Part shown: positions 1-46,126 of the stretch, one piece after another
How the letters are laid out: every line of letters starts with the position of its first letter
Numbering within the stretch: position 1 is the stretch's first letter
Virus record (IMG/VR): IMGVR_UViG_3300025297_000001
Source: a virus
Reading direction: 5' to 3' (one strand)
DNA: 46,126 nt
The notes under the pieces: model-generated
Told to the model about the DNA's origin: nothing
Databases searched by the model: none
The model's input: the letters and a program-made list of their open reading frames with translations, nothing else
Translations under genes and position numbers: made by a program

Positions 1-127
1 AGAGTACGCCAAGGCCCATAACGGCCGGCTGGACTCCGGCTTCGAGGATCAGATTGCCGAATACGCGGAGAAGAATCCGCTGTTTGCCAATGCTGCACCA
101 ATTCCGAAGGCAGCAACTCCACAGTAC
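1..127. repeat. 127-bp terminal duplication (identical to 46000-46126); circular-assembly overlap
   Basis: Read directly: the first 127 bases equal the last 127. The overlap lies inside an ORF, and 127 is a common maximal assembler k-mer. Confidence 0.95.
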
Positions 128-199
128 CAGGAGGGCGCCACGGCCACCAATCCAAAGACGGGACAGACACTCACGTTCCGCAACGGGAAGTGGCAATGA
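2..199 (+). CDS. 3' end of wrap-around virion internal/ejection protein gene (begins at 44924)
   Basis: Same frame as 44924..46126 via the 127-bp overlap. It continues from base 128 to TGA 197-199, with an ATGA overlap onto the next gene. Confidence 0.8.
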   Translation, partial: EYAKAHNGRLDSGFEDQIAEYAEKNPLFANAAPIPKAATPQYQEGATATNPKTGQTLTFRNGKWQ

Positions 200-1767
200 G
201 CGAGTTGCCTCCGGGCTTCGTTCTGGATCAGCCTAACGCGGGCCTTCCTGATGGGTTCGTTCTTGACCAGCCAACTCGTCTCGAAGATGCCGGGAAAAGC
301 ATCGCTTCGGGGCTCGGGAGTGCCGTCATAAGCGGTTTGGGCGGCGTCGGCGATATCCGCTCTGCGCTGTCTCGTGGTGTTGGTCTCGCTGGTGACAAGC
401 TGGGCGTCGATCCTTCCTTGCTTAAAAAGATCGGTGGCTACGCGTTCCCGGCACTGAATAGCGCGCCGACCTCGCAAGACATCCGCGCCACTGTGACTGA
501 CCCGATCGTCTCGCCCGACTACACGCCACAGTATGAAACGGGGCGCCTTCTCAAGAAGGGGGCCGAGTTCGCCCCCGGCTTGCTGGCGGGTGGCCCAGAA
601 AGTCTGGCCGGCAGGCTTCTGACGAACGTTGCGGCTCCTGCCATAGGCAGTGAAATTGGCGAGAAGGTTGCTGGGCCCTACGGAGGTGTAGCCGGCGCGC
701 TTGCGGGCGGGGTCGGCGCATCGTCTGTTGCGCAGAAGTTCAATCAGGCGCTGGCAGCACGAAACGCGGCCAAAGCGCTGCCTACCGGTGAAGGACTGGT
801 CGAAAGCGGGGGCAGGGGGTTCAATCAGGCCCGCGACATGAACGTGGTCGTCGAGCCGGAATGGGCGACAAGCGCTGCGGCGAAGATGCGCAATGACCTG
901 AAGGGCTTTGATCCCGAGGAGCAGGGCGCTGTCTTCAAGGCCGCCGACAGGTTGGAAAATCTCGGCAAGCCGCCGAGCTCTACGATGACGCCGGCTCAGC
1001 GTCTTCAGGCCGAAATGAACTGGGAGCCGATTCCGCCGAGGCCACCGGCTCCTCCGGTCGAAATCAACGATGTGGAGTTTATCCGCAAAGAACTCACGTC
1101 CCTGAAAACCAATACCGATCCTTCGCTGCGCGAGGCCGCGCGCAAGGCTATTGGGTCACTTCAGGAGAGCCAAACGGCGCTGACGCCTGCCCAGACCCTG
1201 AGCGGCGATGCGGCGGGCTATACCCAGACATTGAAGGATGCCATCGCCAACTACGCCGCCGGCAGGCGGTCGCAGACAATTCAGGGCAAGGTGAACCTGG
1301 CAGAATTGAACGCCAATTCCCCAGTTGGGGCGCTCGATGCGGGGACCAACGGCCAAGCGTTGCAGCGAACGATGAAGCAGTTGGCGAGGCCGGTTAACAA
1401 CACCAATGTTCCGGTCGCAAAAAAGCTCGGCTTCAACAACGAGGAAATCGCGGCGATCAAGCAGGCGGCGGATGGCACCAAAATGCAACATACCGCCGAA
1501 GTGCTGGACCGCCTCGTCCCCGCCAAGCTGGCGGCCATTCCGGCGGCGATTGCCCGCCAGATTGGTGGCCTGACGACCAAGCGACAGGTGGCGGCGCTGG
1601 ATTCTCTGGTGCGCTCCCGATCCCCGCTGGCCGCCGAGGTAGCTGCGCAGTTGCCGGAAGTCGCCGGATTGCTGAGCCCGAAAACTCAGGCTCTGTTGAC
1701 GGGATTACTGCCCGCGGCGCTTGCGCGTCCACAACAGGAAATTACTCAGCGCAACGGTCGCCAGTAG
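196..1767 (+). CDS. large internal virion / DNA-ejection protein (function inferred from position)
   Basis: 523-aa ORF. ATG 196 overlaps the upstream stop (ATGA). N-terminal PPGFVLDQP/LPDGFVLDQP duplication; Gly/Ala-rich; sits among ejection proteins and the tail lysozyme. Confidence 0.8.
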   Translation: MSELPPGFVLDQPNAGLPDGFVLDQPTRLEDAGKSIASGLGSAVISGLGGVGDIRSALSRGVGLAGDKLGVDPSLLKKIGGYAFPALNSAPTSQDIRATVTDPIVSPDYTPQYETGRLLKKGAEFAPGLLAGGPESLAGRLLTNVAAPAIGSEIGEKVAGPYGGVAGALAGGVGASSVAQKFNQALAARNAAKALPTGEGLVESGGRGFNQARDMNVVVEPEWATSAAAKMRNDLKGFDPEEQGAVFKAADRLENLGKPPSSTMTPAQRLQAEMNWEPIPPRPPAPPVEINDVEFIRKELTSLKTNTDPSLREAARKAIGSLQESQTALTPAQTLSGDAAGYTQTLKDAIANYAAGRRSQTIQGKVNLAELNANSPVGALDAGTNGQALQRTMKQLARPVNNTNVPVAKKLGFNNEEIAAIKQAADGTKMQHTAEVLDRLVPAKLAAIPAAIARQIGGLTTKRQVAALDSLVRSRSPLAAEVAAQLPEVAGLLSPKTQALLTGLLPAALARPQQEITQRNGRQ

Positions 1768-1881
1768 TGCTGCGACGAAGCCGGCTACCGACACCACATA
1801 GGGATTTGGCATCCACTCCCAGTAAATATTCGATGCAAATACCGCGAAAACGATCAAACTTTGGAAAAGCATCCACCACAT
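1705..1881 (-). CDS. possible small two-TM membrane protein (antisense, in the gap of the structural operon)
   Basis: Internal Met of ORF 1705..1941 gives 58 aa: MWWMLFQSLIVFAVFASNIYW...VAGFVAALLATVALSNFLLW-TRKRRGQ. It fills the otherwise non-coding 112-nt gap at 1768-1879. RBS is weak. Confidence 0.3.
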   Translation of the reverse strand: MWWMLFQSLIVFAVFASNIYWEWMPNPYVVSVAGFVAALLATVALSNFLLWTRKRRGQ

Positions 1882-2641
1882 GGGCTTGCTAGACTCCATT
1901 CTTGGCGGCGGGCAGGCCGAACAGCCAGCCCCGCAAGACAACGCTCAAATCGCCTTCAACTACTTTGTCAGCCAAGGGCTGTCTCCGGTTCAGGCCGCGG
2001 GTATCGTCGGCAATCTTCAGGGCGAGTCCGGCCAGGGGCTGAATACCAATACCAGAAACCCTGGTGACGGGCGAGACGGCAGCGACAGCATCGGCATTGC
2101 GCAGTGGAATAGTACACGGGCGCAGGCACTGAAGGATTACGCGGCCTCGAAGGGCGTCCCGTACACCGATCTTAACACGCAGCTTGAGTTCCTGCATTCG
2201 GAATTGAAGGGGCCGGAAAAGGCAGCTTATGACAAGCTGTTGGCCGCTCAAAATCCCGAGGAAGCCACAAGGGCAATGCTGGCCTTCGAGCGGCCCAAAG
2301 ACTGGAACGTGCCTGGGAGTCATCCACAGCGCACGCAATACGCTCAGAGGGCCTTGGTCGCGTATGGGGGCGGGCAACCACAACCCGCACCAGCGACTCC
2401 CGCAGCGGCTCCTAGCGGCCTTCTGGCCCCACCTTCTGCAGGGCTGTTGGCGCCTCCTGTCTTCCCGCAGCAGCCAGCACCACAACAGGCCGAGGCTCAA
2501 GGTGGCGGTGGCGGCGGAGACATCTTCTCTCAAATGCAGCCCCCACAGGCCCAGCCGATCTACTTCGCGCCTAAACGGGCTCAGGATCTCACCAAATTGC
2601 GAGCCGCCTTCAAGGCTCCTGTCTTCTCTCCCCGAGGATAA
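1880..2641 (+). CDS. virion-associated tail lysozyme (Phage_lysozyme2-like) with Pro/Gln-rich C-terminus
   Basis: Motifs AAGIVGNLQGES...IGIAQWNSTR...QLEFLHSELKG match the phage tail lysozyme family pattern. Confidence 0.85.
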   Translation: MGLLDSILGGGQAEQPAPQDNAQIAFNYFVSQGLSPVQAAGIVGNLQGESGQGLNTNTRNPGDGRDGSDSIGIAQWNSTRAQALKDYAASKGVPYTDLNTQLEFLHSELKGPEKAAYDKLLAAQNPEEATRAMLAFERPKDWNVPGSHPQRTQYAQRALVAYGGGQPQPAPATPAAAPSGLLAPPSAGLLAPPVFPQQPAPQQAEAQGGGGGGDIFSQMQPPQAQPIYFAPKRAQDLTKLRAAFKAPVFSPRG

Positions 2642-2646
2642 TCTGA

Positions 2647-3639
2647 ATGGGACTTTTGCATTACCTCTGGTCGCGCACCGCGGCCAGCAACGCTACGGCT
2701 GACTCCAATGTCAACTGGGCCGAAGGAATGGCACCCAGCGCTGTTAATGACTCTGCGCGGGCCATGATGGCATCAGCGGCGGGCTTTCGAGATGACATCT
2801 CTGGTGCCATTGCAACAGGCGGCACCTCCACAGCCTATACCGTAACGAGCTATCAGATCTTTGACACGCTTGCCCACATGGACAAGATGATCATCGCCTT
2901 CACTCCACATACGACGAACGGCGCGACGGTCACACTAAATGTGGATGGCCTCGGCGCTAAACCCCTGCGAGCTGCTCCGTCAGTTGAGTTGCAGGCCGGT
3001 ACGCTAATCCAGGGAACGCCATATACGGCGCTCTATAATAATTCCGACGCCGTTTGGTATCTCCACGGACTGTATGGCAATCCTTACAACGTTCCGCTAC
3101 TCGGGGGGTTGGATTATTGGGACACGGTAGCCCCGAACAGCTCATTCATCTTCCCGGCAGGTCAAGCGATCAGCCGTACTACATACTCTGCCGCCTTTGC
3201 ACGATGGGGAACGACTTACGGCAGCGGCGACGGCAGCACTACCTTCAATGTCCCCGATAAGACTGGTCGGGTCTCGGCCATGAAGGAGGGGACCGCTACG
3301 CGCCTTACCTCTGGTGTCGGCGGTGTAGACGGGGCGACAATGGGCTCTGCTTCGAACACACAAGCCCTTTCGCTTACCCTCGGTCAATTGCCGGCCGGCA
3401 TTACCTCGACGGGAACGGTTACAGGAGGCGATGTCGGGATCGTAAAGGGCACGACGACAACTCTGTTCAGCTCGACTTCCGGGTCGAACATATTCAGAGC
3501 GTGGAACAGCGTTGATAGCATTTCGGTTCTGAACAACCTTCAAGCAACTGGCACATTCACATCAAATAACACGGGTGGTAGTATGACTCCTGTCGTGCAG
3601 CCAACAATTGTCTGCAATTACATCATCCGCATTATCTGA
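2647..3639 (+). CDS. tail fiber protein with phage tail-collar domain
   Basis: FPAGQAISRTTYSAAFARWGTTYGSGDGSTTFNVPDKTGR is the classic tail-collar signature. Confidence 0.85.
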   Translation: MGLLHYLWSRTAASNATADSNVNWAEGMAPSAVNDSARAMMASAAGFRDDISGAIATGGTSTAYTVTSYQIFDTLAHMDKMIIAFTPHTTNGATVTLNVDGLGAKPLRAAPSVELQAGTLIQGTPYTALYNNSDAVWYLHGLYGNPYNVPLLGGLDYWDTVAPNSSFIFPAGQAISRTTYSAAFARWGTTYGSGDGSTTFNVPDKTGRVSAMKEGTATRLTSGVGGVDGATMGSASNTQALSLTLGQLPAGITSTGTVTGGDVGIVKGTTTTLFSSTSGSNIFRAWNSVDSISVLNNLQATGTFTSNNTGGSMTPVVQPTIVCNYIIRII

Positions 3640-4246
3640 CAAATCGAAACCAGTCCGATCCGCGATCATCGAGACGATAGTCGAAATGGTGGCTGATGAA
3701 TATCTCTTCCGGGATTGTCGTTTCGCGGTATTTGACAGTTTTGTCCTTCATTCCGGTGATCTTGCCGGGGCCATTGTCAATCAGGCGGGACTTCTGAACC
3801 TTTCGATCAGTCTTGTCTGATAGACGCATGCGTTTCCAGTGCATCGCGCGGGCACCCAACGAGCATAGATCCTTCAAAGTCGCTTCCGGGTCGTCTGTAT
3901 ACTGCAGGGCGCCGTTTGAGTGCATCGCGTCTATGTCACCGAGCCAGTCGGCGGCGTCCCTGATGCTGGAGAAGAACTTAAGTTTGTCAGTGGTAAGCTC
4001 CTTGGCTCGCCGTACCATGGCGGGCGTCTCTACCACTGCCCAGCGGACGGTTGGTGACTGCGCCATCTTGTAATGCAAGCCGCATGCGCCGCCGAAATCT
4101 AGGACGGTGCCAGCATCCGCAAGTTCGCTCCACTTCTGGACTGGTTGAAACGCTACGGTCTTTTGGAAGACCACCTCCACAAGTTCAGGGTGTTCGTATC
4201 CCTTGATGGTCGCGGACGGAAGAATCCGAAGTAGCCGGTCAAGCAT
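3632..4246 (-). CDS. SAM-dependent methyltransferase, TIGR04325 (LIC12133)-like; moron
   Basis: VLDFGGACG...RWAVVETPAMV...LKFFSSI...ALQYTDDP pattern. Strong GAGGAG RBS. It is opposite in strand to both flanking operons. Confidence 0.75.
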   Translation of the reverse strand: MLDRLLRILPSATIKGYEHPELVEVVFQKTVAFQPVQKWSELADAGTVLDFGGACGLHYKMAQSPTVRWAVVETPAMVRRAKELTTDKLKFFSSIRDAADWLGDIDAMHSNGALQYTDDPEATLKDLCSLGARAMHWKRMRLSDKTDRKVQKSRLIDNGPGKITGMKDKTVKYRETTIPEEIFISHHFDYRLDDRGSDWFRFVR

Positions 4247-4422
4247 CCTTGGCTCCTCACTGGTTGTTCCCGAATTGAGCGGTGACGCTGCTGTTAGCGA
4301 CTTGAGGTTTCTTCGTCTTCATGGCGCGAACCTACCACCACAACTTACTGGCGAGCAACGCCAGATCGCAGCTTTGCACTGCAATATCTGCGGTTGAGTA
4401 ACTGATTCAAATTATTGGAGAA

Positions 4423-4929
4423 ATGTCGATGGCTGATCAGCCAAAGGTCACTTCGGCTGCGAAAAAGGCTTTAGCTGGGAGCGCGGCGGTTATCGCTCTC
4501 GCCTGCGCGTTCATCCAGCCTTGGGAAGGTCTCTGGCTCACCGCCAAGGTGGACAAGATCGGCACGGGCCGTCCGGTCACAGCCTGCTACGGCGAGACCG
4601 AGGGCGTAAAGCTCGGGCAGCGTTTCACCAAGCAGCAGTGCGACGAGATGCTGGCGAAGAAGCTGCCACGATATGCAGCGGAAATCGCGCCTTGCATCCG
4701 AGTCCCGATCTCCGAGAAGACGCGCGCTGCCTTCATCTCGTTTGCTTACAACGTCGGAAGTGCCGGGGCCTGCCGATCGACGGCATTCAAGCTTCTCAAT
4801 GCGGGTAACACGCGAGCCGCCTGCGATGCCCTGATGAACTGGAACAGGGCTCAGGGGCGGGTCGTGAAGGGCCTGACCAACCGCCGCGCAGCCGAGCGCA
4901 GGCTCTGCATCGAAGGGATCAACGGATGA
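4423..4929 (+). CDS. SAR-type endolysin, GH24 lysozyme
   Basis: N-terminal signal-anchor AGSAAVIALACAFIQPWEG, followed by GH24 motifs (YGET, FISFAYNVG, GLTNRRAAE). GGAG RBS. Confidence 0.9.
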   Translation: MSMADQPKVTSAAKKALAGSAAVIALACAFIQPWEGLWLTAKVDKIGTGRPVTACYGETEGVKLGQRFTKQQCDEMLAKKLPRYAAEIAPCIRVPISEKTRAAFISFAYNVGSAGACRSTAFKLLNAGNTRAACDALMNWNRAQGRVVKGLTNRRAAERRLCIEGING

Positions 4930-5243
4930 TCCACATTCAACATTTCCACTACCCCGACAAGGACACCGCCGAGCGCTTTTGTCGGATCGAGGAACAGCTC
5001 GGCATCATCCTCGAAAAACTGGAGACGTTCTCAATGTCCTTCGAAGACCTCAAGGCCGCCCAAGACGCTACCGACGCAAAGATCGACGCCGTGAAAGCCG
5101 ACATCCAGGCGCTGATGGACAAGCTCGCTGCTGTCCCGGCCGCCGGCATGACCCCGGAGCAGGAAGCTGCGCTGGCTGATGCCGTCGCTCATGCGCAGGC
5201 GATCAACGACAAGCTCGGCGCAATCGACGCCATGAACCCCTAA
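4926..5243 (+). CDS. hypothetical protein (coiled-coil, Ala/Asp-rich) in lysis cassette
   Basis: 105-aa ORF with an ATGA overlap onto the endolysin stop. Confidence 0.6.
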   Translation: MIHIQHFHYPDKDTAERFCRIEEQLGIILEKLETFSMSFEDLKAAQDATDAKIDAVKADIQALMDKLAAVPAAGMTPEQEAALADAVAHAQAINDKLGAIDAMNP

Positions 5244-5252
5244 GGAGACAAA

Positions 5253-5423
5253 ATGACTGGTGATCAAGTCTGGGGCGTAGTCCGCACCATCCTCGCTGCT
5301 ATCGGCGGGTACTTCACGACCAAGGGCGTCGTTGACGGCGCTTTTGTTGACGCGATCCTCGGCGGCCTCGGCACGATCTTCGTGGCTGTCTGGTCCTTCG
5401 TGTCCAAGAAACCCGCTGCGTGA
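5253..5423 (+). CDS. putative holin (56 aa, two TM segments); below the ORF-track size cut-off
   Basis: AAGGAGA RBS then ATG 5253. MTGDQVWGVVRTILAAIGGYFTTKGVVDGAFVDAILGGLGTIFVAVWSFVSKKPAA. The stop overlaps the next start (GTGA). Confidence 0.6.
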   Translation: MTGDQVWGVVRTILAAIGGYFTTKGVVDGAFVDAILGGLGTIFVAVWSFVSKKPAA

Positions 5424-5662
5424 CCGCTTCTACAATTCTCTCGATCATCTCCGCAGTCTTCACCGTCGCCCGCTGGCTGATCAGTTATGCCGATCAGCAG
5501 AAGTGGATGGCGGCGGGGGCTGCGGAGGCAGCTTTAAAAGGAATTCAGGAAGCCGATGCCGCGATCTCCACTGCCAACAAAGCTCGGGCTGATATGCGCG
5601 ATGCTATCACCCGTAATCCTGACAAGCTGCGCGACGACGACGGCTTCCAGCGTCCCGACTGA
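5420..5662 (+). CDS. putative i-spanin (N-terminal TM plus coiled-coil)
   Basis: TM segment ILSIISAVFTVARWLI followed by a charged helical region. The o-spanin ORF starts inside it in another frame. Confidence 0.6.
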   Translation: MTASTILSIISAVFTVARWLISYADQQKWMAAGAAEAALKGIQEADAAISTANKARADMRDAITRNPDKLRDDDGFQRPD

Positions 5663-5855
5663 CAGGGTTTTTTGTTCGGTTTCGCAGCCGATCTACTGGT
5701 CGAAGAACGATACCGACAAAACCATCGCGGCCATCAAGGAAAGCAACGCTGCGTGGAAAGCTATCTGCGCTGCCAAGGCTGCTAAGACTAGCGGTGTGAC
5801 CTTCAAGGATCGCTGGTTCGGGGGCGAAAAGCTCCAGGTAACGGCCTTCCGATGA
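5556..5855 (+). CDS. putative o-spanin lipoprotein (overlapped architecture)
   Basis: Signal peptide with lipobox: MPRSPLPTKLGLICAMLSPVILTS-C. It overlaps the last 107 nt of the i-spanin. Confidence 0.6.
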   Translation: MPRSPLPTKLGLICAMLSPVILTSCATTTASSVPTDRVFCSVSQPIYWSKNDTDKTIAAIKESNAAWKAICAAKAAKTSGVTFKDRWFGGEKLQVTAFR

Positions 5856-6094
5856 CCGACAAGACAGAAACTACCATTTTGCTGGACATTTATGAGCGTC
5901 TCGGCGCGATCGAGACCGAGCTGAAGAACATCAACAAGAACCATGACGATATGGCCGCAGAGGTCAAGGATCTGAAGGAGTTCAAGAGCCGGGTAGCCGC
6001 TTACATCTGGCTCGGCGGCTCGATCATCTCAGGCATCATGTTCTTCCTTTGGCAGGGCCTCAAATATGGCCTCGACAGGTGGTTGCCGCATTGA
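5852..6094 (+). CDS. hypothetical C-terminally membrane-anchored protein
   Basis: ATGA coupling to the o-spanin. TM segment YIWLGGSIISGIMFFLW near the C-terminus. Confidence 0.6.
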   Translation: MTDKTETTILLDIYERLGAIETELKNINKNHDDMAAEVKDLKEFKSRVAAYIWLGGSIISGIMFFLWQGLKYGLDRWLPH

Positions 6095-6282
6095 TCGACA
6101 TCCGCGCCGGCATCCTCGCCATTACGTTCTGCTTCATTATCGCGCTGGCTGCTGACGTTCCACCTAAACCTCTCCCGCCAAGTCCTCCCACCTGCATGCA
6201 GTCCTACTACAACATTTGGGGCGACCTGATCGCGCGACAATCCGTGCCGTGCACTGACCTCGATAGATATGAGAACGCCTAA
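6091..6282 (+). CDS. small secreted/membrane protein (start uncertain: TTG 6091 or GTG 6079)
   Basis: TTGA overlap with the upstream stop. Signal-like ILAITFCFIIALAADV. TAATG coupling to the next gene. Confidence 0.4.
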   Translation: MIDIRAGILAITFCFIIALAADVPPKPLPPSPPTCMQSYYNIWGDLIARQSVPCTDLDRYENA

Positions 6283-6719
6283 TGATCCTCGGCATTATCC
6301 TCTTCGTGCTAGGCTGCTTTATCGCTACCCAGAACACGCAGAGCAAGATTGCTTGGCCGTTGATTGTTGTGGGCCTGGTGCTTATTGCCCTGCCGGTCAG
6401 GGCTCACGATGAAGACCACAGCCACGACGCCTGGTACGGCTCCCTGATGCAGCCGGATAATCCGAGCGTATCGTGTTGCGGGTTGGCTGACGCTTACTGG
6501 TGCGACGACTATTACGCCCGCGATGGTAAGGCGTACTGCAAGGTCACGGACGATCGCGACGACGCGCCGCTGAAGCGTCCACACATCCCGGTCGGCACTG
6601 AGTTCGAAATCCCGCCCTACAAGCTGAAATGGGACCGTGCAAATCCAACAGGTCATGCCGTCATATTCGTTAATACGTCGGGCCATGTCTGGTGTTTCGT
6701 CCAATCAGGCGGGGTGTGA
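6282..6719 (+). CDS. hypothetical membrane/periplasmic Cys-rich protein
   Basis: 145-aa ORF with two N-terminal TM segments, then SCCGLADAYWCDDYY. Confidence 0.7.
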   Translation: MILGIILFVLGCFIATQNTQSKIAWPLIVVGLVLIALPVRAHDEDHSHDAWYGSLMQPDNPSVSCCGLADAYWCDDYYARDGKAYCKVTDDRDDAPLKRPHIPVGTEFEIPPYKLKWDRANPTGHAVIFVNTSGHVWCFVQSGGV

Positions 6720-7475
6720 ATGGGGCCGAAGCTCCTTTTTCTGGACATCGAAACTTCGCCCATCCTGATGACCTCGTGGACCCTGCGTCCACCCAACGCC
6801 TCCGCGGTCTATGTCGTTCGCGATACTTACATCCTGATGGTTTCCTACAAATGGGCGCATGAGAAAACCGTCCATACGGCGGCGCTTCCGGACTTTCCTC
6901 GCTACCGCCGTGACAGACATGATGACAAGGATCTTTGTCGTCTTCTTCATAGTCTCATGGATCAGGCGGACATCATCGCGGCCCACAACGGCGATGCCTT
7001 CGACATCAAGAAGATCAACTCCCGCCTCATCACCAACGGCTTCAAGCCGCCAAGCCCCTTCAAGACAATCGATACCCTGAAAGCAGCCCGTAGAGCCTTC
7101 AAGTTCGACAGCAACAAGCTGGACAACATCGGGCGCTACCTCAACGAGGGCCGGAAGATCCCGAACACGGGCGCTGCTCTGTGGCGAGGCTGCGTCGAGG
7201 ACGGCGATCCGAAGTCGTGGCGTATCATGCGGCGATACTGCAAGCAGGACACAGAATTGCTTGCAAGGGTCTATGAGCGGATCAAGCCGTGGATGCCCAA
7301 TCATCCAGATATGAACCTCTATAAGGCCGTCAGGGATAGGCCGCCGGGGATTCCGTGTCCTACCTGTGAGAGCACGAATACGCAGCGCAGGGGCGTTCAA
7401 GTCAAGTTGAAGAAACGTTGTCGCAGATTCCAATGCCAAGACTGCGGGTCGTGGTTCTCGGGGAAGCCAGAATGA
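6720..7475 (+). CDS. DEDD-type 3'-5' exonuclease (RNase H-like fold) with C-terminal zinc ribbon
   Basis: Exo motifs FLDIETSP, HNGDAFDIKK and YCKQDTELL, plus CPTC...CQDC. Confidence 0.8.
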   Translation: MGPKLLFLDIETSPILMTSWTLRPPNASAVYVVRDTYILMVSYKWAHEKTVHTAALPDFPRYRRDRHDDKDLCRLLHSLMDQADIIAAHNGDAFDIKKINSRLITNGFKPPSPFKTIDTLKAARRAFKFDSNKLDNIGRYLNEGRKIPNTGAALWRGCVEDGDPKSWRIMRRYCKQDTELLARVYERIKPWMPNHPDMNLYKAVRDRPPGIPCPTCESTNTQRRGVQVKLKKRCRRFQCQDCGSWFSGKPE

Positions 7476-7618
7476 AATTCAAGAAGAAGAGCTTCCGCCG
7501 TCGCCGCAAACGGCGCGCCTTCCGGCCCTACCTGATCGACATCGAAGACTTCGAGACGGTTGAAGATATCGAAATGGATGACTGGATGTTCGGAATATCT
7601 GCTGATCCTCAGGTGTGA
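7472..7618 (+). CDS. small basic/acidic protein (48 aa)
   Basis: ATGA overlap with the exonuclease stop. MKFKKKSFRRRRKRRAF followed by an acidic tail. Confidence 0.4.
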   Translation: MKFKKKSFRRRRKRRAFRPYLIDIEDFETVEDIEMDDWMFGISADPQV

Positions 7619-7678
7619 AAAAGTGCAGAAATGCCTATTTTAATAGGTGTTCACGTCATTCTGTGATAGACTGATTTT

Positions 7679-8194
7679 ATGCCCAGAAAACCAAAACCCC
7701 CACCGAATTTGGACCGTCTTCGAGAGTTGCTGGATTACAATCCGGACTCCGGCGTTTTTGTTTGGAAGGTAGACCGCGGAACGCGAGCAACTTGCGGCGG
7801 CGATATGTTTAGGGTCGCGGCCGGGTCGGTGGCTGGAGGGCTGACGACGAACGGTTACATCACCATAAGGATAGACCGATCGCCCTACCTCGCCCATAGG
7901 CTGGCGTGGTACTACGTTCATGGCGACTGGCCAGATGAAATCGATCACCGAGATCGCAATAGAATTAACAACGCAATCGCCAACCTCAATCCAGTCTCAC
8001 ACAAGCATAACTGCCACAATATAACCCGCGCGCCCGGCAGAAGCGGCTTTAGGGGCGTTGTTCGCAAATTCAACAAGTGGCGGGCATACATATCGAGTGA
8101 CGGGAAGAGCATGCACTTGGGATACTTTAATACTGCGGAAGAGGCGAGCGCGGCTTACCAAAGGGCCAAAGCGAAGCTTCATTATGTGCCATGA
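7679..8194 (+). CDS. HNH homing endonuclease with AP2 DNA-binding domain
   Basis: AHRLAWYYVHG...IDHRDRNRINNAIANL (HNH_3-like) plus GFRGVVRKFNKWRAYIS...HLGYFNTAEEASAAY (AP2). AT-rich upstream region. Confidence 0.85.
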   Translation: MPRKPKPPPNLDRLRELLDYNPDSGVFVWKVDRGTRATCGGDMFRVAAGSVAGGLTTNGYITIRIDRSPYLAHRLAWYYVHGDWPDEIDHRDRNRINNAIANLNPVSHKHNCHNITRAPGRSGFRGVVRKFNKWRAYISSDGKSMHLGYFNTAEEASAAYQRAKAKLHYVP

Positions 8195-8472
8195 AAATAT
8201 ATCTGGCAGGCCCGATATCGGGGCGGAAGAACTATCAAGAGAAATTTGCCGAAGCCGCCGACAAGTTGCGTGCGCAAAATCACATTGTTTTTAATCCCGC
8301 CGCAGCCAACCAAGAGGGCAGGCCACTCAACAGGATCATGGAATACCTGCTGAGCTATCTTTGCCGGGAGGCTGAAGCGATTGCACTTCTCCCCGGCTGG
8401 TGGCGTAGCGGCGGCGCTCGCATTGAGTGGATGCTGGCGCGCTACCTTCGCCTCAAGATCATTTATCTTTAA
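8191..8472 (+). CDS. DUF4406-like protein (nucleoside 2-deoxyribosyltransferase-like fold)
   Basis: MKIYLAGPISG...FNPAA...AIALLPGWWRSGGARIEW matches the DUF4406 pattern. ATGA-coupled to the HNH gene. Confidence 0.75.
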   Translation: MKIYLAGPISGRKNYQEKFAEAADKLRAQNHIVFNPAAANQEGRPLNRIMEYLLSYLCREAEAIALLPGWWRSGGARIEWMLARYLRLKIIYL

Positions 8473-8662
8473 GCCTCTCCCGTTCCTTCCTCGCGAACTC
8501 CTTGGCGGCCGCTAGCGCTTGCTCTGAGGTCATTGCATCTGGCCTAAGCCGGCGCGAAGCTTCATCATCGTAATAGAAGAACCGTTCTCCACCAGGATAC
8601 TCGACCTTATAGCTCCCGGTCTTTGGAACGGCTTCGGGTGTCTTGCTGATCTTGATGGCCAT
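8459..8662 (-). CDS. hypothetical protein (last gene of the leftward operon)
   Basis: 67-aa ORF with balanced composition. It is convergent with and overlaps 8191..8472 by 14 nt. Confidence 0.6.
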   Translation of the reverse strand: MAIKISKTPEAVPKTGSYKVEYPGGERFFYYDDEASRRLRPDAMTSEQALAAAKEFARKERERLKDK

Positions 8663-8819
8663 CCCAGCAGTTTATTGGCACAGAGGTCATTGGCCATATA
8701 CAAAACACCTAGTACCCGGTAATTTTGGCCCAAAGGATCAGCCAGAATGGCAAAGAGACCGTCCAAATAATGATGCCAGAAACCGGGATGTACCAAGGCA
8801 TTGCTCTCTCCATTTCTGC

Positions 8820-9020
8820 TCAAGTCCGCGACTGCTTCCCAATCAGACGCCAGCCGCCCCATGACCATTTCCAGCCATAGTATCCGTAGCGTTCACTGAA
8901 AAGCGGCTTGTATCCCGGCGATTTGAGATGGACTAGGTAGTCATTAAACCTGATCCACCAGACGCCACTGCTTCGGCTTCCACCGAATCCATACCTGCCC
9001 CTGAAGAAGAATACTGACAT
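8820..9020 (-). CDS. hypothetical Trp/Gly-rich small protein
   Basis: 66-aa ORF. Its start shares a TGATG junction with the upstream gene's stop, indicating translational coupling. Confidence 0.45.
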   Translation of the reverse strand: MSVFFFRGRYGFGGSRSSGVWWIRFNDYLVHLKSPGYKPLFSERYGYYGWKWSWGGWRLIGKQSRT

Positions 9021-9202
9021 CAGCGGTCTCCATTCGTGAACGAAAGAGAGCGCTGATATTCGCTCACCTTCTTGTCGGCAATTACTGCACAGCTACAGGT
9101 CCACCAGCCACCGCTGTCTAAATCACACGGCTCACCCGGCTTCTTGAAGTGGTTACATTCCAACTTGGTTTGGATCTCGGATAGAGCGTCGCGCATTTTC
9201 AT
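9020..9202 (-). CDS. hypothetical Cys-containing small protein
   Basis: 60-aa ORF, coupled to the downstream gene. Confidence 0.5.
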   Translation of the reverse strand: MKMRDALSEIQTKLECNHFKKPGEPCDLDSGGWWTCSCAVIADKKVSEYQRSLSFTNGDR

Positions 9203-9220
9203 TTGCTGTTGCCTATACTA

Positions 9221-9523
9221 CTATAGCCGTATCAATTTGCCGCGCCGCAGGCCAGCCAACGACACAGCTTCTCGCACCTGTTTCGAGTTCATCTTGCAAA
9301 CGCATTCAGGCTCGTCATCTTTCGCGCCCATACATGCGCATGGGTAACCCTCTGCCAGCCGCAAGAGTTCGGCTATATCGCCGCGCTCAATTACCGCTTG
9401 GGTACGCTCTTTGCGGGTCACTGTTTCCCTCTCTACTGAACTCCGGGCTTGAACCGCTGGGGCGATCGCATTTCCCGCCATTGCGATCCCCCGCGCTGCT
9501 GAGCCTCGCCATACCATTGCCAA
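9221..9523 (-). CDS. hypothetical protein with CxC...CxC cluster (start uncertain)
   Basis: 100-aa ORF with CACMGAKDDEPECVCK. Its 5' end overlaps 9433..9639. Confidence 0.45.
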   Translation of the reverse strand: MAMVWRGSAARGIAMAGNAIAPAVQARSSVERETVTRKERTQAVIERGDIAELLRLAEGYPCACMGAKDDEPECVCKMNSKQVREAVSLAGLRRGKLIRL

Positions 9524-9639
9524 ATATGAGCGAACTGATAGTGCTTTAAGTAGAAGGCAAAAGCTCCTCGAAACGTCCAGAAATATCGCATGGGCGTCCA
9601 GTTATCCATGACGGTCACGCAGTATCGTCTTAGCCTCAT
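9433..9639 (-). CDS. possible small aromatic-rich protein
   Basis: 68-aa ORF. The N-terminal half looks protein-like; the 3' part overlaps the next ORF. Confidence 0.3.
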   Translation of the reverse strand: MRLRRYCVTVMDNWTPMRYFWTFRGAFAFYLKHYQFAHIWQWYGEAQQRGGSQWREMRSPQRFKPGVQ

Positions 9640-9663
9640 GTGCGGATTCCTTGCCAGTCGGGG

Positions 9664-9867
9664 CTACTGCTTCGCCGCGCGCCGCTTGCGAGCCCTGACC
9701 CGCTTCAGGGACGCCTCGATCTTCTTCCAGGGGATCTTCACCTGCTCGGTGCAGATGTAATTGCCCGTCGAGCTGCGGACCTCATGCACTAGGAGGAGGT
9801 GGCTTTTCTCCTCGTAGTACCAATCGGCATCGCCCAGCTTTTGCGGCGCCAAACTTCCTGCCATCAT
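9664..9867 (-). CDS. hypothetical protein (67 aa)
   Basis: Internal MM start at 9867, preceded by an AAGGAGAGA RBS. Basic C-terminus. Confidence 0.6.
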   Translation of the reverse strand: MMAGSLAPQKLGDADWYYEEKSHLLLVHEVRSSTGNYICTEQVKIPWKKIEASLKRVRARKRRAAKQ

Positions 9868-9905
9868 TCTCTCCTTCAGTGTTTCGGACAGCCGGCCAGA
9901 CCGGG

Positions 9906-10484
9906 CTATTGAGCGGCAAATAACGGCATCGCATTCGCGGGCGCGCCGTTCGATTGATTCCCCCACACCGCCCAACCGTCCCGAGGACCACGAGCATACA
10001 TTTCCAGTCTTGGGCCGGGGGAAAGGCGCTCGACAAGATCAAAGAACTCTTGTGGCTTCTCACTGTGCCGGCTGCGCGGCCACTCAAACAGCGTCCCTTC
10101 CGTGGCTTGCGCGTGCCTGCCACCTTGCCCGAACGGGTTGCCAGCGCGCGGACCCTTGCGGGCCACCAAGACGTGTTCTGTGTTGCAGCGGAAGCGGCCA
10201 GCCCCAAGGCCCGGCTTCTTCCACGTCAACAGAATAATCGGGTCTGCACCCCACGCGCGAGCAACGTCATAGGTCCAGTCAATATGCTGAGTGACGCCCC
10301 AGATATAGAAGTGGGCCTGCTCAGCGGCAGCGGGGCGCAGCGCGATTATCTCAGGCACCGACAGTGTATTATAGAACCGTTGCGGACCGGCCTTGTCGCT
10401 CATGCGGCTGTTCCACGTCGCGCCGAGCGTGGGTTGCCACGGCGGATCAGCTACAATCGTCCGATATAGCTGCGCAGTAAGCAT
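9906..10484 (-). CDS. MT-A70 family N6-adenine DNA methyltransferase
   Basis: Catalytic DPPW motif near the N-terminus, then HSEKP and EMYAR motifs. Confidence 0.9.
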   Translation of the reverse strand: MLTAQLYRTIVADPPWQPTLGATWNSRMSDKAGPQRFYNTLSVPEIIALRPAAAEQAHFYIWGVTQHIDWTYDVARAWGADPIILLTWKKPGLGAGRFRCNTEHVLVARKGPRAGNPFGQGGRHAQATEGTLFEWPRSRHSEKPQEFFDLVERLSPGPRLEMYARGPRDGWAVWGNQSNGAPANAMPLFAAQ

Positions 10485-10525
10485 CGTTATCTCCTGTTCA
10501 TCTGGCGGACTGTTTGAAAGACTGG

Positions 10526-10753
10526 TCAGCGGACGATGGGCTGCTCGCGCTCGTACATGGCCAGCAGCCGGTCAAAGATGCCCTTGGGGATCTCAATGCT
10601 GTGGGTGGGTTGTTCACCGATCTTCTGCCGGCTGATCCAGACCTGGTGCCCGTTGGTCATGATGCACCAGTTCTGGAAACCGTAATGGTCCCGCTGTAGC
10701 TTGATGATCTGGGCTTCAGACTTTGCCGCCCGCAGTGAAGTAGCCTTCGCCAT
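10526..10753 (-). CDS. hypothetical protein
   Basis: 75-aa ORF and the first gene past the attP region on the same strand. Confidence 0.65.
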   Translation of the reverse strand: MAKATSLRAAKSEAQIIKLQRDHYGFQNWCIMTNGHQVWISRQKIGEQPTHSIEIPKGIFDRLLAMYEREQPIVR

Positions 10754-10936
10754 AGTCGCTCTCCGTATGACGCTTGATGCGTCGGTTGCTCTTTCGGACA
10801 GCGGACGGAAGATTTGCTAAGTGCTGACGAGACCTAATGAATTGCCTGATTATGGCGTTCACCTAGGCACTCCGGGCCTCGTTTCTTCCTCAGCAAATTC
10901 AATAACTTAAAATCCGTCCGCTATTCCGTCCGCTAT
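10754..10936. other. putative attP region with arm-type integrase-binding repeats
   Basis: Non-coding stretch next to int. TCCGTCCGCTAT is tandemly duplicated at 10913-10936, with an inverted copy (AGCGGACGGA) at 10800-10809. Confidence 0.5.
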
Positions 10937-12220
10937 TCACGTCTTTGGTCTGTTCCTGTGCTGGGTCCGCAGGGTCATGACGCCTGCAATCTTCTGGGTC
11001 GCTCCCCTGGAATAGTTCTGGGTTTGCGAGATGTTGCTGTGGGTCGCGGCCTGCCGGACGTGCTCCAGATCCGCCCCGGCGTCGGTCGCTTCAGTGATCG
11101 CACCAGCCCGGGTGTCCATATTCTTGATGGTCTTCGGAACGCCGGCCGTGTTGGCCACCTTCCGCCACTTGCGCCGGAACTCGGTATTGAAGTACGGCCA
11201 GGCATTGACCTCGCACAGGATGACCGGGCCGGAGGCGGGCAGGTGGGCGCGCTGTAGGTCGCCGGCGGGAACCTTGAACATCCGCTCCATCTCTTCCATG
11301 ACCATCGGCGCCAGCCGCAGATCGACCTCGATCTTCTTGTCCCGCTTGCTGGTGACGTGGTGCAGGACCAGGTTCTCGTCGATCTTCTCCCAGCGGAGGC
11401 CAGTGATCCACTTCTTGGTCTTCTTCTGGCCCTTGAATTTCTTCGTTTGGATGACGTCCGAAACGCCGGGCTCCTTCACGGGAACCCATTCCCCGATGAC
11501 GTCCTTTTGCCGCATGGTCAGTTCGAACTGGATAGCCTGGGCGAGGGCCATATAGGGCCAGCCCCGGTCATGGGCCGCCTTACGGATGGCGATCGCCTGC
11601 TCAGCAGACAGGGCGACCTCCCGCGGCTTGGTTCCCTTATAGCTCTGGCTGGACATGGCAGCGGCGAGGCGGGCGCATTCCTGGTCGTCCAGCATCCCGG
11701 CGCCGAACCGGAACAGGGTCCGCAGGGTCGCCACGAAGGCCCCGCCGGCCGATAGCTTCCGGCCGTTGTCGCTCCACTCTTTATACCAGGAGGGGATCAT
11801 CCGGCCGGTAATGTCGGCAAGCATGACGTCGCCAAAGCGGGCGTCGATGCGCTTGAGCAGTGCTGCCTTGCCCTGCCGGGCGTCATACCGCTTCTTGTGG
11901 AAGGCAGAATCCGGGTCCGTCTGGTACTTCTCGATCAGGTTGGACAGGGTGACGATCGGCATCAGCTTGCCGCCGGCATCGCGCTCGCGGCTCCAGATCA
12001 GCATGACCGACTGATGCTCTCGGCACTGCGAGGCGATCTCCAGCGCGTCGATATCGTCCAACTCCGCGCCTTCCCACAGGCGGACGGCGCCGGGCGCGTA
12101 GCCCTTTTTCACCAAGTCGCTTCGGGCCTGCCAATAGGCCACCCACGTTTCAGCCCGCTTGCGTTCGCGCCAGACCAGGCCCGGCGCATCCTCGACGCGG
12201 GGCGGCGTGCGTTCAGTCAT
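10937..12220 (-). CDS. int: tyrosine recombinase / phage integrase
   Basis: 427 aa. C-terminal catalytic region: MRQKDV..., MDTRAGAITEA, ATHSNISQTQNYSRG (R..H-x-x-R..Y pattern). Confidence 0.95.
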   Translation of the reverse strand: MTERTPPRVEDAPGLVWRERKRAETWVAYWQARSDLVKKGYAPGAVRLWEGAELDDIDALEIASQCREHQSVMLIWSRERDAGGKLMPIVTLSNLIEKYQTDPDSAFHKKRYDARQGKAALLKRIDARFGDVMLADITGRMIPSWYKEWSDNGRKLSAGGAFVATLRTLFRFGAGMLDDQECARLAAAMSSQSYKGTKPREVALSAEQAIAIRKAAHDRGWPYMALAQAIQFELTMRQKDVIGEWVPVKEPGVSDVIQTKKFKGQKKTKKWITGLRWEKIDENLVLHHVTSKRDKKIEVDLRLAPMVMEEMERMFKVPAGDLQRAHLPASGPVILCEVNAWPYFNTEFRRKWRKVANTAGVPKTIKNMDTRAGAITEATDAGADLEHVRQAATHSNISQTQNYSRGATQKIAGVMTLRTQHRNRPKT

Positions 12221-12473
12221 TGTTCTCCCTCCGTGCAGGTTGCGGGCTCATCGTGATCCCGTTGCGCTTATCCAACCACGCTTTCACAGCCGGCCAATAG
12301 CGCCTGTCCCCAAAAAGCGGTTGTTTCCGTGGAAAACCATACTTGGATTCCAGGCCGGGGAGGATCTTCCGCATGTGCTTCTCCGGCACGCCGAGGCGCC
12401 GAATGAGTTCGGCATCACTCAAGTAGAGCTTGCCTTGCTCACGCTCCAACGTATCGGGTGCCGGCATCGTCAT
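12213..12473 (-). CDS. excisionase/AlpA-like DNA-binding protein
   Basis: Overlaps the int start by 8 nt. LSDAELIRRLGV...RRYWPAVKAWLD resembles Xis/AlpA-type HTH proteins. Confidence 0.6.
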   Translation of the reverse strand: MTMPAPDTLEREQGKLYLSDAELIRRLGVPEKHMRKILPGLESKYGFPRKQPLFGDRRYWPAVKAWLDKRNGITMSPQPARRENND

Positions 12474-12475
12474 TG

Positions 12476-12631
12476 TTAGTCCTTCGGCGGAGTGTCGAGT
12501 TCAACGCGGATGGCGTCCATCTCAGCCAGAAGCTTGTCGAGGCGCGGCTTCAGATCTTCGTAGACGTCCGGCATTTCCTTCAAATACCAACGAATTCGAT
12601 CGGCGCCGTCAGACAAAACATCAGAGACCAT
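12476..12631 (-). CDS. small hypothetical protein (51 aa, below ORF-track cut-off)
   Basis: AAAGGAGAAGCAA RBS then ATG 12631. MVSDVLSDGADRIRWYLKEMPDVYEDLKPRLDKLLAEMDAIRVELDTPPKD. Confidence 0.45.
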   Translation of the reverse strand: MVSDVLSDGADRIRWYLKEMPDVYEDLKPRLDKLLAEMDAIRVELDTPPKD

Positions 12632-12905
12632 TTGCTTCTCCTTTGGGGTTTAGAAGGGTGGTGAAGTGCTCATCGATGCATTGCCCGCAATCTTCCCAGC
12701 CAAACTTCTTGTGCGGGCAGGTGTCGTACTTCGTTGGGAAATCAGGCCCGAAGTTGCCGTCCAGATAGTCTTGGATGCCTTTGCGGAGCCTATTTAACTC
12801 GTGCAGGTCGTTGTTGATGCCGGGCCAGCAGACATCGCCAAGACGCGCCCCGCACTTCGGGCAGGGGCCTTTCGATGGCATCTCTATGCCTGCATTACAT
12901 TTCAT
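12621..12905 (-). CDS. zinc-ribbon protein
   Basis: Internal Met 12905 overlaps the upstream stop (ATGA). CPKC...C...C..C cysteine pattern. Confidence 0.55.
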   Translation of the reverse strand: MKCNAGIEMPSKGPCPKCGARLGDVCWPGINNDLHELNRLRKGIQDYLDGNFGPDFPTKYDTCPHKKFGWEDCGQCIDEHFTTLLNPKGEANGL

Positions 12906-13075
12906 CCGCGCCCCCAAATGAGCAGCGCTCCAACAACCCCAAAGAGGATTGCAAACTGCACGCCCCACACCCACGGTCCGGGGTGGGCCATCTCATACAG
13001 TTCTTCGTAGTCGCTTTTCAGAGGGTAGGTCTCTCTGATCAGCTTCATCAGCCGTTCGCGCTCGTCATCATTCAT
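12902..13075 (-). CDS. small C-terminally TM-anchored protein (57 aa)
   Basis: Internal Met at 13075. MNDDERERL... then WVWGVQFAILFGVVGALLIW. Confidence 0.5.
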   Translation of the reverse strand: MNDDERERLMKLIRETYPLKSDYEELYEMAHPGPWVWGVQFAILFGVVGALLIWGRG

Positions 13076-13118
13076 GCTTTGCTCTTTCGATCTTTCGTCA
13101 AGTTCGAAACTGCCCAAA

Positions 13119-13172
13119 GGGAAAGTCCTTTCCCTTTTCTGGAAAGTTCTTTCCGTTCTCGTTTCATGAAAC
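13119..13172. promoter_or_regulatory. array of three palindromes in a 255-bp intergenic gap
   Basis: GGGAAAGTCCTTTCCC (13119-13134), GGAAAGTTCTTTCC (13141-13154) and GTTTCATGAAAC (13161-13172). Centres are spaced about 20 bp apart. Confidence 0.4.
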
Positions 13173-13330
13173 GTTCTGTGAACGCATGCGTCGACGGGCT
13201 GCGCCACACTCTCGCAGCCACCTGGCTATCGTTTGCGGCGGCCTGCCGACTACCCAAGAAAGGATTTTGATCGGCAGACCCTGCGCATACAGGGTGATCG
13301 CAAATAGCCGCTCGTTTGGTCTCGCGTGCC

Positions 13331-13717
13331 TCATGCCTGCACCACATCCTCAATAAACCGGAGGGCAGCGGCGAACGAGCCGACGATGGCGTGGCTGTGA
13401 TATCGGAGCCAAGGGCTAATCCGGGTGCCGTGGTCAGCGACGATAACGACGAATTTGCCGCGCTCGAACGCATAGAGGATTTCCATGCTCGTCCCGACGC
13501 TGGGCTTGTCGTAATTCACCAGGACAACATCGCAGTTCGTGATGTCGATCTTGTCGAGTTCAACGATCTGCTTGACGCTCTCGTCCTCCTTGCCGCGGTA
13601 GTCCCGCCGCATGGGATCGATGGTGTCGGGCCACTTCGTCTTGACCAGTTCGCGCCAGTCTTTGCATTCCTCGTCCGTGCAGCCGTTGATCGGACCACAG
13701 AGGTAAATCTTCGTCAT
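13331..13717 (-). CDS. nucleoside 2-deoxyribosyltransferase (NDT/Rcl)-superfamily protein
   Basis: MTKIYLCGPINGC...CDVVLVNYDKPSVGTSMEILYAFERGKFVVIV. ATGA-coupled to the upstream DpdA-like gene. Confidence 0.7.
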   Translation of the reverse strand: MTKIYLCGPINGCTDEECKDWRELVKTKWPDTIDPMRRDYRGKEDESVKQIVELDKIDITNCDVVLVNYDKPSVGTSMEILYAFERGKFVVIVADHGTRISPWLRYHSHAIVGSFAAALRFIEDVVQA

Positions 13718-14394
13718 GCTAGCTCCATTTGCTCGGGTCGCAGTTCCCACGCGGCCTTGCACTGGATAGCGTCCCAGCGGTCAGCCATGCCGCGGGGCGT
13801 GTTCTGTGGTCGATGGTGGTTCTGGGCGATGTCGGTGCTATCGACGCTCGCGAACGGCCAGCGGAGCCCCAGGCATTGCATCCCGCGCAGCATGTGAAGC
13901 CACGGCAGGCGCGAATGACGTTTGGTGACTTCGTTGAAAGCCTCATCCATCCGACGCTCCCAAGGCTCGGAGAGCACAACGGCATATTCTGCGGTTGATC
14001 CGATGCAGACCTTCGGCCATTTGTCGGTGAGCTGTAGAAGGCGGTTTAGCGGTTCGTCCATATGCCAGACCGGAGCGCCGCGGTCGCCATGCGGCCATTC
14101 CCGGATCATGGCGTCTTGCAATTGCGAACCGCCGTCGATCACGTCCGGAATGATTGCCCAGGTGGTCGGGTAGGCAAGCCACTTGTCGCACCAGGCATAG
14201 AAGCCGTCCCAGTTCGTGTCCTTGCCGGACTTCCACTTTGAGAATGCGCCATTATCAAGCATGACTGACTGGCCGATTTGGTGGCAGCGGGCTACGTCCG
14301 CAGGGTGGGCGAACGACACGCAGAAATTCCGTCCCGCCAACTCGTAGAGCGCGGTAATCGGAGTAATGGGCGTGCCGTGATAGTGCATTGTCAT
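13714..14394 (-). CDS. DpdA-like (tRNA-guanine transglycosylase superfamily) putative DNA base-exchange enzyme
   Basis: Motif order FCVSF, MLDNGAFSKW, AIIPDVIDG, VCIGST, LHMLRG, SVDSTD parallels TGT/DpdA family blocks as I recall them. No search was run. Confidence 0.55.
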   Translation of the reverse strand: MTMHYHGTPITPITALYELAGRNFCVSFAHPADVARCHQIGQSVMLDNGAFSKWKSGKDTNWDGFYAWCDKWLAYPTTWAIIPDVIDGGSQLQDAMIREWPHGDRGAPVWHMDEPLNRLLQLTDKWPKVCIGSTAEYAVVLSEPWERRMDEAFNEVTKRHSRLPWLHMLRGMQCLGLRWPFASVDSTDIAQNHHRPQNTPRGMADRWDAIQCKAAWELRPEQMELA

Positions 14395-14693
14395 TTGCTC
14401 TCACGGACACCAGAAGAAACCGGCGCAGAGAATGAGGCCGGAGCCCAATGCGTGACTTCAGCACTCCACAAATCCATGTCGCCGTCTTCGCATAGCTGCA
14501 GGATATCTATCTCCCGATAGCCCTTTAGCTCGTCCGGCTCTCCTGGCTTGCGGATGTAGGCCAGACCGCAATGGATACGCCCCCAGCTCAAGCCGCTATG
14601 ATCGCGCGATCCCTCTAGCCGAATGAATTGCCGACCCGGCTGGTTATCCCACTCGGGACGCTCGCTCACTGGCTTCCAATCAATCTCAGCCAT
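14391..14693 (-). CDS. DUF551-like protein
   Basis: Internal Met 14693 with a GAGGG RBS. MAEIDWKPVSERPEW resembles the DUF551 N-terminus. Confidence 0.6.
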   Translation of the reverse strand: MAEIDWKPVSERPEWDNQPGRQFIRLEGSRDHSGLSWGRIHCGLAYIRKPGEPDELKGYREIDILQLCEDGDMDLWSAEVTHWAPASFSAPVSSGVRESK

Positions 14694-14940
14694 TTTTGCC
14701 CTCGCAGATTGCCGGAGAGTTCGCATTCGCCCCAGAGGTCTCCTGGGGAGTCCGGCCGGCAACAGCTTGGGCCGCGTCGCCCGTAATGTGCTCAAGCAGC
14801 TCGCCCAAGGCGTCCGAGTATCCGCGGTCGAACCCGGCGCCATAGCTGTTGTGCGCTATGGCTTCGCTCTTCTCGGCCTTCTCCCGCGCATCAAGAAAGC
14901 GCCGACAAATGTCATCAACTATGCGTTCAGCGTAGGTCAT
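14686..14940 (-). CDS. hypothetical protein
   Basis: 84-aa ORF that overlaps its neighbours by 4-8 nt in an operon-like arrangement. Confidence 0.6.
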   Translation of the reverse strand: MTYAERIVDDICRRFLDAREKAEKSEAIAHNSYGAGFDRGYSDALGELLEHITGDAAQAVAGRTPQETSGANANSPAICEGKNG

Positions 14941-15167
14941 TGTGCCTCCCGATCTTGCGAAGTGTCCGAAAGTGCCTTTTTGACTTTCGCGTTTTTCAAA
15001 ACGGATTCGGTGGTTGACTTGTCATTCAGCGGCACTCGGACAACCTTCACAGGTTCGGCACCGAACTTCGAAAAATCGTCAAGGCTGGCATAAACGCTCC
15101 CATCGGAGCGCCGATAGACGAACACCTTCGCACCGTTGACGATGTAATCGAGTTGCAGCGGCGTCAT
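14937..15167 (-). CDS. hypothetical protein
   Basis: 76-aa ORF, ATGA-coupled to the stop of MTase frame B. Confidence 0.6.
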   Translation of the reverse strand: MTPLQLDYIVNGAKVFVYRRSDGSVYASLDDFSKFGAEPVKVVRVPLNDKSTTESVLKNAKVKKALSDTSQDREAQ

Positions 15168-16050
15168 TGTGCGGCCCTCATGATTGCCCTGCCGATGATT
15201 TCCGGGATTTGCGGGACGACGGCGTTACCGAGGGTGCGCAATCGGTCCACCCGATTGGGAACCCCATCAGCCACTCGACCCACGGCGGGTTCAGTGAGCC
15301 ACTGCCGTCCGTCAAGAGCACTGCCGAGCACAAATTGTCCGGCGGTCTGCCAGCTTCTCGGCGGGCTACCGACATCCCTTGGCCCTTGTAATCTCGAGCT
15401 ACTGGCGTCGGCCATTTCTTGACCCACGTCGCCAGGCCATCCCCGCTCGTCTTGCTCAGGCCCTTCCGATTGTGATTGCCATTCACGGTCGGCGTTGGCA
15501 GCGGCGATAGAAAGTTGCGCGGCGATCTCCCCGCTGAGCGGAGCGCTATTGCCTTCGTATTTGTCGCTTCCGGCGTCGGTAGCAATGATCCAGATGCGGT
15601 CGCGCTGGTGAGGCGCACCAACGGCTGACGCCGGTATGCAATGCCACTCCGCGTCATACCCGATCTCGGCCATGCGCCCGAGTACGGCGTCCAACCCTCG
15701 ACTAAGCAGCGCTGCCACGTTCTCCAGCACCGCGCGGAATGGTCGTACCATGCGAATGGTTCGTAGGAGAGGCCAGACGAGTCCAGAACGGGCGCCGGCA
15801 AGTCCGGCACCTTCTCCAGCGAGTGAGATATCTTGACACGGAAATCCGCCTGAGATGACCGTTTCCGGACCCTGCGAAGCAAGCTGTTCAGCGCATAGAT
15901 GCCCTGGAAGTTGTATGCGTTCGGCCATCGCTCTTTCAAAACCCTTCGGCAAAATTCATTGATCTCGCAGAACGCAACCGTCTCCATGCCGGCCTTTTCC
16001 AGACCCAAGGAAAAGCCGCCGATACCCGAAAATAGATCAACTACTTTCAT
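15164..16050 (-). CDS. DNA (cytosine-5) methyltransferase, split over two overlapping frames (frameshifted or recoded)
   Basis: Frame A (from ATG 16050) carries motif I, DLFSGIGG. Frame B carries GGFPCQDIS, ENV, QRDRIW and GNAVVPQ. At least one frame change is needed near 15900-15950. Confidence 0.7.
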
Positions 16051-16178
16051 TGTCCCTCGCGGAGTGGGCGCGTGTCCGCGTACCAGCGTCCGCCCCGCCA
16101 AATTTCGATAAGCGCTTCCCAGATGGTCATCCTGGGCGCCGGCTCACCTGTCTTGCTGTTCGGAAATCCTCCGCACAT
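16047..16178 (-). CDS. possible 43-aa protein
   Basis: GAGG RBS and ATG 16178. The stop overlaps the MTase ATG (ATGA). Confidence 0.35.
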   Translation of the reverse strand: MCGGFPNSKTGEPAPRMTIWEALIEIWRGGRWYADTRPLREGQ

Positions 16179-16185
16179 GGCGACC

Positions 16186-16362
16186 TCACATGAAACTGTT
16201 GGAGTTGGAATTGAGGATGCGGGGCTCAGCCTTGAGGCTGGCGACCTCGGCGCGGAGACGTTCGATCTCGTCGGCCGCTGCTCGCAGCCATGCCGGGTCA
16301 ATACCCGTTTGGTTCTTCATGTAGTCAGCGACGTTTCTGAGGTTCTGTACCGAAACGGTCAT
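16186..16362 (-). CDS. small coiled-coil protein (58 aa, below ORF-track cut-off)
   Basis: ATG 16362 overlaps the HNH gene stop (ATGA). MTVSVQNLRNVADYMKNQTGIDPAWLRAAADEIERLRAEVASLKAE... Confidence 0.45.
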   Translation of the reverse strand: MTVSVQNLRNVADYMKNQTGIDPAWLRAAADEIERLRAEVASLKAEPRILNSNSNSFM

Positions 16363-17057
16363 TTGCCGCCCTCGCTCTTGAGGACAAGATCTGCAGGCTG
16401 TACGTGTTGGTAAGACTGTCGATTACGGATGCGATGGATAGTGGCGGTTGAGACGCCAAACTCTTTGGCCAGACCGTTGACGACGCCGACTACGCCAAAG
16501 GGCGAATTGCAAATGCGGATGATTTCTTCGCTCGTGAATATCCGCTGGTCTGTCCGATCTTTTCGCCAAAGGCGGCCAGCGTGGATATCTCGGACGTTCG
16601 TCTCCGAAACATTGAAACGGGCTGCAATATCAAGAACAGGAAGCTTGTTCTGTAGCGCTCTAATCTCATCGACTTGTTCCAAGGTCAGCTTGCGCTTCGG
16701 CTGAGACCCGGATTGCTGCCAGCGTTCTTGCTGATTTTCAGATGCTGTCTTCCAAGATAAGTGTCGAGGATTGACGCAGCCCTTCGCGCCGTTTCCGCAG
16801 GAGTGAGCCGCATGGTGCTGCGGGGTCGGCGGGGTCCCATTGACGTGCTCACACATGACGCGGTGAGCGGCCATCCTACCGCCGTCGAAGTAAGCGTAGC
16901 CATTCCTGGACAGGGCGAAGGGCCATATTAGACACCATTCAACGTAGGGGTAGTCCAAGTGTGCTCGCATCCAAGCTCTGGCCTTACCGTCGCCCTGAAG
17001 GCGGCCCAGCACAACAGACCCTCCCTGCGCGGTAAAACTCGTGTTTGATGCGGTCAT
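16359..17057 (-). CDS. HNH endonuclease with C-terminal HTH repeats (homing-endonuclease-like)
   Basis: Internal Met at 17057. AHRVMCEHVNG...AAHSCGNGAKGCVNPRHLSW plus two HTH-like segments. Confidence 0.8.
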   Translation of the reverse strand: MTASNTSFTAQGGSVVLGRLQGDGKARAWMRAHLDYPYVEWCLIWPFALSRNGYAYFDGGRMAAHRVMCEHVNGTPPTPQHHAAHSCGNGAKGCVNPRHLSWKTASENQQERWQQSGSQPKRKLTLEQVDEIRALQNKLPVLDIAARFNVSETNVRDIHAGRLWRKDRTDQRIFTSEEIIRICNSPFGVVGVVNGLAKEFGVSTATIHRIRNRQSYQHVQPADLVLKSEGGK

Positions 17058-17206
17058 GGATTTGCCTTTGAAAGAAGTTGGCCGGTCCAAAGCATGGCCT
17101 GCATGATGCCGACGACGATGGCTGCGACCTTCCACACGATCGGCGGAAACAGGTCGATCAGTATCCAGAGCCACGTCGGTATGATGCGGACCAGGAGGTC
17201 TTTCAC
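17054..17206 (-). CDS. small two-TM membrane protein (50 aa, below cut-off)
   Basis: GGAGGG RBS and GTG 17206 (GTGA overlap upstream, ATGA downstream). MKDLLVRIIPTWLWILIDLFPPIVWKVAAIVVGIMQAMLW... Confidence 0.45.
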   Translation of the reverse strand: MKDLLVRIIPTWLWILIDLFPPIVWKVAAIVVGIMQAMLWTGQLLSKANP

Positions 17207-17508
17207 GCGCTTACCCTCCGCTTCGACGGATTGAGCATGGCGGTGAAGATGGAGATGTCAGTCTTGCACTCGACGAGCGGGCGGAAGTAGTCCGCTAGGA
17301 AGCCAAATTCCATCAATCCGCAAGCCCGAGACACCATCGGTTTGTTATGAATTTCGCGAAGGTAGAGGCGTGTCTTTCCATCTGTGCCGGGACAAAAGCC
17401 GCGGATGGTGTAGACGCAATCCTTCTCCGCATAGATTGCATCAGCCTTTCTGAGTTCATTGGGCCAATGAATTATGCAAACCACCTTCTGCCCCACTCGA
17501 AATGTCAC
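17203..17508 (-). CDS. hypothetical protein
   Basis: GTG 17508 preceded by an AAGGAGA RBS; 101 aa. Confidence 0.55.
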   Translation of the reverse strand: MTFRVGQKVVCIIHWPNELRKADAIYAEKDCVYTIRGFCPGTDGKTRLYLREIHNKPMVSRACGLMEFGFLADYFRPLVECKTDISIFTAMLNPSKRRVSA

Positions 17509-17521
17509 TTTCCGTCTCCTT

Positions 17522-17644
17522 TCATGTGCGAAACAGCCAATCGCAGAAACGAAACCCAGCCCACCCTGCGAGCAACAACACACAGAGCTTCACTAGCGGA
17601 TGCTCGATGTACTGAGCGGCTTCGACGAGATAGGAGGGGATCAT
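17522..17644 (-). CDS. small TM protein (40 aa)
   Basis: ATG 17644 overlaps the upstream stop (ATGA). LVKLCVLLLAGWAGFRFCDWLF. Confidence 0.4.
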   Translation of the reverse strand: MIPSYLVEAAQYIEHPLVKLCVLLLAGWAGFRFCDWLFRT

Positions 17645-17940
17645 CGCGACCTCAGTGTCATGGCCAGCAAGAACGGGTCTTTGCCGTGGCACTTCCACCA
17701 CTCCAACTCGTTGCCGAATGCGTGTTGCTCTCGGTGATGCTTGCCGCACAATGGAAGCGCCCATCGATCGCTCGGCTTCTCAGCCATTCCAGTGTGCGCC
17801 TTGCCGTGCTCCAAGGAGGCCGTTCGGATGTGCGCGGCCTCCACCGTAGTGTCGTCGCCGCAGATGCAGCAGGGCAATGACCGGATGTAATCCAGGTGCT
17901 TGTTGTCGCGCTCGCGGGGCTGACGCTGGCGTAGGGTCAC
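17641..17940 (-). CDS. DUF968 / Ref-like HNH-type nuclease
   Basis: LPCCICG...AAHIR...KPSDRWALPLCGKHHREQH pattern. The GTG 17940 start overlaps the upstream stop. Confidence 0.65.
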   Translation of the reverse strand: MTLRQRQPRERDNKHLDYIRSLPCCICGDDTTVEAAHIRTASLEHGKAHTGMAEKPSDRWALPLCGKHHREQHAFGNELEWWKCHGKDPFLLAMTLRSR

Positions 17941-18251
17941 AGCTTCATCTCCGCGCGCTTGGTTGCCTCTTCGCTCTGCCACTCGTTGAACCGCATCCGA
18001 ACCCACTCAAGCTTGACCTTCGCCAGGTTGGCCGAGGTCCGCGCGTTCACCATGCCGGCGATCCAGTCGTGCCATTCTTTGGACGCCTTCACGGTCTGCT
18101 CGGCCCGGTTAACCGGAATGTCTCCGAGCGCTCCCATGCGCTGGGCAAGCACAGCCGTCTTGGTTTCCTCAAGCATCGAAGCAGCCGCGTCCTTATCGAC
18201 CCAATCCTTGGCCGCCAGACGAAATTGCTCGCTGAGTGGCGCGTTGCTCAT
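17937..18251 (-). CDS. hypothetical protein of the recombination module
   Basis: 104-aa helical ORF between the SSB-tail protein and the nuclease. Confidence 0.65.
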   Translation of the reverse strand: MSNAPLSEQFRLAAKDWVDKDAAASMLEETKTAVLAQRMGALGDIPVNRAEQTVKASKEWHDWIAGMVNARTSANLAKVKLEWVRMRFNEWQSEEATKRAEMKL

Positions 18252-18520
18252 CAGAATGGGATGTCGTCGTTCATGTCTTCATTGCGGGTGGCGGCACGAG
18301 CGGGCGCTTGCCGGGCTGCCTGCTTTTGACCTGCGCCTTCCTCTCGCTGCTTAGGTGGGAAGAGAGTGAGCCAAGCCTGGCCCTCGCTATTGCCAACCGG
18401 AAGCGCGTCCAGAACCACATTGATGCGATCCTCCTTCACGAAGGCGGCGCCGATCTTGGTGGAGCGCCACTTGCCGTCCTTGTCCTTGCGACTGGTCACA
18501 ACGTCGTATCGATCAATCAT
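18251..18520 (-). CDS. short SSB-like protein with canonical acidic DDIPF tail
   Basis: 89 aa. The C-terminus ...NEDMNDDIPF matches the SSB interaction tip. It lies directly downstream of the annealase. Confidence 0.6.
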   Translation of the reverse strand: MIDRYDVVTSRKDKDGKWRSTKIGAAFVKEDRINVVLDALPVGNSEGQAWLTLFPPKQREEGAGQKQAARQAPARAATRNEDMNDDIPF

Positions 18521-19188
18521 TCTGCTGCCTGCTGGGTTGAGGACGCGCCGATGCGGTCCAGGTTGTCATTGAGGTGCTTGCGCATGGCGACCGGCAATCC
18601 AGCGATGAGCCCCTTGTTGCTCTCGCGGAACTCGCTGGCGGTCGCCGCGTCGGTTACGAAGTTCTTGATGCCGGATGTCAGCAGCCGATACGCCTGAATG
18701 CCGCCACGAACGCCCCATTGGCATCGCGGGGCTTCCTGCTCGTAGAAGTGCTCCAGCTTGCCGATCGCCTCTTTCTCGAAAATGAAGCTCTTCCCGCGCG
18801 CCGTGATGGGCATCCAAGGAGCCTTCAGGTCGTACAGGTAGCGACCGACGCCCCAGCGGACCGCGGCGCGCTTGAAGGCATCGGAGAGGGCGCCTTTGTC
18901 GGCCTCGTAGTCCGTGTTGCCGGCGCCGTCCGCCTTCCAGATCCACTCGTTGCCGACTAAGATGCCGATATTGCAGACAATTGAGCCCTGCATGCCGTCG
19001 CTGTACTTGTTCTGCCAGCCGCCGGGACCGCAGACGGTATCGAGGCGGTCCATCACGTCGCGGGCGTCGATGTAGCAGAGCGCCATGCCGCTGGTTTTCT
19101 CGCCATTGGTAGAGCCAACGCGCCATGAGATGCTCTCGACCGGGAAGGGCTCGCAGAGGGCATCGAATATTTCTTGGGCATCAACCAT
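18517..19188 (-). CDS. Rad52/22-family single-strand annealing protein
   Basis: CYIDARDVMDRLD...GPGGWQ...KGALSDAFKRAAVRWGVGRYLY is the Rad52/Sak signature. Confidence 0.85.
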   Translation of the reverse strand: MVDAQEIFDALCEPFPVESISWRVGSTNGEKTSGMALCYIDARDVMDRLDTVCGPGGWQNKYSDGMQGSIVCNIGILVGNEWIWKADGAGNTDYEADKGALSDAFKRAAVRWGVGRYLYDLKAPWMPITARGKSFIFEKEAIGKLEHFYEQEAPRCQWGVRGGIQAYRLLTSGIKNFVTDAATASEFRESNKGLIAGLPVAMRKHLNDNLDRIGASSTQQAAE

Positions 19189-19381
19189 TGGAGACCACCT
19201 TCAGGCTCTTCCGCCTGTGCTGCCGGATCACCGCGTTCAATCCGATGATCGTTTCTTCGATGTCCTCGATTTCCCTGGCGCCGAACTCTGCGTGGCGCGC
19301 AGGCTGGAACATGTAGACGTCGAATAAATCCTTGGCGTTGTCGCGAAGACCTTTGGTCATGCGGCCGATGTCGTCGTTCAT
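19181..19381 (-). CDS. hypothetical protein
   Basis: 66-aa ORF overlapping its neighbours by 4-8 nt. Confidence 0.6.
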   Translation of the reverse strand: MNDDIGRMTKGLRDNAKDLFDVYMFQPARHAEFGAREIEDIEETIIGLNAVIRQHRRKSLKVVSNG

Positions 19382-19560
19382 AGCAATTCGTCCTCATCGC
19401 TGATCTCGAAGAGATTGTTCGGACTGTCTTCTCTCCACCCGCAAAATTCGCAGCAGTATGGACCGCACTGCTGCATACCCACCCCGATATCAACGAAGTC
19501 AGCCGTAGCTACAGCGCTGCACTTCGGACAAATCGATTGATCGAAGGCTAGAACAGACAT
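19378..19560 (-). CDS. zinc-finger small protein
   Basis: CPKC...CCEFC cysteine pairs and an acidic C-terminus. Confidence 0.55.
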   Translation of the reverse strand: MSVLAFDQSICPKCSAVATADFVDIGVGMQQCGPYCCEFCGWREDSPNNLFEISDEDELL

Positions 19561-19608
19561 GCGATTGCGAAGCTCCCTGCGACTGTGAGAACGATAGCGA
19601 TCCAGTAG

Positions 19609-19767
19609 TCACGCATCTGCCACCTCCCGCCAAAGCACGGTCTGCAGCTTCATTTCCGCGACGTAATCGGCAGGCGCCATGAACTGGTCGTACAGGGCCT
19701 TCATCACGGCTTGGTTGGTTTCGGGTAAGCGCATGTAGCGCTCGAAGGCTTCGATATCTTCGGTCAT
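19609..19767 (-). CDS. small hypothetical protein (52 aa, below cut-off)
   Basis: ATG 19767 overlaps the upstream stop (ATGA). MTEDIEAFERYMRLPETNQAVMKALYDQFMAPADYVAEMKLQTVLWREVADA. Confidence 0.45.
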   Translation of the reverse strand: MTEDIEAFERYMRLPETNQAVMKALYDQFMAPADYVAEMKLQTVLWREVADA

Positions 19768-19976
19768 CGTTCGTCCTCGATCTGCTCAAGAAGATCGGCG
19801 ATTGCTGCCTGCTCGGTCGGGCCGCGCCCAACCGGGTGTGTTGACCACCAGCCCTCGCTGTCGCTCTCAGCTTCGTAATTGTCGGTGACTGCAGACCAGT
19901 CCATGCAGCGAACCGGGATCGGCGGGTAATCGTGATTGGTGTGGATCTTGACGCCGTTGATGATGTGCAGGGCCAT
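19764..19976 (-). CDS. hypothetical protein
   Basis: 70-aa ORF, second gene of the leftward operon. Confidence 0.6.
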   Translation of the reverse strand: MALHIINGVKIHTNHDYPPIPVRCMDWSAVTDNYEAESDSEGWWSTHPVGRGPTEQAAIADLLEQIEDER

Positions 19977-19981
19977 CGCCG

Positions 19982-20287
19982 TTACTCCGCCATCTCGATT
20001 GCGCGGCGGCGGTCGGCCTGAACTGCTGCAAGCTCTTCACCGCTGATCGGCGTGCGGTAGCTGTCCATCAGCAGGAGCGCGGCGGTCTTGAACTCTTCCG
20101 TCACATCTTTGTCGGTGCCGACTTCGATGATTGAGGAGACCGTGAAGCGCTCGCCGGTCATCAGGTTGCCCCACTCGCCGGCAGCCAGAGACTTGATGGT
20201 TTCCTCGCGGCCCATCTCTTTCAGATCGCGCTCGGCGACGTAGGGCTCGCGGGTTCCGCAGATGACGAGATATATTTGACTGGCCAT
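19982..20287 (-). CDS. hypothetical protein, first gene of the leftward early operon
   Basis: Internal Met 20287 with a GGGGGA RBS; 101 aa. The promoter/operator region lies upstream. Confidence 0.6.
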   Translation of the reverse strand: MASQIYLVICGTREPYVAERDLKEMGREETIKSLAAGEWGNLMTGERFTVSSIIEVGTDKDVTEEFKTAALLLMDSYRTPISGEELAAVQADRRRAIEMAE

Positions 20288-20321
20288 TGCCGTCCCCCTG
20301 GCTGGTGATTTGCTGACAGGG

Positions 20322-20376
20322 ATATAGTTGCACAAGTCGCAACCGACTGCAATAGGAAAGATGCGCAACTTGCAAC
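20322..20376 (-). promoter_or_regulatory. putative leftward early promoter with operator-like TTGC(A/G)CAA sites
   Basis: The minus strand reads ...GTGCAACTATAT... (CTATAT -10-like). TGCGCAA/TTGCAAC repeats resemble the TTGCGCAA sites on the other side of the repressor gene. Confidence 0.4.
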
Positions 20377-20388
20377 TTTTTTTCAGGC

Positions 20389-20415
20389 AAAGAAAAACCC
20401 GCTCTAGGCGGGCTT
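20389..20415 (-). terminator. rho-independent terminator after the repressor gene
   Basis: The minus strand reads GCCCGC-CTAGA-GCGGG followed by TTTTTCTTT, immediately after the repressor stop (20425). Confidence 0.5.
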
Positions 20416-20424
20416 CCCCGGCTC

Positions 20425-20841
20425 CTATGCCCGCTTGGCGGGGAAAGCAGCCTCTATCATGGCTCTTATGCGCTCTTTTTCGTCCGCCGATCTATCCCGA
20501 AGCAGCCTAGACAGCCAGTCTACGTCAGGGTCGGTGAATATATCAACGACATCATGGCCCTTCCCGAAGAATTCCCCGAGCTTGCGGGCCCATTCGGGGG
20601 ATGGGGTGGAGGGGCGATCTTCGTCCAGCCACCGGGAAAGCTGGCTTTTGTCCACATCCAGCGCCTCCACAATCTCGGCCCTGGTGACGCCGTGGCGTTC
20701 CATCAGTTCATGCAAATAGTGCGGGCGCCTTGGCGTGCGGTTGGCGTAGATCTGCGCCAGCGGGGCTCTATTGGGCTTTCTGGACATGGTTGCGAGATTG
20801 TCGATTCCCGCTTGCGATGTCGTTAACGGATTGCGCAACAT
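20425..20841 (-). CDS. CI-like XRE-family repressor (no S24 peptidase domain); alternative start 20787
   Basis: HTH VTRAEIVEALDVDKSQLSRWL. Divergent from the cro-like gene and has its own terminator. Confidence 0.8.
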   Translation of the reverse strand: MLRNPLTTSQAGIDNLATMSRKPNRAPLAQIYANRTPRRPHYLHELMERHGVTRAEIVEALDVDKSQLSRWLDEDRPSTPSPEWARKLGEFFGKGHDVVDIFTDPDVDWLSRLLRDRSADEKERIRAMIEAAFPAKRA

Positions 20842-20880
20842 TACCCCTTGACTTCCGTTGCTAGTTGCGCAACTATGTCG
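20790..20880. promoter_or_regulatory. operator/promoter region between repressor and cro-like gene
   Basis: TTGCGA (20790, 20812), palindromic TTGCGCAA (20831-20838) and the 12-bp perfect palindrome AGTTGCGCAACT (20863-20874). CTTGAC -35-like element at 20847-20852. Confidence 0.5.
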
Positions 20881-20882
20881 GC

Positions 20883-21083
20883 ATGCACGTATCCCTTACC
20901 CAATTGTTGGACGCCAAGGGCCTTCGCCTTGCAGACCTCGCGCGCAAGACGGGGGTCAACAAGGCGACTGTGACGCGCTGGGCGCAAAAGACCGTCCCGC
21001 TGACCAGGGTTTACCAGATCGAAAAGGAAACGGGGATCTCCCGCCACGAACTGAGGCCCGACTTTTTCGGGGAACCTCAATGA
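20883..21083 (+). CDS. Cro/YdaS-like HTH regulator
   Basis: 66 aa. LRLADLARKTGVNKATVTRW HTH. First rightward gene after the operators. Confidence 0.7.
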   Translation: MHVSLTQLLDAKGLRLADLARKTGVNKATVTRWAQKTVPLTRVYQIEKETGISRHELRPDFFGEPQ

Positions 21084-21334
21084 GTGACGGGGCGGTCGAT
21101 CAGTTGTTGGAGGTTGAACGCCTCTTCGGCGGTGTTGATGCACTGCTGGCCGCTTATCATCAAAAGGTCGGCGCGCATCACGCAACTGTAGAGCCAGTGG
21201 ACCTGACCGCCACGGCGAACGCCGCAGATGATTCGGACATTCGGTCCGTCGATCTCCGTGACGACTTCGCTGATGAAGTATTCCGGCAGTCCATAAGTAT
21301 CGGGCGCGCTGGGCGCCTCTTTGTGCATTCCCAT
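21077..21334 (-). CDS. possible 85-aa protein on the opposite strand to the rightward operon
   Basis: Balanced composition (YFISEVVTEIDGPNVRIICGVRRGGQVHWLYSCVM). By hand count its third-position GC is higher than that of the competing + frame. Confidence 0.4.
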   Translation of the reverse strand: MGMHKEAPSAPDTYGLPEYFISEVVTEIDGPNVRIICGVRRGGQVHWLYSCVMRADLLMISGQQCINTAEEAFNLQQLIDRPVTH

Positions 21335-21529
21335 TCCCGGCGACTCCCCCGCAAATCACACTTGTGCTCATACTGTGTTCACAACCTGACAGGGCGCAAG
21401 AGGAAACACGCGCACCAGTATCCATACAATTACGGATATCCCGAGAAAATTGAGTCAAATGTTCCTTCTGCGGAACTCCCATGCGTGCCATGCGCATCGT
21501 CTCATTTTGGGATTCGTCAGCGCGCGATT

Positions 21530-21628
21530 TCATTTCGGATGGTTTCGGAAGAGCCATTTGAGGGTCAAAAACAACGCAAGCCAAAGCACCAGACCCGCGC
21601 CGAGCGCGATCAGTATCCAATCGAACAT
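21530..21628 (-). CDS. possible 32-aa hydrophobic peptide with strong Shine-Dalgarno
   Basis: CCAGGAGAGTGAG-ATG. MFDWILIALGAGLVLWLALFLTLKWLFRNHPK has a single TM segment. Confidence 0.3.
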   Translation of the reverse strand: MFDWILIALGAGLVLWLALFLTLKWLFRNHPK

Positions 21629-21654
21629 CTCACTCTCCTGGAAGCGGGTGCGCC

Positions 21655-21987
21655 ATGACGCATTGGCGGACACCGAAAGTGACGAGCGGAGCCACGTCGG
21701 GGGATCAACCGCAGCTCCGCTCTCTGCACGCGCCCTACACAACGCGGCGCGACAACATAATTTTCTTCCCGACCTCCCGGCCGAGTGAGCGACAGGCTCC
21801 TCAGCCCAACTGCCAGCGGCATTCAGTTGTCGCTGGCGATTTTATTCCCGACCCGATCGACCATCGCGAGTTCGGCTCGTGGGCGTTCACCATCGCCTTC
21901 TTTGCTGCCCCCAGCGTCATCGTCACCTTGGGTGTCGTTGGTTATGCGGTCTATGCGCTGCTGGTTGCGCAGCCTGTTGAGTATTAG
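21655..21987 (+). CDS. possible C-terminally TM-anchored protein
   Basis: 110-aa ORF with high third-position GC and TM segment WAFTIAFFAAPSVIVTLGVVGYAVYALLV. It competes with an antisense ORF. Confidence 0.3.
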   Translation: MTHWRTPKVTSGATSGDQPQLRSLHAPYTTRRDNIIFFPTSRPSERQAPQPNCQRHSVVAGDFIPDPIDHREFGSWAFTIAFFAAPSVIVTLGVVGYAVYALLVAQPVEY

Positions 21988-22059
21988 CGCGGCGGTAAGC
22001 CCGATCTGTGTGAAGCCCACGTTCGTTTCCACCATGTGTCCCCAGTAGGAGTAACTTCG

Positions 22060-22551
22060 ATGACGGCAACAGTAGCCAGAACGGCGAATTGCGCAAAAAC
22101 AGGCACCGACGATAGCGTCGGCCAGAACCGTCGCGGGCGTCGGCTGAATGCCGATCTCATGCGGAAATCGCGTGACGTTTTCCCTGTGAAGACAGCTCAC
22201 CATCTCGCTGACATCACGGGTTATTCCGTGCGGGCGTGTGAACGCTGGCTATCTGAGCGCGTTGTAATTCCAGGCGACGCGCTGGCCTCCCTTCTCCAAT
22301 CGGAATGGGGCAGGGAATTTCTATCAGCCGTCATGACCGACAACACGCCGCGCTGGTGGCTGCAGCTCAAGGCATGGATTCAGGCGATCGATCTGGCCGC
22401 CGCCGAGCGCAAGCATCGCCGGAAACTGCGGGAGCTTCTTGATGACGCAAACCAGGCACCGCGTTCGGCTGCCCTGCTTTTACAGGACGAGGATTTTTAT
22501 TCGGGCCAGCCTTACCCGGTTCGTGCGCTGGCTAAGGGGCGGATGAAATGA
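22060..22551 (+). CDS. HTH-containing early protein (regulator or replication accessory)
   Basis: AGGAG RBS before ATG 22060. HLADITGYSVRACERWLS HTH-like segment. Confidence 0.6.
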   Translation: MTATVARTANCAKTGTDDSVGQNRRGRRLNADLMRKSRDVFPVKTAHHLADITGYSVRACERWLSERVVIPGDALASLLQSEWGREFLSAVMTDNTPRWWLQLKAWIQAIDLAAAERKHRRKLRELLDDANQAPRSAALLLQDEDFYSGQPYPVRALAKGRMK

Positions 22552-22651
22552 TGCATAACTCTCATTCACACTTTCACAAAGCAGATCCGCCGAGGTAGGC
22601 CAGCGCCCGCCGGCCATCACATGTGCGGGCACAGTAAAGAGGGCAGGGGTT

Positions 22652-23137
22652 ATGCGTTTATCCATCAACGACGACTGCGACTTTGGCACAAAGGCCGAGA
22701 TCGCCACGAAACGACTGTTGGCTTTGCTCAAGGAGCACCATGATTACTCGGTGCCGTTTCAGGCCACGCGCGCCAAGCTGATTGAGATCAAGTCAGAGCC
22801 AGAAGTGGCCATTCCCATTGAGATCGGAATCCTTCCGGTCCCGACAGGGAAGCTTACAGTTGACGCGATCAAGCGCGTTGTCTGCATGCACTTCGGCATC
22901 AGCCACAACGACATGATTTCCCCGAGGCGGGATCACAAGGTCCAGCGTCCGCGCATGGTGGCGATGTACCTGGCGCGCGAGTTCACGGCACACGGGCTGC
23001 CGACGCTGGGCAAGTTCTTCCACCGCGACCACACGTCAGTCCTGCACAGCATCCGAAGGATGGATGGCATGGTCAAGGATGGTCGTGACCCGATTGTGCA
23101 GGATGCTCAGTATCTCCGGGAGGTGTTGAGCGCATGA
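22652..23137 (+). CDS. DnaA C-terminal (domain IV) DNA-binding protein
   Basis: ISPRRDHKVQRPRMVAMYLAREFT...LPTLGKFFHRDHTSVLHSIRRM matches the DnaA domain IV signature. No AAA+ domain is present. Confidence 0.8.
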   Translation: MRLSINDDCDFGTKAEIATKRLLALLKEHHDYSVPFQATRAKLIEIKSEPEVAIPIEIGILPVPTGKLTVDAIKRVVCMHFGISHNDMISPRRDHKVQRPRMVAMYLAREFTAHGLPTLGKFFHRDHTSVLHSIRRMDGMVKDGRDPIVQDAQYLREVLSA

Positions 23138-23313
23138 TGGAAGATTTGGTTATCGATCGCAGTCCGGAGCAGAAGCGCATCCGCATGGAGAAGCTTCGGG
23201 TCGAGCTTGCAGAGCTTGGCTATTCCGTCGTGACGACTGCATGGCTGCACAAGATGATGGCCATCGTGGACTTCTACACGGAAGGCAAGCCGCAGTTGGA
23301 GGCCGCCGAATGA
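23134..23313 (+). CDS. small hypothetical protein (59 aa, below cut-off)
   Basis: ATGA overlaps at both ends. MMEDLVIDRSPEQKRIRMEKLRVELAELGY... Confidence 0.5.
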   Translation: MMEDLVIDRSPEQKRIRMEKLRVELAELGYSVVTTAWLHKMMAIVDFYTEGKPQLEAAE

Positions 23314-23444
23314 AGATCCGCACCATCATCAACCGGCGCAAGAAGGCGCTTAAGACTGCGAGTCCGAGGCGCCGGGACAAGCTTCGGCATGAGCTGCGTG
23401 TGGCCCAAGTGGCGGCCCTGCTCCGCAAGGAGTGCGCGGCTTGA
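23310..23444 (+). CDS. small basic protein (44 aa)
   Basis: ATGA-coupled. MKIRTIINRRKKALKTASPRRRDKLRHELR... Confidence 0.4.
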   Translation: MKIRTIINRRKKALKTASPRRRDKLRHELRVAQVAALLRKECAA

Positions 23445-23881
23445 AACGCCCTGAGCAAGAAATTCACAAGGCTGTTGTCGCGCATCTCAATGCGAGAGCG
23501 GAGCCGGACGTGTTCTATTTCCACCCAGCCAATGGAGGGAAGCGGACAGCATTCGAGGGGCGGCTATTCAAGGCGCTGGGCGTCGTTGCCGGCGTTCCTG
23601 ATTTGATATTTCTCAAGCGGGGCCGGATGTACGCCTTGGAGTTAAAGGCTGCCAAGGGCCGCCCCACTGCCTTGCAGAGCGAGTGCCATGAGGCAATGCG
23701 CCGTTGCGGGGCCGTTGTTGAGGTCGCCCACTCGTTGGACGAGGCGCTGGTGACCCTCGAATATTACAACATCTTAAAGCGTTCTGTTGCGTCTGCGTCA
23801 AATCCAACAGCAGGGGAAGAAAATGACAGAGACGGGTCACAACAGCAACGCTCAACTGAAGGCTATCGTGGAGCGTATTGA
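23441..23881 (+). CDS. VRR-NUC (PD-(D/E)xK) nuclease
   Basis: GVPDLIFLKRGRMYALELKAAKGRPTALQ motif. TTGA overlap start; an alternative GTG start is at 23432. Confidence 0.75.
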   Translation: MKRPEQEIHKAVVAHLNARAEPDVFYFHPANGGKRTAFEGRLFKALGVVAGVPDLIFLKRGRMYALELKAAKGRPTALQSECHEAMRRCGAVVEVAHSLDEALVTLEYYNILKRSVASASNPTAGEENDRDGSQQQRSTEGYRGAY

Positions 23882-24071
23882 GAGCGTCAACGAGCAGATC
23901 AAGGGGCTCACTGACGACCGCGGCGACATTTTTTCGGAAGCCAAGGGCAATGGCTTCGACACTAAGGCGCTACGCAAAATAATCGCGTTGCGGAAGCTTA
24001 GTTCCGAAGATCGGGCCGCTCAGGATCAGATCCTGGAAACCTACATGCACGCATTGGGGATGCTCGCTTGA
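23823..24071 (+). CDS. DUF2312 / GapR-like nucleoid-associated protein homolog
   Basis: QLKAIVERIESVNEQIKGLTDDRGDIFSEAKGNGFDTKALRKIIALRK...YMHALGM is the DUF2312 pattern. Confidence 0.85.
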   Translation: MTETGHNSNAQLKAIVERIESVNEQIKGLTDDRGDIFSEAKGNGFDTKALRKIIALRKLSSEDRAAQDQILETYMHALGMLA

Positions 24072-25066
24072 AGCCAGCCGGGAATCCCTGGATGAAGTTT
24101 TATCCCGCCGATTGGAGGGCGGACGCAATGTTGCGCCTGTGCTCCATCGGTGCGCGCGGGCTATGGGCCGAGATGATGTGCATCATGCACGCGGCGGATA
24201 ATTACGGATCGCTGCTCGTCAACGGTAAGCGCATAGACAAAAAGCAGCTCGCCGGCCTCGCTGGAATCTCCGAAAAAGAGTGCATTTTTCTTCTTTTGGA
24301 GCTGGAAACAAACGGGGTTTTTAGCAGGGACGAAGACGGAACGATCTATTCACGTCGTATGCGACGCGACCACGCTAAGGCTATCAAAGATAAGGAGAAT
24401 GGCAAGAAAGGTGGCAACCCAACGGTTAAGGGTGGGGTTAACCCCCAGGATAACCCAACGGATAACGGGGGGGATAAAGCCCAGAAGCCAGAAGCCAGAA
24501 GCCAGAGGCTAGACAAGAAAGATACGCGCGAAGACGCGCTTTCGTATGATTTCGAGTTCGCTGGTTTTTGGGAGGCTTGGCCGAACAAGGTTGGCAAGCC
24601 TGCTGCCTTAAAAGCCTTCGTTGCTGCCAGAAAGCGCGCCGGCCTCGATGCCATTGTTGAGGGGGTGTTCGCATACATCCGCGAAAAGCCGCCCGACCGG
24701 GCTTGGCTCAATCCCGCAACCTTCCTCAACCAAAACCGCTGGGAAGACCAGCCTGCACAGGTGGCAAATGGACGATCAGGAACATCGGTTCAAGAAGCTA
24801 AATCTCTCAGTCACATCGCCCGAAGACATGCGGAACAAGGAATTAGCTTTGGAGAACGCCCGCCTTCTCCGAGTGCACGCCTCAACGCGAGCGTCCCTGA
24901 TGTTCGGCTGCTATCGCAAAGCGGAGGCGAGCGACCCGGAGATCTATGCGGCGGCGACGGCATCGGTATTGAGCGAGTACCCGCCGGAGGTGATCGACTA
25001 CATCACGGACCCGAGGACGGGCCTGCCGAGCAAATCACAGTGGCTGCCCAGCGTATTCGAGGTTAG
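24068..25066 (+). CDS. DUF1376 (YdaU-like) replication-associated protein; 3' 300 nt probably read-through
   Basis: WMKFYPADWRADAMLRLCSIGARGLWAEMMC is the DUF1376 signature. The last roughly 100 aa are R/G/P/S-rich and overlap a better ORF. Confidence 0.7.
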   Translation: MKPAGNPWMKFYPADWRADAMLRLCSIGARGLWAEMMCIMHAADNYGSLLVNGKRIDKKQLAGLAGISEKECIFLLLELETNGVFSRDEDGTIYSRRMRRDHAKAIKDKENGKKGGNPTVKGGVNPQDNPTDNGGDKAQKPEARSQRLDKKDTREDALSYDFEFAGFWEAWPNKVGKPAALKAFVAARKRAGLDAIVEGVFAYIREKPPDRAWLNPATFLNQNRWEDQPAQVANGRSGTSVQEAKSLSHIARRHAEQGISFGERPPSPSARLNASVPDVRLLSQSGGERPGDLCGGDGIGIERVPAGGDRLHHGPEDGPAEQITVAAQRIRG

Positions 25067-25145
25067 GCGGGCCTGCGAGGAACACCAGGATTACCTGCGT
25101 AAGGTTGAGTTGGTGCGTGCGAAACGAGCGGCGCAGGGCCGATAA
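24768..25145 (+). CDS. hypothetical protein (125 aa)
   Basis: Internal Met of ORF 24621..25145, with a protein-like sequence from MDDQEHRFKKL onward. Confidence 0.6.
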   Translation: MDDQEHRFKKLNLSVTSPEDMRNKELALENARLLRVHASTRASLMFGCYRKAEASDPEIYAAATASVLSEYPPEVIDYITDPRTGLPSKSQWLPSVFEVRRACEEHQDYLRKVELVRAKRAAQGR

Positions 25146-25168
25146 CAGTATCACACCGGGGCATCACA

Positions 25169-25723
25169 GTGGCACGAACCAAGCGCAGGCAGCCTTACGA
25201 CCCATCCAAGGCACACGATCGACGCGCGTCAGATTCCAATCGCGGCGTAGAGAATTACCTGACACCAAAAGAGGTGGATGACCCATACGAGGCGGGGGGA
25301 AAGATCATCGTCATGCGCTCAACTCGGGACGATCCTTTGGCAGACCTCCATGCTCGCCACATGATCGACGAAGCGCAGTACCAGGCGGGGCGGGAGTTTC
25401 AGAGCGACTTTGAGACCGCCGAGAGAGGGCCGAGGGCGATTGATCCGTCAAAGGAAGCCGTGGATGGGGGCGTGATGCCGGAGCCTATCACGGAGGCCCA
25501 GAGGCGGGCTGCAAGGCAATTGGCGATTGTATATCGGGCGCTTGGTCAGGATGGCGCGGCGCTGACGCACGACGTTTTGGTTCACAGCAAGACGCGGGCG
25601 CAGATTGCGCAGTCGAGAGGGCTGACCGGGAAGAGGTGGGAGGAATACTACGGGATGCGGTTTCGTGAGTGTTTGGATTGCTTAGCGCTGGTTTATGGCT
25701 TTGCGATGGAGAAGGGGCGATGA
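25169..25723 (+). CDS. hypothetical protein, candidate late-gene regulator
   Basis: 184-aa ORF (GTG start), the last long gene apart from the HNH before the late-operon terminator. The regulatory role is a positional inference only. Confidence 0.6.
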   Translation: MARTKRRQPYDPSKAHDRRASDSNRGVENYLTPKEVDDPYEAGGKIIVMRSTRDDPLADLHARHMIDEAQYQAGREFQSDFETAERGPRAIDPSKEAVDGGVMPEPITEAQRRAARQLAIVYRALGQDGAALTHDVLVHSKTRAQIAQSRGLTGKRWEEYYGMRFRECLDCLALVYGFAMEKGR

Positions 25724-26058
25724 GCAAGAAAAATCGCCGCAACAGCATCGAAAGGCGCAGGCGCAGGGTTTATTTGCATGAGCATCAGGGGGATAAATGC
25801 TTTTGGTGCCATGAACTGGTCCCGTTCGAGGCGTCAACCGTTGATGAATTGATGCCGCGCGCTCACGGCGGATCTACTGCGTGGCGCAACATCGTTATGG
25901 CGTGTCGCACATGCAACGTGCGTCGTAGTGACACGATTGCTCCATCTTGGGCTTTTGAGGCGGCCGCAAGCCGGGAAGACGCGCGGTCCTCATACAGGAA
26001 GGATCAACGTTTCAAGCCGCCACAAGCGGCTGTACCCCCAACCGGTATAGGGTATTGA
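25720..26058 (+). CDS. HNH endonuclease (packaging-associated type)
   Basis: CFWCH...MPRAHGG...NIVMACRTCN. ATGA-coupled; located upstream of the terminase region. Confidence 0.8.
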   Translation: MSKKNRRNSIERRRRRVYLHEHQGDKCFWCHELVPFEASTVDELMPRAHGGSTAWRNIVMACRTCNVRRSDTIAPSWAFEAAASREDARSSYRKDQRFKPPQAAVPPTGIGY

Positions 26059-26130
26059 CACCGGGAGTAACTAGGTGTACCAAAGCCACCATCCGAGTGA
26101 TTTGCCATCAGCACGTAGATCACAAGATAG

Positions 26131-26162
26131 CCCGCGCCGGGAAACTGGTCGCGGGTTTTTCT
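26131..26162 (+). terminator. strong rho-independent terminator
   Basis: CCCGCGCCGG-GAAA-CTGGTCGCGGG stem followed by TTTTT. Confidence 0.7.
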
Positions 26163-26356
26163 ATTTCCGAGTTCGGGCACCCTCAAGCAAACCGATAGAG
26201 CGCATCCCCCTGCTGACGCGGCCGACTTACGTGCCGAGGCTCTCGACATGCTGAGTGGTGCCCGAAACCCTAATCCCGTGGCGTAAAAAGCTATACGCGG
26301 CCGTTGCGCGCGCCTCGGCCATTGGATGCGGGAGTCGCGCCCCGTCGGGAAAGCGA

Positions 26357-26560
26357 ATGTCCGCAACCGTGATCTACGCTGATTTCGCCACCAAGACCTG
26401 GCATCGGCCTGAGACTTTGGAAGAGATGGCGTTAGCGATGGTAGAGCAGTTCAACCGTATGGCGGAATCTGGAACTGAAGTGGTTTGCGAGATGGTGCCT
26501 TACCATGGTGCCGGGATAGATGGGATTCCGTATCAAGCGCCAGAGAATGACGCTGGTTGA
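26357..26560 (+). CDS. hypothetical protein (67 aa)
   Basis: Internal Met of ORF 26255..26560; first ORF after the terminator. Confidence 0.45.
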   Translation: MSATVIYADFATKTWHRPETLEEMALAMVEQFNRMAESGTEVVCEMVPYHGAGIDGIPYQAPENDAG

Positions 26561-26820
26561 GTTTGGGGACAATGACCAGCGGAGCAAGTTGATCCGCCAC
26601 GACTGGTGATCAGACAGTGGGTTTTGTGGTACAAAAAGTTCTGACTGCGGCGTGGAAGGACACGCACGACGGTAGGGTACTGGTACTGAGGCAAAAGGAG
26701 CCGCCCGCCTCACTCTCGCAAGAGATGCCGAAAGGGGCCGCAAGGGTACAAGTCAGCTCACAAAACGAGCCGCCCGTGAGCAGCCGGTATCAAGCCCGGC
26801 CAGTCAGGCAGGAGAATGTG

Positions 26821-26973
26821 ATGAACCAAGTAGAGATCGAGACCAAGGCCGTGATCGCTCAATACGCCAATCTATTGGCCATTGTTGGCGTTCCGGGGGC
26901 CCGGCAGCCGTCAAAGGCGACCATGGCAGTTTATGTTGATCGGCTGAAGGAATTGGTTGAGCGGCTTCCCTAG
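26821..26973 (+). CDS. small hypothetical protein (50 aa)
   Basis: AGGAGAATGTG RBS then ATG 26821. Confidence 0.45.
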   Translation: MNQVEIETKAVIAQYANLLAIVGVPGARQPSKATMAVYVDRLKELVERLP

Positions 26974-27256
26974 ACCAATGACGCTGGTTAGTGACAATGA
27001 CCTTGCATGGCTTGCAGCTAACCTTGCAGTGGCCCTCAACGACATCAGGTGTCAAGAACGCATGAGCATCAACGCGATCAGGCAGGCGCTAAGACATCTT
27101 CCGGGCGGGAAAGATGCGACTATGCGCTACGGGCTGGGAGGAAGAACCCAGATCTTCCAAATCGGGGACGAAGAGGTCGAGGTAGGTCCAGAGGCCACGG
27201 CATCGGACATTGAAGCGGCGCTTGAGCGTAAAAAAAAAATTCAGAGCATCCCATAG
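26957..27256 (+). CDS. hypothetical protein ending at an A10 tract
   Basis: TTG 26957 with a GAAGGA RBS; an alternative ATG is at 26978. The C-terminus ERKKKIQSIP is encoded across the A10 run. Confidence 0.6.
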   Translation: MSGFPRPMTLVSDNDLAWLAANLAVALNDIRCQERMSINAIRQALRHLPGGKDATMRYGLGGRTQIFQIGDEEVEVGPEATASDIEAALERKKKIQSIP

Positions 27257-27279
27257 CGGTCATTGAAGAGATATCAGGC

Positions 27280-27504
27280 ATGAGCGTTTCAGGATACGAG
27301 CCAGGATCGATCAGGGCGCGTCTGGATGCGTTAAAAAAGCAAGGCAAGGATCGGCGGGATGCTGCCATTGCCAAGCTGGACGAGGCCGGCAAGAAGCATG
27401 AGGCCGTATCTGAAGAGATCGAGCGCGTTGCGAGCCAGATCGAGAAAGAGGCTGACGACGCGATTGCTGAGTTCAGCGAGTTTACGAATGGGGGTCCACA
27501 ATGA
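27280..27504 (+). CDS. coiled-coil small protein (possibly also made as a -1 fusion with 26957..27256)
   Basis: 74-aa charged helical ORF. Its frame is open back to the A10 tract. Confidence 0.6.
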   Translation: MSVSGYEPGSIRARLDALKKQGKDRRDAAIAKLDEAGKKHEAVSEEIERVASQIEKEADDAIAEFSEFTNGGPQ

Positions 27505-27701
27505 GCGCAGCTGACAGGGCGGCGTTCATGCAGTTCAAGGATGGCGATGTTGTTTCATTGCTGTCTGGTGGGCCCTTAATGACGGTCGAGATGACCCGCG
27601 AAGATGGCTTTATTCCGGCTATATGGTTCGTTGAGGGCGTGGTTCACAGGGATTGCTTTGATCCCGCCATGCTCCAAAAGTGGGTGAAGTTCGAGCCATG
27701 A
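27501..27701 (+). CDS. DUF2158 (YodC-like) small protein
   Basis: FKDGDVVSLLSGGPLMTV motif. Confidence 0.7.
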   Translation: MSAADRAAFMQFKDGDVVSLLSGGPLMTVEMTREDGFIPAIWFVEGVVHRDCFDPAMLQKWVKFEP

Positions 27702-27970
27702 ACATAGCAGACGACAGTGAATCCATCCGCAAGCGCATGGAAGAAATAGAGCAGGAGCGGGTAAAGCAGATCATGGGCGTGCCGATTGAGGAGCCAAAGG
27801 CTGTGGAAGCGCCGAAGGATGTTGACTGGGCGAGTGCGTATGGATCGCCATCAGCCTATCAAGATTTGTACCGCCATCTGATGTCAATGGAGGCGGATAG
27901 CTGGCACCTTGCTTCGATACCCAAATTCATTGCCCTGACCGAAGAAAAGCTAAAGCTTACAAAAACGTAA
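27698..27970 (+). CDS. hypothetical protein
   Basis: ATGA-coupled; 90 aa. Confidence 0.6.
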   Translation: MNIADDSESIRKRMEEIEQERVKQIMGVPIEEPKAVEAPKDVDWASAYGSPSAYQDLYRHLMSMEADSWHLASIPKFIALTEEKLKLTKT

Positions 27971-27982
27971 CCTGAATGCAAC

Positions 27983-28249
27983 ATGCCGTTTGAAGCCGGA
28001 AACCAAGAGGGCAAAAAGGCCAATCACAAGAAGCCCCGCATCATCACTCAGAAGCTCATTGCAAGACTTCAGGATGCCGATGGGGCTGCGCTGGATCGCA
28101 TGTTGGCTGCAATCATTGCCAAGGCCCAGGAAGGCGACGTGCCGGCGTTCAGAGAGATCATGGACCGCGTGGAAGGCAAGGCGCCGCAGCCCGTCGAGAA
28201 CGGGGAAGAGGGCGACTTCAAGATCAGTGTTACGTGGCTGAAGTCGTAA
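27983..28249 (+). CDS. putative terminase small subunit
   Basis: 88 aa with a basic N-terminus (MPFEAGNQEGKKANHKKPR). It overlaps the TerL start. Assignment is mainly positional. Confidence 0.5.
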   Translation: MPFEAGNQEGKKANHKKPRIITQKLIARLQDADGAALDRMLAAIIAKAQEGDVPAFREIMDRVEGKAPQPVENGEEGDFKISVTWLKS

Positions 28250-29532
28250 TACCCTATTGCCCGCGGCCGCAGTTCATACCCTACCACGAGCGCACCGAGC
28301 GCTTTGCCAAGATCGTAGCCCATCGGCGCTTTGGTAAAACAGTCGGCTGCATCAACGACAAGATCAAGGCGGCGCTGAGCAACCCGAGGCAATATCCGCC
28401 TCCCAGGTATGCCTATGTTGCCCCGACCTACACGCAGGCCAAGGACATAGCCTGGTCTTACCTGAAGCACTACAGCGCGCCCATACCGGGCATTAAGACA
28501 TCGGAATCGGAGCTTTGGGTTGAATATCCTAATAGCGCTCGAATCCGGCTCTACGGGGCCGACAATTACGATCGAATGCGCGGGCTCTACCATGATGGCG
28601 TCACTATCGACGAGCCTGCACAAATGGACCCGAGAGCGTGGCCTGAGGTTATCAGACCTACGCTTTCAGATTATAGCGGATGGGGAACGTTCATTGGTAC
28701 TCCAGCCGGTCGAGATTGGTTCTACAAAATCGACCTCGCCGAAGATGGAACGCCCGCATCAGACTTCTTCCGCCTCACGCTCAAGGCCAGCGAAACCGGG
28801 ATCATCAAGCCCGAGGAGCTGGAAAGTCTCAAGTCGGGCCTGACACAAGACCAATACGAGCGCGAGTTCGAGTGTTCGTTCGACGCCGCCATTGTCGGCG
28901 CCTACTTTGCCCAGATGATGGCCAAGGCTCGAGCGCAGGGCAGGATTGGCCGGGTATCTGCGGATCCGTTATTGCCACTGCGAGCGTTCCACGACATCGG
29001 CGGTTCAGGTGGACTGGCCGACGCTTACACCATCTGGATTGTCCAGTGGGTGCAGCAGGAGATCAGGGTTCTCGACTATTACGAGAGCGTTGGCCAGGTG
29101 CTTGCCTACCACGTCAATTGGATGCGTGAGCGTGGCTACGAGAAGGCCATCAATTATCTGCCGCACGATGGCGCGCATCACGACAAGATCACAGGCAAGC
29201 GATACGAGGACCATTGGCGGGATGCCGGGTTCCAGGTCGAACCTTCAGTGCAGAATCAAGGCAAGGGCGCGGCAATGATCCGCGTTGAGGCCCTGCGCAG
29301 GCATGGTGACAAGATTTGGTGGAACGAGGCGACCACGGAAGCCGGGCGCAACGCCATCGTTCACTATCAGGAAAAGCGAGACGAAGAACGCAATGTTGGA
29401 CTTGGGCCTTTGCACAATTGGGCGAGCCATGCGGCGGATTCGTTGGGCATGATGGCCTGCTGCTATGTCGAGCCGTCCGGCTATGCGAAGTTCAACCGGC
29501 CGCTGATCTACGCTAACGCAGGCGTCGCCTGA
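28234..29532 (+). CDS. terL: terminase large subunit
   Basis: Walker A-like VAHRRFGKT. 432 aa, immediately upstream of the portal. Confidence 0.9.
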   Translation: MAEVVIPYCPRPQFIPYHERTERFAKIVAHRRFGKTVGCINDKIKAALSNPRQYPPPRYAYVAPTYTQAKDIAWSYLKHYSAPIPGIKTSESELWVEYPNSARIRLYGADNYDRMRGLYHDGVTIDEPAQMDPRAWPEVIRPTLSDYSGWGTFIGTPAGRDWFYKIDLAEDGTPASDFFRLTLKASETGIIKPEELESLKSGLTQDQYEREFECSFDAAIVGAYFAQMMAKARAQGRIGRVSADPLLPLRAFHDIGGSGGLADAYTIWIVQWVQQEIRVLDYYESVGQVLAYHVNWMRERGYEKAINYLPHDGAHHDKITGKRYEDHWRDAGFQVEPSVQNQGKGAAMIRVEALRRHGDKIWWNEATTEAGRNAIVHYQEKRDEERNVGLGPLHNWASHAADSLGMMACCYVEPSGYAKFNRPLIYANAGVA

Positions 29533-29672
29533 TGTACGTATACCTCGCGGAGAAGAATGACCTGCCATACCCGATTATTTTACCCTATGTCATCAGCTTG
29601 GGCATCCTGATCATGCATAGCGCGGCATTGATGCCGGGCCGCGAGTGGCGGCTAGAGACGCTGGGCCTCTAA
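29532..29672 (+). CDS. possible 46-aa protein between terminase and portal
   Basis: TGATG and TAATG overlaps with both neighbours. Hydrophobic core PYVISLGILIMHSAAL. Confidence 0.3.
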   Translation: MYVYLAEKNDLPYPIILPYVISLGILIMHSAALMPGREWRLETLGL

Positions 29673-30244
29673 TGCCCAAGATGGACACGATCTCGCTCAA
29701 GGCCCTTCTTCAGGGGCAGAAGGCTGCGGCGCTGTCGGCGAACAATGCCGCTGAGCTGTCTGCCGAGCGCGAAAAAGCCATGGATTACTACCTCGGTCGG
29801 ATGACCGATCTGCCGGCTCAGGATGGCCGCTCGAGCGCTGTTTCGTCTGACGTGGCGGATACCATTGAAGGCCTGATGCCCTCGCTGATGGACATCTTTG
29901 CGGGCTCTGATGAGGTTGTGCGGTTTGACCCGGTCGGACCTGAGGACGAAGAGGCTGCACAGCAAGAGACCGACTACGTGAACCACGTGTTCATGCAGCA
30001 AAACCCCGGCTTCATGACGCTTTATTCGTTCGTGAAGGACGCGCTTCTGCAAAAGGTCGGCATCGTCAAGGTGTGGTGGGAAGAGAGCGACCAGGAGGAG
30101 CGGGAGACGTATTACGGCCTGACCGACGTTCAGTACATGGCGATGCTGCAGGCGGTCGAGATGTCTGACGGGGCCATGAAGATCGTCGAGCACACGCAGA
30201 ACGGCGAAGAGGCTGAAGAGCCCGCCGAAGAGGCCGCCTACTGA
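29672..30244 (+). CDS. portal protein, N-terminal fragment
   Basis: EREKAMDYYLGRM...GRSSAVSSDVADTIEGLMPSLMDIF...LLQKVGIVKVWW is a typical portal N-terminus. It ends in an acidic loop at TGA 30242-30244. Confidence 0.8.
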   Translation: MPKMDTISLKALLQGQKAAALSANNAAELSAEREKAMDYYLGRMTDLPAQDGRSSAVSSDVADTIEGLMPSLMDIFAGSDEVVRFDPVGPEDEEAAQQETDYVNHVFMQQNPGFMTLYSFVKDALLQKVGIVKVWWEESDQEERETYYGLTDVQYMAMLQAVEMSDGAMKIVEHTQNGEEAEEPAEEAAY

Positions 30245-31980
30245 TGGACATGACCCCGGCTGAACAACTGGCGGCTATGCCCAAGCCGCCGCCAGAGCCG
30301 ATCACGCACGACATCACGATTGTCACCACGCGCAAGCTGGCATCGGCCAAGGTGCTAGGCGTTCCCCCGGAAGAGTTCGGGATCGAGCGCAACGCTCGTG
30401 ACATCAAGACCTGCAATTACTGCTACCATGAGGTCGTCACCAAGACCGAAACCCAGCTCATTGACGAGGGTTTCGACGCAGAACAAATTAGGGCGCTGAA
30501 CGACTATACCGGCACCAGCGACAACGAGACGATCAGTCGGGATTCGGTTCAGGAGCATACCGGCGCCGGCAACATCAACGCCGCTGCCCGCCTGGTCAAG
30601 ATTACCGAGCACTACGTTAGGATGGACTACGAAGGTAAGGGCCGTGCCTGTCTTTACATGGTCATTACGGGTGGCGATCAGGGCGAGATCCTGAAGAAGG
30701 ACGGCAAGGTATGCATCGAGCCGATCGATGTCATTCCATTCGCCTGCACGACGCCGGTCCCGATTACCCATCGCTTCTTCGGCCGGTCGATCGCGGACCT
30801 CGTTGTAGATATTCAGAAGATCAAGACTTCGCTGCTGCGGAGCGGCTTGGACAGCAAATACCTGTCCAGCGGGGCGGATGTCGAGATTGCCGAAAGCCAT
30901 GTGGGCGCCAGCACGATTGACGACCTGTTGGGGCCAAAGCGGCCGGGCAGGATCATCCGCACGAAGCAGCCTGGCGGCCTGAACTACCAAGTTGTGCCGG
31001 ACACCTCGGAAGCCTCCTTCGCGGCCATGGGGTACATGGATTCGCTGTTGGAAATGCGGACTGGCGTCAGCCGGCAGGGGCAGGGCGTCGATGCCAATGC
31101 CCTGCAGAACCAGTCAGCGACGGCTGTGGCGCAGGTGTTCAGCGCGTCCCAAGCCCGCATGAAGCTGATTGCGCGCATCATGGCCGAGGGCGTGCGCGAT
31201 ATCTTCTCGCTGCTGCACCACACCATCCGCTCGCACGGTCAGGAACAACAGACGGTTCGGCTGCGGAACAAATGGGTTGAGGTTGATCCGCGGAACTGGA
31301 AAACCCGCAACGACATGACGATCAACGTCGGCTTGGGGAACGGCGGCAAGGGCGAGCAGTTTGCGCAGATCATGGCGCTGGCCAACGTCCAGAAGGAAAT
31401 GATTGCCGGCGGCAAGACCAATCTGGTTGGCGATCAGGAGCTATACAATACCGGCTCCGAAATCGCCCGGATCATGGGCCACAAGAACGCGAACAAGTTC
31501 TTCAATGATCCCAGCGAGAAGAACCCGGACGGGTCACCAAAATATCCGCCGCCACCGCCGCCAACTCCTGAGTCCGTCCAGGTTGCACAGCTAAAGGCGC
31601 AGAGCGATCAGCAGAAGCTTGGTGTTCAGGCCCAGCTTGACCAGCAGGCGGATGAGCGTAAGGCCCAGATCGAGGCCACACAGGCGCAGGCCGATATTGC
31701 GACACAGGATCGCAAGACGCAGGCTGAGATGATCCAGTCTGAGCGGGAATTCGAGCTGAAGCGCGAACTGGCCATTCTTGAGTTCCAGTTACAGGAGCGA
31801 ATTGCCGAGCGCGAAGAGGCCCGCAAGGAGCGGGAACATCAGCAGCAGATGGCGCAGAGCGCAGAGCAGCACCGCCAGCAGATGGAAGCTGGCGTATTCA
31901 AGGTTGCGCAGGGTGCCGAGGCGCATGATCAGAAGATGGAGCAGATGAAGAGCGCTCCGAAGCCCAAGGGTGGTAAGTGA
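30244..31980 (+). CDS. portal protein, main body with C-terminal coiled-coil barrel
   Basis: VPPEEFGIERNARDI..., PITHRFFGRSIADL, RTGVSRQGQG, then a long Gln/Glu-rich helix. It is in the -1 frame relative to the N-terminal fragment. Confidence 0.9.
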   Translation: MDMTPAEQLAAMPKPPPEPITHDITIVTTRKLASAKVLGVPPEEFGIERNARDIKTCNYCYHEVVTKTETQLIDEGFDAEQIRALNDYTGTSDNETISRDSVQEHTGAGNINAAARLVKITEHYVRMDYEGKGRACLYMVITGGDQGEILKKDGKVCIEPIDVIPFACTTPVPITHRFFGRSIADLVVDIQKIKTSLLRSGLDSKYLSSGADVEIAESHVGASTIDDLLGPKRPGRIIRTKQPGGLNYQVVPDTSEASFAAMGYMDSLLEMRTGVSRQGQGVDANALQNQSATAVAQVFSASQARMKLIARIMAEGVRDIFSLLHHTIRSHGQEQQTVRLRNKWVEVDPRNWKTRNDMTINVGLGNGGKGEQFAQIMALANVQKEMIAGGKTNLVGDQELYNTGSEIARIMGHKNANKFFNDPSEKNPDGSPKYPPPPPPTPESVQVAQLKAQSDQQKLGVQAQLDQQADERKAQIEATQAQADIATQDRKTQAEMIQSEREFELKRELAILEFQLQERIAEREEARKEREHQQQMAQSAEQHRQQMEAGVFKVAQGAEAHDQKMEQMKSAPKPKGGK

Positions 31981-32768
31981 CGACAGCCTTTGTCCTAGCT
32001 TCTTCCGACCACGGCCCGTTAATCGTCAATCGTTTCGACTATAACCATACGCACACTGGCGATTTCTACGGCGTCGGCGCCCAGATCATGGAGAACGGCT
32101 GCTATGATCCACGCGACGTGCAAAGCCTCAAAGACCTGCTTATGTGCCGGCGAAATCACTTCGGCGACGGCGTTGTTGCTCTCGATGGTGGCGCCAATAT
32201 TGGCGTGCATTCTGTTGAATGGGCTCGCCTTATGCGTGGGTGGGGCTCTGTCCTCGCAGTAGAGGCGCAGGAGAGAGTTTTCTACGCATTGGCAGGTAAT
32301 CTGGCCCTTCAGAATTGCTCTAATGCACGAGCCTTATGGGCAGCGCTCGCGGACGTACCGGGCGAACTGTCCATACCCGAACCTGACTACACCCAACAGG
32401 GCAGTTTCGGGTCTTTCGAATTAAAGCCGCGTGTCGGAACCGAGTTCATCGGTCAGCCGATCGATTACGCTAAGCCGACCTCGACTGTGAAACAGATCAT
32501 GATTGATGGTCTGGGCCTTGAACGCATGGATTTGATGAAGCTGGACCTCGAGGGGATGGAAGCCGAGGCGCTGGACGGCGCGCGGGAGACCATCGAGCGT
32601 TGCAAGCCCATCCTGTTCGTGGAGACGATAAAATCAGACAGGGACGCGATATCGGCCGCGCTGCGGAATGAAGGTTATGTGGTGCTCAACAACGGGATGA
32701 ACATCCTGGCCATCCACAAGACCGACAAGACGCTGGAGAACGTCAAGACCGTCAAGGAGGCGGCGTGA
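31977..32768 (+). CDS. FkbM-family SAM-dependent methyltransferase
   Basis: VALDGGANIGVHS and MKLDLEGMEAEALDG motifs. GTGA-coupled to the portal stop. Confidence 0.85.
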   Translation: MTTAFVLASSDHGPLIVNRFDYNHTHTGDFYGVGAQIMENGCYDPRDVQSLKDLLMCRRNHFGDGVVALDGGANIGVHSVEWARLMRGWGSVLAVEAQERVFYALAGNLALQNCSNARALWAALADVPGELSIPEPDYTQQGSFGSFELKPRVGTEFIGQPIDYAKPTSTVKQIMIDGLGLERMDLMKLDLEGMEAEALDGARETIERCKPILFVETIKSDRDAISAALRNEGYVVLNNGMNILAIHKTDKTLENVKTVKEAA

Positions 32769-34096
32769 ACGTCGAGAAATACCGCGCAACAGCTAACAAG
32801 CTGATCCGCAATCCCGACGATCCGATTGCCTTAGTAGACCAGTTTGCACTGATCTCCGAAAAAAAGGACGGCGCGAGACACTTCCTGCCGCTTGCCAAGC
32901 GGGCCTATGAGCTGGCGCCGGACGAAATATCGGCGATGTTCAATTATGGATCGGCGCTTCAAAGGGCGGGTGAGTTCAAGCAGGCCAAGGATATCTACCT
33001 GCGCTGCCTGACCATCGCGCCGCAGGATTGGCGGGCTAAGGTGCTGCATCATGTGGGTGTAGCCTACCGTGGCATGGGTGAGAACGAGAAGGCCGCAGAA
33101 TACTATTTGCGCTCCTATGAGATCGAGCCCAACCCGAACATCCTGAAGGACAGGGCGCTCGCGATCCTGGCGCAGGGAAAGCTCAACGAGGGGCTCAGGG
33201 AATTCGAGGCGCGTCGGGAAGCGGCCGTCTGGAAGTTGCACGAGAGCGGCGGCCACCTGATCACACAAGCCAAGCTGCCGGCGGATGTCGTGCATTGGCA
33301 GGGTGAAGACCTGACGGGCAAAACGATCGTTGTCTACCACGAAGAGGGCTCGGGCGATTTCATCCAGTTCTGTCGATATATACCGAAACTGCGAGAGCTT
33401 GGGCCGGCCAGTGTCCTCTTATGCGGCCCAGTTCAGAACCTGCTTGAACTCGTGTCTGACAACATCGCAGTTGATGGGATTGTACCTCTCGGGGGACCAT
33501 TCGAAAGCGACTTTGTCATTGGCTCAATGTCACTGCCATGGCGGGTTGGGTGTGAAATTCACGGAGTGGACGGGAAAAGGTATTTTTCCGCAGAGCCTGC
33601 TAACATACCGCGACGGGGCAGGTTGAATGTCGGTCTGGTTTGGCGAGGAAATCCAGCATACGGGCAAGACGTTCATCGCTCCATGGCGTTCTCGGAATTT
33701 TGCCCCCTCTTCGACATACCTGGCGCGGCATTCTATTCACTACAGGCCGGACCAGCCAGTCTCGAAGTCACAAATCTCGGCTTTGACGGATTCGTTGCCA
33801 ATCTCGAACCTCTCGCGAGCACATGGCGCGATACCGCGAGATTGATCCAGGCTTTGGACGTAGTTGTGACTGTGGATACCGCAGTTGCGCATCTTGCCGG
33901 CGCGCTCGGGAAGCCAGTCTTCATTCTCATTACAAATGCCTCGGATTGGCGCTGGGACCGGAACAGCCGGAAGACGATCTGGTACGACTCGATGACGGTC
34001 ATCCGGCAGAAAAAGCAGGATGACTGGGCGCCATGCATCGCGACCGTCAGACAATACCTAAAGGACATGCTCAGTGAACGCCGACAAGCTGCTTGA
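32765..34096 (+). CDS. TPR-repeat protein fused to a GT9 (heptosyltransferase)-like glycosyltransferase domain
   Basis: N-terminal TPR-like helices. C-terminal GKTIVVYHEEGSGDFIQFCRY...VGLVWRGNP...VVTVDTAVAHLAGALGKPVFILI...DWRW pattern. Confidence 0.8.
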   Translation: MNVEKYRATANKLIRNPDDPIALVDQFALISEKKDGARHFLPLAKRAYELAPDEISAMFNYGSALQRAGEFKQAKDIYLRCLTIAPQDWRAKVLHHVGVAYRGMGENEKAAEYYLRSYEIEPNPNILKDRALAILAQGKLNEGLREFEARREAAVWKLHESGGHLITQAKLPADVVHWQGEDLTGKTIVVYHEEGSGDFIQFCRYIPKLRELGPASVLLCGPVQNLLELVSDNIAVDGIVPLGGPFESDFVIGSMSLPWRVGCEIHGVDGKRYFSAEPANIPRRGRLNVGLVWRGNPAYGQDVHRSMAFSEFCPLFDIPGAAFYSLQAGPASLEVTNLGFDGFVANLEPLASTWRDTARLIQALDVVVTVDTAVAHLAGALGKPVFILITNASDWRWDRNSRKTIWYDSMTVIRQKKQDDWAPCIATVRQYLKDMLSERRQAA

Positions 34097-34364
34097 ACAG
34101 TCGGTCCGCGCCGACCGAGCGCGGGACATCCTCGAGAGCGAAGTCTTCAACGCGGCACTGGCGACCATCGAGGCGGACTATATCGCGCTTTGGAAAAATA
34201 CGCCGGTTCGGGACGCTGCAGCGCGAGAGCACATATGGGCTCAGTTAAAAAACCTCGGCTTGCTGAAGGATCACCTTCAGATCGTCATGACCGGCGGCAA
34301 TCTGGCGAAGAAGCAACTGGACGAGATGCTGAACCGGCCAAAGCCCGACTGGTCCCAGGTATAA
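34074..34364 (+). CDS. hypothetical head-module protein
   Basis: 96-aa ORF (GTG start) between the glycosyltransferase and the scaffold gene. Confidence 0.6.
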   Translation: MNADKLLEQSVRADRARDILESEVFNAALATIEADYIALWKNTPVRDAAAREHIWAQLKNLGLLKDHLQIVMTGGNLAKKQLDEMLNRPKPDWSQV

Positions 34365-34509
34365 CTCTGCTGCTCCCGCCGCAGTTCAATTTCGACGTTA
34401 ATCACCAAATCAGCACGGCGCTGAAGCTTCACGGCCTTACGAGGTCTGAAGAGATCGAGCCGCGCGCCGGTTGTCGGCGCTTCAGGCTCACCTAGCACAA
34501 AGGAACTTT

Positions 34510-35601
34510 ATGTCTGACGAAGCACTCGCCCCCGCGAGTGACAGCGCACCTGTGCCTGTCGCTAGCGTCCCGGCGCCCGAGCCCACCACATCAGAACTTA
34601 CAGTTTCAGAAGCGGCGCGGCTTCTAGGCCAGCGACGACGACAGGTACAAGCTCCCGTTGAGCAGCCCAAGGCTGATCCGGTCGAGCCCGAATTGGCGCA
34701 AGCCAACAGCGACCCGGAAACGGACCCCGCTGAAGTAACCACGGAGGTCGAACCGGCAGAAGAACTGCCGCCCATCGATCCGCCGAGGTCTTGGACGCAG
34801 GCAGAGAAGGAACGTTTTCAATCCTTGCCTCGTGAGACGCAGGAATATCTGCACACTCGCGAACAGGAACGGGAGCGCGAATTTCGCCGAGGTCAGAATG
34901 ATGTCGCTGAAAAGCTCAAGGCCGCACAGGCCAAGGAGCAGGCGGCGGAACAGGCAAGGCAACAGTACGAGACCAAGCTTTCGGGTGCCGTCAAGGTCAT
35001 CCAGGACGCGCTTCAGGCCGAATTTGGAGACATCCAGTCGGTTGCTGATGTGCGGAAGCTGCAGGCCGAAGATCCTTTCAGGTTCCAGGCTTGGCAGGTT
35101 CGCCAGATGGAATTGCAGGCAGCTCAAGCGGAATCTCACGCCTCTGAAGTACGCAAGACGCAGGAACGGCAGGATAAGCGGAATGCTTACGAAGCCGAGC
35201 AGAACAAGTTGTTGATCGATCTGGTCCCTGAAATGGCGGACCCGCAGAAGGCCAATGACTTACGCGCCCGCGCCGTTGCGATGCTCACGGACGATCTGGG
35301 ACTTAAGAACGAGACGCTCTCCCGATGGATCGCTGACGATACTGGACATGAAATCCTGTCCAACGCCGGCATTCAGAAGCTCATTGCGGACGGTCTGAAG
35401 TACCGAGACATCCAGAAGGCTCCCAAGGCTGTCGCCACCAAGCCCATTCCTCCGGTTCAGCGACCAGGCGCTGCAAGGACCGTCAACAACGGTTCAGCGC
35501 AGCAAATCCAAGCCCTCCAGAAACAACTTGAAAACGCGTCCGGCAACAAAGCCGCCGAGATAGGCGCTCAACTCCTGAGACTCAGGAGAGCCGGCCGATA
35601 G
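34510..35601 (+). CDS. scaffolding protein
   Basis: 363 aa, highly charged Glu/Gln/Ala/Arg-rich coiled-coil, directly upstream of the capsid gene. Confidence 0.75.
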   Translation: MSDEALAPASDSAPVPVASVPAPEPTTSELTVSEAARLLGQRRRQVQAPVEQPKADPVEPELAQANSDPETDPAEVTTEVEPAEELPPIDPPRSWTQAEKERFQSLPRETQEYLHTREQEREREFRRGQNDVAEKLKAAQAKEQAAEQARQQYETKLSGAVKVIQDALQAEFGDIQSVADVRKLQAEDPFRFQAWQVRQMELQAAQAESHASEVRKTQERQDKRNAYEAEQNKLLIDLVPEMADPQKANDLRARAVAMLTDDLGLKNETLSRWIADDTGHEILSNAGIQKLIADGLKYRDIQKAPKAVATKPIPPVQRPGAARTVNNGSAQQIQALQKQLENASGNKAAEIGAQLLRLRRAGR

Positions 35602-35613
35602 AAAGGCTAGACT

Positions 35614-36579
35614 ATGACTCTCGCTACCTCTGCATTCACTACGTTTTCCGCGATCGGCAACCGGGAAGACCTCTCGGACGAAATCAGCCGCATCGACCCC
35701 ACTGAAACCCCGTTCTATTCGGGCATCGAGCGCTCCAAGGCATCGGCCACCAATCATGAGTGGCAGACCCAGGCGCTGGCGGCTGCGTCCACCTCGAACG
35801 CTCAGCTCGAAGGTGACGACGGCTACGCGGCGGACGCCACCACGGCGACCGTTCGTCTCGGCAACATCTGCCAAATCTCGCGCAAGACCCCGCGCGTTAC
35901 CGGCACCCAGCAGGCGGTTGACCACGCCGGCCGCGGCTCGGAAATGGACTATCAGGTCATGCTCAAGGGCATGGAGCTGAAGCGCGATATCGAAGCCATC
36001 CTGACCGGTGCAAACCAGGCCAAGGTTACGGGCAACTCCTCGACCGCGCCGAAGCTCGCTGACGCTCTGTCGTGGATCAAGACCAACACGGACAAGGGCG
36101 GCGGCACTGGCGCTGACCCGACCGCGGCGGATGGCACTTCGCTTCGCGTTGACTCTGCGACGCAGCGGGCGTTCACGGAAAACCAGCTCAAGAACGTTCT
36201 CAAGAAGTGCTACGATCAGGGTGGTCGTCCGACCACGATCCTGATGGGCTCGTTCAACAAGCAGGCGTTCTCGATGTTCACGGGCCGGTCCACCCCGACC
36301 CAGGACGCCGCCGGCAAGAAGATCACGGCCGCAGTCGATGTCTACGTGTCCGACTTCGGCACCCTGAAGGCGATCCCCGACCTGTTCATGCGGACCAAGG
36401 ATGTCCTCGTGCTCCAGATGGACAAGTGGGCCTATGCCCCGCTGCCGGGCCGTAACTTCCTGTCCTACGATCTGGCGAAGACGGGCGACTCCGACGCACG
36501 CACGGTCCTCTCTCAGTACACCCTGGAATCCAGGAACGAGAAGGCCAGCGGCGGCGTGTTCGACCTGACCAGCTCGTAA
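35614..36579 (+). CDS. major capsid protein (HK97 fold, SU10/DUF5309-like)
   Basis: SAIGNREDLSDEISRIDPTETPF...HEWQTQAL N-terminal signature. 321 aa, followed by a terminator. Confidence 0.9.
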   Translation: MTLATSAFTTFSAIGNREDLSDEISRIDPTETPFYSGIERSKASATNHEWQTQALAAASTSNAQLEGDDGYAADATTATVRLGNICQISRKTPRVTGTQQAVDHAGRGSEMDYQVMLKGMELKRDIEAILTGANQAKVTGNSSTAPKLADALSWIKTNTDKGGGTGADPTAADGTSLRVDSATQRAFTENQLKNVLKKCYDQGGRPTTILMGSFNKQAFSMFTGRSTPTQDAAGKKITAAVDVYVSDFGTLKAIPDLFMRTKDVLVLQMDKWAYAPLPGRNFLSYDLAKTGDSDARTVLSQYTLESRNEKASGGVFDLTSS

Positions 36580-36599
36580 GCCTTCATCATCAACTCAGT

Positions 36600-36628
36600 G
36601 GGCGGCCTTCGGGTCGCCCCTCTCTTTT
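36600..36628 (+). terminator. rho-independent terminator after the capsid gene
   Basis: GGGCGGCC-TTCG-GGTCGCCC stem followed by CTCTCTTTT. Confidence 0.7.
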
Positions 36629-36639
36629 GGAGGCTTTAA

Positions 36640-37047
36640 ATGGCTCTTCCCATTTCTCATCCGCTTCAGGAGATGGTCCTGGACGGCACGGTCGCCAGCG
36701 CCGCGAATGCGGTTCTGACGCTCCGCGCGCCGTTCAAGGGGCGCATCCTCGAAGTCGGGACTATGATCGGCTCCGCTACCGTGTCCAACGACGCAACGGT
36801 GACGACCACCATCGCCGGCACGGCAGTAACGGGCGGCTCGTTCGTTATCACGCAGTCCGGTTCGGCTGCGGGCGATCTCGATGCGGCGTCAGTCTCTGGC
36901 GTGGTCGCGAACGGCGTTACCGCCAACTCGACCATTACCGGCGCGAACACCTTCAACGAGGGCGATTCAATCCGACTGGCGATTACCGGCTCCGGCGCTA
37001 CCGGTGGCGGTATCCTTTACTACTACGCTGTCGTGGCTCGTGGATAA
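36640..37047 (+). CDS. virion structural protein (possible head decoration protein)
   Basis: GGAGG RBS. 135 aa, Thr/Ser/Gly/Val-rich and beta-type. Bracketed by two terminators. Confidence 0.7.
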   Translation: MALPISHPLQEMVLDGTVASAANAVLTLRAPFKGRILEVGTMIGSATVSNDATVTTTIAGTAVTGGSFVITQSGSAAGDLDAASVSGVVANGVTANSTITGANTFNEGDSIRLAITGSGATGGGILYYYAVVARG

Positions 37048-37052
37048 TCATT

Positions 37053-37080
37053 GGCTCGCCTTCGGGCGGGCCTTTTCCCT
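37053..37080 (+). terminator. rho-independent terminator
   Basis: GGCTCGCC-TTCG-GGCGGGCC stem followed by TTTTCC. Confidence 0.65.
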
Positions 37081-37094
37081 TCTGGAGAACATAG

Positions 37095-37391
37095 ATGTCA
37101 CGAGGCTTCGCCAACGTCGATAGTGCGCGGCTGGGCACGCAGAATAACGTGGTCATCACGACCTCGACTGTCTCTGTAGCCTCATCCGCGTTCGGCTCTC
37201 AAACCTATCAGATCCGTGTCGCAACCACGACCGCCTGCAATATCAAGATCGGTGACGGCACCCCGACCGCCACCACGAGCGATGCTTTAATGCCGGCGAA
37301 CTGGGTGGATTATTTCATCGTTACCCCCGGCCAGAAAATCGCAGCCATCGGCGCCGTTACAACCGTATCGGTCACGGAAATCACTCAGTGA
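37095..37391 (+). CDS. small structural protein
   Basis: GGAG RBS; 98 aa, Thr/Ser-rich beta-type sequence. Confidence 0.7.
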   Translation: MSRGFANVDSARLGTQNNVVITTSTVSVASSAFGSQTYQIRVATTTACNIKIGDGTPTATTSDALMPANWVDYFIVTPGQKIAAIGAVTTVSVTEITQ

Positions 37392-37717
37392 GTGAGGTCG
37401 CGCGCAAACTCTACGTTGATGAGGGTGCGAAAACTCTCACCTTCGTCAACGTACAGGATGTCGAGCCGATCCTTGATCTGAACAAGGAGCAGCGCTCTCA
37501 GGCTCAAACATCCGATTGGGGGCGCCACTATGCGCGCATTCCAAACACGATCGCTCTTCAGTGGTTCTATGAGGAGCATGCCAAGGGCAACACTGGCCTG
37601 CAGATGTATAGCGATGAGTGGGACGGTCTGGTTTGGAAGAAGCTCCATGACCCTGACTGGGCCTATCTCCGGACGGACAAGAAGCCGACCATCATCACTG
37701 GCGTCACGGGTCTCTGA
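37388..37717 (+). CDS. hypothetical virion-module protein
   Basis: 109-aa ORF coupled on both sides (GTGA and TGATG). Confidence 0.7.
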   Translation: MSEVARKLYVDEGAKTLTFVNVQDVEPILDLNKEQRSQAQTSDWGRHYARIPNTIALQWFYEEHAKGNTGLQMYSDEWDGLVWKKLHDPDWAYLRTDKKPTIITGVTGL

Positions 37718-38358
37718 TGGCGATCACAAACTATACCGAGTTGCAGGCTGCGGTCGCTAATTGGCTGGCGCGTGACGACCTAAGCGGCCGCATTCCCGAG
37801 TTCATCACGCTTTGCGAAGCCAAGCTGAACCGGGAGCTTTACGCTCGGCAGATGGAAACGCGGTCTACGACGACCGTGGACATCGCGAGTGATGAGCCCG
37901 AGTTCATCACGCTGCCGGACGACTTCCAGTCCATGCGGCGTATGCGGCTCTCGAGCGTCAGCGGCAAGCCCCATCTCTTGTACAAGAGCGGCGGGCAGAT
38001 GGACGAGTATAGAACGTCGATCGGCGACATTGCTGGCAGGCCGCTTTATTTCAGCATCATCGCCGATGAACTGGAATTGGTCCCGACGCCAGACGACGCC
38101 TACATCATCGAGATGGTCTACCGGACCAATATCCCGGCGCTGGCTGACAACACGACCAATTGGCTCCTGACGCTCGCTCCCGATGTCTACCTTTACGGCG
38201 CTCTCCTGGAAGCCGCGCCCTACACCAAGGAAGATGAGCGGATTCAAACCTGGCTGACGGGTTTTGCCTCCGCCATTGACGGGCTGAACCGTCTTTCCCT
38301 CGCATCAACATTCAATGCTGGGCCGATGACCATGCAGGTCAGCGGTTCAACTCCATAG
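37717..38358 (+). CDS. putative head-tail adaptor / head completion protein
   Basis: MAITNYTELQAAVANWLARDDL...IPEFITLCEAKLNREL is an N-terminus typical of podovirus adaptor-like proteins, from memory. Confidence 0.65.
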   Translation: MAITNYTELQAAVANWLARDDLSGRIPEFITLCEAKLNRELYARQMETRSTTTVDIASDEPEFITLPDDFQSMRRMRLSSVSGKPHLLYKSGGQMDEYRTSIGDIAGRPLYFSIIADELELVPTPDDAYIIEMVYRTNIPALADNTTNWLLTLAPDVYLYGALLEAAPYTKEDERIQTWLTGFASAIDGLNRLSLASTFNAGPMTMQVSGSTP

Positions 38359-38367
38359 GAGATCAGA

Positions 38368-38805
38368 TTGGCGACATACACCAAATATGAGAACTTTGTT
38401 CAGGTTCTCGCCAACAAGGAAGTCGATGCCTTTGGCGCTACCGACACCTGGAAAGCGGCCATTCACACGGACGCGCCCGTTGTTGCCACGGACACGACGA
38501 TCGCGGATCTGACGCAGATCTCCGGCGCGAACGGCTATACGACCGGCGGATCGAGCATTACCTTCACGTCAAGCCGCTCGGGCGGCACGGTGACGGCGAC
38601 CGCTACCGACGTGGTTTGGACGGCTTCTGGCGGTAACCTCGGGTCTTCTACGACCGGCCGTTACATCAGCTACTACGATGACACGCCGACCACGCCGACC
38701 GCCGATCCCTTGGCGGCTTCGTGGGATTACGGCTCGACCTTCACGGTTGCGGATACTGAGACGCTGACGCTCGACTTCGGCGGCTCGATCTGGACGCTTG
38801 CGTGA
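38368..38805 (+). CDS. hypothetical structural protein
   Basis: AGGAG RBS and TTG start; 145 aa, Thr-rich. Confidence 0.7.
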   Translation: MATYTKYENFVQVLANKEVDAFGATDTWKAAIHTDAPVVATDTTIADLTQISGANGYTTGGSSITFTSSRSGGTVTATATDVVWTASGGNLGSSTTGRYISYYDDTPTTPTADPLAASWDYGSTFTVADTETLTLDFGGSIWTLA

Positions 38806-39194
38806 AGCCACACTCGCTTTCTTCGGTCCAGCGTATCGCGCCATCGAAGAACGACAAGTTCAAGGCGCTCGGCCCGATCGCTGCACGGCACGGAAGGTTT
38901 GAGAAGGGCGCTATCCTGCCTGAAACGAGGGTGCTCGCTTGCCCTCGGGTGAGGGTCGAAGACTTCCCGGACGGCTTTATCCCGACGAAATACATCGAGG
39001 GGCTGGAGCACAATCAGAAAATCCCGAGTTGCTGCCGGCATCCCGAGAACCACGAGATCGAGGCGCACAAGTCTCATCCCGATGAGGAAATGCCGGACAT
39101 TTACATCTTCATCTGTTCGTGCGGGAGGAACCACAGGCGATTGTTGCTGGGATCGGTTGACGACGTTGCTCGCCCGGTCTGGGATGCGAGCTAA
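38802..39194 (+). CDS. Cys/His-rich protein in the tail module
   Basis: GTGA-coupled. SCCRHPENHEIEAHKSHPDE...ICSCGRNHRR suggests metal binding. Confidence 0.55.
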   Translation: MKPHSLSSVQRIAPSKNDKFKALGPIAARHGRFEKGAILPETRVLACPRVRVEDFPDGFIPTKYIEGLEHNQKIPSCCRHPENHEIEAHKSHPDEEMPDIYIFICSCGRNHRRLLLGSVDDVARPVWDAS

Positions 39195-39216
39195 GGCCCT
39201 TTGAGGTGAGGGTCTA

Positions 39217-41352
39217 ATGGCGGTTACTGCTGCACTAGCTGATTCGACGTTCCGCACCGGTACCGCCTCTATCGCGAGTGTTCCTATTGGAACGGCTGCT
39301 GCTGGGCGCGTCGTTTTTGCTTTTGCGGAGGCGTTTGATCCCGGCGGCTTTGCTTTTCAATACCCGCTCACTATTGGGGGCATAACAACTTCCCGCCAGA
39401 CTGCAAGAACTTGTGCCGCGGTTGTCCCGACCGGAACAACTGCGACGTTTGCCTCGCCAAGCTCCAGCTCAATGGCTGTGGGGGGTGTATACGCATTATC
39501 GGGAAGCCCGAATGTTCGCCCTTCCGGGGTCTATTACAAAGCTTGCGCCGATACGACGACAACGCAATCTCTGTCGGTTACTTTCCCTGTCAAGGCAGGC
39601 AGCACGGTCATCGCCAAGGCGGGCAATTTTACTTCGACAACCGCCCCGACTTTCTCTGCTGGGGTTACTTCGGACGCTACGTTTACGGTAAGTGGTGCTT
39701 TAGGCTACCGCCTCGGTCATGCAGATCAAGCGTCTGCGGGAAACGTAACGGTAACCTCGACCGCCTCCGAACTTATTGTCTATGTGTTTGATACTGACGG
39801 CCCGGATTGGCTGCTCGTTGGGTTTACCAACGCGGTCGAGGTATCCAGCGGTAGCATTAATCTATCAGCCGAGCCAAGCGGCACTGCGCAAGACGATATC
39901 TTGGTCGCGACCATCAGTGCTAGAGGCAACGCTGCATTTTCCTATCCGTCAGGATGGGCGGCGGCAGCGACGGCTCAGAACAGCGGCAATACGACTTCCG
40001 GGGCTGGCGGCATTGCATCCGGCGTTCTAGGGTACGCCATCCGTGGCGCGAGCACGCCAGCCAGCTTTAATTTCACTCGGACGGGCGGCGGAATCGCTTG
40101 GGGGCGTGTCCTTTGCTTCCGCTCGTCTACGGCCGGCACCCCGTCTTATGATGCGGGATCATCTGCCACTGCGGGTAGCTCCGCAGCGACGGTCGCAGCG
40201 ACCGCTATTACGGGGGCTGTATCCAACGAACTTTTAGTTGGGTTTTCGATAGCGGGGGACAATAGCGCAGACGGTATGCACCAGCTGGTTGCTGCCACTA
40301 CGCCTGTTGCTACGGCAATGGTCGCCTTTGGGGAGGCGGACTCAAATTTCGAAGCCATTGGGGCGACGTTTTCTGGAGAAACGCTGGCTTCCGGTTCGAC
40401 CGGAACACTTACAGCGAGTTCGATCTCAGCCAATTGCCGAGCCGGATTGCTGGTCGCGTTGTTCCAGCCGCCATCGGGCGGGGGTGGGGGAAAGACCCTA
40501 ACCGCAGACGCCGGTTCCTACTCGATCTCCGGCACCGCCGCGACCATCAAGCGCGGTCGCATGCTTCCAGCCGCCGCCGGTTCGTATGCGCTGTCCGGTA
40601 CAGCCGCGACGATCCGCAAGAACAAGCCGGTAGTCGCTGGGGCAGGTAGCTACAGTCTTACGGGTACGGCAGCCACCATCAAGCATGGTTGGAAACTGGC
40701 GGCTGGTGCAGGCTCCTACGCCCTTACAGGTACGGACGCAACAGTTACCAAGGCCTCGCTCAAGGTTCTATCTGCGGGCGCAGGCTCCTATAGCATAACA
40801 GGCACAGCCGCCTCTCTGCTTCATGGCTGGAAACTTCCAGCGGGCACCGGGGCCTATTCGCTCACTGGCACAGCGGCTGCGATCAAGCACGGATATAAAA
40901 TCCCCGCCGGTGCTGGCTCCTATAGCCTCACCGGAACGGCTGCGGCTATCAAACATGGCTACAAGCTGACCGCTGGGGCTGGTTCGTACAGCCTCACTGG
41001 AACGGCTGCTGGCATTAAGCACGGCTACAAGTTGGCAGCCGGCGCTGGCTCTTACGCGCTGACGGGCTCAACGGCGACTATCGTTCTTGGCACCGGCAAG
41101 CGGCTTGCTGCCGATGTGGGCTCCTACACGCTGTCAGGCTCGAATGCATCGCTCCTGTGGGCGAAATACCTGACCGCCGGTCCTGCATCATACCTGTTTA
41201 GCGGCACTGACATCGAACTCGTCTTTGGAGTCGCGGCTGGAACGTGGGTGCCAGTGACCAAGCAAGCCGAAACCTGGACCCGAAAGAGCGAGCCATCCTC
41301 GACATGGACCGAAGTGACCAAGACTGACGAGACCTGGACGAGGATTAACTGA
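39217..41352 (+). CDS. large tail fiber/spike protein with 11 C-terminal tandem repeats
   Basis: 711 aa. Two roughly 200-aa N-terminal domains, a Gly5 linker, then the AGSY(S/A)LTGTAA repeats. Confidence 0.85.
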   Translation: MAVTAALADSTFRTGTASIASVPIGTAAAGRVVFAFAEAFDPGGFAFQYPLTIGGITTSRQTARTCAAVVPTGTTATFASPSSSSMAVGGVYALSGSPNVRPSGVYYKACADTTTTQSLSVTFPVKAGSTVIAKAGNFTSTTAPTFSAGVTSDATFTVSGALGYRLGHADQASAGNVTVTSTASELIVYVFDTDGPDWLLVGFTNAVEVSSGSINLSAEPSGTAQDDILVATISARGNAAFSYPSGWAAAATAQNSGNTTSGAGGIASGVLGYAIRGASTPASFNFTRTGGGIAWGRVLCFRSSTAGTPSYDAGSSATAGSSAATVAATAITGAVSNELLVGFSIAGDNSADGMHQLVAATTPVATAMVAFGEADSNFEAIGATFSGETLASGSTGTLTASSISANCRAGLLVALFQPPSGGGGGKTLTADAGSYSISGTAATIKRGRMLPAAAGSYALSGTAATIRKNKPVVAGAGSYSLTGTAATIKHGWKLAAGAGSYALTGTDATVTKASLKVLSAGAGSYSITGTAASLLHGWKLPAGTGAYSLTGTAAAIKHGYKIPAGAGSYSLTGTAAAIKHGYKLTAGAGSYSLTGTAAGIKHGYKLAAGAGSYALTGSTATIVLGTGKRLAADVGSYTLSGSNASLLWAKYLTAGPASYLFSGTDIELVFGVAAGTWVPVTKQAETWTRKSEPSSTWTEVTKTDETWTRIN
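40498..41229 (+). repeat. 11 tandem coding repeats of about 66 bp (22-24 aa)
   Basis: Unit L-x-AGAGSYSLTGTAATIKHGYK. The three central copies are nearly identical at the protein level. Confidence 0.9.
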
Positions 41353-43052
41353 TGCCTCTTTTGCCTTTCGGGGAATGGAAACCCGATGTCAGCGATTTTG
41401 AGGCGCAGGCGACCAAGAACATTCAGAATGTCCTGCCTCGCGGTGATGGCTATGGCCCATTCCCTGATTTCGCCATCCTGTCTCAGTCCTTGCCTTCTGC
41501 CTGTCGTGGCTCTCGCTATGTGCTGAAATCGGATGGCTCCATTGCCATCTTCGCCGGCACGGTCAATGGCCTGTATATGGCTAACAACGGAGACTTTTCG
41601 TGGATTCCGGTTGGCAGGAGGGCAACGGTTACAATCTCCTCTGCGAGCCCTGGCGTAGTATCTCTCGCATCGCATGGCTTTGCGGCCAACGAACCCGTAG
41701 CGTTCTTCAACAGTGGCGGCGCGCTGCCTGCTTCCATCACCGCTGGTACGGTTTACTACGTCAAGACAGTCCTTGGCTCCGGGACCTTCACGATCTCGGC
41801 TACGCCGGGCGGGACCGCGATCAATACCGCTTCGATAGGGACCGGCACACACTCGGTAACAGCGCACTATTCTGATCTATCTTCCGACGCTCAATGGCAA
41901 TTTGAGCAGTTCGGCAATTTGGTCAAGGCCACGCAAGAGAACGTCGTTCTTCAGAACTTTAATCTGGCTTCTGATTCTACATTTTCAGACAACGCTGGGT
42001 CGCCACCTCAGGCGGCGTATATCAGCACTGTTGGGCGCTTCCTCGTACTTTCTGGACTACTCTCCAACCCCTTCCGAATTCAATGGTCTGCCCTCAACGA
42101 TACGACGGGCTGGACCAGCGGAGTAGGCTCATCGGATTTCCAGGATTTCCCTGACGGCGGTATTGTTCGCGGCGTAGCGGGTGGTGAGTTCGGAACCGTT
42201 TTTCAGGACCAGGTTATTCGGCGGATGTCTTACATCCCCGGCTCACCCCTGATCTTCCAGATTGAACGTATCGCGCAGGATCTTGGTCTCTTTGCTGCTT
42301 ATAGCATCGTTCGCGCTGGTTCGCTGATTTTCTTTCACTCAGCGCAGGGCTTCTACAAAATCGCGCCGGGTGGACTGCCGGAGCAGATCGGAAGAGAACG
42401 GGTTGACCGGACCTTCTTCGATGATCTCGACAAGACTGAGTTGCGCATGTTCATCGGAGCCTCTGACCCGAGGTCCACCCGAGCATTCTGGGCTTACAAG
42501 TCAACTTCGGGCGTCAGCACGTTCTATGACAAGATCATTGGATACGACTACGCTCTCGACCGATGGTTTACGCTTTCGATGAGCGGTGAATACCTGCTCG
42601 GCATGTCTCAGCCCGGCATAGCTTTGGAAAGTCTCGATGCGCTGTCATCATCAATCGATGATCTGGCAGCATCACTGGACTCGTTTGCGGTTTCCACTCA
42701 GCCGCTGATCGCGCAATACGACAGCTCACATCAGCTTGGCTTCTTTTCCGGCTCCAATCTTGAGGCGACGATGGAGACGGCAGAGCAGGGGACTGACGGG
42801 CGCAGGATAAGGTTGAATGGCTTTCGGCCAGTGTGCGACGCGCCGAGCCTCTACGGATCGGCTTCCTATCGTGAGCTAGTATCGGCAAGCCCGACCTCGC
42901 TTCCTGAAGCGGCCATGAACTCCAGGACGGGTAAGGTCGATCTGATCAAATCCACGCGGTACTCAAGGATGAAAATCCGCATCCCGGCTACCACGCAGTG
43001 GACATATGCGGCGGGCGTCGAGCCTGACATCAAGCAAGAGGGTTTGGTGTGA
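41352..43052 (+). CDS. large tail (nozzle/tubular-B-like) protein
   Basis: 566 aa with N-terminus MPLLPFGEWKPDVSDF. Contains an inserted G-x-V-x-F...LP...GT-YYV...TF-IS-TPGGTAI module. Confidence 0.8.
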   Translation: MPLLPFGEWKPDVSDFEAQATKNIQNVLPRGDGYGPFPDFAILSQSLPSACRGSRYVLKSDGSIAIFAGTVNGLYMANNGDFSWIPVGRRATVTISSASPGVVSLASHGFAANEPVAFFNSGGALPASITAGTVYYVKTVLGSGTFTISATPGGTAINTASIGTGTHSVTAHYSDLSSDAQWQFEQFGNLVKATQENVVLQNFNLASDSTFSDNAGSPPQAAYISTVGRFLVLSGLLSNPFRIQWSALNDTTGWTSGVGSSDFQDFPDGGIVRGVAGGEFGTVFQDQVIRRMSYIPGSPLIFQIERIAQDLGLFAAYSIVRAGSLIFFHSAQGFYKIAPGGLPEQIGRERVDRTFFDDLDKTELRMFIGASDPRSTRAFWAYKSTSGVSTFYDKIIGYDYALDRWFTLSMSGEYLLGMSQPGIALESLDALSSSIDDLAASLDSFAVSTQPLIAQYDSSHQLGFFSGSNLEATMETAEQGTDGRRIRLNGFRPVCDAPSLYGSASYRELVSASPTSLPEAAMNSRTGKVDLIKSTRYSRMKIRIPATTQWTYAAGVEPDIKQEGLV

Positions 43053-43678
43053 CTTACTACGTTCCTGACGCGATGGAGAAAGACCCGTCAAAGGTCATTA
43101 TGTCGCTGCAGCAGGTGCATGAGAAGACGGCAGCGAACACAGACGACATCACAACAACTACGGCAGATATTGCCACCAACACCGCTGACATCGCCACCAA
43201 CACGGCGAACATAGCGACCAACACCACCAACATCACCACGCTGCAGAACACGGTTGGGCACGGCTACTTCCACGTTAACAGGAATGGCTCGAACCAGACT
43301 GGCGCGACAGGAAACGCTTATAACAAGATCCAGTTCTCCAACGAGGTCGTTGATAGTCAGAACTATTTTGACAATGCAACGAACTTCAGGTTTCAGCCGA
43401 CAAGAGCTGGATGGTATTTTTTCCATCTCAACGCCAGAGCCTCGACATCGACCAGCGACTCCCCGCAGGCCGCAATCGCTAAGAACGGCTCTGTTGTTCT
43501 GAATGGCTCCTATATGGCGGCCACATCATCTGTAACGGCCTACAGCACCGTATCAGGTCTGGTCCAATTGAACGGATCGACGGATTACGTTGAGGGCTTT
43601 GTGTTTCTGCCTACTGGGATAACGACGATCAGCGGCACTGCAACCGATACGTACATGTTCGGGTATCGCGTCGCGTGA
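43049..43678 (+). CDS. tail fiber with heptad-repeat stalk and C1q/TNF-like C-terminal domain
   Basis: ADIATNT x3-4 heptads, then GYFHVNRNG...KIQFSNEV...AGWYFFHL...IAKNGS (C1q-like jelly-roll pattern). Confidence 0.8.
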   Translation: MTYYVPDAMEKDPSKVIMSLQQVHEKTAANTDDITTTTADIATNTADIATNTANIATNTTNITTLQNTVGHGYFHVNRNGSNQTGATGNAYNKIQFSNEVVDSQNYFDNATNFRFQPTRAGWYFFHLNARASTSTSDSPQAAIAKNGSVVLNGSYMAATSSVTAYSTVSGLVQLNGSTDYVEGFVFLPTGITTISGTATDTYMFGYRVA

Positions 43679-44073
43679 GCGTAGATCTGCTCTGCGTCGA
43701 GCCCAAGGAAGTCCATCAAATCTGGCCCTACGCGGGCGGCATGATCCGAGCGGCCATAGAGCGAACCAATCTCAGCGATTTCGCGGACATCGAGCGCGGT
43801 GTTTTGGCGGGCAATCAATTGCTCTGGCTCGCAGTGAGTGACCACATTGAAGCGGCGGCAACTACGCATCTGAGCCGGGACGTATGCACGTTGACAGCGT
43901 GCAGCGGGCATCAGCGGGAGCGTTGGCTGCCTCTCTTTAAAAAGATCGAACAATACGCAGCCGCTGAAGGCTGCAAAACGATGCGCATCTACGGCCGAAA
44001 AGGCTGGGAGCGCGTCTTGGACGGCTATAGGGCCGAGTACGTAATTTTGGAGAAACAACTTGGGCGGCACTAG
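43675..44073 (+). CDS. hypothetical protein, tentatively GNAT-like acetyltransferase fold
   Basis: GTGA-coupled. ...GHQRERWLPLFKKIEQYAAAEGCKTMRIYGRKGWERVL resembles the GNAT motif A region. Assignment is weak. Confidence 0.55.
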   Translation: MSVDLLCVEPKEVHQIWPYAGGMIRAAIERTNLSDFADIERGVLAGNQLLWLAVSDHIEAAATTHLSRDVCTLTACSGHQRERWLPLFKKIEQYAAAEGCKTMRIYGRKGWERVLDGYRAEYVILEKQLGRH

Positions 44074-44923
44074 CGAGCAAAAACAGACGCAGAGCAGCAC
44101 CACGGCTCCGTGGGAAGTTGCGCAGCCTCAACTTCAGGGCATCCTTAGCCAGTTGTCGAGCAACCTCAACAATACCGGTGTAACTGGCGCGGAGAGCAAC
44201 GCCCTGACCTCAATGGTCAGCAACGCCAACAATGCGTCGGCGACCTACGCGCCTCAGATCGCGGACTATGCCAAGTCGCTATTGAGTGGCGGCGGCGCGA
44301 CCGATCAGGCGGGCAACGTCAACGCCAACTATCAGCGCTATGTCGACCAGACGAATCCGCTCGCGAGCAACACGAACTATGACCCATATTCGACGCCGGG
44401 CCTGAAGGATTATCTGTCCACGCTGACCGGGGACATTACGCAGGGCGTGAATGGTCAGTTCGCGGCGGCGGGCCGCGACTTCAGCGGCGCAAATTCGCAG
44501 GCGCTTGGCCGTGGGCTTACGCAGGGTCTCGCCCCAGTTCTTGTCAACCAATTCAACGCCAACCGTGATGCGCAGCAAGGCGCTGCAAGCAACCTCTATA
44601 ATGCAGGCAATACCAATGCGGGCATTCTCGCCGGATTGCAGCAGCAGAAGCTGACAAACCAGGGGCTAGGTGTTGACGCATCCAGCCAGGCAACGGACGC
44701 GGCTAACGCAGGGAACAATGCAACCCTGCAGGCCGAAGCGGCGCGGCGCGGCATCCCCGTACAAGCTCTCGGCTTGCTTGCGCAGATCGGCATCCCGATT
44801 GCCGGCCTGGGTGGACAGTCCACAGGCCAGTCTACCGGCACGAACACGATGAGCGGCGCGCAGCAGTTCGCCACCATCATGGGCGGCATCGGCTCACTCG
44901 GCAATCTGTGGGGCAAGAAGTAA
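44060..44923 (+). CDS. internal virion / ejection protein (Gln/Asn/Gly/Ala-rich)
   Basis: 287-aa low-complexity ORF (TTG start) in the ejection-protein block. Confidence 0.75.
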   Translation: MGGTSEQKQTQSSTTAPWEVAQPQLQGILSQLSSNLNNTGVTGAESNALTSMVSNANNASATYAPQIADYAKSLLSGGGATDQAGNVNANYQRYVDQTNPLASNTNYDPYSTPGLKDYLSTLTGDITQGVNGQFAAAGRDFSGANSQALGRGLTQGLAPVLVNQFNANRDAQQGAASNLYNAGNTNAGILAGLQQQKLTNQGLGVDASSQATDAANAGNNATLQAEAARRGIPVQALGLLAQIGIPIAGLGGQSTGQSTGTNTMSGAQQFATIMGGIGSLGNLWGKK

Positions 44924-46126
44924 ATGGGGCTGCTGGACTCTCTTTTCCAATCTGGTGGCTCTGGCGGTGGATTGCTGGATTTTCTGCGCAACAACGCGAT
45001 GAACCAGCAGTTCGGCGGCGGCTTGCAGTCTGATCAGGCCCAGTATGGATCGCCGATGGGCTCTATGGCGCAGATGCCGATCACTTCAGCACCAAGCGCT
45101 CCTATTATGGCTCAGCCACCGGCTCCGCAATCAGCTCCGCAGCAGCCGATGCAGGCGCCTACGATGCCGCAGGGGCCGGGTTTGGGTGACCGCCTAGGCG
45201 CGGGTGCTTATAACTTCGTGCACGCTGGCGGCTTACTGCCGGCGCTCTTTAACGGCGTCAGCGGCCTAGTGAGCGGGCAGATTGATAACCCCGCTGCACA
45301 GACCGCTAACCAGACCGCGGCCTATCTGCGCAAGATTGGAGTGCCTGAAGAGGCTGTGGTGGCGGCTGTCGGCAACGGTCGCGCGCCGGGCAATCCGGAA
45401 GTGCTGAAAACCTTGCTCACCAAGTACGCTAATCAGGAGAAGGTGCGGCCGGCCACGGCAGAAGAGCGCAAGCAATACGGTGCTCCCGAGAACCTTCCAA
45501 TGTCAATCGACACCACGACCGGCAAGCCGAGCTATGGCCCTGCGAACACCAGCATCAGCAACGTCATCAATGGCGAGAAGGAGCAGGACAAGGTAATCGG
45601 CAAGGGCTATGGCGAGCGGTTCAACGATATCCAGAAGGCCGGCATGCAAGCGCCCGCTGCCATCGGGACGCTGAACCTGATGGAAAAGCTCATCAGCGAC
45701 CCGAACTTCTACTCGGGCACTGGCGGCGAAGCGGCGACGACCCTCAAGAGGCTGGCTGTATCGGCCGGGATTGCGGGCGCTGATACGGCGTCGCCGAACG
45801 AGCTGTTCCAGAAGCTGTCGCAGAAGTCCGTTCTTGATGCTGCCGGCGGCTCACTCGGAACCGGGTTTTCGAACGCCGACCGCGATTACCTCAACGGCAC
45901 AGTTGCTAACCTCAGCAACACGCCAGAGGGCAATAAGAAGATCATCGAGATCGGCCGGCAGGTTCAGCAACGCAATGTCGAAATTGCGAAGCAGGCTCGA
46001 GAGTACGCCAAGGCCCATAACGGCCGGCTGGACTCCGGCTTCGAGGATCAGATTGCCGAATACGCGGAGAAGAATCCGCTGTTTGCCAATGCTGCACCAA
46101 TTCCGAAGGCAGCAACTCCACAGTAC
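44924..46126 (+). CDS. internal virion / ejection protein, 5' part of the wrap-around gene (continues at 128..199)
   Basis: ATG follows the upstream TAA directly. Exactly 401 codons are open to the window end, and the last 127 nt equal the window start. Confidence 0.8.
   Translation, partial: MGLLDSLFQSGGSGGGLLDFLRNNAMNQQFGGGLQSDQAQYGSPMGSMAQMPITSAPSAPIMAQPPAPQSAPQQPMQAPTMPQGPGLGDRLGAGAYNFVHAGGLLPALFNGVSGLVSGQIDNPAAQTANQTAAYLRKIGVPEEAVVAAVGNGRAPGNPEVLKTLLTKYANQEKVRPATAEERKQYGAPENLPMSIDTTTGKPSYGPANTSISNVINGEKEQDKVIGKGYGERFNDIQKAGMQAPAAIGTLNLMEKLISDPNFYSGTGGEAATTLKRLAVSAGIAGADTASPNELFQKLSQKSVLDAAGGSLGTGFSNADRDYLNGTVANLSNTPEGNKKIIEIGRQVQQRNVEIAKQAREYAKAHNGRLDSGFEDQIAEYAEKNPLFANAAPIPKAATPQY

Follow-up and report, generated by a model that had tools for sequence, protein, structure and literature searches.

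The viral DNA analysed here, a stretch of 46,126 nucleotides that we refer to as the window, raises the question of why a gene for a DpdA-type DNA guanine transglycosylase should lie directly beside one for a protein of the nucleoside deoxyribosyltransferase (NDT) superfamily, and of what the two products might do together. Modification of DNA with 7-deazaguanines is a major phage defence against restriction, and host defences that target such DNA have been described, among them the Dag glycosylases (bioRxiv 2025.10.29.685425) and GrwAB (PMC12137116). As published, the pathway comprises base synthesis by FolE, QueD, QueE and QueC, optional tailoring enzymes, the transporter YhhQ and DpdA. The protein family is already known, as are DpdA-only phages that use preQ0 from the host or from salvage (PMC6884629); in the literature searched we found no paper describing a pairing of DpdA with an NDT-like or DNPH1-like protein, in agreement with the earlier note on this DNA, which had placed such a pairing outside the described 7-deazaguanine pathways. 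The conserved pairing is the new result reported here.

Both open reading frames reported previously are present on the minus strand, and the locus comprises the following features:

13714..14394, minus strand: dpdA, encoding a short phage DpdA of 226 aa, a 'DpdA-only' type DNA guanine transglycosylase from the TGT superfamily
13331..13717, minus strand: NDT-superfamily gene of the DNPH1/Rcl type, encoding a protein of 128 aa (phrog_19940)
13714..13717, minus strand: ATGA shared by the dpdA stop and the start codon of the NDT-like gene; a GGAG lies 5 nt ahead of this ATG
14391..14693, minus strand: ORF of unknown function upstream of dpdA, 100 aa as called on an identical ENA contig

The ATGA overlap had been read as a sign that the two genes are coupled. 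The 4-nt overlap itself is real and can be read from the sequence, but it does not set this gene pair apart: the stop of the upstream ORF overlaps the dpdA start by the same 4 nt, and other junctions in the leftward operon show similar overlaps. Because neighbouring junctions overlap likewise, we rejected the ATGA as proof of specific coupling; it indicates co-translation inside the operon and not a link particular to dpdA and the NDT-like gene. From 16.4 to 12.4 kb the minus strand showed nothing that resembles a promoter or a terminator. The upstream ORF, which has no Pfam match, is a member of the same leftward early operon and provides context only.

The 226-aa protein had been assigned to the TGT/DpdA superfamily from the motifs FCVSF, MLDNGAFSKW, AIIPDVIDG, VCIGST, LHMLRG and SVDSTD, all of which are present in that order, and the assignment is borne out at the level of the phage family. 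Judged by its homologues, the protein belongs to the phage DpdA family: it matches phrog_887 (E 1.5e-49), shares ~40% identity with the DpdA of Pantoea phage MED16 (tblastn E 2e-38) and 40% with that of SEN1, and aligns by hhalign (probability 96.4%, E 1.4e-9) with the DpdAs that phages Erebus, RHph_X3_2 (X3_2) and ZHS encode in preQ0 clusters, such that the LDxGAFS, IGG/IGS and SVDS motifs coincide. The DpdAs of these three phages and other NDT-linked dpdA products also fall in phrog_887. An AF2 model of the window protein (pLDDT 74) adopts a beta/alpha TIM-like barrel, for which Foldseek retrieves phage 'queuine tRNA-ribosyltransferase' models from BFVD (probability 1.00, TM 0.55-0.61). In an alignment of 60 diverse sequences, every member has D84, H111, H167 and D185, and at least 90% keep D47, G49, A50 and G132; candidate active-site residues are D47 (LDNGAF), D84 (IPDVIDG), H167 (LHMLRG) and D185 (SVDSTD). 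Bacterial DpdA performs a double-displacement guanine exchange with two Asp residues (PMC10164549), and its aspartates D95, D130 and D256 act as general acid/base, in base recognition and as nucleophile, to be set beside the two invariant aspartates and D47 of the window protein. The D47..F51 segment has a D-x3-F spacing like that of bacterial D95/F99, although this equivalence was drawn without superposition.

The fold comparison suggested earlier succeeded only in part, as phage DpdA profiles and BFVD models were matched but solved TGT and DpdA structures were not. Pfam and NCBIfam, including the TGT family PF01702, gave no match for the protein, and annotated long phage DpdAs also miss Pfam TGT. 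Searches of PDB sequences by phmmer and by profile, starting from the single protein, a shallow alignment or a diverse alignment, returned noise only. Three DpdA alignments compared by hhalign with E. coli TGT gave nothing significant, and the best local match, which places LDNGAFS on TDSGGFQ, was likewise non-significant. Foldseek of the DpdA model against the PDB recovered generic TIM barrels only (TM ~0.5, E at least 4e-3), with neither TGT nor DpdA among the top 50 matches. Nor can phrog_887 serve as a bridge to cellular TGT, because E. coli TGT matches no PHROG. In the absence of any direct match to a solved structure of TGT or bacterial DpdA, the TGT link rests on published HHpred results for homologues. 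The bacterial Dpd system (DpdA/DpdB/DpdC with restriction genes, as in Salmonella Montevideo) is expected to share the same guanine-exchange chemistry, but its DpdA gave no significant sequence or PDB-fold match to the window protein, which at 226 aa is without the large Ins8/Zn region of bacterial DpdA and without the Zn-binding subdomain that TGT and bacterial DpdA possess; the window protein ends 41 residues past SVDSTD, with a single Cys in that tail. Pfam scans of the window gave no match suggestive of a DpdB-type ATPase or of DpdC, for which no dedicated models were used.

The partner protein can be placed with greater precision. Its motif KIYLCGP...VGTSMEILYAFERGKFVV is present as described, it matches PF05014 (E 3.8e-11; 43.6 bits against a gathering cut-off of 28.8 bits), and its AF2 model (pLDDT 90.4) retrieves NDT 7o62, DNPH1 8rpt, MilB 4ohb and Rcl 2klh from the PDB by Foldseek (TM 0.69-0.77, probability 1.00), the best match being 7o62, the small NDT of Desulfotalea psychrophila (TM 0.77). 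The structural check proposed for this gene thus returned a confident NDT/DNPH1 fold. Among 65 homologues, Y5, D55, E79 and S101 are invariant and S73 is conserved in at least 90%. An HMM alignment to DNPH1 places D55/S73/E79/S101 on D80/S98/E104/S128, and in human DNPH1 S98 and S128' coordinate the 5'-phosphate (PMC10603095). These equivalences come from weak sequence alignments (E 0.25-0.9) backed by the fold match, without superposition, and on that footing we predict a catalytic triad of Y5, D55 and E79, with S73 and S101 binding phosphate.

Compared with classical NDTs (Lactobacillus NDT/PDT; PF05014), the window protein passes the threshold of the same Pfam family and would use the same covalent-Glu chemistry. 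The 5'-OH-binding Asp92 of classical NDT, however, aligns with S73, and the position of the C-terminal partner, which we take to be Asn123 in L. leichmannii numbering, is occupied by S101; on this alignment the protein does not fit a classical nucleoside deoxyribosyltransferase. A Ser at the Asp92 position predicts, as far as alignment can, nucleotide over nucleoside substrates. The Tyr of the triad, as in deoxy-specific enzymes and in place of the Phe of ribo-specific MilB, suggests a 2'-deoxy substrate, and on the same residue we rejected tRNA-derived ribonucleotides (QMP, preQ1-MP) as substrates. The earlier placement of the protein in the NDT/Rcl superfamily consequently stands for fold and family, with the amendment that it resembles a nucleotide N-glycosidase (DNPH1/Rcl) and not a nucleoside deoxyribosyltransferase. 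We predict a 2'-deoxynucleoside 5'-monophosphate N-glycosidase, possibly also a phosphodeoxyribosyltransferase; the inferred activity is probably cleavage of a dNMP, or transfer of its deoxyribose 5-phosphate as in the phage enzyme DmtZ. With DNPH1/Rcl the window protein shares fold (TM 0.69-0.74), Tyr/Asp/Glu triad, similar size and, on the weak alignment, the phosphate-coordinating serines, but identity is only 16-20%, DNPH1 is a eukaryotic enzyme that sanitises the hmdUMP pool, and the window family is set apart by invariant motifs that are peculiar to it, GPINGCTDEECKDWR, DPMRRDYRG and SPWLRYHS. No counterpart of DNPH1 E55/H56 was identified in the NDT-like family.

Whether these two proteins belong together is best judged from other phages. 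Of the unique NDT-like genes, 33 are flanked by 1 kb or more on either side; for 17 of these (52%) a dpdA lies no further than 800 nt away on the same strand, dpdA preceding the NDT-like gene in 12 pairs and following it in five; among all 80 unique NDT-like genes, 35 have a nearby dpdA. The co-occurrence that the earlier note had asked about is thus found, as conserved synteny across divergent phages, and none of the findings that the note had named as refuting its reading was encountered. A founder effect in a single clade was rejected as the source of the association, given that both gene orders occur and that dpdA-linked genes are scattered over the NDT-like tree. The order dpdA-NDT-VUT occurs on at least four distinct contigs, QueE-dpdA-NDT occurs in loci L054-56, and the cultured Aminobacter phage Erebus has QueE-QueC-QueD-NDT-FolE..DpdA. 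Erebus and two other cultured phages, Rhizobium phage RHph_X3_2 and Edwardsiella phage ZHS, carry a distant NDT-like homologue inside full preQ0 (7-deazaguanine) clusters, and these homologues match the window protein at E 5e-33, with phrog_19940 common to all. A scan of contigs from 185,579 species genomes yielded a single locus of the NDT-like family. A conserved, catalytically intact DNPH1-like enzyme, so far without an assigned role, accompanies dpdA in both salvage-type and full-synthesis clusters of bacterial phages, and probably in an archaeal virus. This recurrent pairing points to an undescribed helper in the 7-deazaguanine DNA pathway.

The best surviving objection, which we consider unlikely, is that no specific link exists and that the NDT-like protein has a general role in the dNMP pools of phages, degrading or sanitising host dNMPs, and often comes to lie near dpdA through a shared, variable early-operon region of nucleotide and DNA-modification genes. 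Around half of the NDT-like genes lack a dpdA in the 4-6 kb of visible flank and adjoin other nucleotide-metabolism genes, such as those for dCMP deaminase, a second NDT, DUF4406, a YspA-SLOG protein or a dNMP kinase, and their conservation is high across phages of very different GC (mean column identity 59-67%), as for a universal substrate. The generic nature of the ATGA overlap fits this objection as well. So does the view from the DpdA side: across 67 unique close DpdA loci, the gene next to dpdA encodes a YhhQ/VUT transporter 34 times (51%), QueD six times and QueE twice, and because only 1/67 has an NDT-like gene, DpdA does not need one, working without it in most phages. Fusions of QueD-DpdA, VUT-like-DpdA and Dam-DpdA occur among long representatives, where no NDT-DpdA fusion was found. 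Against chance proximity, the window's DpdA family occurs in only 103 of 50,697 GenBank phage records (0.2%), a rarity from which 52% immediate adjacency is far above expectation. The adjacency moreover holds with reversed order, with DpdA divergence down to ~24 bits (local HMM) and across architectures, whether with VUT, with QueE or inside full preQ0 clusters.

How the module would operate depends on what the window lacks. The absence of folE, queC, queD and queE noted earlier was confirmed within the reach of our methods: Pfam scans of nearly all called ORFs detected no QueC, QueD, QueE, FolE or VUT, and a six-frame search of the whole window found no QueC/D/E or FolE, using small local HMMs of 2-3 seeds and limited sensitivity, and no VUT. 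By the same Pfam and six-frame HMM searches, a complete preQ0/G+ cluster (FolE, QueD, QueE and QueC, with or without an amidotransferase, together with DpdA) is not in the window. Because the phage has no preQ0 genes, the 7-deazaguanine base must come from the host, which is probably an alphaproteobacterium. In these respects the window resembles the singleton DpdA phages (Pantoea phage MED16, gp38, and Salmonella phages SEN1, BTP1 and 7-11), which have a short protein of the same phrog_887, no preQ0 synthesis genes, a temperate or lambdoid-type early-region location, an expected host-derived base and low-level modification with dADG or dPreQ0 (Hutinet 2019; Simoliunas 2021). Unlike the window, they have no DNPH1-like partner described beside dpdA. 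The window's DpdA clade also differs from MED16-type phages in its alphaproteobacteria-like hosts and in its usual partner, the YhhQ/VUT transporter; in the window the transporter is missing and the NDT-like gene occupies its position.

With somewhat better than even confidence, we favour a salvage-type 7-deazaguanine DNA-modification module in which the NDT-like enzyme is an accessory linking the dNMP and free-base pools. After replication, DpdA would replace guanines of the DNA by a 7-deazaguanine, either preQ0 or a base derived from it, for example ADG; both the modification itself and the identity of the inserted base are inferred, whereas the two families, the conservation of their catalytic residues, the lack of preQ0 genes and the gene linkage are observed. 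The NDT-like enzyme would take up a 2'-deoxynucleoside 5'-monophosphate and free its base by way of an intermediate in which deoxyribose 5-phosphate is covalently bound to Glu79. Its substrate and reaction direction are inferences too: the likeliest reaction would free or recycle base from guanine-type or 7-deazaguanine-type dNMPs, the origin of 7-deaza-dNMPs being unclear, and an alternative would be a DmtZ-like shift of deoxyribose 5-phosphate between guanine and a 7-deazaguanine base. The glycosidic bonds of 7-deazapurines are poor substrates for enzymes that require N7 protonation, which counts against the proposal. If the enzyme does supply, recycle or activate base at the nucleotide level, it could explain how DpdA-only phages obtain their substrate, and it would represent a new activity in the NDT superfamily and the second case, after DmtZ, of dNMP-pool rewiring for non-canonical DNA.

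A bolder version, rather unlikely, holds that the protein founds a family of 7-deazaguanine-specific phosphodeoxyribosyltransferases/N-glycosidases, the guanine-side counterpart of DmtZ, which would use dGMP together with preQ0 or a similar free base to make or recycle 7-deaza-dGMP. Such a family would add a nucleotide-level branch, pre-replicative or salvage, beside the post-replicative exchange by DpdA, and would contradict the view that 7-deazaguanine modification is purely post-replicative.

The comparison with DmtZ also supports the next alternative, again improbable, in which modification proceeds before replication: deoxyribose 5-phosphate taken from a dNMP, dGMP for instance, would be joined to preQ0 or some other free 7-deazaguanine base, the modified dNMP would enter DNA by way of kinases and polymerase, and DpdA and the NDT-like enzyme would be parallel consumers of one base pool. 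DmtZ is an NDT-family dAMP hydrolase and deoxyribose 5-phosphate transferase of Z-genome phages (PMC12884076), and thus hydrolyses dNMPs and transfers their sugar phosphate to a non-canonical base. Like the window enzyme, DmtZ (Gordonia phage Ghobes, AOE44404.1; NAR 2026) belongs to the NDT superfamily and is encoded beside a key base-substitution gene; it is specific for deoxynucleoside 5'-monophosphates, its catalytic E103 lies in the same motif and aligns with E79, and the Asp/Asn 5'-OH binders are missing. This shared catalytic core and features that fit a phosphate-bearing substrate speak for the pre-replicative route, as do the NDT-like genes beside QueD, QueC and FolE in the Erebus and X3_2 base-synthesis clusters and a homologue adjoining a dNMP kinase in Bradyrhizobium phage BDU-MI-1. 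Yet similarity to DmtZ is limited to 27% identity over 49 residues (hhalign probability 19%), the triads differ (Tyr/Asn/Glu in DmtZ versus Tyr/Asp/Glu in the window), and neither Ghobes nor Wayne was among the tblastn matches of the NDT-like protein. DmtZ, moreover, acts pre-replicatively with PurZ0 and DutZ on adenine/2-aminoadenine, whereas the window enzyme, whose activity is predicted only, accompanies the post-replicative exchanger DpdA; no Pfam match to the PurA/PurZ or Dut families exists among window ORFs. Pfam scans likewise show no dNMP kinase, dNDP kinase or dedicated polymerase encoded in the window, DNPH1 and Rcl are hydrolases, and a 2023 survey concluded, from the constant presence of a DpdA, that all known 7-deazaguanine DNA modifications are post-replicative (PMC10516641).

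Weakest is the idea that the DpdA-like protein inserts no 7-deazaguanine here, being inactive, tRNA-acting or specific for another base within a module that has some other function, such as counter-defence in which an NDT/SLOG-like fold depletes nucleotides or signalling molecules; it can appeal to Mycobacteriophage Orion, which has a singleton DpdA and no 7-deazaguanine, to the modification of only 0.13% of G in MED16 with little restriction protection (both PMC8306585), to the similarity to solved TGTs that was not obtained and to the missing Zn subdomain, but we regard it as very unlikely in view of the catalytic-type Asp invariant across 60 diverse homologues, the tight linkage and fusion of DpdA to the preQ0 transporter YhhQ/VUT and to QueD, its linkage to QueE, and the DpdA-only phages MED16 and 7-11, in which homologues are the sole deazaguanine genes and the DNA carries dADG (PMC8306585, PMC6884629).

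The wider genome supplies context for the module we favour. Over the 6.7 kb compared, the window matches ENA metagenome contig ERZ27251939 k141_426483 at 100% identity, and megablast of 12 kb of the window found no match among GenBank phages. The three further genes that the earlier note had named, for a DUF4406 protein, an MT-A70 enzyme and a C5-methyltransferase, all have Pfam matches, and an integrase closes the leftward gene block:

8191..8472, plus strand: DUF4406 protein, a second NDT-clan protein of 93 aa (PF14359 E 2.1e-19; phrog_355 E 1e-22)
9906..10484, minus strand: MT-A70 family DNA adenine methyltransferase (PF05063 E 7e-12), another DNA modification gene given as context
10937..12220, minus strand: tyrosine integrase (PF00589), located where this leftward block ends
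15164..16101, minus strand: C5-cytosine DNA methyltransferase, divided between two reading frames that overlap, context only

The DUF4406 protein is likewise context only, as no link to dpdA is shown for it. The Pfam-assigned integrase makes this element a temperate phage or a prophage. In the C5-methyltransferase, motif I lies in one frame and motifs IV-VIII in the other, PF00145 model positions 1-44 matching frame A and 64-167 matching frame B, and the split sequence is identical in the ENA contig.

The two genes in question lie on the minus strand where the earlier note placed them, and every motif it quoted is found in their products:

13714..14394, minus strand, dpdA-like ORF, 226 aa
13331..13717, minus strand, NDT-like ORF, 128 aa, ATG start

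The ATGA stop/start overlap that it described is seen in the sequence (GC-ATGA-CG), and GGAG can be read 5 nt upstream of the NDT-like ATG. The overlap is not special, because the ORF upstream of dpdA (14391..) shares the same four-base overlap with dpdA, as do further junctions of the leftward block. No promoter-like or terminator-like site was found on the coding strand of this block from 16.4 to 12.4 kb. Over the 6.7 kb compared, the window matches at 100% identity an ENA metagenome contig of 46,140 nt whose genes are called in the same way, and no close DNA-level relative was found among GenBank phages.

The first protein, of 226 aa, is a phage DpdA and falls into the "DpdA-only" class that earlier work has described. 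It has no match in Pfam, NCBIfam or PDB sequence searches. It does match 103 GenBank phage records, MED16 among them, most of which are hypothetical proteins from temperate phages of Vibrio, Salmonella, Escherichia and Klebsiella. It matches phrog_887 of PHROGs, "queuine tRNA-ribosyltransferase" (E 1.5e-49), and is 40% identical (E 2e-38) to the DpdA of Pantoea phage MED16, which encodes DpdA only, carries dADG at ~0.13% of its G, and whose DpdA matches T. maritima TGT at 99.2% by HHpred (PMC8306585). By hhalign, the window DpdA family aligns (probability 96.4%, E 1.4e-9) with the 266-300 aa DpdAs found within the full preQ0 clusters that phages Erebus, RHph_X3_2 and ZHS carry, likewise phrog_887, pairing LDNGAFS with LDSGAFS, VCIGST with ITIGGM and ASVDSTD with YSVDSST. 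A diverse 60-sequence DpdA alignment shows no variation at D84, H111, H167 and D185 and almost none at D47, G49, A50 and G132, and D47-x3-F51 has the same spacing as D95/F99 in bacterial DpdA, where D95 is the general acid (PMC10164549). Structural evidence is mixed: the AF2 model is a beta/alpha barrel (pLDDT 74) that matches only generic TIM barrels in the PDB, and its significant BFVD matches are phage queuine tRNA-ribosyltransferases at 13-21% identity. The TGT/DpdA family call of the earlier note is supported by phrog_887, the MED16 identity, hhalign and the conserved residues, though no direct significant match to cellular TGT or bacterial DpdA was obtained; both of these contain a Zn subdomain that the window protein lacks.

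The 128-aa partner has an NDT fold with an active site of the DNPH1/Rcl type. Its initial assignment to the NDT/Rcl superfamily agrees with a match to PF05014 above threshold (E 3.8e-11) and with Foldseek comparison of a confident AF2 model (pLDDT 90.4, pTM 0.86) against the PDB, which retrieved D. psychrophila NDT, human DNPH1, MilB, BcmB and rat Rcl (TM 0.69-0.78, probability 1.00). Profile alignment to DNPH1, in which the catalytic triad is Y24/D80/E104 and S98 and S128' hold the 5'-phosphate (PMC10603095), equates D55 with D80, S73 with S98, E79 with E104 and S101 with S128, and across 65 homologues each of the catalytic and phosphate-binding residues is conserved fully or to at least 90%. 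Lactobacillus NDT instead has Asp92 at the position of S73, and the triad Tyr is that of deoxy-specific enzymes, whereas ribo-specific MilB has Phe. We predict that the protein acts on 2'-deoxynucleoside 5'-monophosphates. Its family, with hallmark motifs YLCGPINGCTDEECKDWR, DPMRRDYRG, LVNYDKPSVGTSMEILYA and SPWLRYHS, corresponds to phrog_19940 ("unknown function"), forms 1,877 clusters at 90% identity in a large protein collection and is almost wholly phage-borne, with one locus only in 185,579 species genomes.

The gene pairing noted in this one genome recurs in others, in loci collected around NDT-like homologues and in three cultured-phage clusters. Among NDT-like loci gathered from IMG/VR, metagenomes and genomes and scored with local HMMs for DpdA, VUT and preQ0 enzymes, dpdA adjoins 35 of 80 unique NDT-like sequences; where at least 1 kb of DNA was available on each side, 17 of 33 NDT-like genes (52%) lie no more than 800 nt from a dpdA of the same strand, ordered dpdA then NDT in 12 and NDT then dpdA in 5. 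At one extreme the partner DpdA is 98% identical to the window DpdA, and at the other it is a divergent 24-bit form (L054-56), itself downstream of a QueE gene. The linked NDT-like genes are spread over the NDT-like tree, mixed with unlinked ones. Four distinct contigs carry the order dpdA-NDT-VUT, the VUT being confirmed as PF02592. Distant NDT homologues (30-45% identity, yet E 5e-33 to the window protein with a joint HMM) are located within the 7-deazaguanine clusters of three cultured phages, arranged as follows:

Aminobacter phage Erebus: QueE-QueC-QueD-NDT-FolE..DpdA
Rhizobium phage RHph_X3_2: QueE-hypothetical-NDT-QueC-QueD-FolE-..-DpdA
Edwardsiella phage ZHS: QueC-FolE-DpdA-three small ORFs-NDT

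A further homologue occurs in archaeal virus HRTV-29, a DpdA-only virus (PMC8651126).

The DpdA family is itself tightly tied to 7-deazaguanine supply. Across the loci of 67 unique close homologues in IMG/VR (L142-L221), the gene adjacent to dpdA is a YhhQ/VUT transporter in 34, immediately upstream or downstream, QueD in 6 and QueE in 2; the window phage belongs to the minority of the clade without the transporter. A 2019 survey found YhhQ uncorrelated with any phage group. DpdA also appears fused to QueD (P0248), to a VUT/YhhQ-like membrane N-terminus (P0360) and to a Dam-like MTase (P0354), some of which may be gene-calling artefacts. Hutinet et al. described 76 phages with DpdA and without preQ0 genes, proposing host or imported preQ0 (PMC6884629). 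That the window lacks preQ0 synthesis genes, as first read, is borne out: Pfam scans of nearly all called ORFs contained no QueC, QueD, QueE, FolE or VUT family, and six-frame searches of the whole window gave no match to a VUT HMM or to HMMs for QueC/D/E and FolE derived from three cultured phages. The closest DpdA in IMG/VR (L005 / L142, IMGVR_UViG_3300050821_009037; 90% identity) sits in a locus with two dpdA paralogues ~750 nt apart (3553-4242 and 4983-5681), the second ~50% identical to the window DpdA, and with neither an NDT-like gene nor VUT.

Both family memberships, the intact catalytic residues, the absence of base synthesis genes and the conserved linkage are direct results. By analogy with MED16, 7-11 and bacterial DpdA, we infer that once phage DNA has been replicated the window DpdA would swap its G for a 7-deazaguanine that the host makes or that is salvaged. 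We also infer that the partner would convert a dNMP to a covalent dR5P-Glu79 intermediate with release of the base. In the window the partner gene holds exactly the dpdA-adjacent slot in which relatives carry a base transporter or base-synthesis gene, and elsewhere it sits among base-synthesis genes, which is why we favour the inference that the partner manages the base pool used by DpdA, by releasing guanine-type or 7-deazaguanine-type bases from dNMPs or recycling them. The chief competing reading is a general role in the dNMP pool that has no particular tie to DpdA. The association is not obligatory either way: for about half of the NDT-like genes there is no dpdA within 4-6 kb, and their neighbours are, among others, a second NDT plus dCMP deaminase, DUF4406, a YspA-SLOG protein and a dNMP kinase, and only 1 of the 67 close DpdA loci has an NDT-like gene. 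Also credible is a transfer reaction in which the partner would turn dGMP and preQ0 into dPreQ0-MP; its precedent is DmtZ of Z-genome phages, an enzyme of the NDT family that hydrolyses dAMP and can also pass dR5P to the Z base (PMC12884076). DmtZ is only distant kin of the window partner (27% identity over 49 residues). With the window-type DpdA family present in 0.2% of GenBank phage records, the linkage cannot be put down to chance.

Two loci have other surroundings. In an AT-rich phage (L017 / L035, IMGVR_UViG_3300033075_000649; L017 3729-5372), an NDT-like gene without dpdA nearby is preceded by a YspA/cpYpsA-related SLOG protein and a DruA-like (Druantia) protein. On a 181-kb contig (L019 / L037), the NDT-like gene lies between a second PF05014 protein and dCMP deaminase, and a nearby ORF resembles Nampt, by eye only.

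DpdA-only phages and the YhhQ association are already known. The earlier note held the DpdA and NDT-like pairing to be undescribed, and in the literature searched neither DpdA nor phage 7-deazaguanine clusters are linked to any NDT-family or DNPH1-like protein; the nearest published remark is that undetected deoxyribosyltransferases cannot be excluded (PMC6884629), and a 2026 note reports PfkB-PF05014 fusions adjoining an unrelated QueC-like clade. Host defences against 7-deazaguanine DNA are now emerging, making the pairing of interest, and cultured phages exist in which the link can be tested.

Pfam scans covering nearly all called ORFs assigned the remaining gene families, among them the DUF4406, MT-A70 and C5-MTase genes already recognized by eye:

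8191..8472, plus strand, DUF4406, second NDT-clan gene
9906..10484, MT-A70 methyltransferase
10937..12220, tyrosine integrase
15164..16101, minus strand, C5-MTase split over two reading frames
18517..19188, Rad52-type recombinase
22652..23137, plus strand, DnaA_C-like protein (DnaA C-terminal DNA-binding domain), replication region
23787..24071, plus strand, GapR-like nucleoid-associated protein, replication region
30244..31980, SU10-type portal
35614..36579, SU10-type capsid protein

The element is a temperate phage, and GapR, together with best matches to Rhizobium phages, suggests an alphaproteobacterial host. In the split C5-MTase, frame A (15178..16101) carries motif I, a TRD-like region and EWLMGFPIGWT, and frame B (15164..15952) motifs IV-VIII and GNAVVP; positions 1-44 of the Pfam model fall in frame A and 64-167 in frame B, and one frame reads the shared nucleotides as FPIGWTDCA, the other as VPNRVDRLR. 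The ENA contig has the identical sequence, and possible explanations of the split are a pseudogene with a frameshift, an error of assembly or programmed frameshifting. The DUF4406 gene adjoins an HNH-AP2 gene and is remote from dpdA. A second phage (L021 / L045, 4230-4580) has a DUF4406 gene ~400 nt upstream of a DNPH1-like gene, so that this pair of small NDT-clan families is seen together more than once. At 31977..34096 (plus strand), an FkbM-type methyltransferase (PF05050, E 6e-15) and a protein with TPR and glycosyltransferase-family-9-like parts occupy an unusual site between the SU10-type portal gene and the scaffold/capsid genes, an arrangement that may point to modification of virion proteins.

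Follow-up and report, generated by a model that had tools for sequence, protein, structure and literature searches.

The locus studied here raises the question of why a temperate phage of the Bradyrhizobium type carries a methyltransferase (MT) gene and a glycosyltransferase (GT) gene between its portal gene and its scaffold and capsid genes. In the window, that is, the whole stretch of DNA analysed (46,126 nucleotides of IMG/VR record IMGVR_UViG_3300025297_000001), the initial annotation had placed an FkbM methyltransferase and a TPR glycosyltransferase at this site, and both open reading frames were found there (Table 1). The GTGA overlaps it described were also seen: the stop codon of the C-terminal portal piece (TGA, 31978-31980) overlaps the GTG start of MT at 31977, and the MT stop (32766-32768) overlaps the GTG start of GT at 32765, with a Shine-Dalgarno sequence (AAGGAGG) 6 nt 5' of the GT start codon. 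At its 3' end GT overlaps the 96-aa gene, which occurs in most relatives with or without the cassette, by 23 nt. The stop of the N-terminal portal piece likewise overlaps the ATG of the C-terminal piece (TGATG). Many relatives have a split portal gene, the halves of which are sometimes parted by kilobases of insert.

Table 1. Features of the head-gene region that carries the methyltransferase and glycosyltransferase genes (positions in the window)
Feature	Positions	Strand	Evidence or description
Portal, N-terminal piece, separate ORF, 199 aa	29645..30244	+	SU10_portal positions 2-169, E=1e-57
Portal, C-terminal piece, 578 aa	30244..31980	+	SU10_portal positions 165-590, E=3e-118; phrog_1216
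FkbM-family SAM-dependent methyltransferase (MT), 263 aa, soluble	31977..32768	+	PF05050, TIGR01444, phrog_8156
MT motif DGGANIGVHS, glycine-rich loop	32184..32213	+	Residues 70-79, start of Pfam match / FkbM domain
TPR + GT9-like GT-B glycosyltransferase (GT), 443 aa, soluble	32765..34096	+	Pfam, AlphaFold2, Foldseek
TPR/helical solenoid of GT	32771..33244	+	Residues 3-160, ten helices in AlphaFold2 model
GT-B catalytic domain of GT	33323..34090	+	Residues 187-442, two Rossmann-like lobes + C-terminal helix
Invariant EEGxGDF loop of GT	33341..33361	+	After first beta-strand (residues 187-191)
GT9 donor-binding motif DTAVAHLAGALGKPV	33875..33919	+	Aligns with WaaC 'VDTGLSHLTAAL' and PF01075 positions 177-218
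Conserved head-module gene, 96 aa, function unassigned	34074..34364	+	phrog_8161
Head scaffolding protein	34471..35601	+	phrog_3927, E=1e-12
Major capsid protein, SU10 type	35614..36579	+	PF17236, E=8e-91; phrog_1328
Terminator-like GC hairpin	36600..36619	+	8-bp stem, 7 GC pairs, then T-run
Ser/Thr/Gly-rich post-capsid protein, 135 aa (p135), candidate acceptor	36640..37047	+	S+T 0.22
Thr-rich protein, 98 aa (p98), weak acceptor candidate	37095..37391	+	S+T 0.27
Thr-rich virion-module protein, 145 aa (p145), candidate acceptor	38368..38805	+	S+T 0.30; phrog_644

Profile searches upheld the FkbM assignment with scores far above chance (PF05050, Methyltransf_21, E=6e-15 and 56 bits against a cutoff of 22.7, residues 70-235; TIGR01444, E=1.5e-20; phrog_8156 methyltransferase, E=2e-18). 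Both MT motifs quoted earlier are present, the second, KLDLEGMEAEAL, at residues 188-199, and the DGGANIGVHS loop probably binds SAM. No hydrophobic or membrane segment and no signal peptide was found in MT. Its homologues (n=2665, identity up to 89%) lie on Bradyrhizobium and Tardiphaga chromosomes and also on phage-size contigs.

The TPR and GT9-like architecture proposed for GT was confirmed as well. Several Pfam TPR families matched (E down to 4e-13; TPR_12/8/2/1 at residues 43-124), the solenoid matches the TPRs of OGT by sequence (E=3e-13), and we presume that it is the arm that recognises the acceptor. Glyco_transf_9 scored 27 bits (cutoff 22), but with just 42 of 247 model positions matched, and Pfam gave no match to Glyco_transf_41. 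The predicted structure (AlphaFold2; full length pLDDT 90, pTM 0.88; domain alone pLDDT 86) has a GT-B fold, and the full-length model resembles SPINDLY, OGT and XcOGT best (E=7e-11 to 1e-8). With the modelled GT domain alone, Foldseek ranked GT9 enzymes first among PDB structures (3tov, E=1.5e-7; also WaaF 1psw; WaaC 2gt1/6dfe, TMq 0.58; TibC 4rap/4rb4, TMq 0.55) and no OGT was among the top 50 matches. An hhalign comparison of GT with a WaaC sequence entered by hand aligned the C-lobe at 83% probability. The quoted motifs GSGDFIQFCRY (195-205), DTAVAHLAGALGKPV (371-385) and DWRW (394-397) are all present. Across 31 GT homologues (55-81% identity) E193, E194, G195, G197, D198 and F199 of the loop and D371, T372, H376, L377, G379, A380 and G382 of the donor-binding motif are invariant; Asp198 is the candidate catalytic base, the putative equivalent of Asp13 of WaaC. 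Neither a membrane segment nor a signal peptide was found in GT.

Cellular relatives bear on what the two enzymes do together. One cellular protein of 2305 aa (P0296) has three matched GT stretches and, at its end, an FkbM domain that fits the profile of the phage MT with E=6e-108, and GT and FkbM domains are also combined in P0381, P0401, P0402 and P0403; the FkbM domain fused to GT in cellular proteins belongs to the subfamily of the phage MT. The genes of the cellular homologues P0401 and P0490 each stand alone, outside LPS, EPS or flagellar clusters, which fits a protein-directed enzyme drawing on general sugar pools. We consider it quite unlikely that the pair has some other function, whether as cargo whose substrate is a small molecule or the cargo itself, or as a non-catalytic assembly chaperone. 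The giant (TPR-GT)n relatives are uncharacterised, TPR proteins frequently work as chaperone adaptors and the slot accepts unrelated cargo, all of which would suit such a role; however, the nucleotide-sugar-binding motif and the GD loop do not vary among more than 30 diverged homologues, which points to catalysis, and the tight linkage and fusion of MT and GT argue for a two-step chemical pathway.

Our tentative preference, at slightly less than even confidence, is that the pair is a self-contained, late-expressed unit in which an OGT-like cytoplasmic protein glycosyltransferase and a methyltransferase modify one and the same product, with virion proteins as the favoured target. Most likely the pair modifies a protein with sugar, and perhaps that protein belongs to the virus particle; we infer the enzymatic activity, the protein acceptor, the virion target and the sugar as methyl acceptor. 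The pair would be transcribed and translationally coupled with the portal, scaffold and capsid genes and so would be made while virion proteins build up in the cytoplasm. The TPR solenoid would capture the folded or nascent acceptor, the GT-B domain would move a sugar from the host nucleotide-sugar pool to it, probably to Ser/Thr, and the FkbM enzyme would then methylate the transferred sugar or, less likely, the acceptor protein, so that the particle surface would become glycosylated and methyl-capped. By analogy with GT9 enzymes alone, the donor might be ADP-heptose; the rest of the phage encodes no further GT, nucleotide-sugar enzyme or base-hypermodification enzyme.

The operon setting speaks to timing. 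No sigma-70-like promoter was found on the + strand between 27500 and 37500 (terminase to capsid), the pair has no promoter or terminator of its own, and the first strong terminator-like site downstream of the cassette is the hairpin 3' of the capsid gene. Late timing would make virion proteins the likeliest acceptors, whether small Thr/Ser-rich head-module proteins, capsid or fibres. It also bears on the alternative raised in the initial annotation, late or lysogenic conversion of the host surface glycan, in which LPS core, O-antigen or EPS would receive a sugar from the GT9-like enzyme, O-methylation of that sugar would fall to the FkbM enzyme, and superinfection would be blocked through the changed receptor. 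GT9 enzymes are mainly LPS heptosyltransferases, the FkbM family has sugar O-methyltransferases among its members, NoeI for one (Pfam family description), and serotype conversion by temperate phages is well known. FkbM-like and LPS-GT genes have also been reported as auxiliary genes on rhizobial prophages (PMC5537653). However, the TPR protein-binding arm is conserved and makes up one third of GT, both proteins are soluble with no membrane association, the cellular homologues lie outside polysaccharide loci, and the pair was never close to the integrase or attachment end among the loci compared. Coupling within a late head operon with no separate promoter or terminator makes expression in lysogens unlikely. 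We keep surface conversion as a less likely rival on these grounds and consider it very unlikely.

Comparison with related loci indicates how the pair is inherited. The order MT, GT, (96-aa gene), scaffold, capsid is kept in 34/34 GT-bearing loci, with scaffold always directly downstream of the cassette; one locus (L004) has the same order yet no portal gene upstream of the pair. GT-bearing phages form a single capsid clade, and neither MT nor GT has diverged more quickly than portal or adaptor (identity to locus L082: major capsid protein 65, portal 49, adaptor 36, MT 56 and GT 61%), so the pair behaves as a core gene set and not as a transient moron. The closest isolated phage, ppBeUSDA76-2, has no cassette. 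This Bradyrhizobium phage arises spontaneously in a podophage-releasing strain (PMC10127595), indicating that the pair is not required for building such particles, which counts against our preferred reading. The premise that the portal-scaffold interval holds morphogenesis genes alone fails here, as sister prophages use this interval as a hypervariable slot for cargo such as a WHH nuclease toxin and SUKH immunity gene or an ART-PolyVal ADP-ribosyltransferase. This cargo acts on cells, not virions, and speaks against our preferred reading, as do the GT9 sequence match of only about 42 residues and a catalytic base that is a presumed equivalent.

The same cargo favours the possibility that the pair glycosylates and methylates host rather than virion proteins in late infection, or that, packaged beside the portal, it enters the cell along with the DNA and serves as an effector of take-over, anti-defence or superinfection exclusion, on the model of portal-proximal MuF toxins and packaged ADP-ribosyltransferases. 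Taken together we regard these two versions as unlikely. The pair adjoins the 3' side of the portal, directly after which the MuF-family polymorphic toxins of temperate phages lie, the classic position of head-packaged effectors (PMC5576092); OGT, SPY and FlmG, with the same TPR-GT architecture, act on cellular proteins (PMC7591256), and stand-alone bacterial homologues mean that cellular acceptors for the GT family must exist. Unlike MuF systems, however, both phage proteins are without MuF, toxin, immunity or recognisable capsid-targeting domains (Pfam), an immunity-like partner is absent and PADLOC gave no match to the pair. Even in L004, where no portal precedes it, the pair is still accompanied by scaffold and capsid, and its stable vertical inheritance is unlike the turnover typical of conflict cargo.

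If virion proteins are the acceptors, as we prefer, the Ser/Thr-rich proteins downstream are candidates. Their richness, pointed out in the initial annotation, is real, but it is not specific to cassette phages since homologues also occur in relatives without the cassette. Cassette phages share a p135 subfamily with a 5-14 aa insert, though homologues exist without the cassette too; p135 is possibly a decoration protein. A weak lead is p98, which has a clade-specific 'ATTSTxxAS' strand and whose only homologue in four loci (L082, L102, L106 and L111) lies directly upstream of MT-GT. Mean S+T of p98 homologues is 0.24 in loci with GT and 0.19 in loci without, a difference confounded by phylogeny, as is that of p145, and for p135 and the capsid protein S+T is equal with and without the cassette. 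Virion glycosylation and methylation, suggested in the earlier annotation, is the leading explanation; it is still to be regarded as a hypothesis because no acceptor protein was singled out (nor was a donor sugar identified), while clade-wide retention beside scaffold and capsid and the cellular GT-FkbM fusions support it indirectly.

Among known systems, GT41 enzymes (human OGT, XcOGT, Arabidopsis SPY) likewise combine an N-terminal TPR superhelix with a C-terminal GT-B domain and are soluble, cytoplasmic enzymes that glycosylate protein Ser/Thr, but the phage GT is not GT41, is far shorter, at 443 aa, and has its gene in the head operon of a phage. The closest folds to its GT domain are GT9 enzymes, WaaC/WaaF and TibC/Aah (TMq 0.55-0.58), with which it has the donor-binding motif D-T-x3-H-L-x-x-A-x-G in common; the autotransporter heptosyltransferase TibC, a protein O-heptosyltransferase, shows that GT9-type enzymes are able to act in the cytoplasm as protein O-glycosyltransferases. 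Unlike these, the phage GT adds a TPR arm, and the sequence likeness covers about 40-80 C-lobe residues. The alphaproteobacterial precedent for a TPR + GT protein glycosyltransferase invoked in the initial annotation stands in the literature: FlmG of Caulobacter and Brevundimonas, soluble and two-domain like the phage GT, is a flagellin O-glycosyltransferase in which the TPR binds the acceptor and the GT-B domain sets the donor (PMC7591256; bioRxiv 10.1101/2022.03.25.485807). Likened by architecture, FlmG would be the best mechanistic model for this division of labour, but it has 596 aa, uses nonulosonic acids and is encoded beside flagellar and pseudaminic/legionaminic acid genes, none of which the phage encodes.

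The precedent of virion glycosylation in mycobacteriophages is also reported, as summarised in PMC12363180, citing Freeman et al. 2023: GTs of Che8 (gp110), Corndog (gp38) and Myrna decorate the phages' own capsid and tail proteins. Those enzymes are unrelated and the hosts actinobacterial, and tblastn against 50,697 phage records found no GT relatives in mycobacteriophages, with 4 weak matches, all cyanophage/marine. To our knowledge, no TPR-GT9 architecture or coupled FkbM partner occurs in mycobacteriophages. In the eukaryotic giant virus PBCV-1, a chlorovirus, A064R has rhamnosyltransferase and methyltransferase domains and the capsid glycan, N-linked on Vp54, is methylated, with other folds and families involved. 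Without implying homology, the likeness to the phage pair lies in a virus-encoded cytoplasmic GT joined with a sugar O-methyltransferase.

The first 127 nucleotides of the window are repeated exactly at its end (1..127 = 46000..46126), and this terminal overlap shows that the window is the entire genome of a phage, about 46.0 kb long and assembled either as a closed circle or with terminal redundancy. The phage is temperate, and its genes include integrase, Rad52, DnaA-C, two DNA methylases and lysozyme. In the early region (window 1..28000) there are genes for two DNA methyltransferases, one MT-A70 and one C5, for several HNH endonucleases, for a GapR-like DNA-binding protein and for a nucleoside 2-deoxyribosyltransferase-like/DUF4406 protein. 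The FkbM methyltransferase (MT) and the TPR/GT9-like protein (GT) overlap by GTGA as the initial annotation had described, the motifs it quoted were all found in the sequence, and a consensus Shine-Dalgarno sequence is present ahead of GT as well. A consensus scan gave no sigma-70-like promoter on the + strand from terminase to capsid and no promoter-like or terminator-like sites flanking the pair; the only strong terminator-like hairpins are those behind the capsid gene and behind p135 (the gene of a 135-aa protein, 36640..37047). The lack of an internal promoter, the hairpins located only downstream and the overlapping stops and starts place MT and GT in a predicted late head transcript.

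Gene order in the late region, from the terminase to the SU10 adaptor (window coordinates)
Feature	Position	Strand	Remark
Terminase large subunit	28234..29532		
SU10-type portal, two ORFs	29645..30244 and 30244..31980	+	
FkbM methyltransferase (MT)	31977..32768	+	
TPR/GT9-like protein (GT)	32765..34096	+	
96-aa gene (p96)	34074..34364	+	
Scaffold	34471..35601	+	
SU10-type major capsid protein	35614..36579	+	
Small Thr/Ser-rich proteins	between major capsid protein and SU10 adaptor		
SU10 adaptor	37717..38358		tail genes next

The architecture proposed earlier for GT, TPR repeats joined to a GT9-like domain, was confirmed with Pfam (TPR and Glyco_transf_9), AlphaFold2 and Foldseek. The TPR repeats are at residues 43-124 (Pfam), and the match to Glyco_transf_9 (PF01075, 27 bits, cutoff 22) is short, covering residues 357-398 and model positions 177-218 of 247, and is confined to the donor-binding motif. 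The NCBIfam heptosyltransferase equivalogs score far under their cutoff (25 vs 185 bits), and Pfam gave no Glyco_transf_41 match. In the AlphaFold2 model of GT (31 homologues as input, pLDDT 90, pTM 0.88) a helical solenoid (residues 3-160) is followed by two Rossmann-like lobes and a C-terminal helix. When this full-length model was compared with the PDB in Foldseek, the top 29 matches were O-GlcNAc transferases of the SPY, OGT or XcOGT type, and the PDB sequence matches of GT to OGT and SPY are restricted to the TPR part. When the catalytic domain was modelled alone (pLDDT 86), OGT was absent from the top 50 structural matches, and the leading PDB entries (3tov, 1psw, 2gt1/6dfe and 4rap/4rb4; E=1.5e-7 to 3e-4; TMq up to 0.58) were a Veillonella GT9, WaaF, WaaC and the protein heptosyltransferase TibC. 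The profile search of GT against PDB sequences gave only a short WaaC motif, in which D371-T372...H376-L377 of GT aligns with VDTGLSHL of WaaC; the hhalign alignment of the two covers the C-lobe only, with a WaaC sequence verified in two segments by the profile search. In GT homologues of 55-81% identity this motif is invariant, as are DWRW and the EEGxGDF loop after the first strand; this GD loop of the N-lobe is a candidate for the catalytic-Asp role. Based on the domain-only structural matches and the aligned, invariant motifs, the C-terminal domain is predicted to be a GT-B fold of GT9 type and not GT41, in an overall architecture that is OGT-like in the model. The initial annotation had made its proposal depend on a glycosyltransferase fold in this domain, and such a fold, with GT9-type matches, is present. 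Some other role of the pair, or a non-catalytic one, seems quite improbable to us.

The FkbM assignment of MT was borne out by scores above the curated cut-offs of both PF05050 (56.1 bits, cutoff 22.7, E=6e-15, model positions 1-172 of 173) and TIGR01444 (74.1 bits, cutoff 37.7, E=1.5e-20), which make its membership in the FkbM family unambiguous. The sole PDB relative is the uncharacterised FkbM protein 2py6 (E=0.2). Homologues of MT are distributed like those of GT, including in the chromosomes of Bradyrhizobium and Tardiphaga.

The database contains 4914 relatives of GT, the best 120 of which are full-length or near-full-length with 52-100% identity; many of these 120 come from contigs 40-46 kb long, and some from chromosomes of Bradyrhizobium. 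We compared 34 GT-bearing loci, 6 located by looking up proteins or by scanning genomes with the capsid and 27 from IMG/VR, in addition to the window. MT is directly upstream of GT in all of them, wherever the contig reaches that far, and directly downstream are always (p96), scaffold and capsid; in locus L004 the pair is still found with scaffold and capsid although the upstream portal gene is absent. The capsid-based scan, with one genome per species, recovered 80 related prophages, and the pair was present in only 2 of these. The GT-bearing loci form one clade in the capsid tree, and within it MT and GT have not diverged faster than portal or adaptor, and the pair thus behaves as a vertically inherited core part of this clade's head module. 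Among isolated phages the nearest is Bradyrhizobium phage ppBeUSDA76-2, with a capsid of 62% identity; it falls outside the clade and does not have the pair. Three loci (L004, L005 and L082) have expanded cassettes with extra genes, which share no similarity with each other except for a weak match of 18 residues that two small ORFs have in common; informative Pfam hits were lacking from the extras scanned, apart from a second methyltransferase in L005. This is an unrelated class-I SAM methyltransferase (L005:9341-10057; Methyltransf_23, E=1e-27) directly after GT, and a 218-aa protein of no assigned function is located ahead of the FkbM gene in the same locus.

The initial annotation also argued from position, as podoviruses would normally have morphogenesis genes alone between portal and scaffold. 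In this lineage the interval is not reserved for such genes. Sister clades have three hypervariable positions: between the portal pieces, between portal and p96 (where MT and GT are located here) and between p96 and the capsid gene. The second of these, the slot of the pair, is occupied by proteins whose C-terminal part is a WHH nuclease toxin domain, and behind them come SUKH-1 immunity proteins; in one sister case the slot has an ART-PolyVal ADP-ribosyltransferase. Both kinds of cargo are of the polymorphic-toxin type, in the head operon of SU10-like podophages. In sister Bradyrhizobium prophages cargo between portal and p96 is seen at L017:4032-5066 and 5078-5536, L023:5653-6648 and L020:6429-7772, and the WHH-nuclease toxin proteins with SUKH-1/SMI1 immunity genes form a cluster of 16 related ORFs. 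Homologues of the small virion genes p98 (37095..37391) and p145 (38368..38805) also relocate into this slot in some lineages. Such variable cargo weakens the argument from position and raises a rival explanation, that of a portal-proximal effector acting on cells, as the site just after the portal is the classic site of MuF-type portal-proximal toxins (PMC5576092). However, MuF, toxin and immunity domains are absent from both MT and GT in Pfam, and the pair shares with the MuF-type polymorphic toxins its position alone. We consider modification of host proteins, or an injected effector, an unlikely explanation; if the target were a host protein, a protein glycosyltransferase in the head operon would still be a new kind of phage effector.

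The portal itself showed variation. In the window it is split into two ORFs, which cover model positions 2-169 and 165-590; the stop of the first and the start of the second overlap in TGATG. The portal is fused in 32 of 73 related loci, consists of adjacent split genes in 25 and has its halves apart in 16, with 0.46-4.2 kb of unrelated genes between them; the observation is shared by L012, L021, L032, L037, L038, L046 and other loci. It appears to be unusual for a portal to be truly split (or recoding-dependent) and to have a cargo slot where its halves meet. In another locus, a related viral contig, the major capsid gene matches in two pieces with about 940 bp between them (L107:6815-6904 and 7846-8715; residues 1-30 and 31-321), suggesting an intron, an intein or other insertion.

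Virion proteins are the acceptors we favour, with a confidence slightly short of even; the candidates are the major capsid protein, p135, p98, p145 and a 711-aa fibre. Serine plus threonine content of the capsid protein and p135 did not differ between phages with and without the pair. By identity p135 appeared specific to the cassette, but the alignment revealed one family across both groups, with the p135 of cassette-less L020 intermediate between them; in the cassette phages it is a subfamily with a short insert, with homologues also in phages without the cassette. Phylogenetic profiling of this kind singled out no acceptor. Real differences between the groups were found in p98 and p145, but these are confounded by the monophyly of the GT-bearing loci. 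In p98, a Thr-rich protein of 98 aa, the serine plus threonine content is 0.24 in phages with the pair vs 0.19 in those without, and there is a clade-specific 'ATTSTxxAS' strand. In one sub-clade the sole p98 homologue has shifted from its usual site after the capsid genes to directly upstream of MT and GT, just after the portal (L082:4976-5236, L102:4331-4600, L106:5311-5571 and L111:4346-4606). Because of its higher serine plus threonine content, clade-specific strand and relocation next to the pair, p98 is the best lead to an acceptor, but it is just a lead, as all three points are confounded by the same monophyly.

The GT-domain profile matches 38,638 clusters at 50% identity (17,289 of these at E<1e-30), named in the source only as 'tetratricopeptide repeat protein', and the GT9-like domain defines a very large uncharacterised family. 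At the top of the matches stand giant proteins, each with three to six TPR-GT modules; typically (P0241-P0389 etc.) the protein is 1300-3100 aa long, with 3-6 copies of the domain set between TPR arrays. The C-terminal end of one of the giant proteins, P0296, is an FkbM domain matched by the phage MT profile (E=6e-108), and TPR, GT9-like domain and FkbM are also combined in P0381, P0401, P0402 and P0403. The fusion P0401 and the Bradyrhizobium chromosomal homologue P0490 are encoded by stand-alone genes whose neighbourhoods are unrelated, and therefore no function can be transferred from context. Such stand-alone homologues would fit an enzyme that is complete in itself and directed at protein, as opposed to a glycosyltransferase of a polysaccharide cluster.

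This bears on surface-glycan conversion, the second proposal of the initial annotation, in which the pair, expressed late, would alter host glycans. MT and GT are soluble proteins without hydrophobic segments, they are translationally coupled to late genes with no promoter-like or terminator-like sites around them (consensus scan), unlike the gtr/oac serotype-conversion cassettes of prophages, with membrane-associated enzymes and a promoter of their own in the lysogen, and their cellular homologues are outside polysaccharide clusters. Surface-glycan conversion is thus very unlikely. Glycosylation or hypermodification of DNA was rejected, as GT has a protein-binding TPR arm and the window encodes no hydroxymethylase or other base-hypermodification pathway, only the MT-A70 and C5 DNA methylases and the nucleoside deoxyribosyltransferase-like gene. 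PADLOC gave no hits, and membership in a defence or anti-defence system was set aside.

It is most likely that GT is made late and acts in the cytoplasm, where its TPR arm would guide glycosyl transfer onto protein, and that the FkbM enzyme would then methylate the product. The window encodes no second glycosyltransferase and no nucleotide-sugar enzyme, and because of the latter the sugar donor would be drawn from host pools. That the OGT-like enzyme and its coupled FkbM partner, in the core head module of a clade of temperate Bradyrhizobium-type podophages, O-glycosylate and methyl-cap the phage's own virion proteins is a tentative proposal. If it is true, phages of Gram-negative bacteria would have their first described virion glycosylation system, which would matter in rhizobial ecology for how stable the virions are, how they adsorb and which hosts they reach. 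Phage-encoded particle glycosylation would then reach from actinobacteriophages to soil alphaproteobacterial phages, with an enzyme logic (OGT-like) different from the actinobacteriophage kind. It would also give a first functional handle on the bacterial [TPR-GT9-like]n family. The phage GT has a single module, the minimal form of a domain that recurs many times over in thousands of giant TPR proteins of bacteria, and would hence be a tractable model in which to look for the acceptors and donors of those proteins. As cultured Bradyrhizobium strains include hosts of cassette-bearing prophages, such as Bradyrhizobium sp. USDA 3686 (P0028), B. frederickii CNPSo 3426 (L006) and the B. diazoefficiens strain of P0137, the question is easy to decide experimentally.

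A literature search found no published description of the pair in Bradyrhizobium or other rhizobial phages, and the structural relatives in viral databases are all uncharacterised. Virion glycosylation in mycobacteriophages is similar in concept only: tblastn of GT on 50,697 phage records returned no mycobacteriophage homologues, only 4 weak cyanophage/marine hits. GT shares with the GT41 enzymes OGT and SPINDLY a TPR superhelix N-terminal to a GT-B domain, whereas its catalytic domain has no GT41 homology. The catalytic fold is closest to that of GT9 and TibC, and the window encodes no heptose pathway genes. In FlmG a TPR N-terminal domain is likewise combined with a GT-B C-terminal domain (PMC7591256). 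In contrast to the FlmG class, the phage pair is located in a head operon, away from flagellin and nonulosonic-acid biosynthesis genes, none of which were found in the window or around P0401 and P0490. OGT/SPY, GT9/TibC, FlmG and mycobacteriophage glycosylation are the closest known systems, which work alike and belong to a different family, with FlmG compared by its alphaproteobacterial TPR-GT-B logic.
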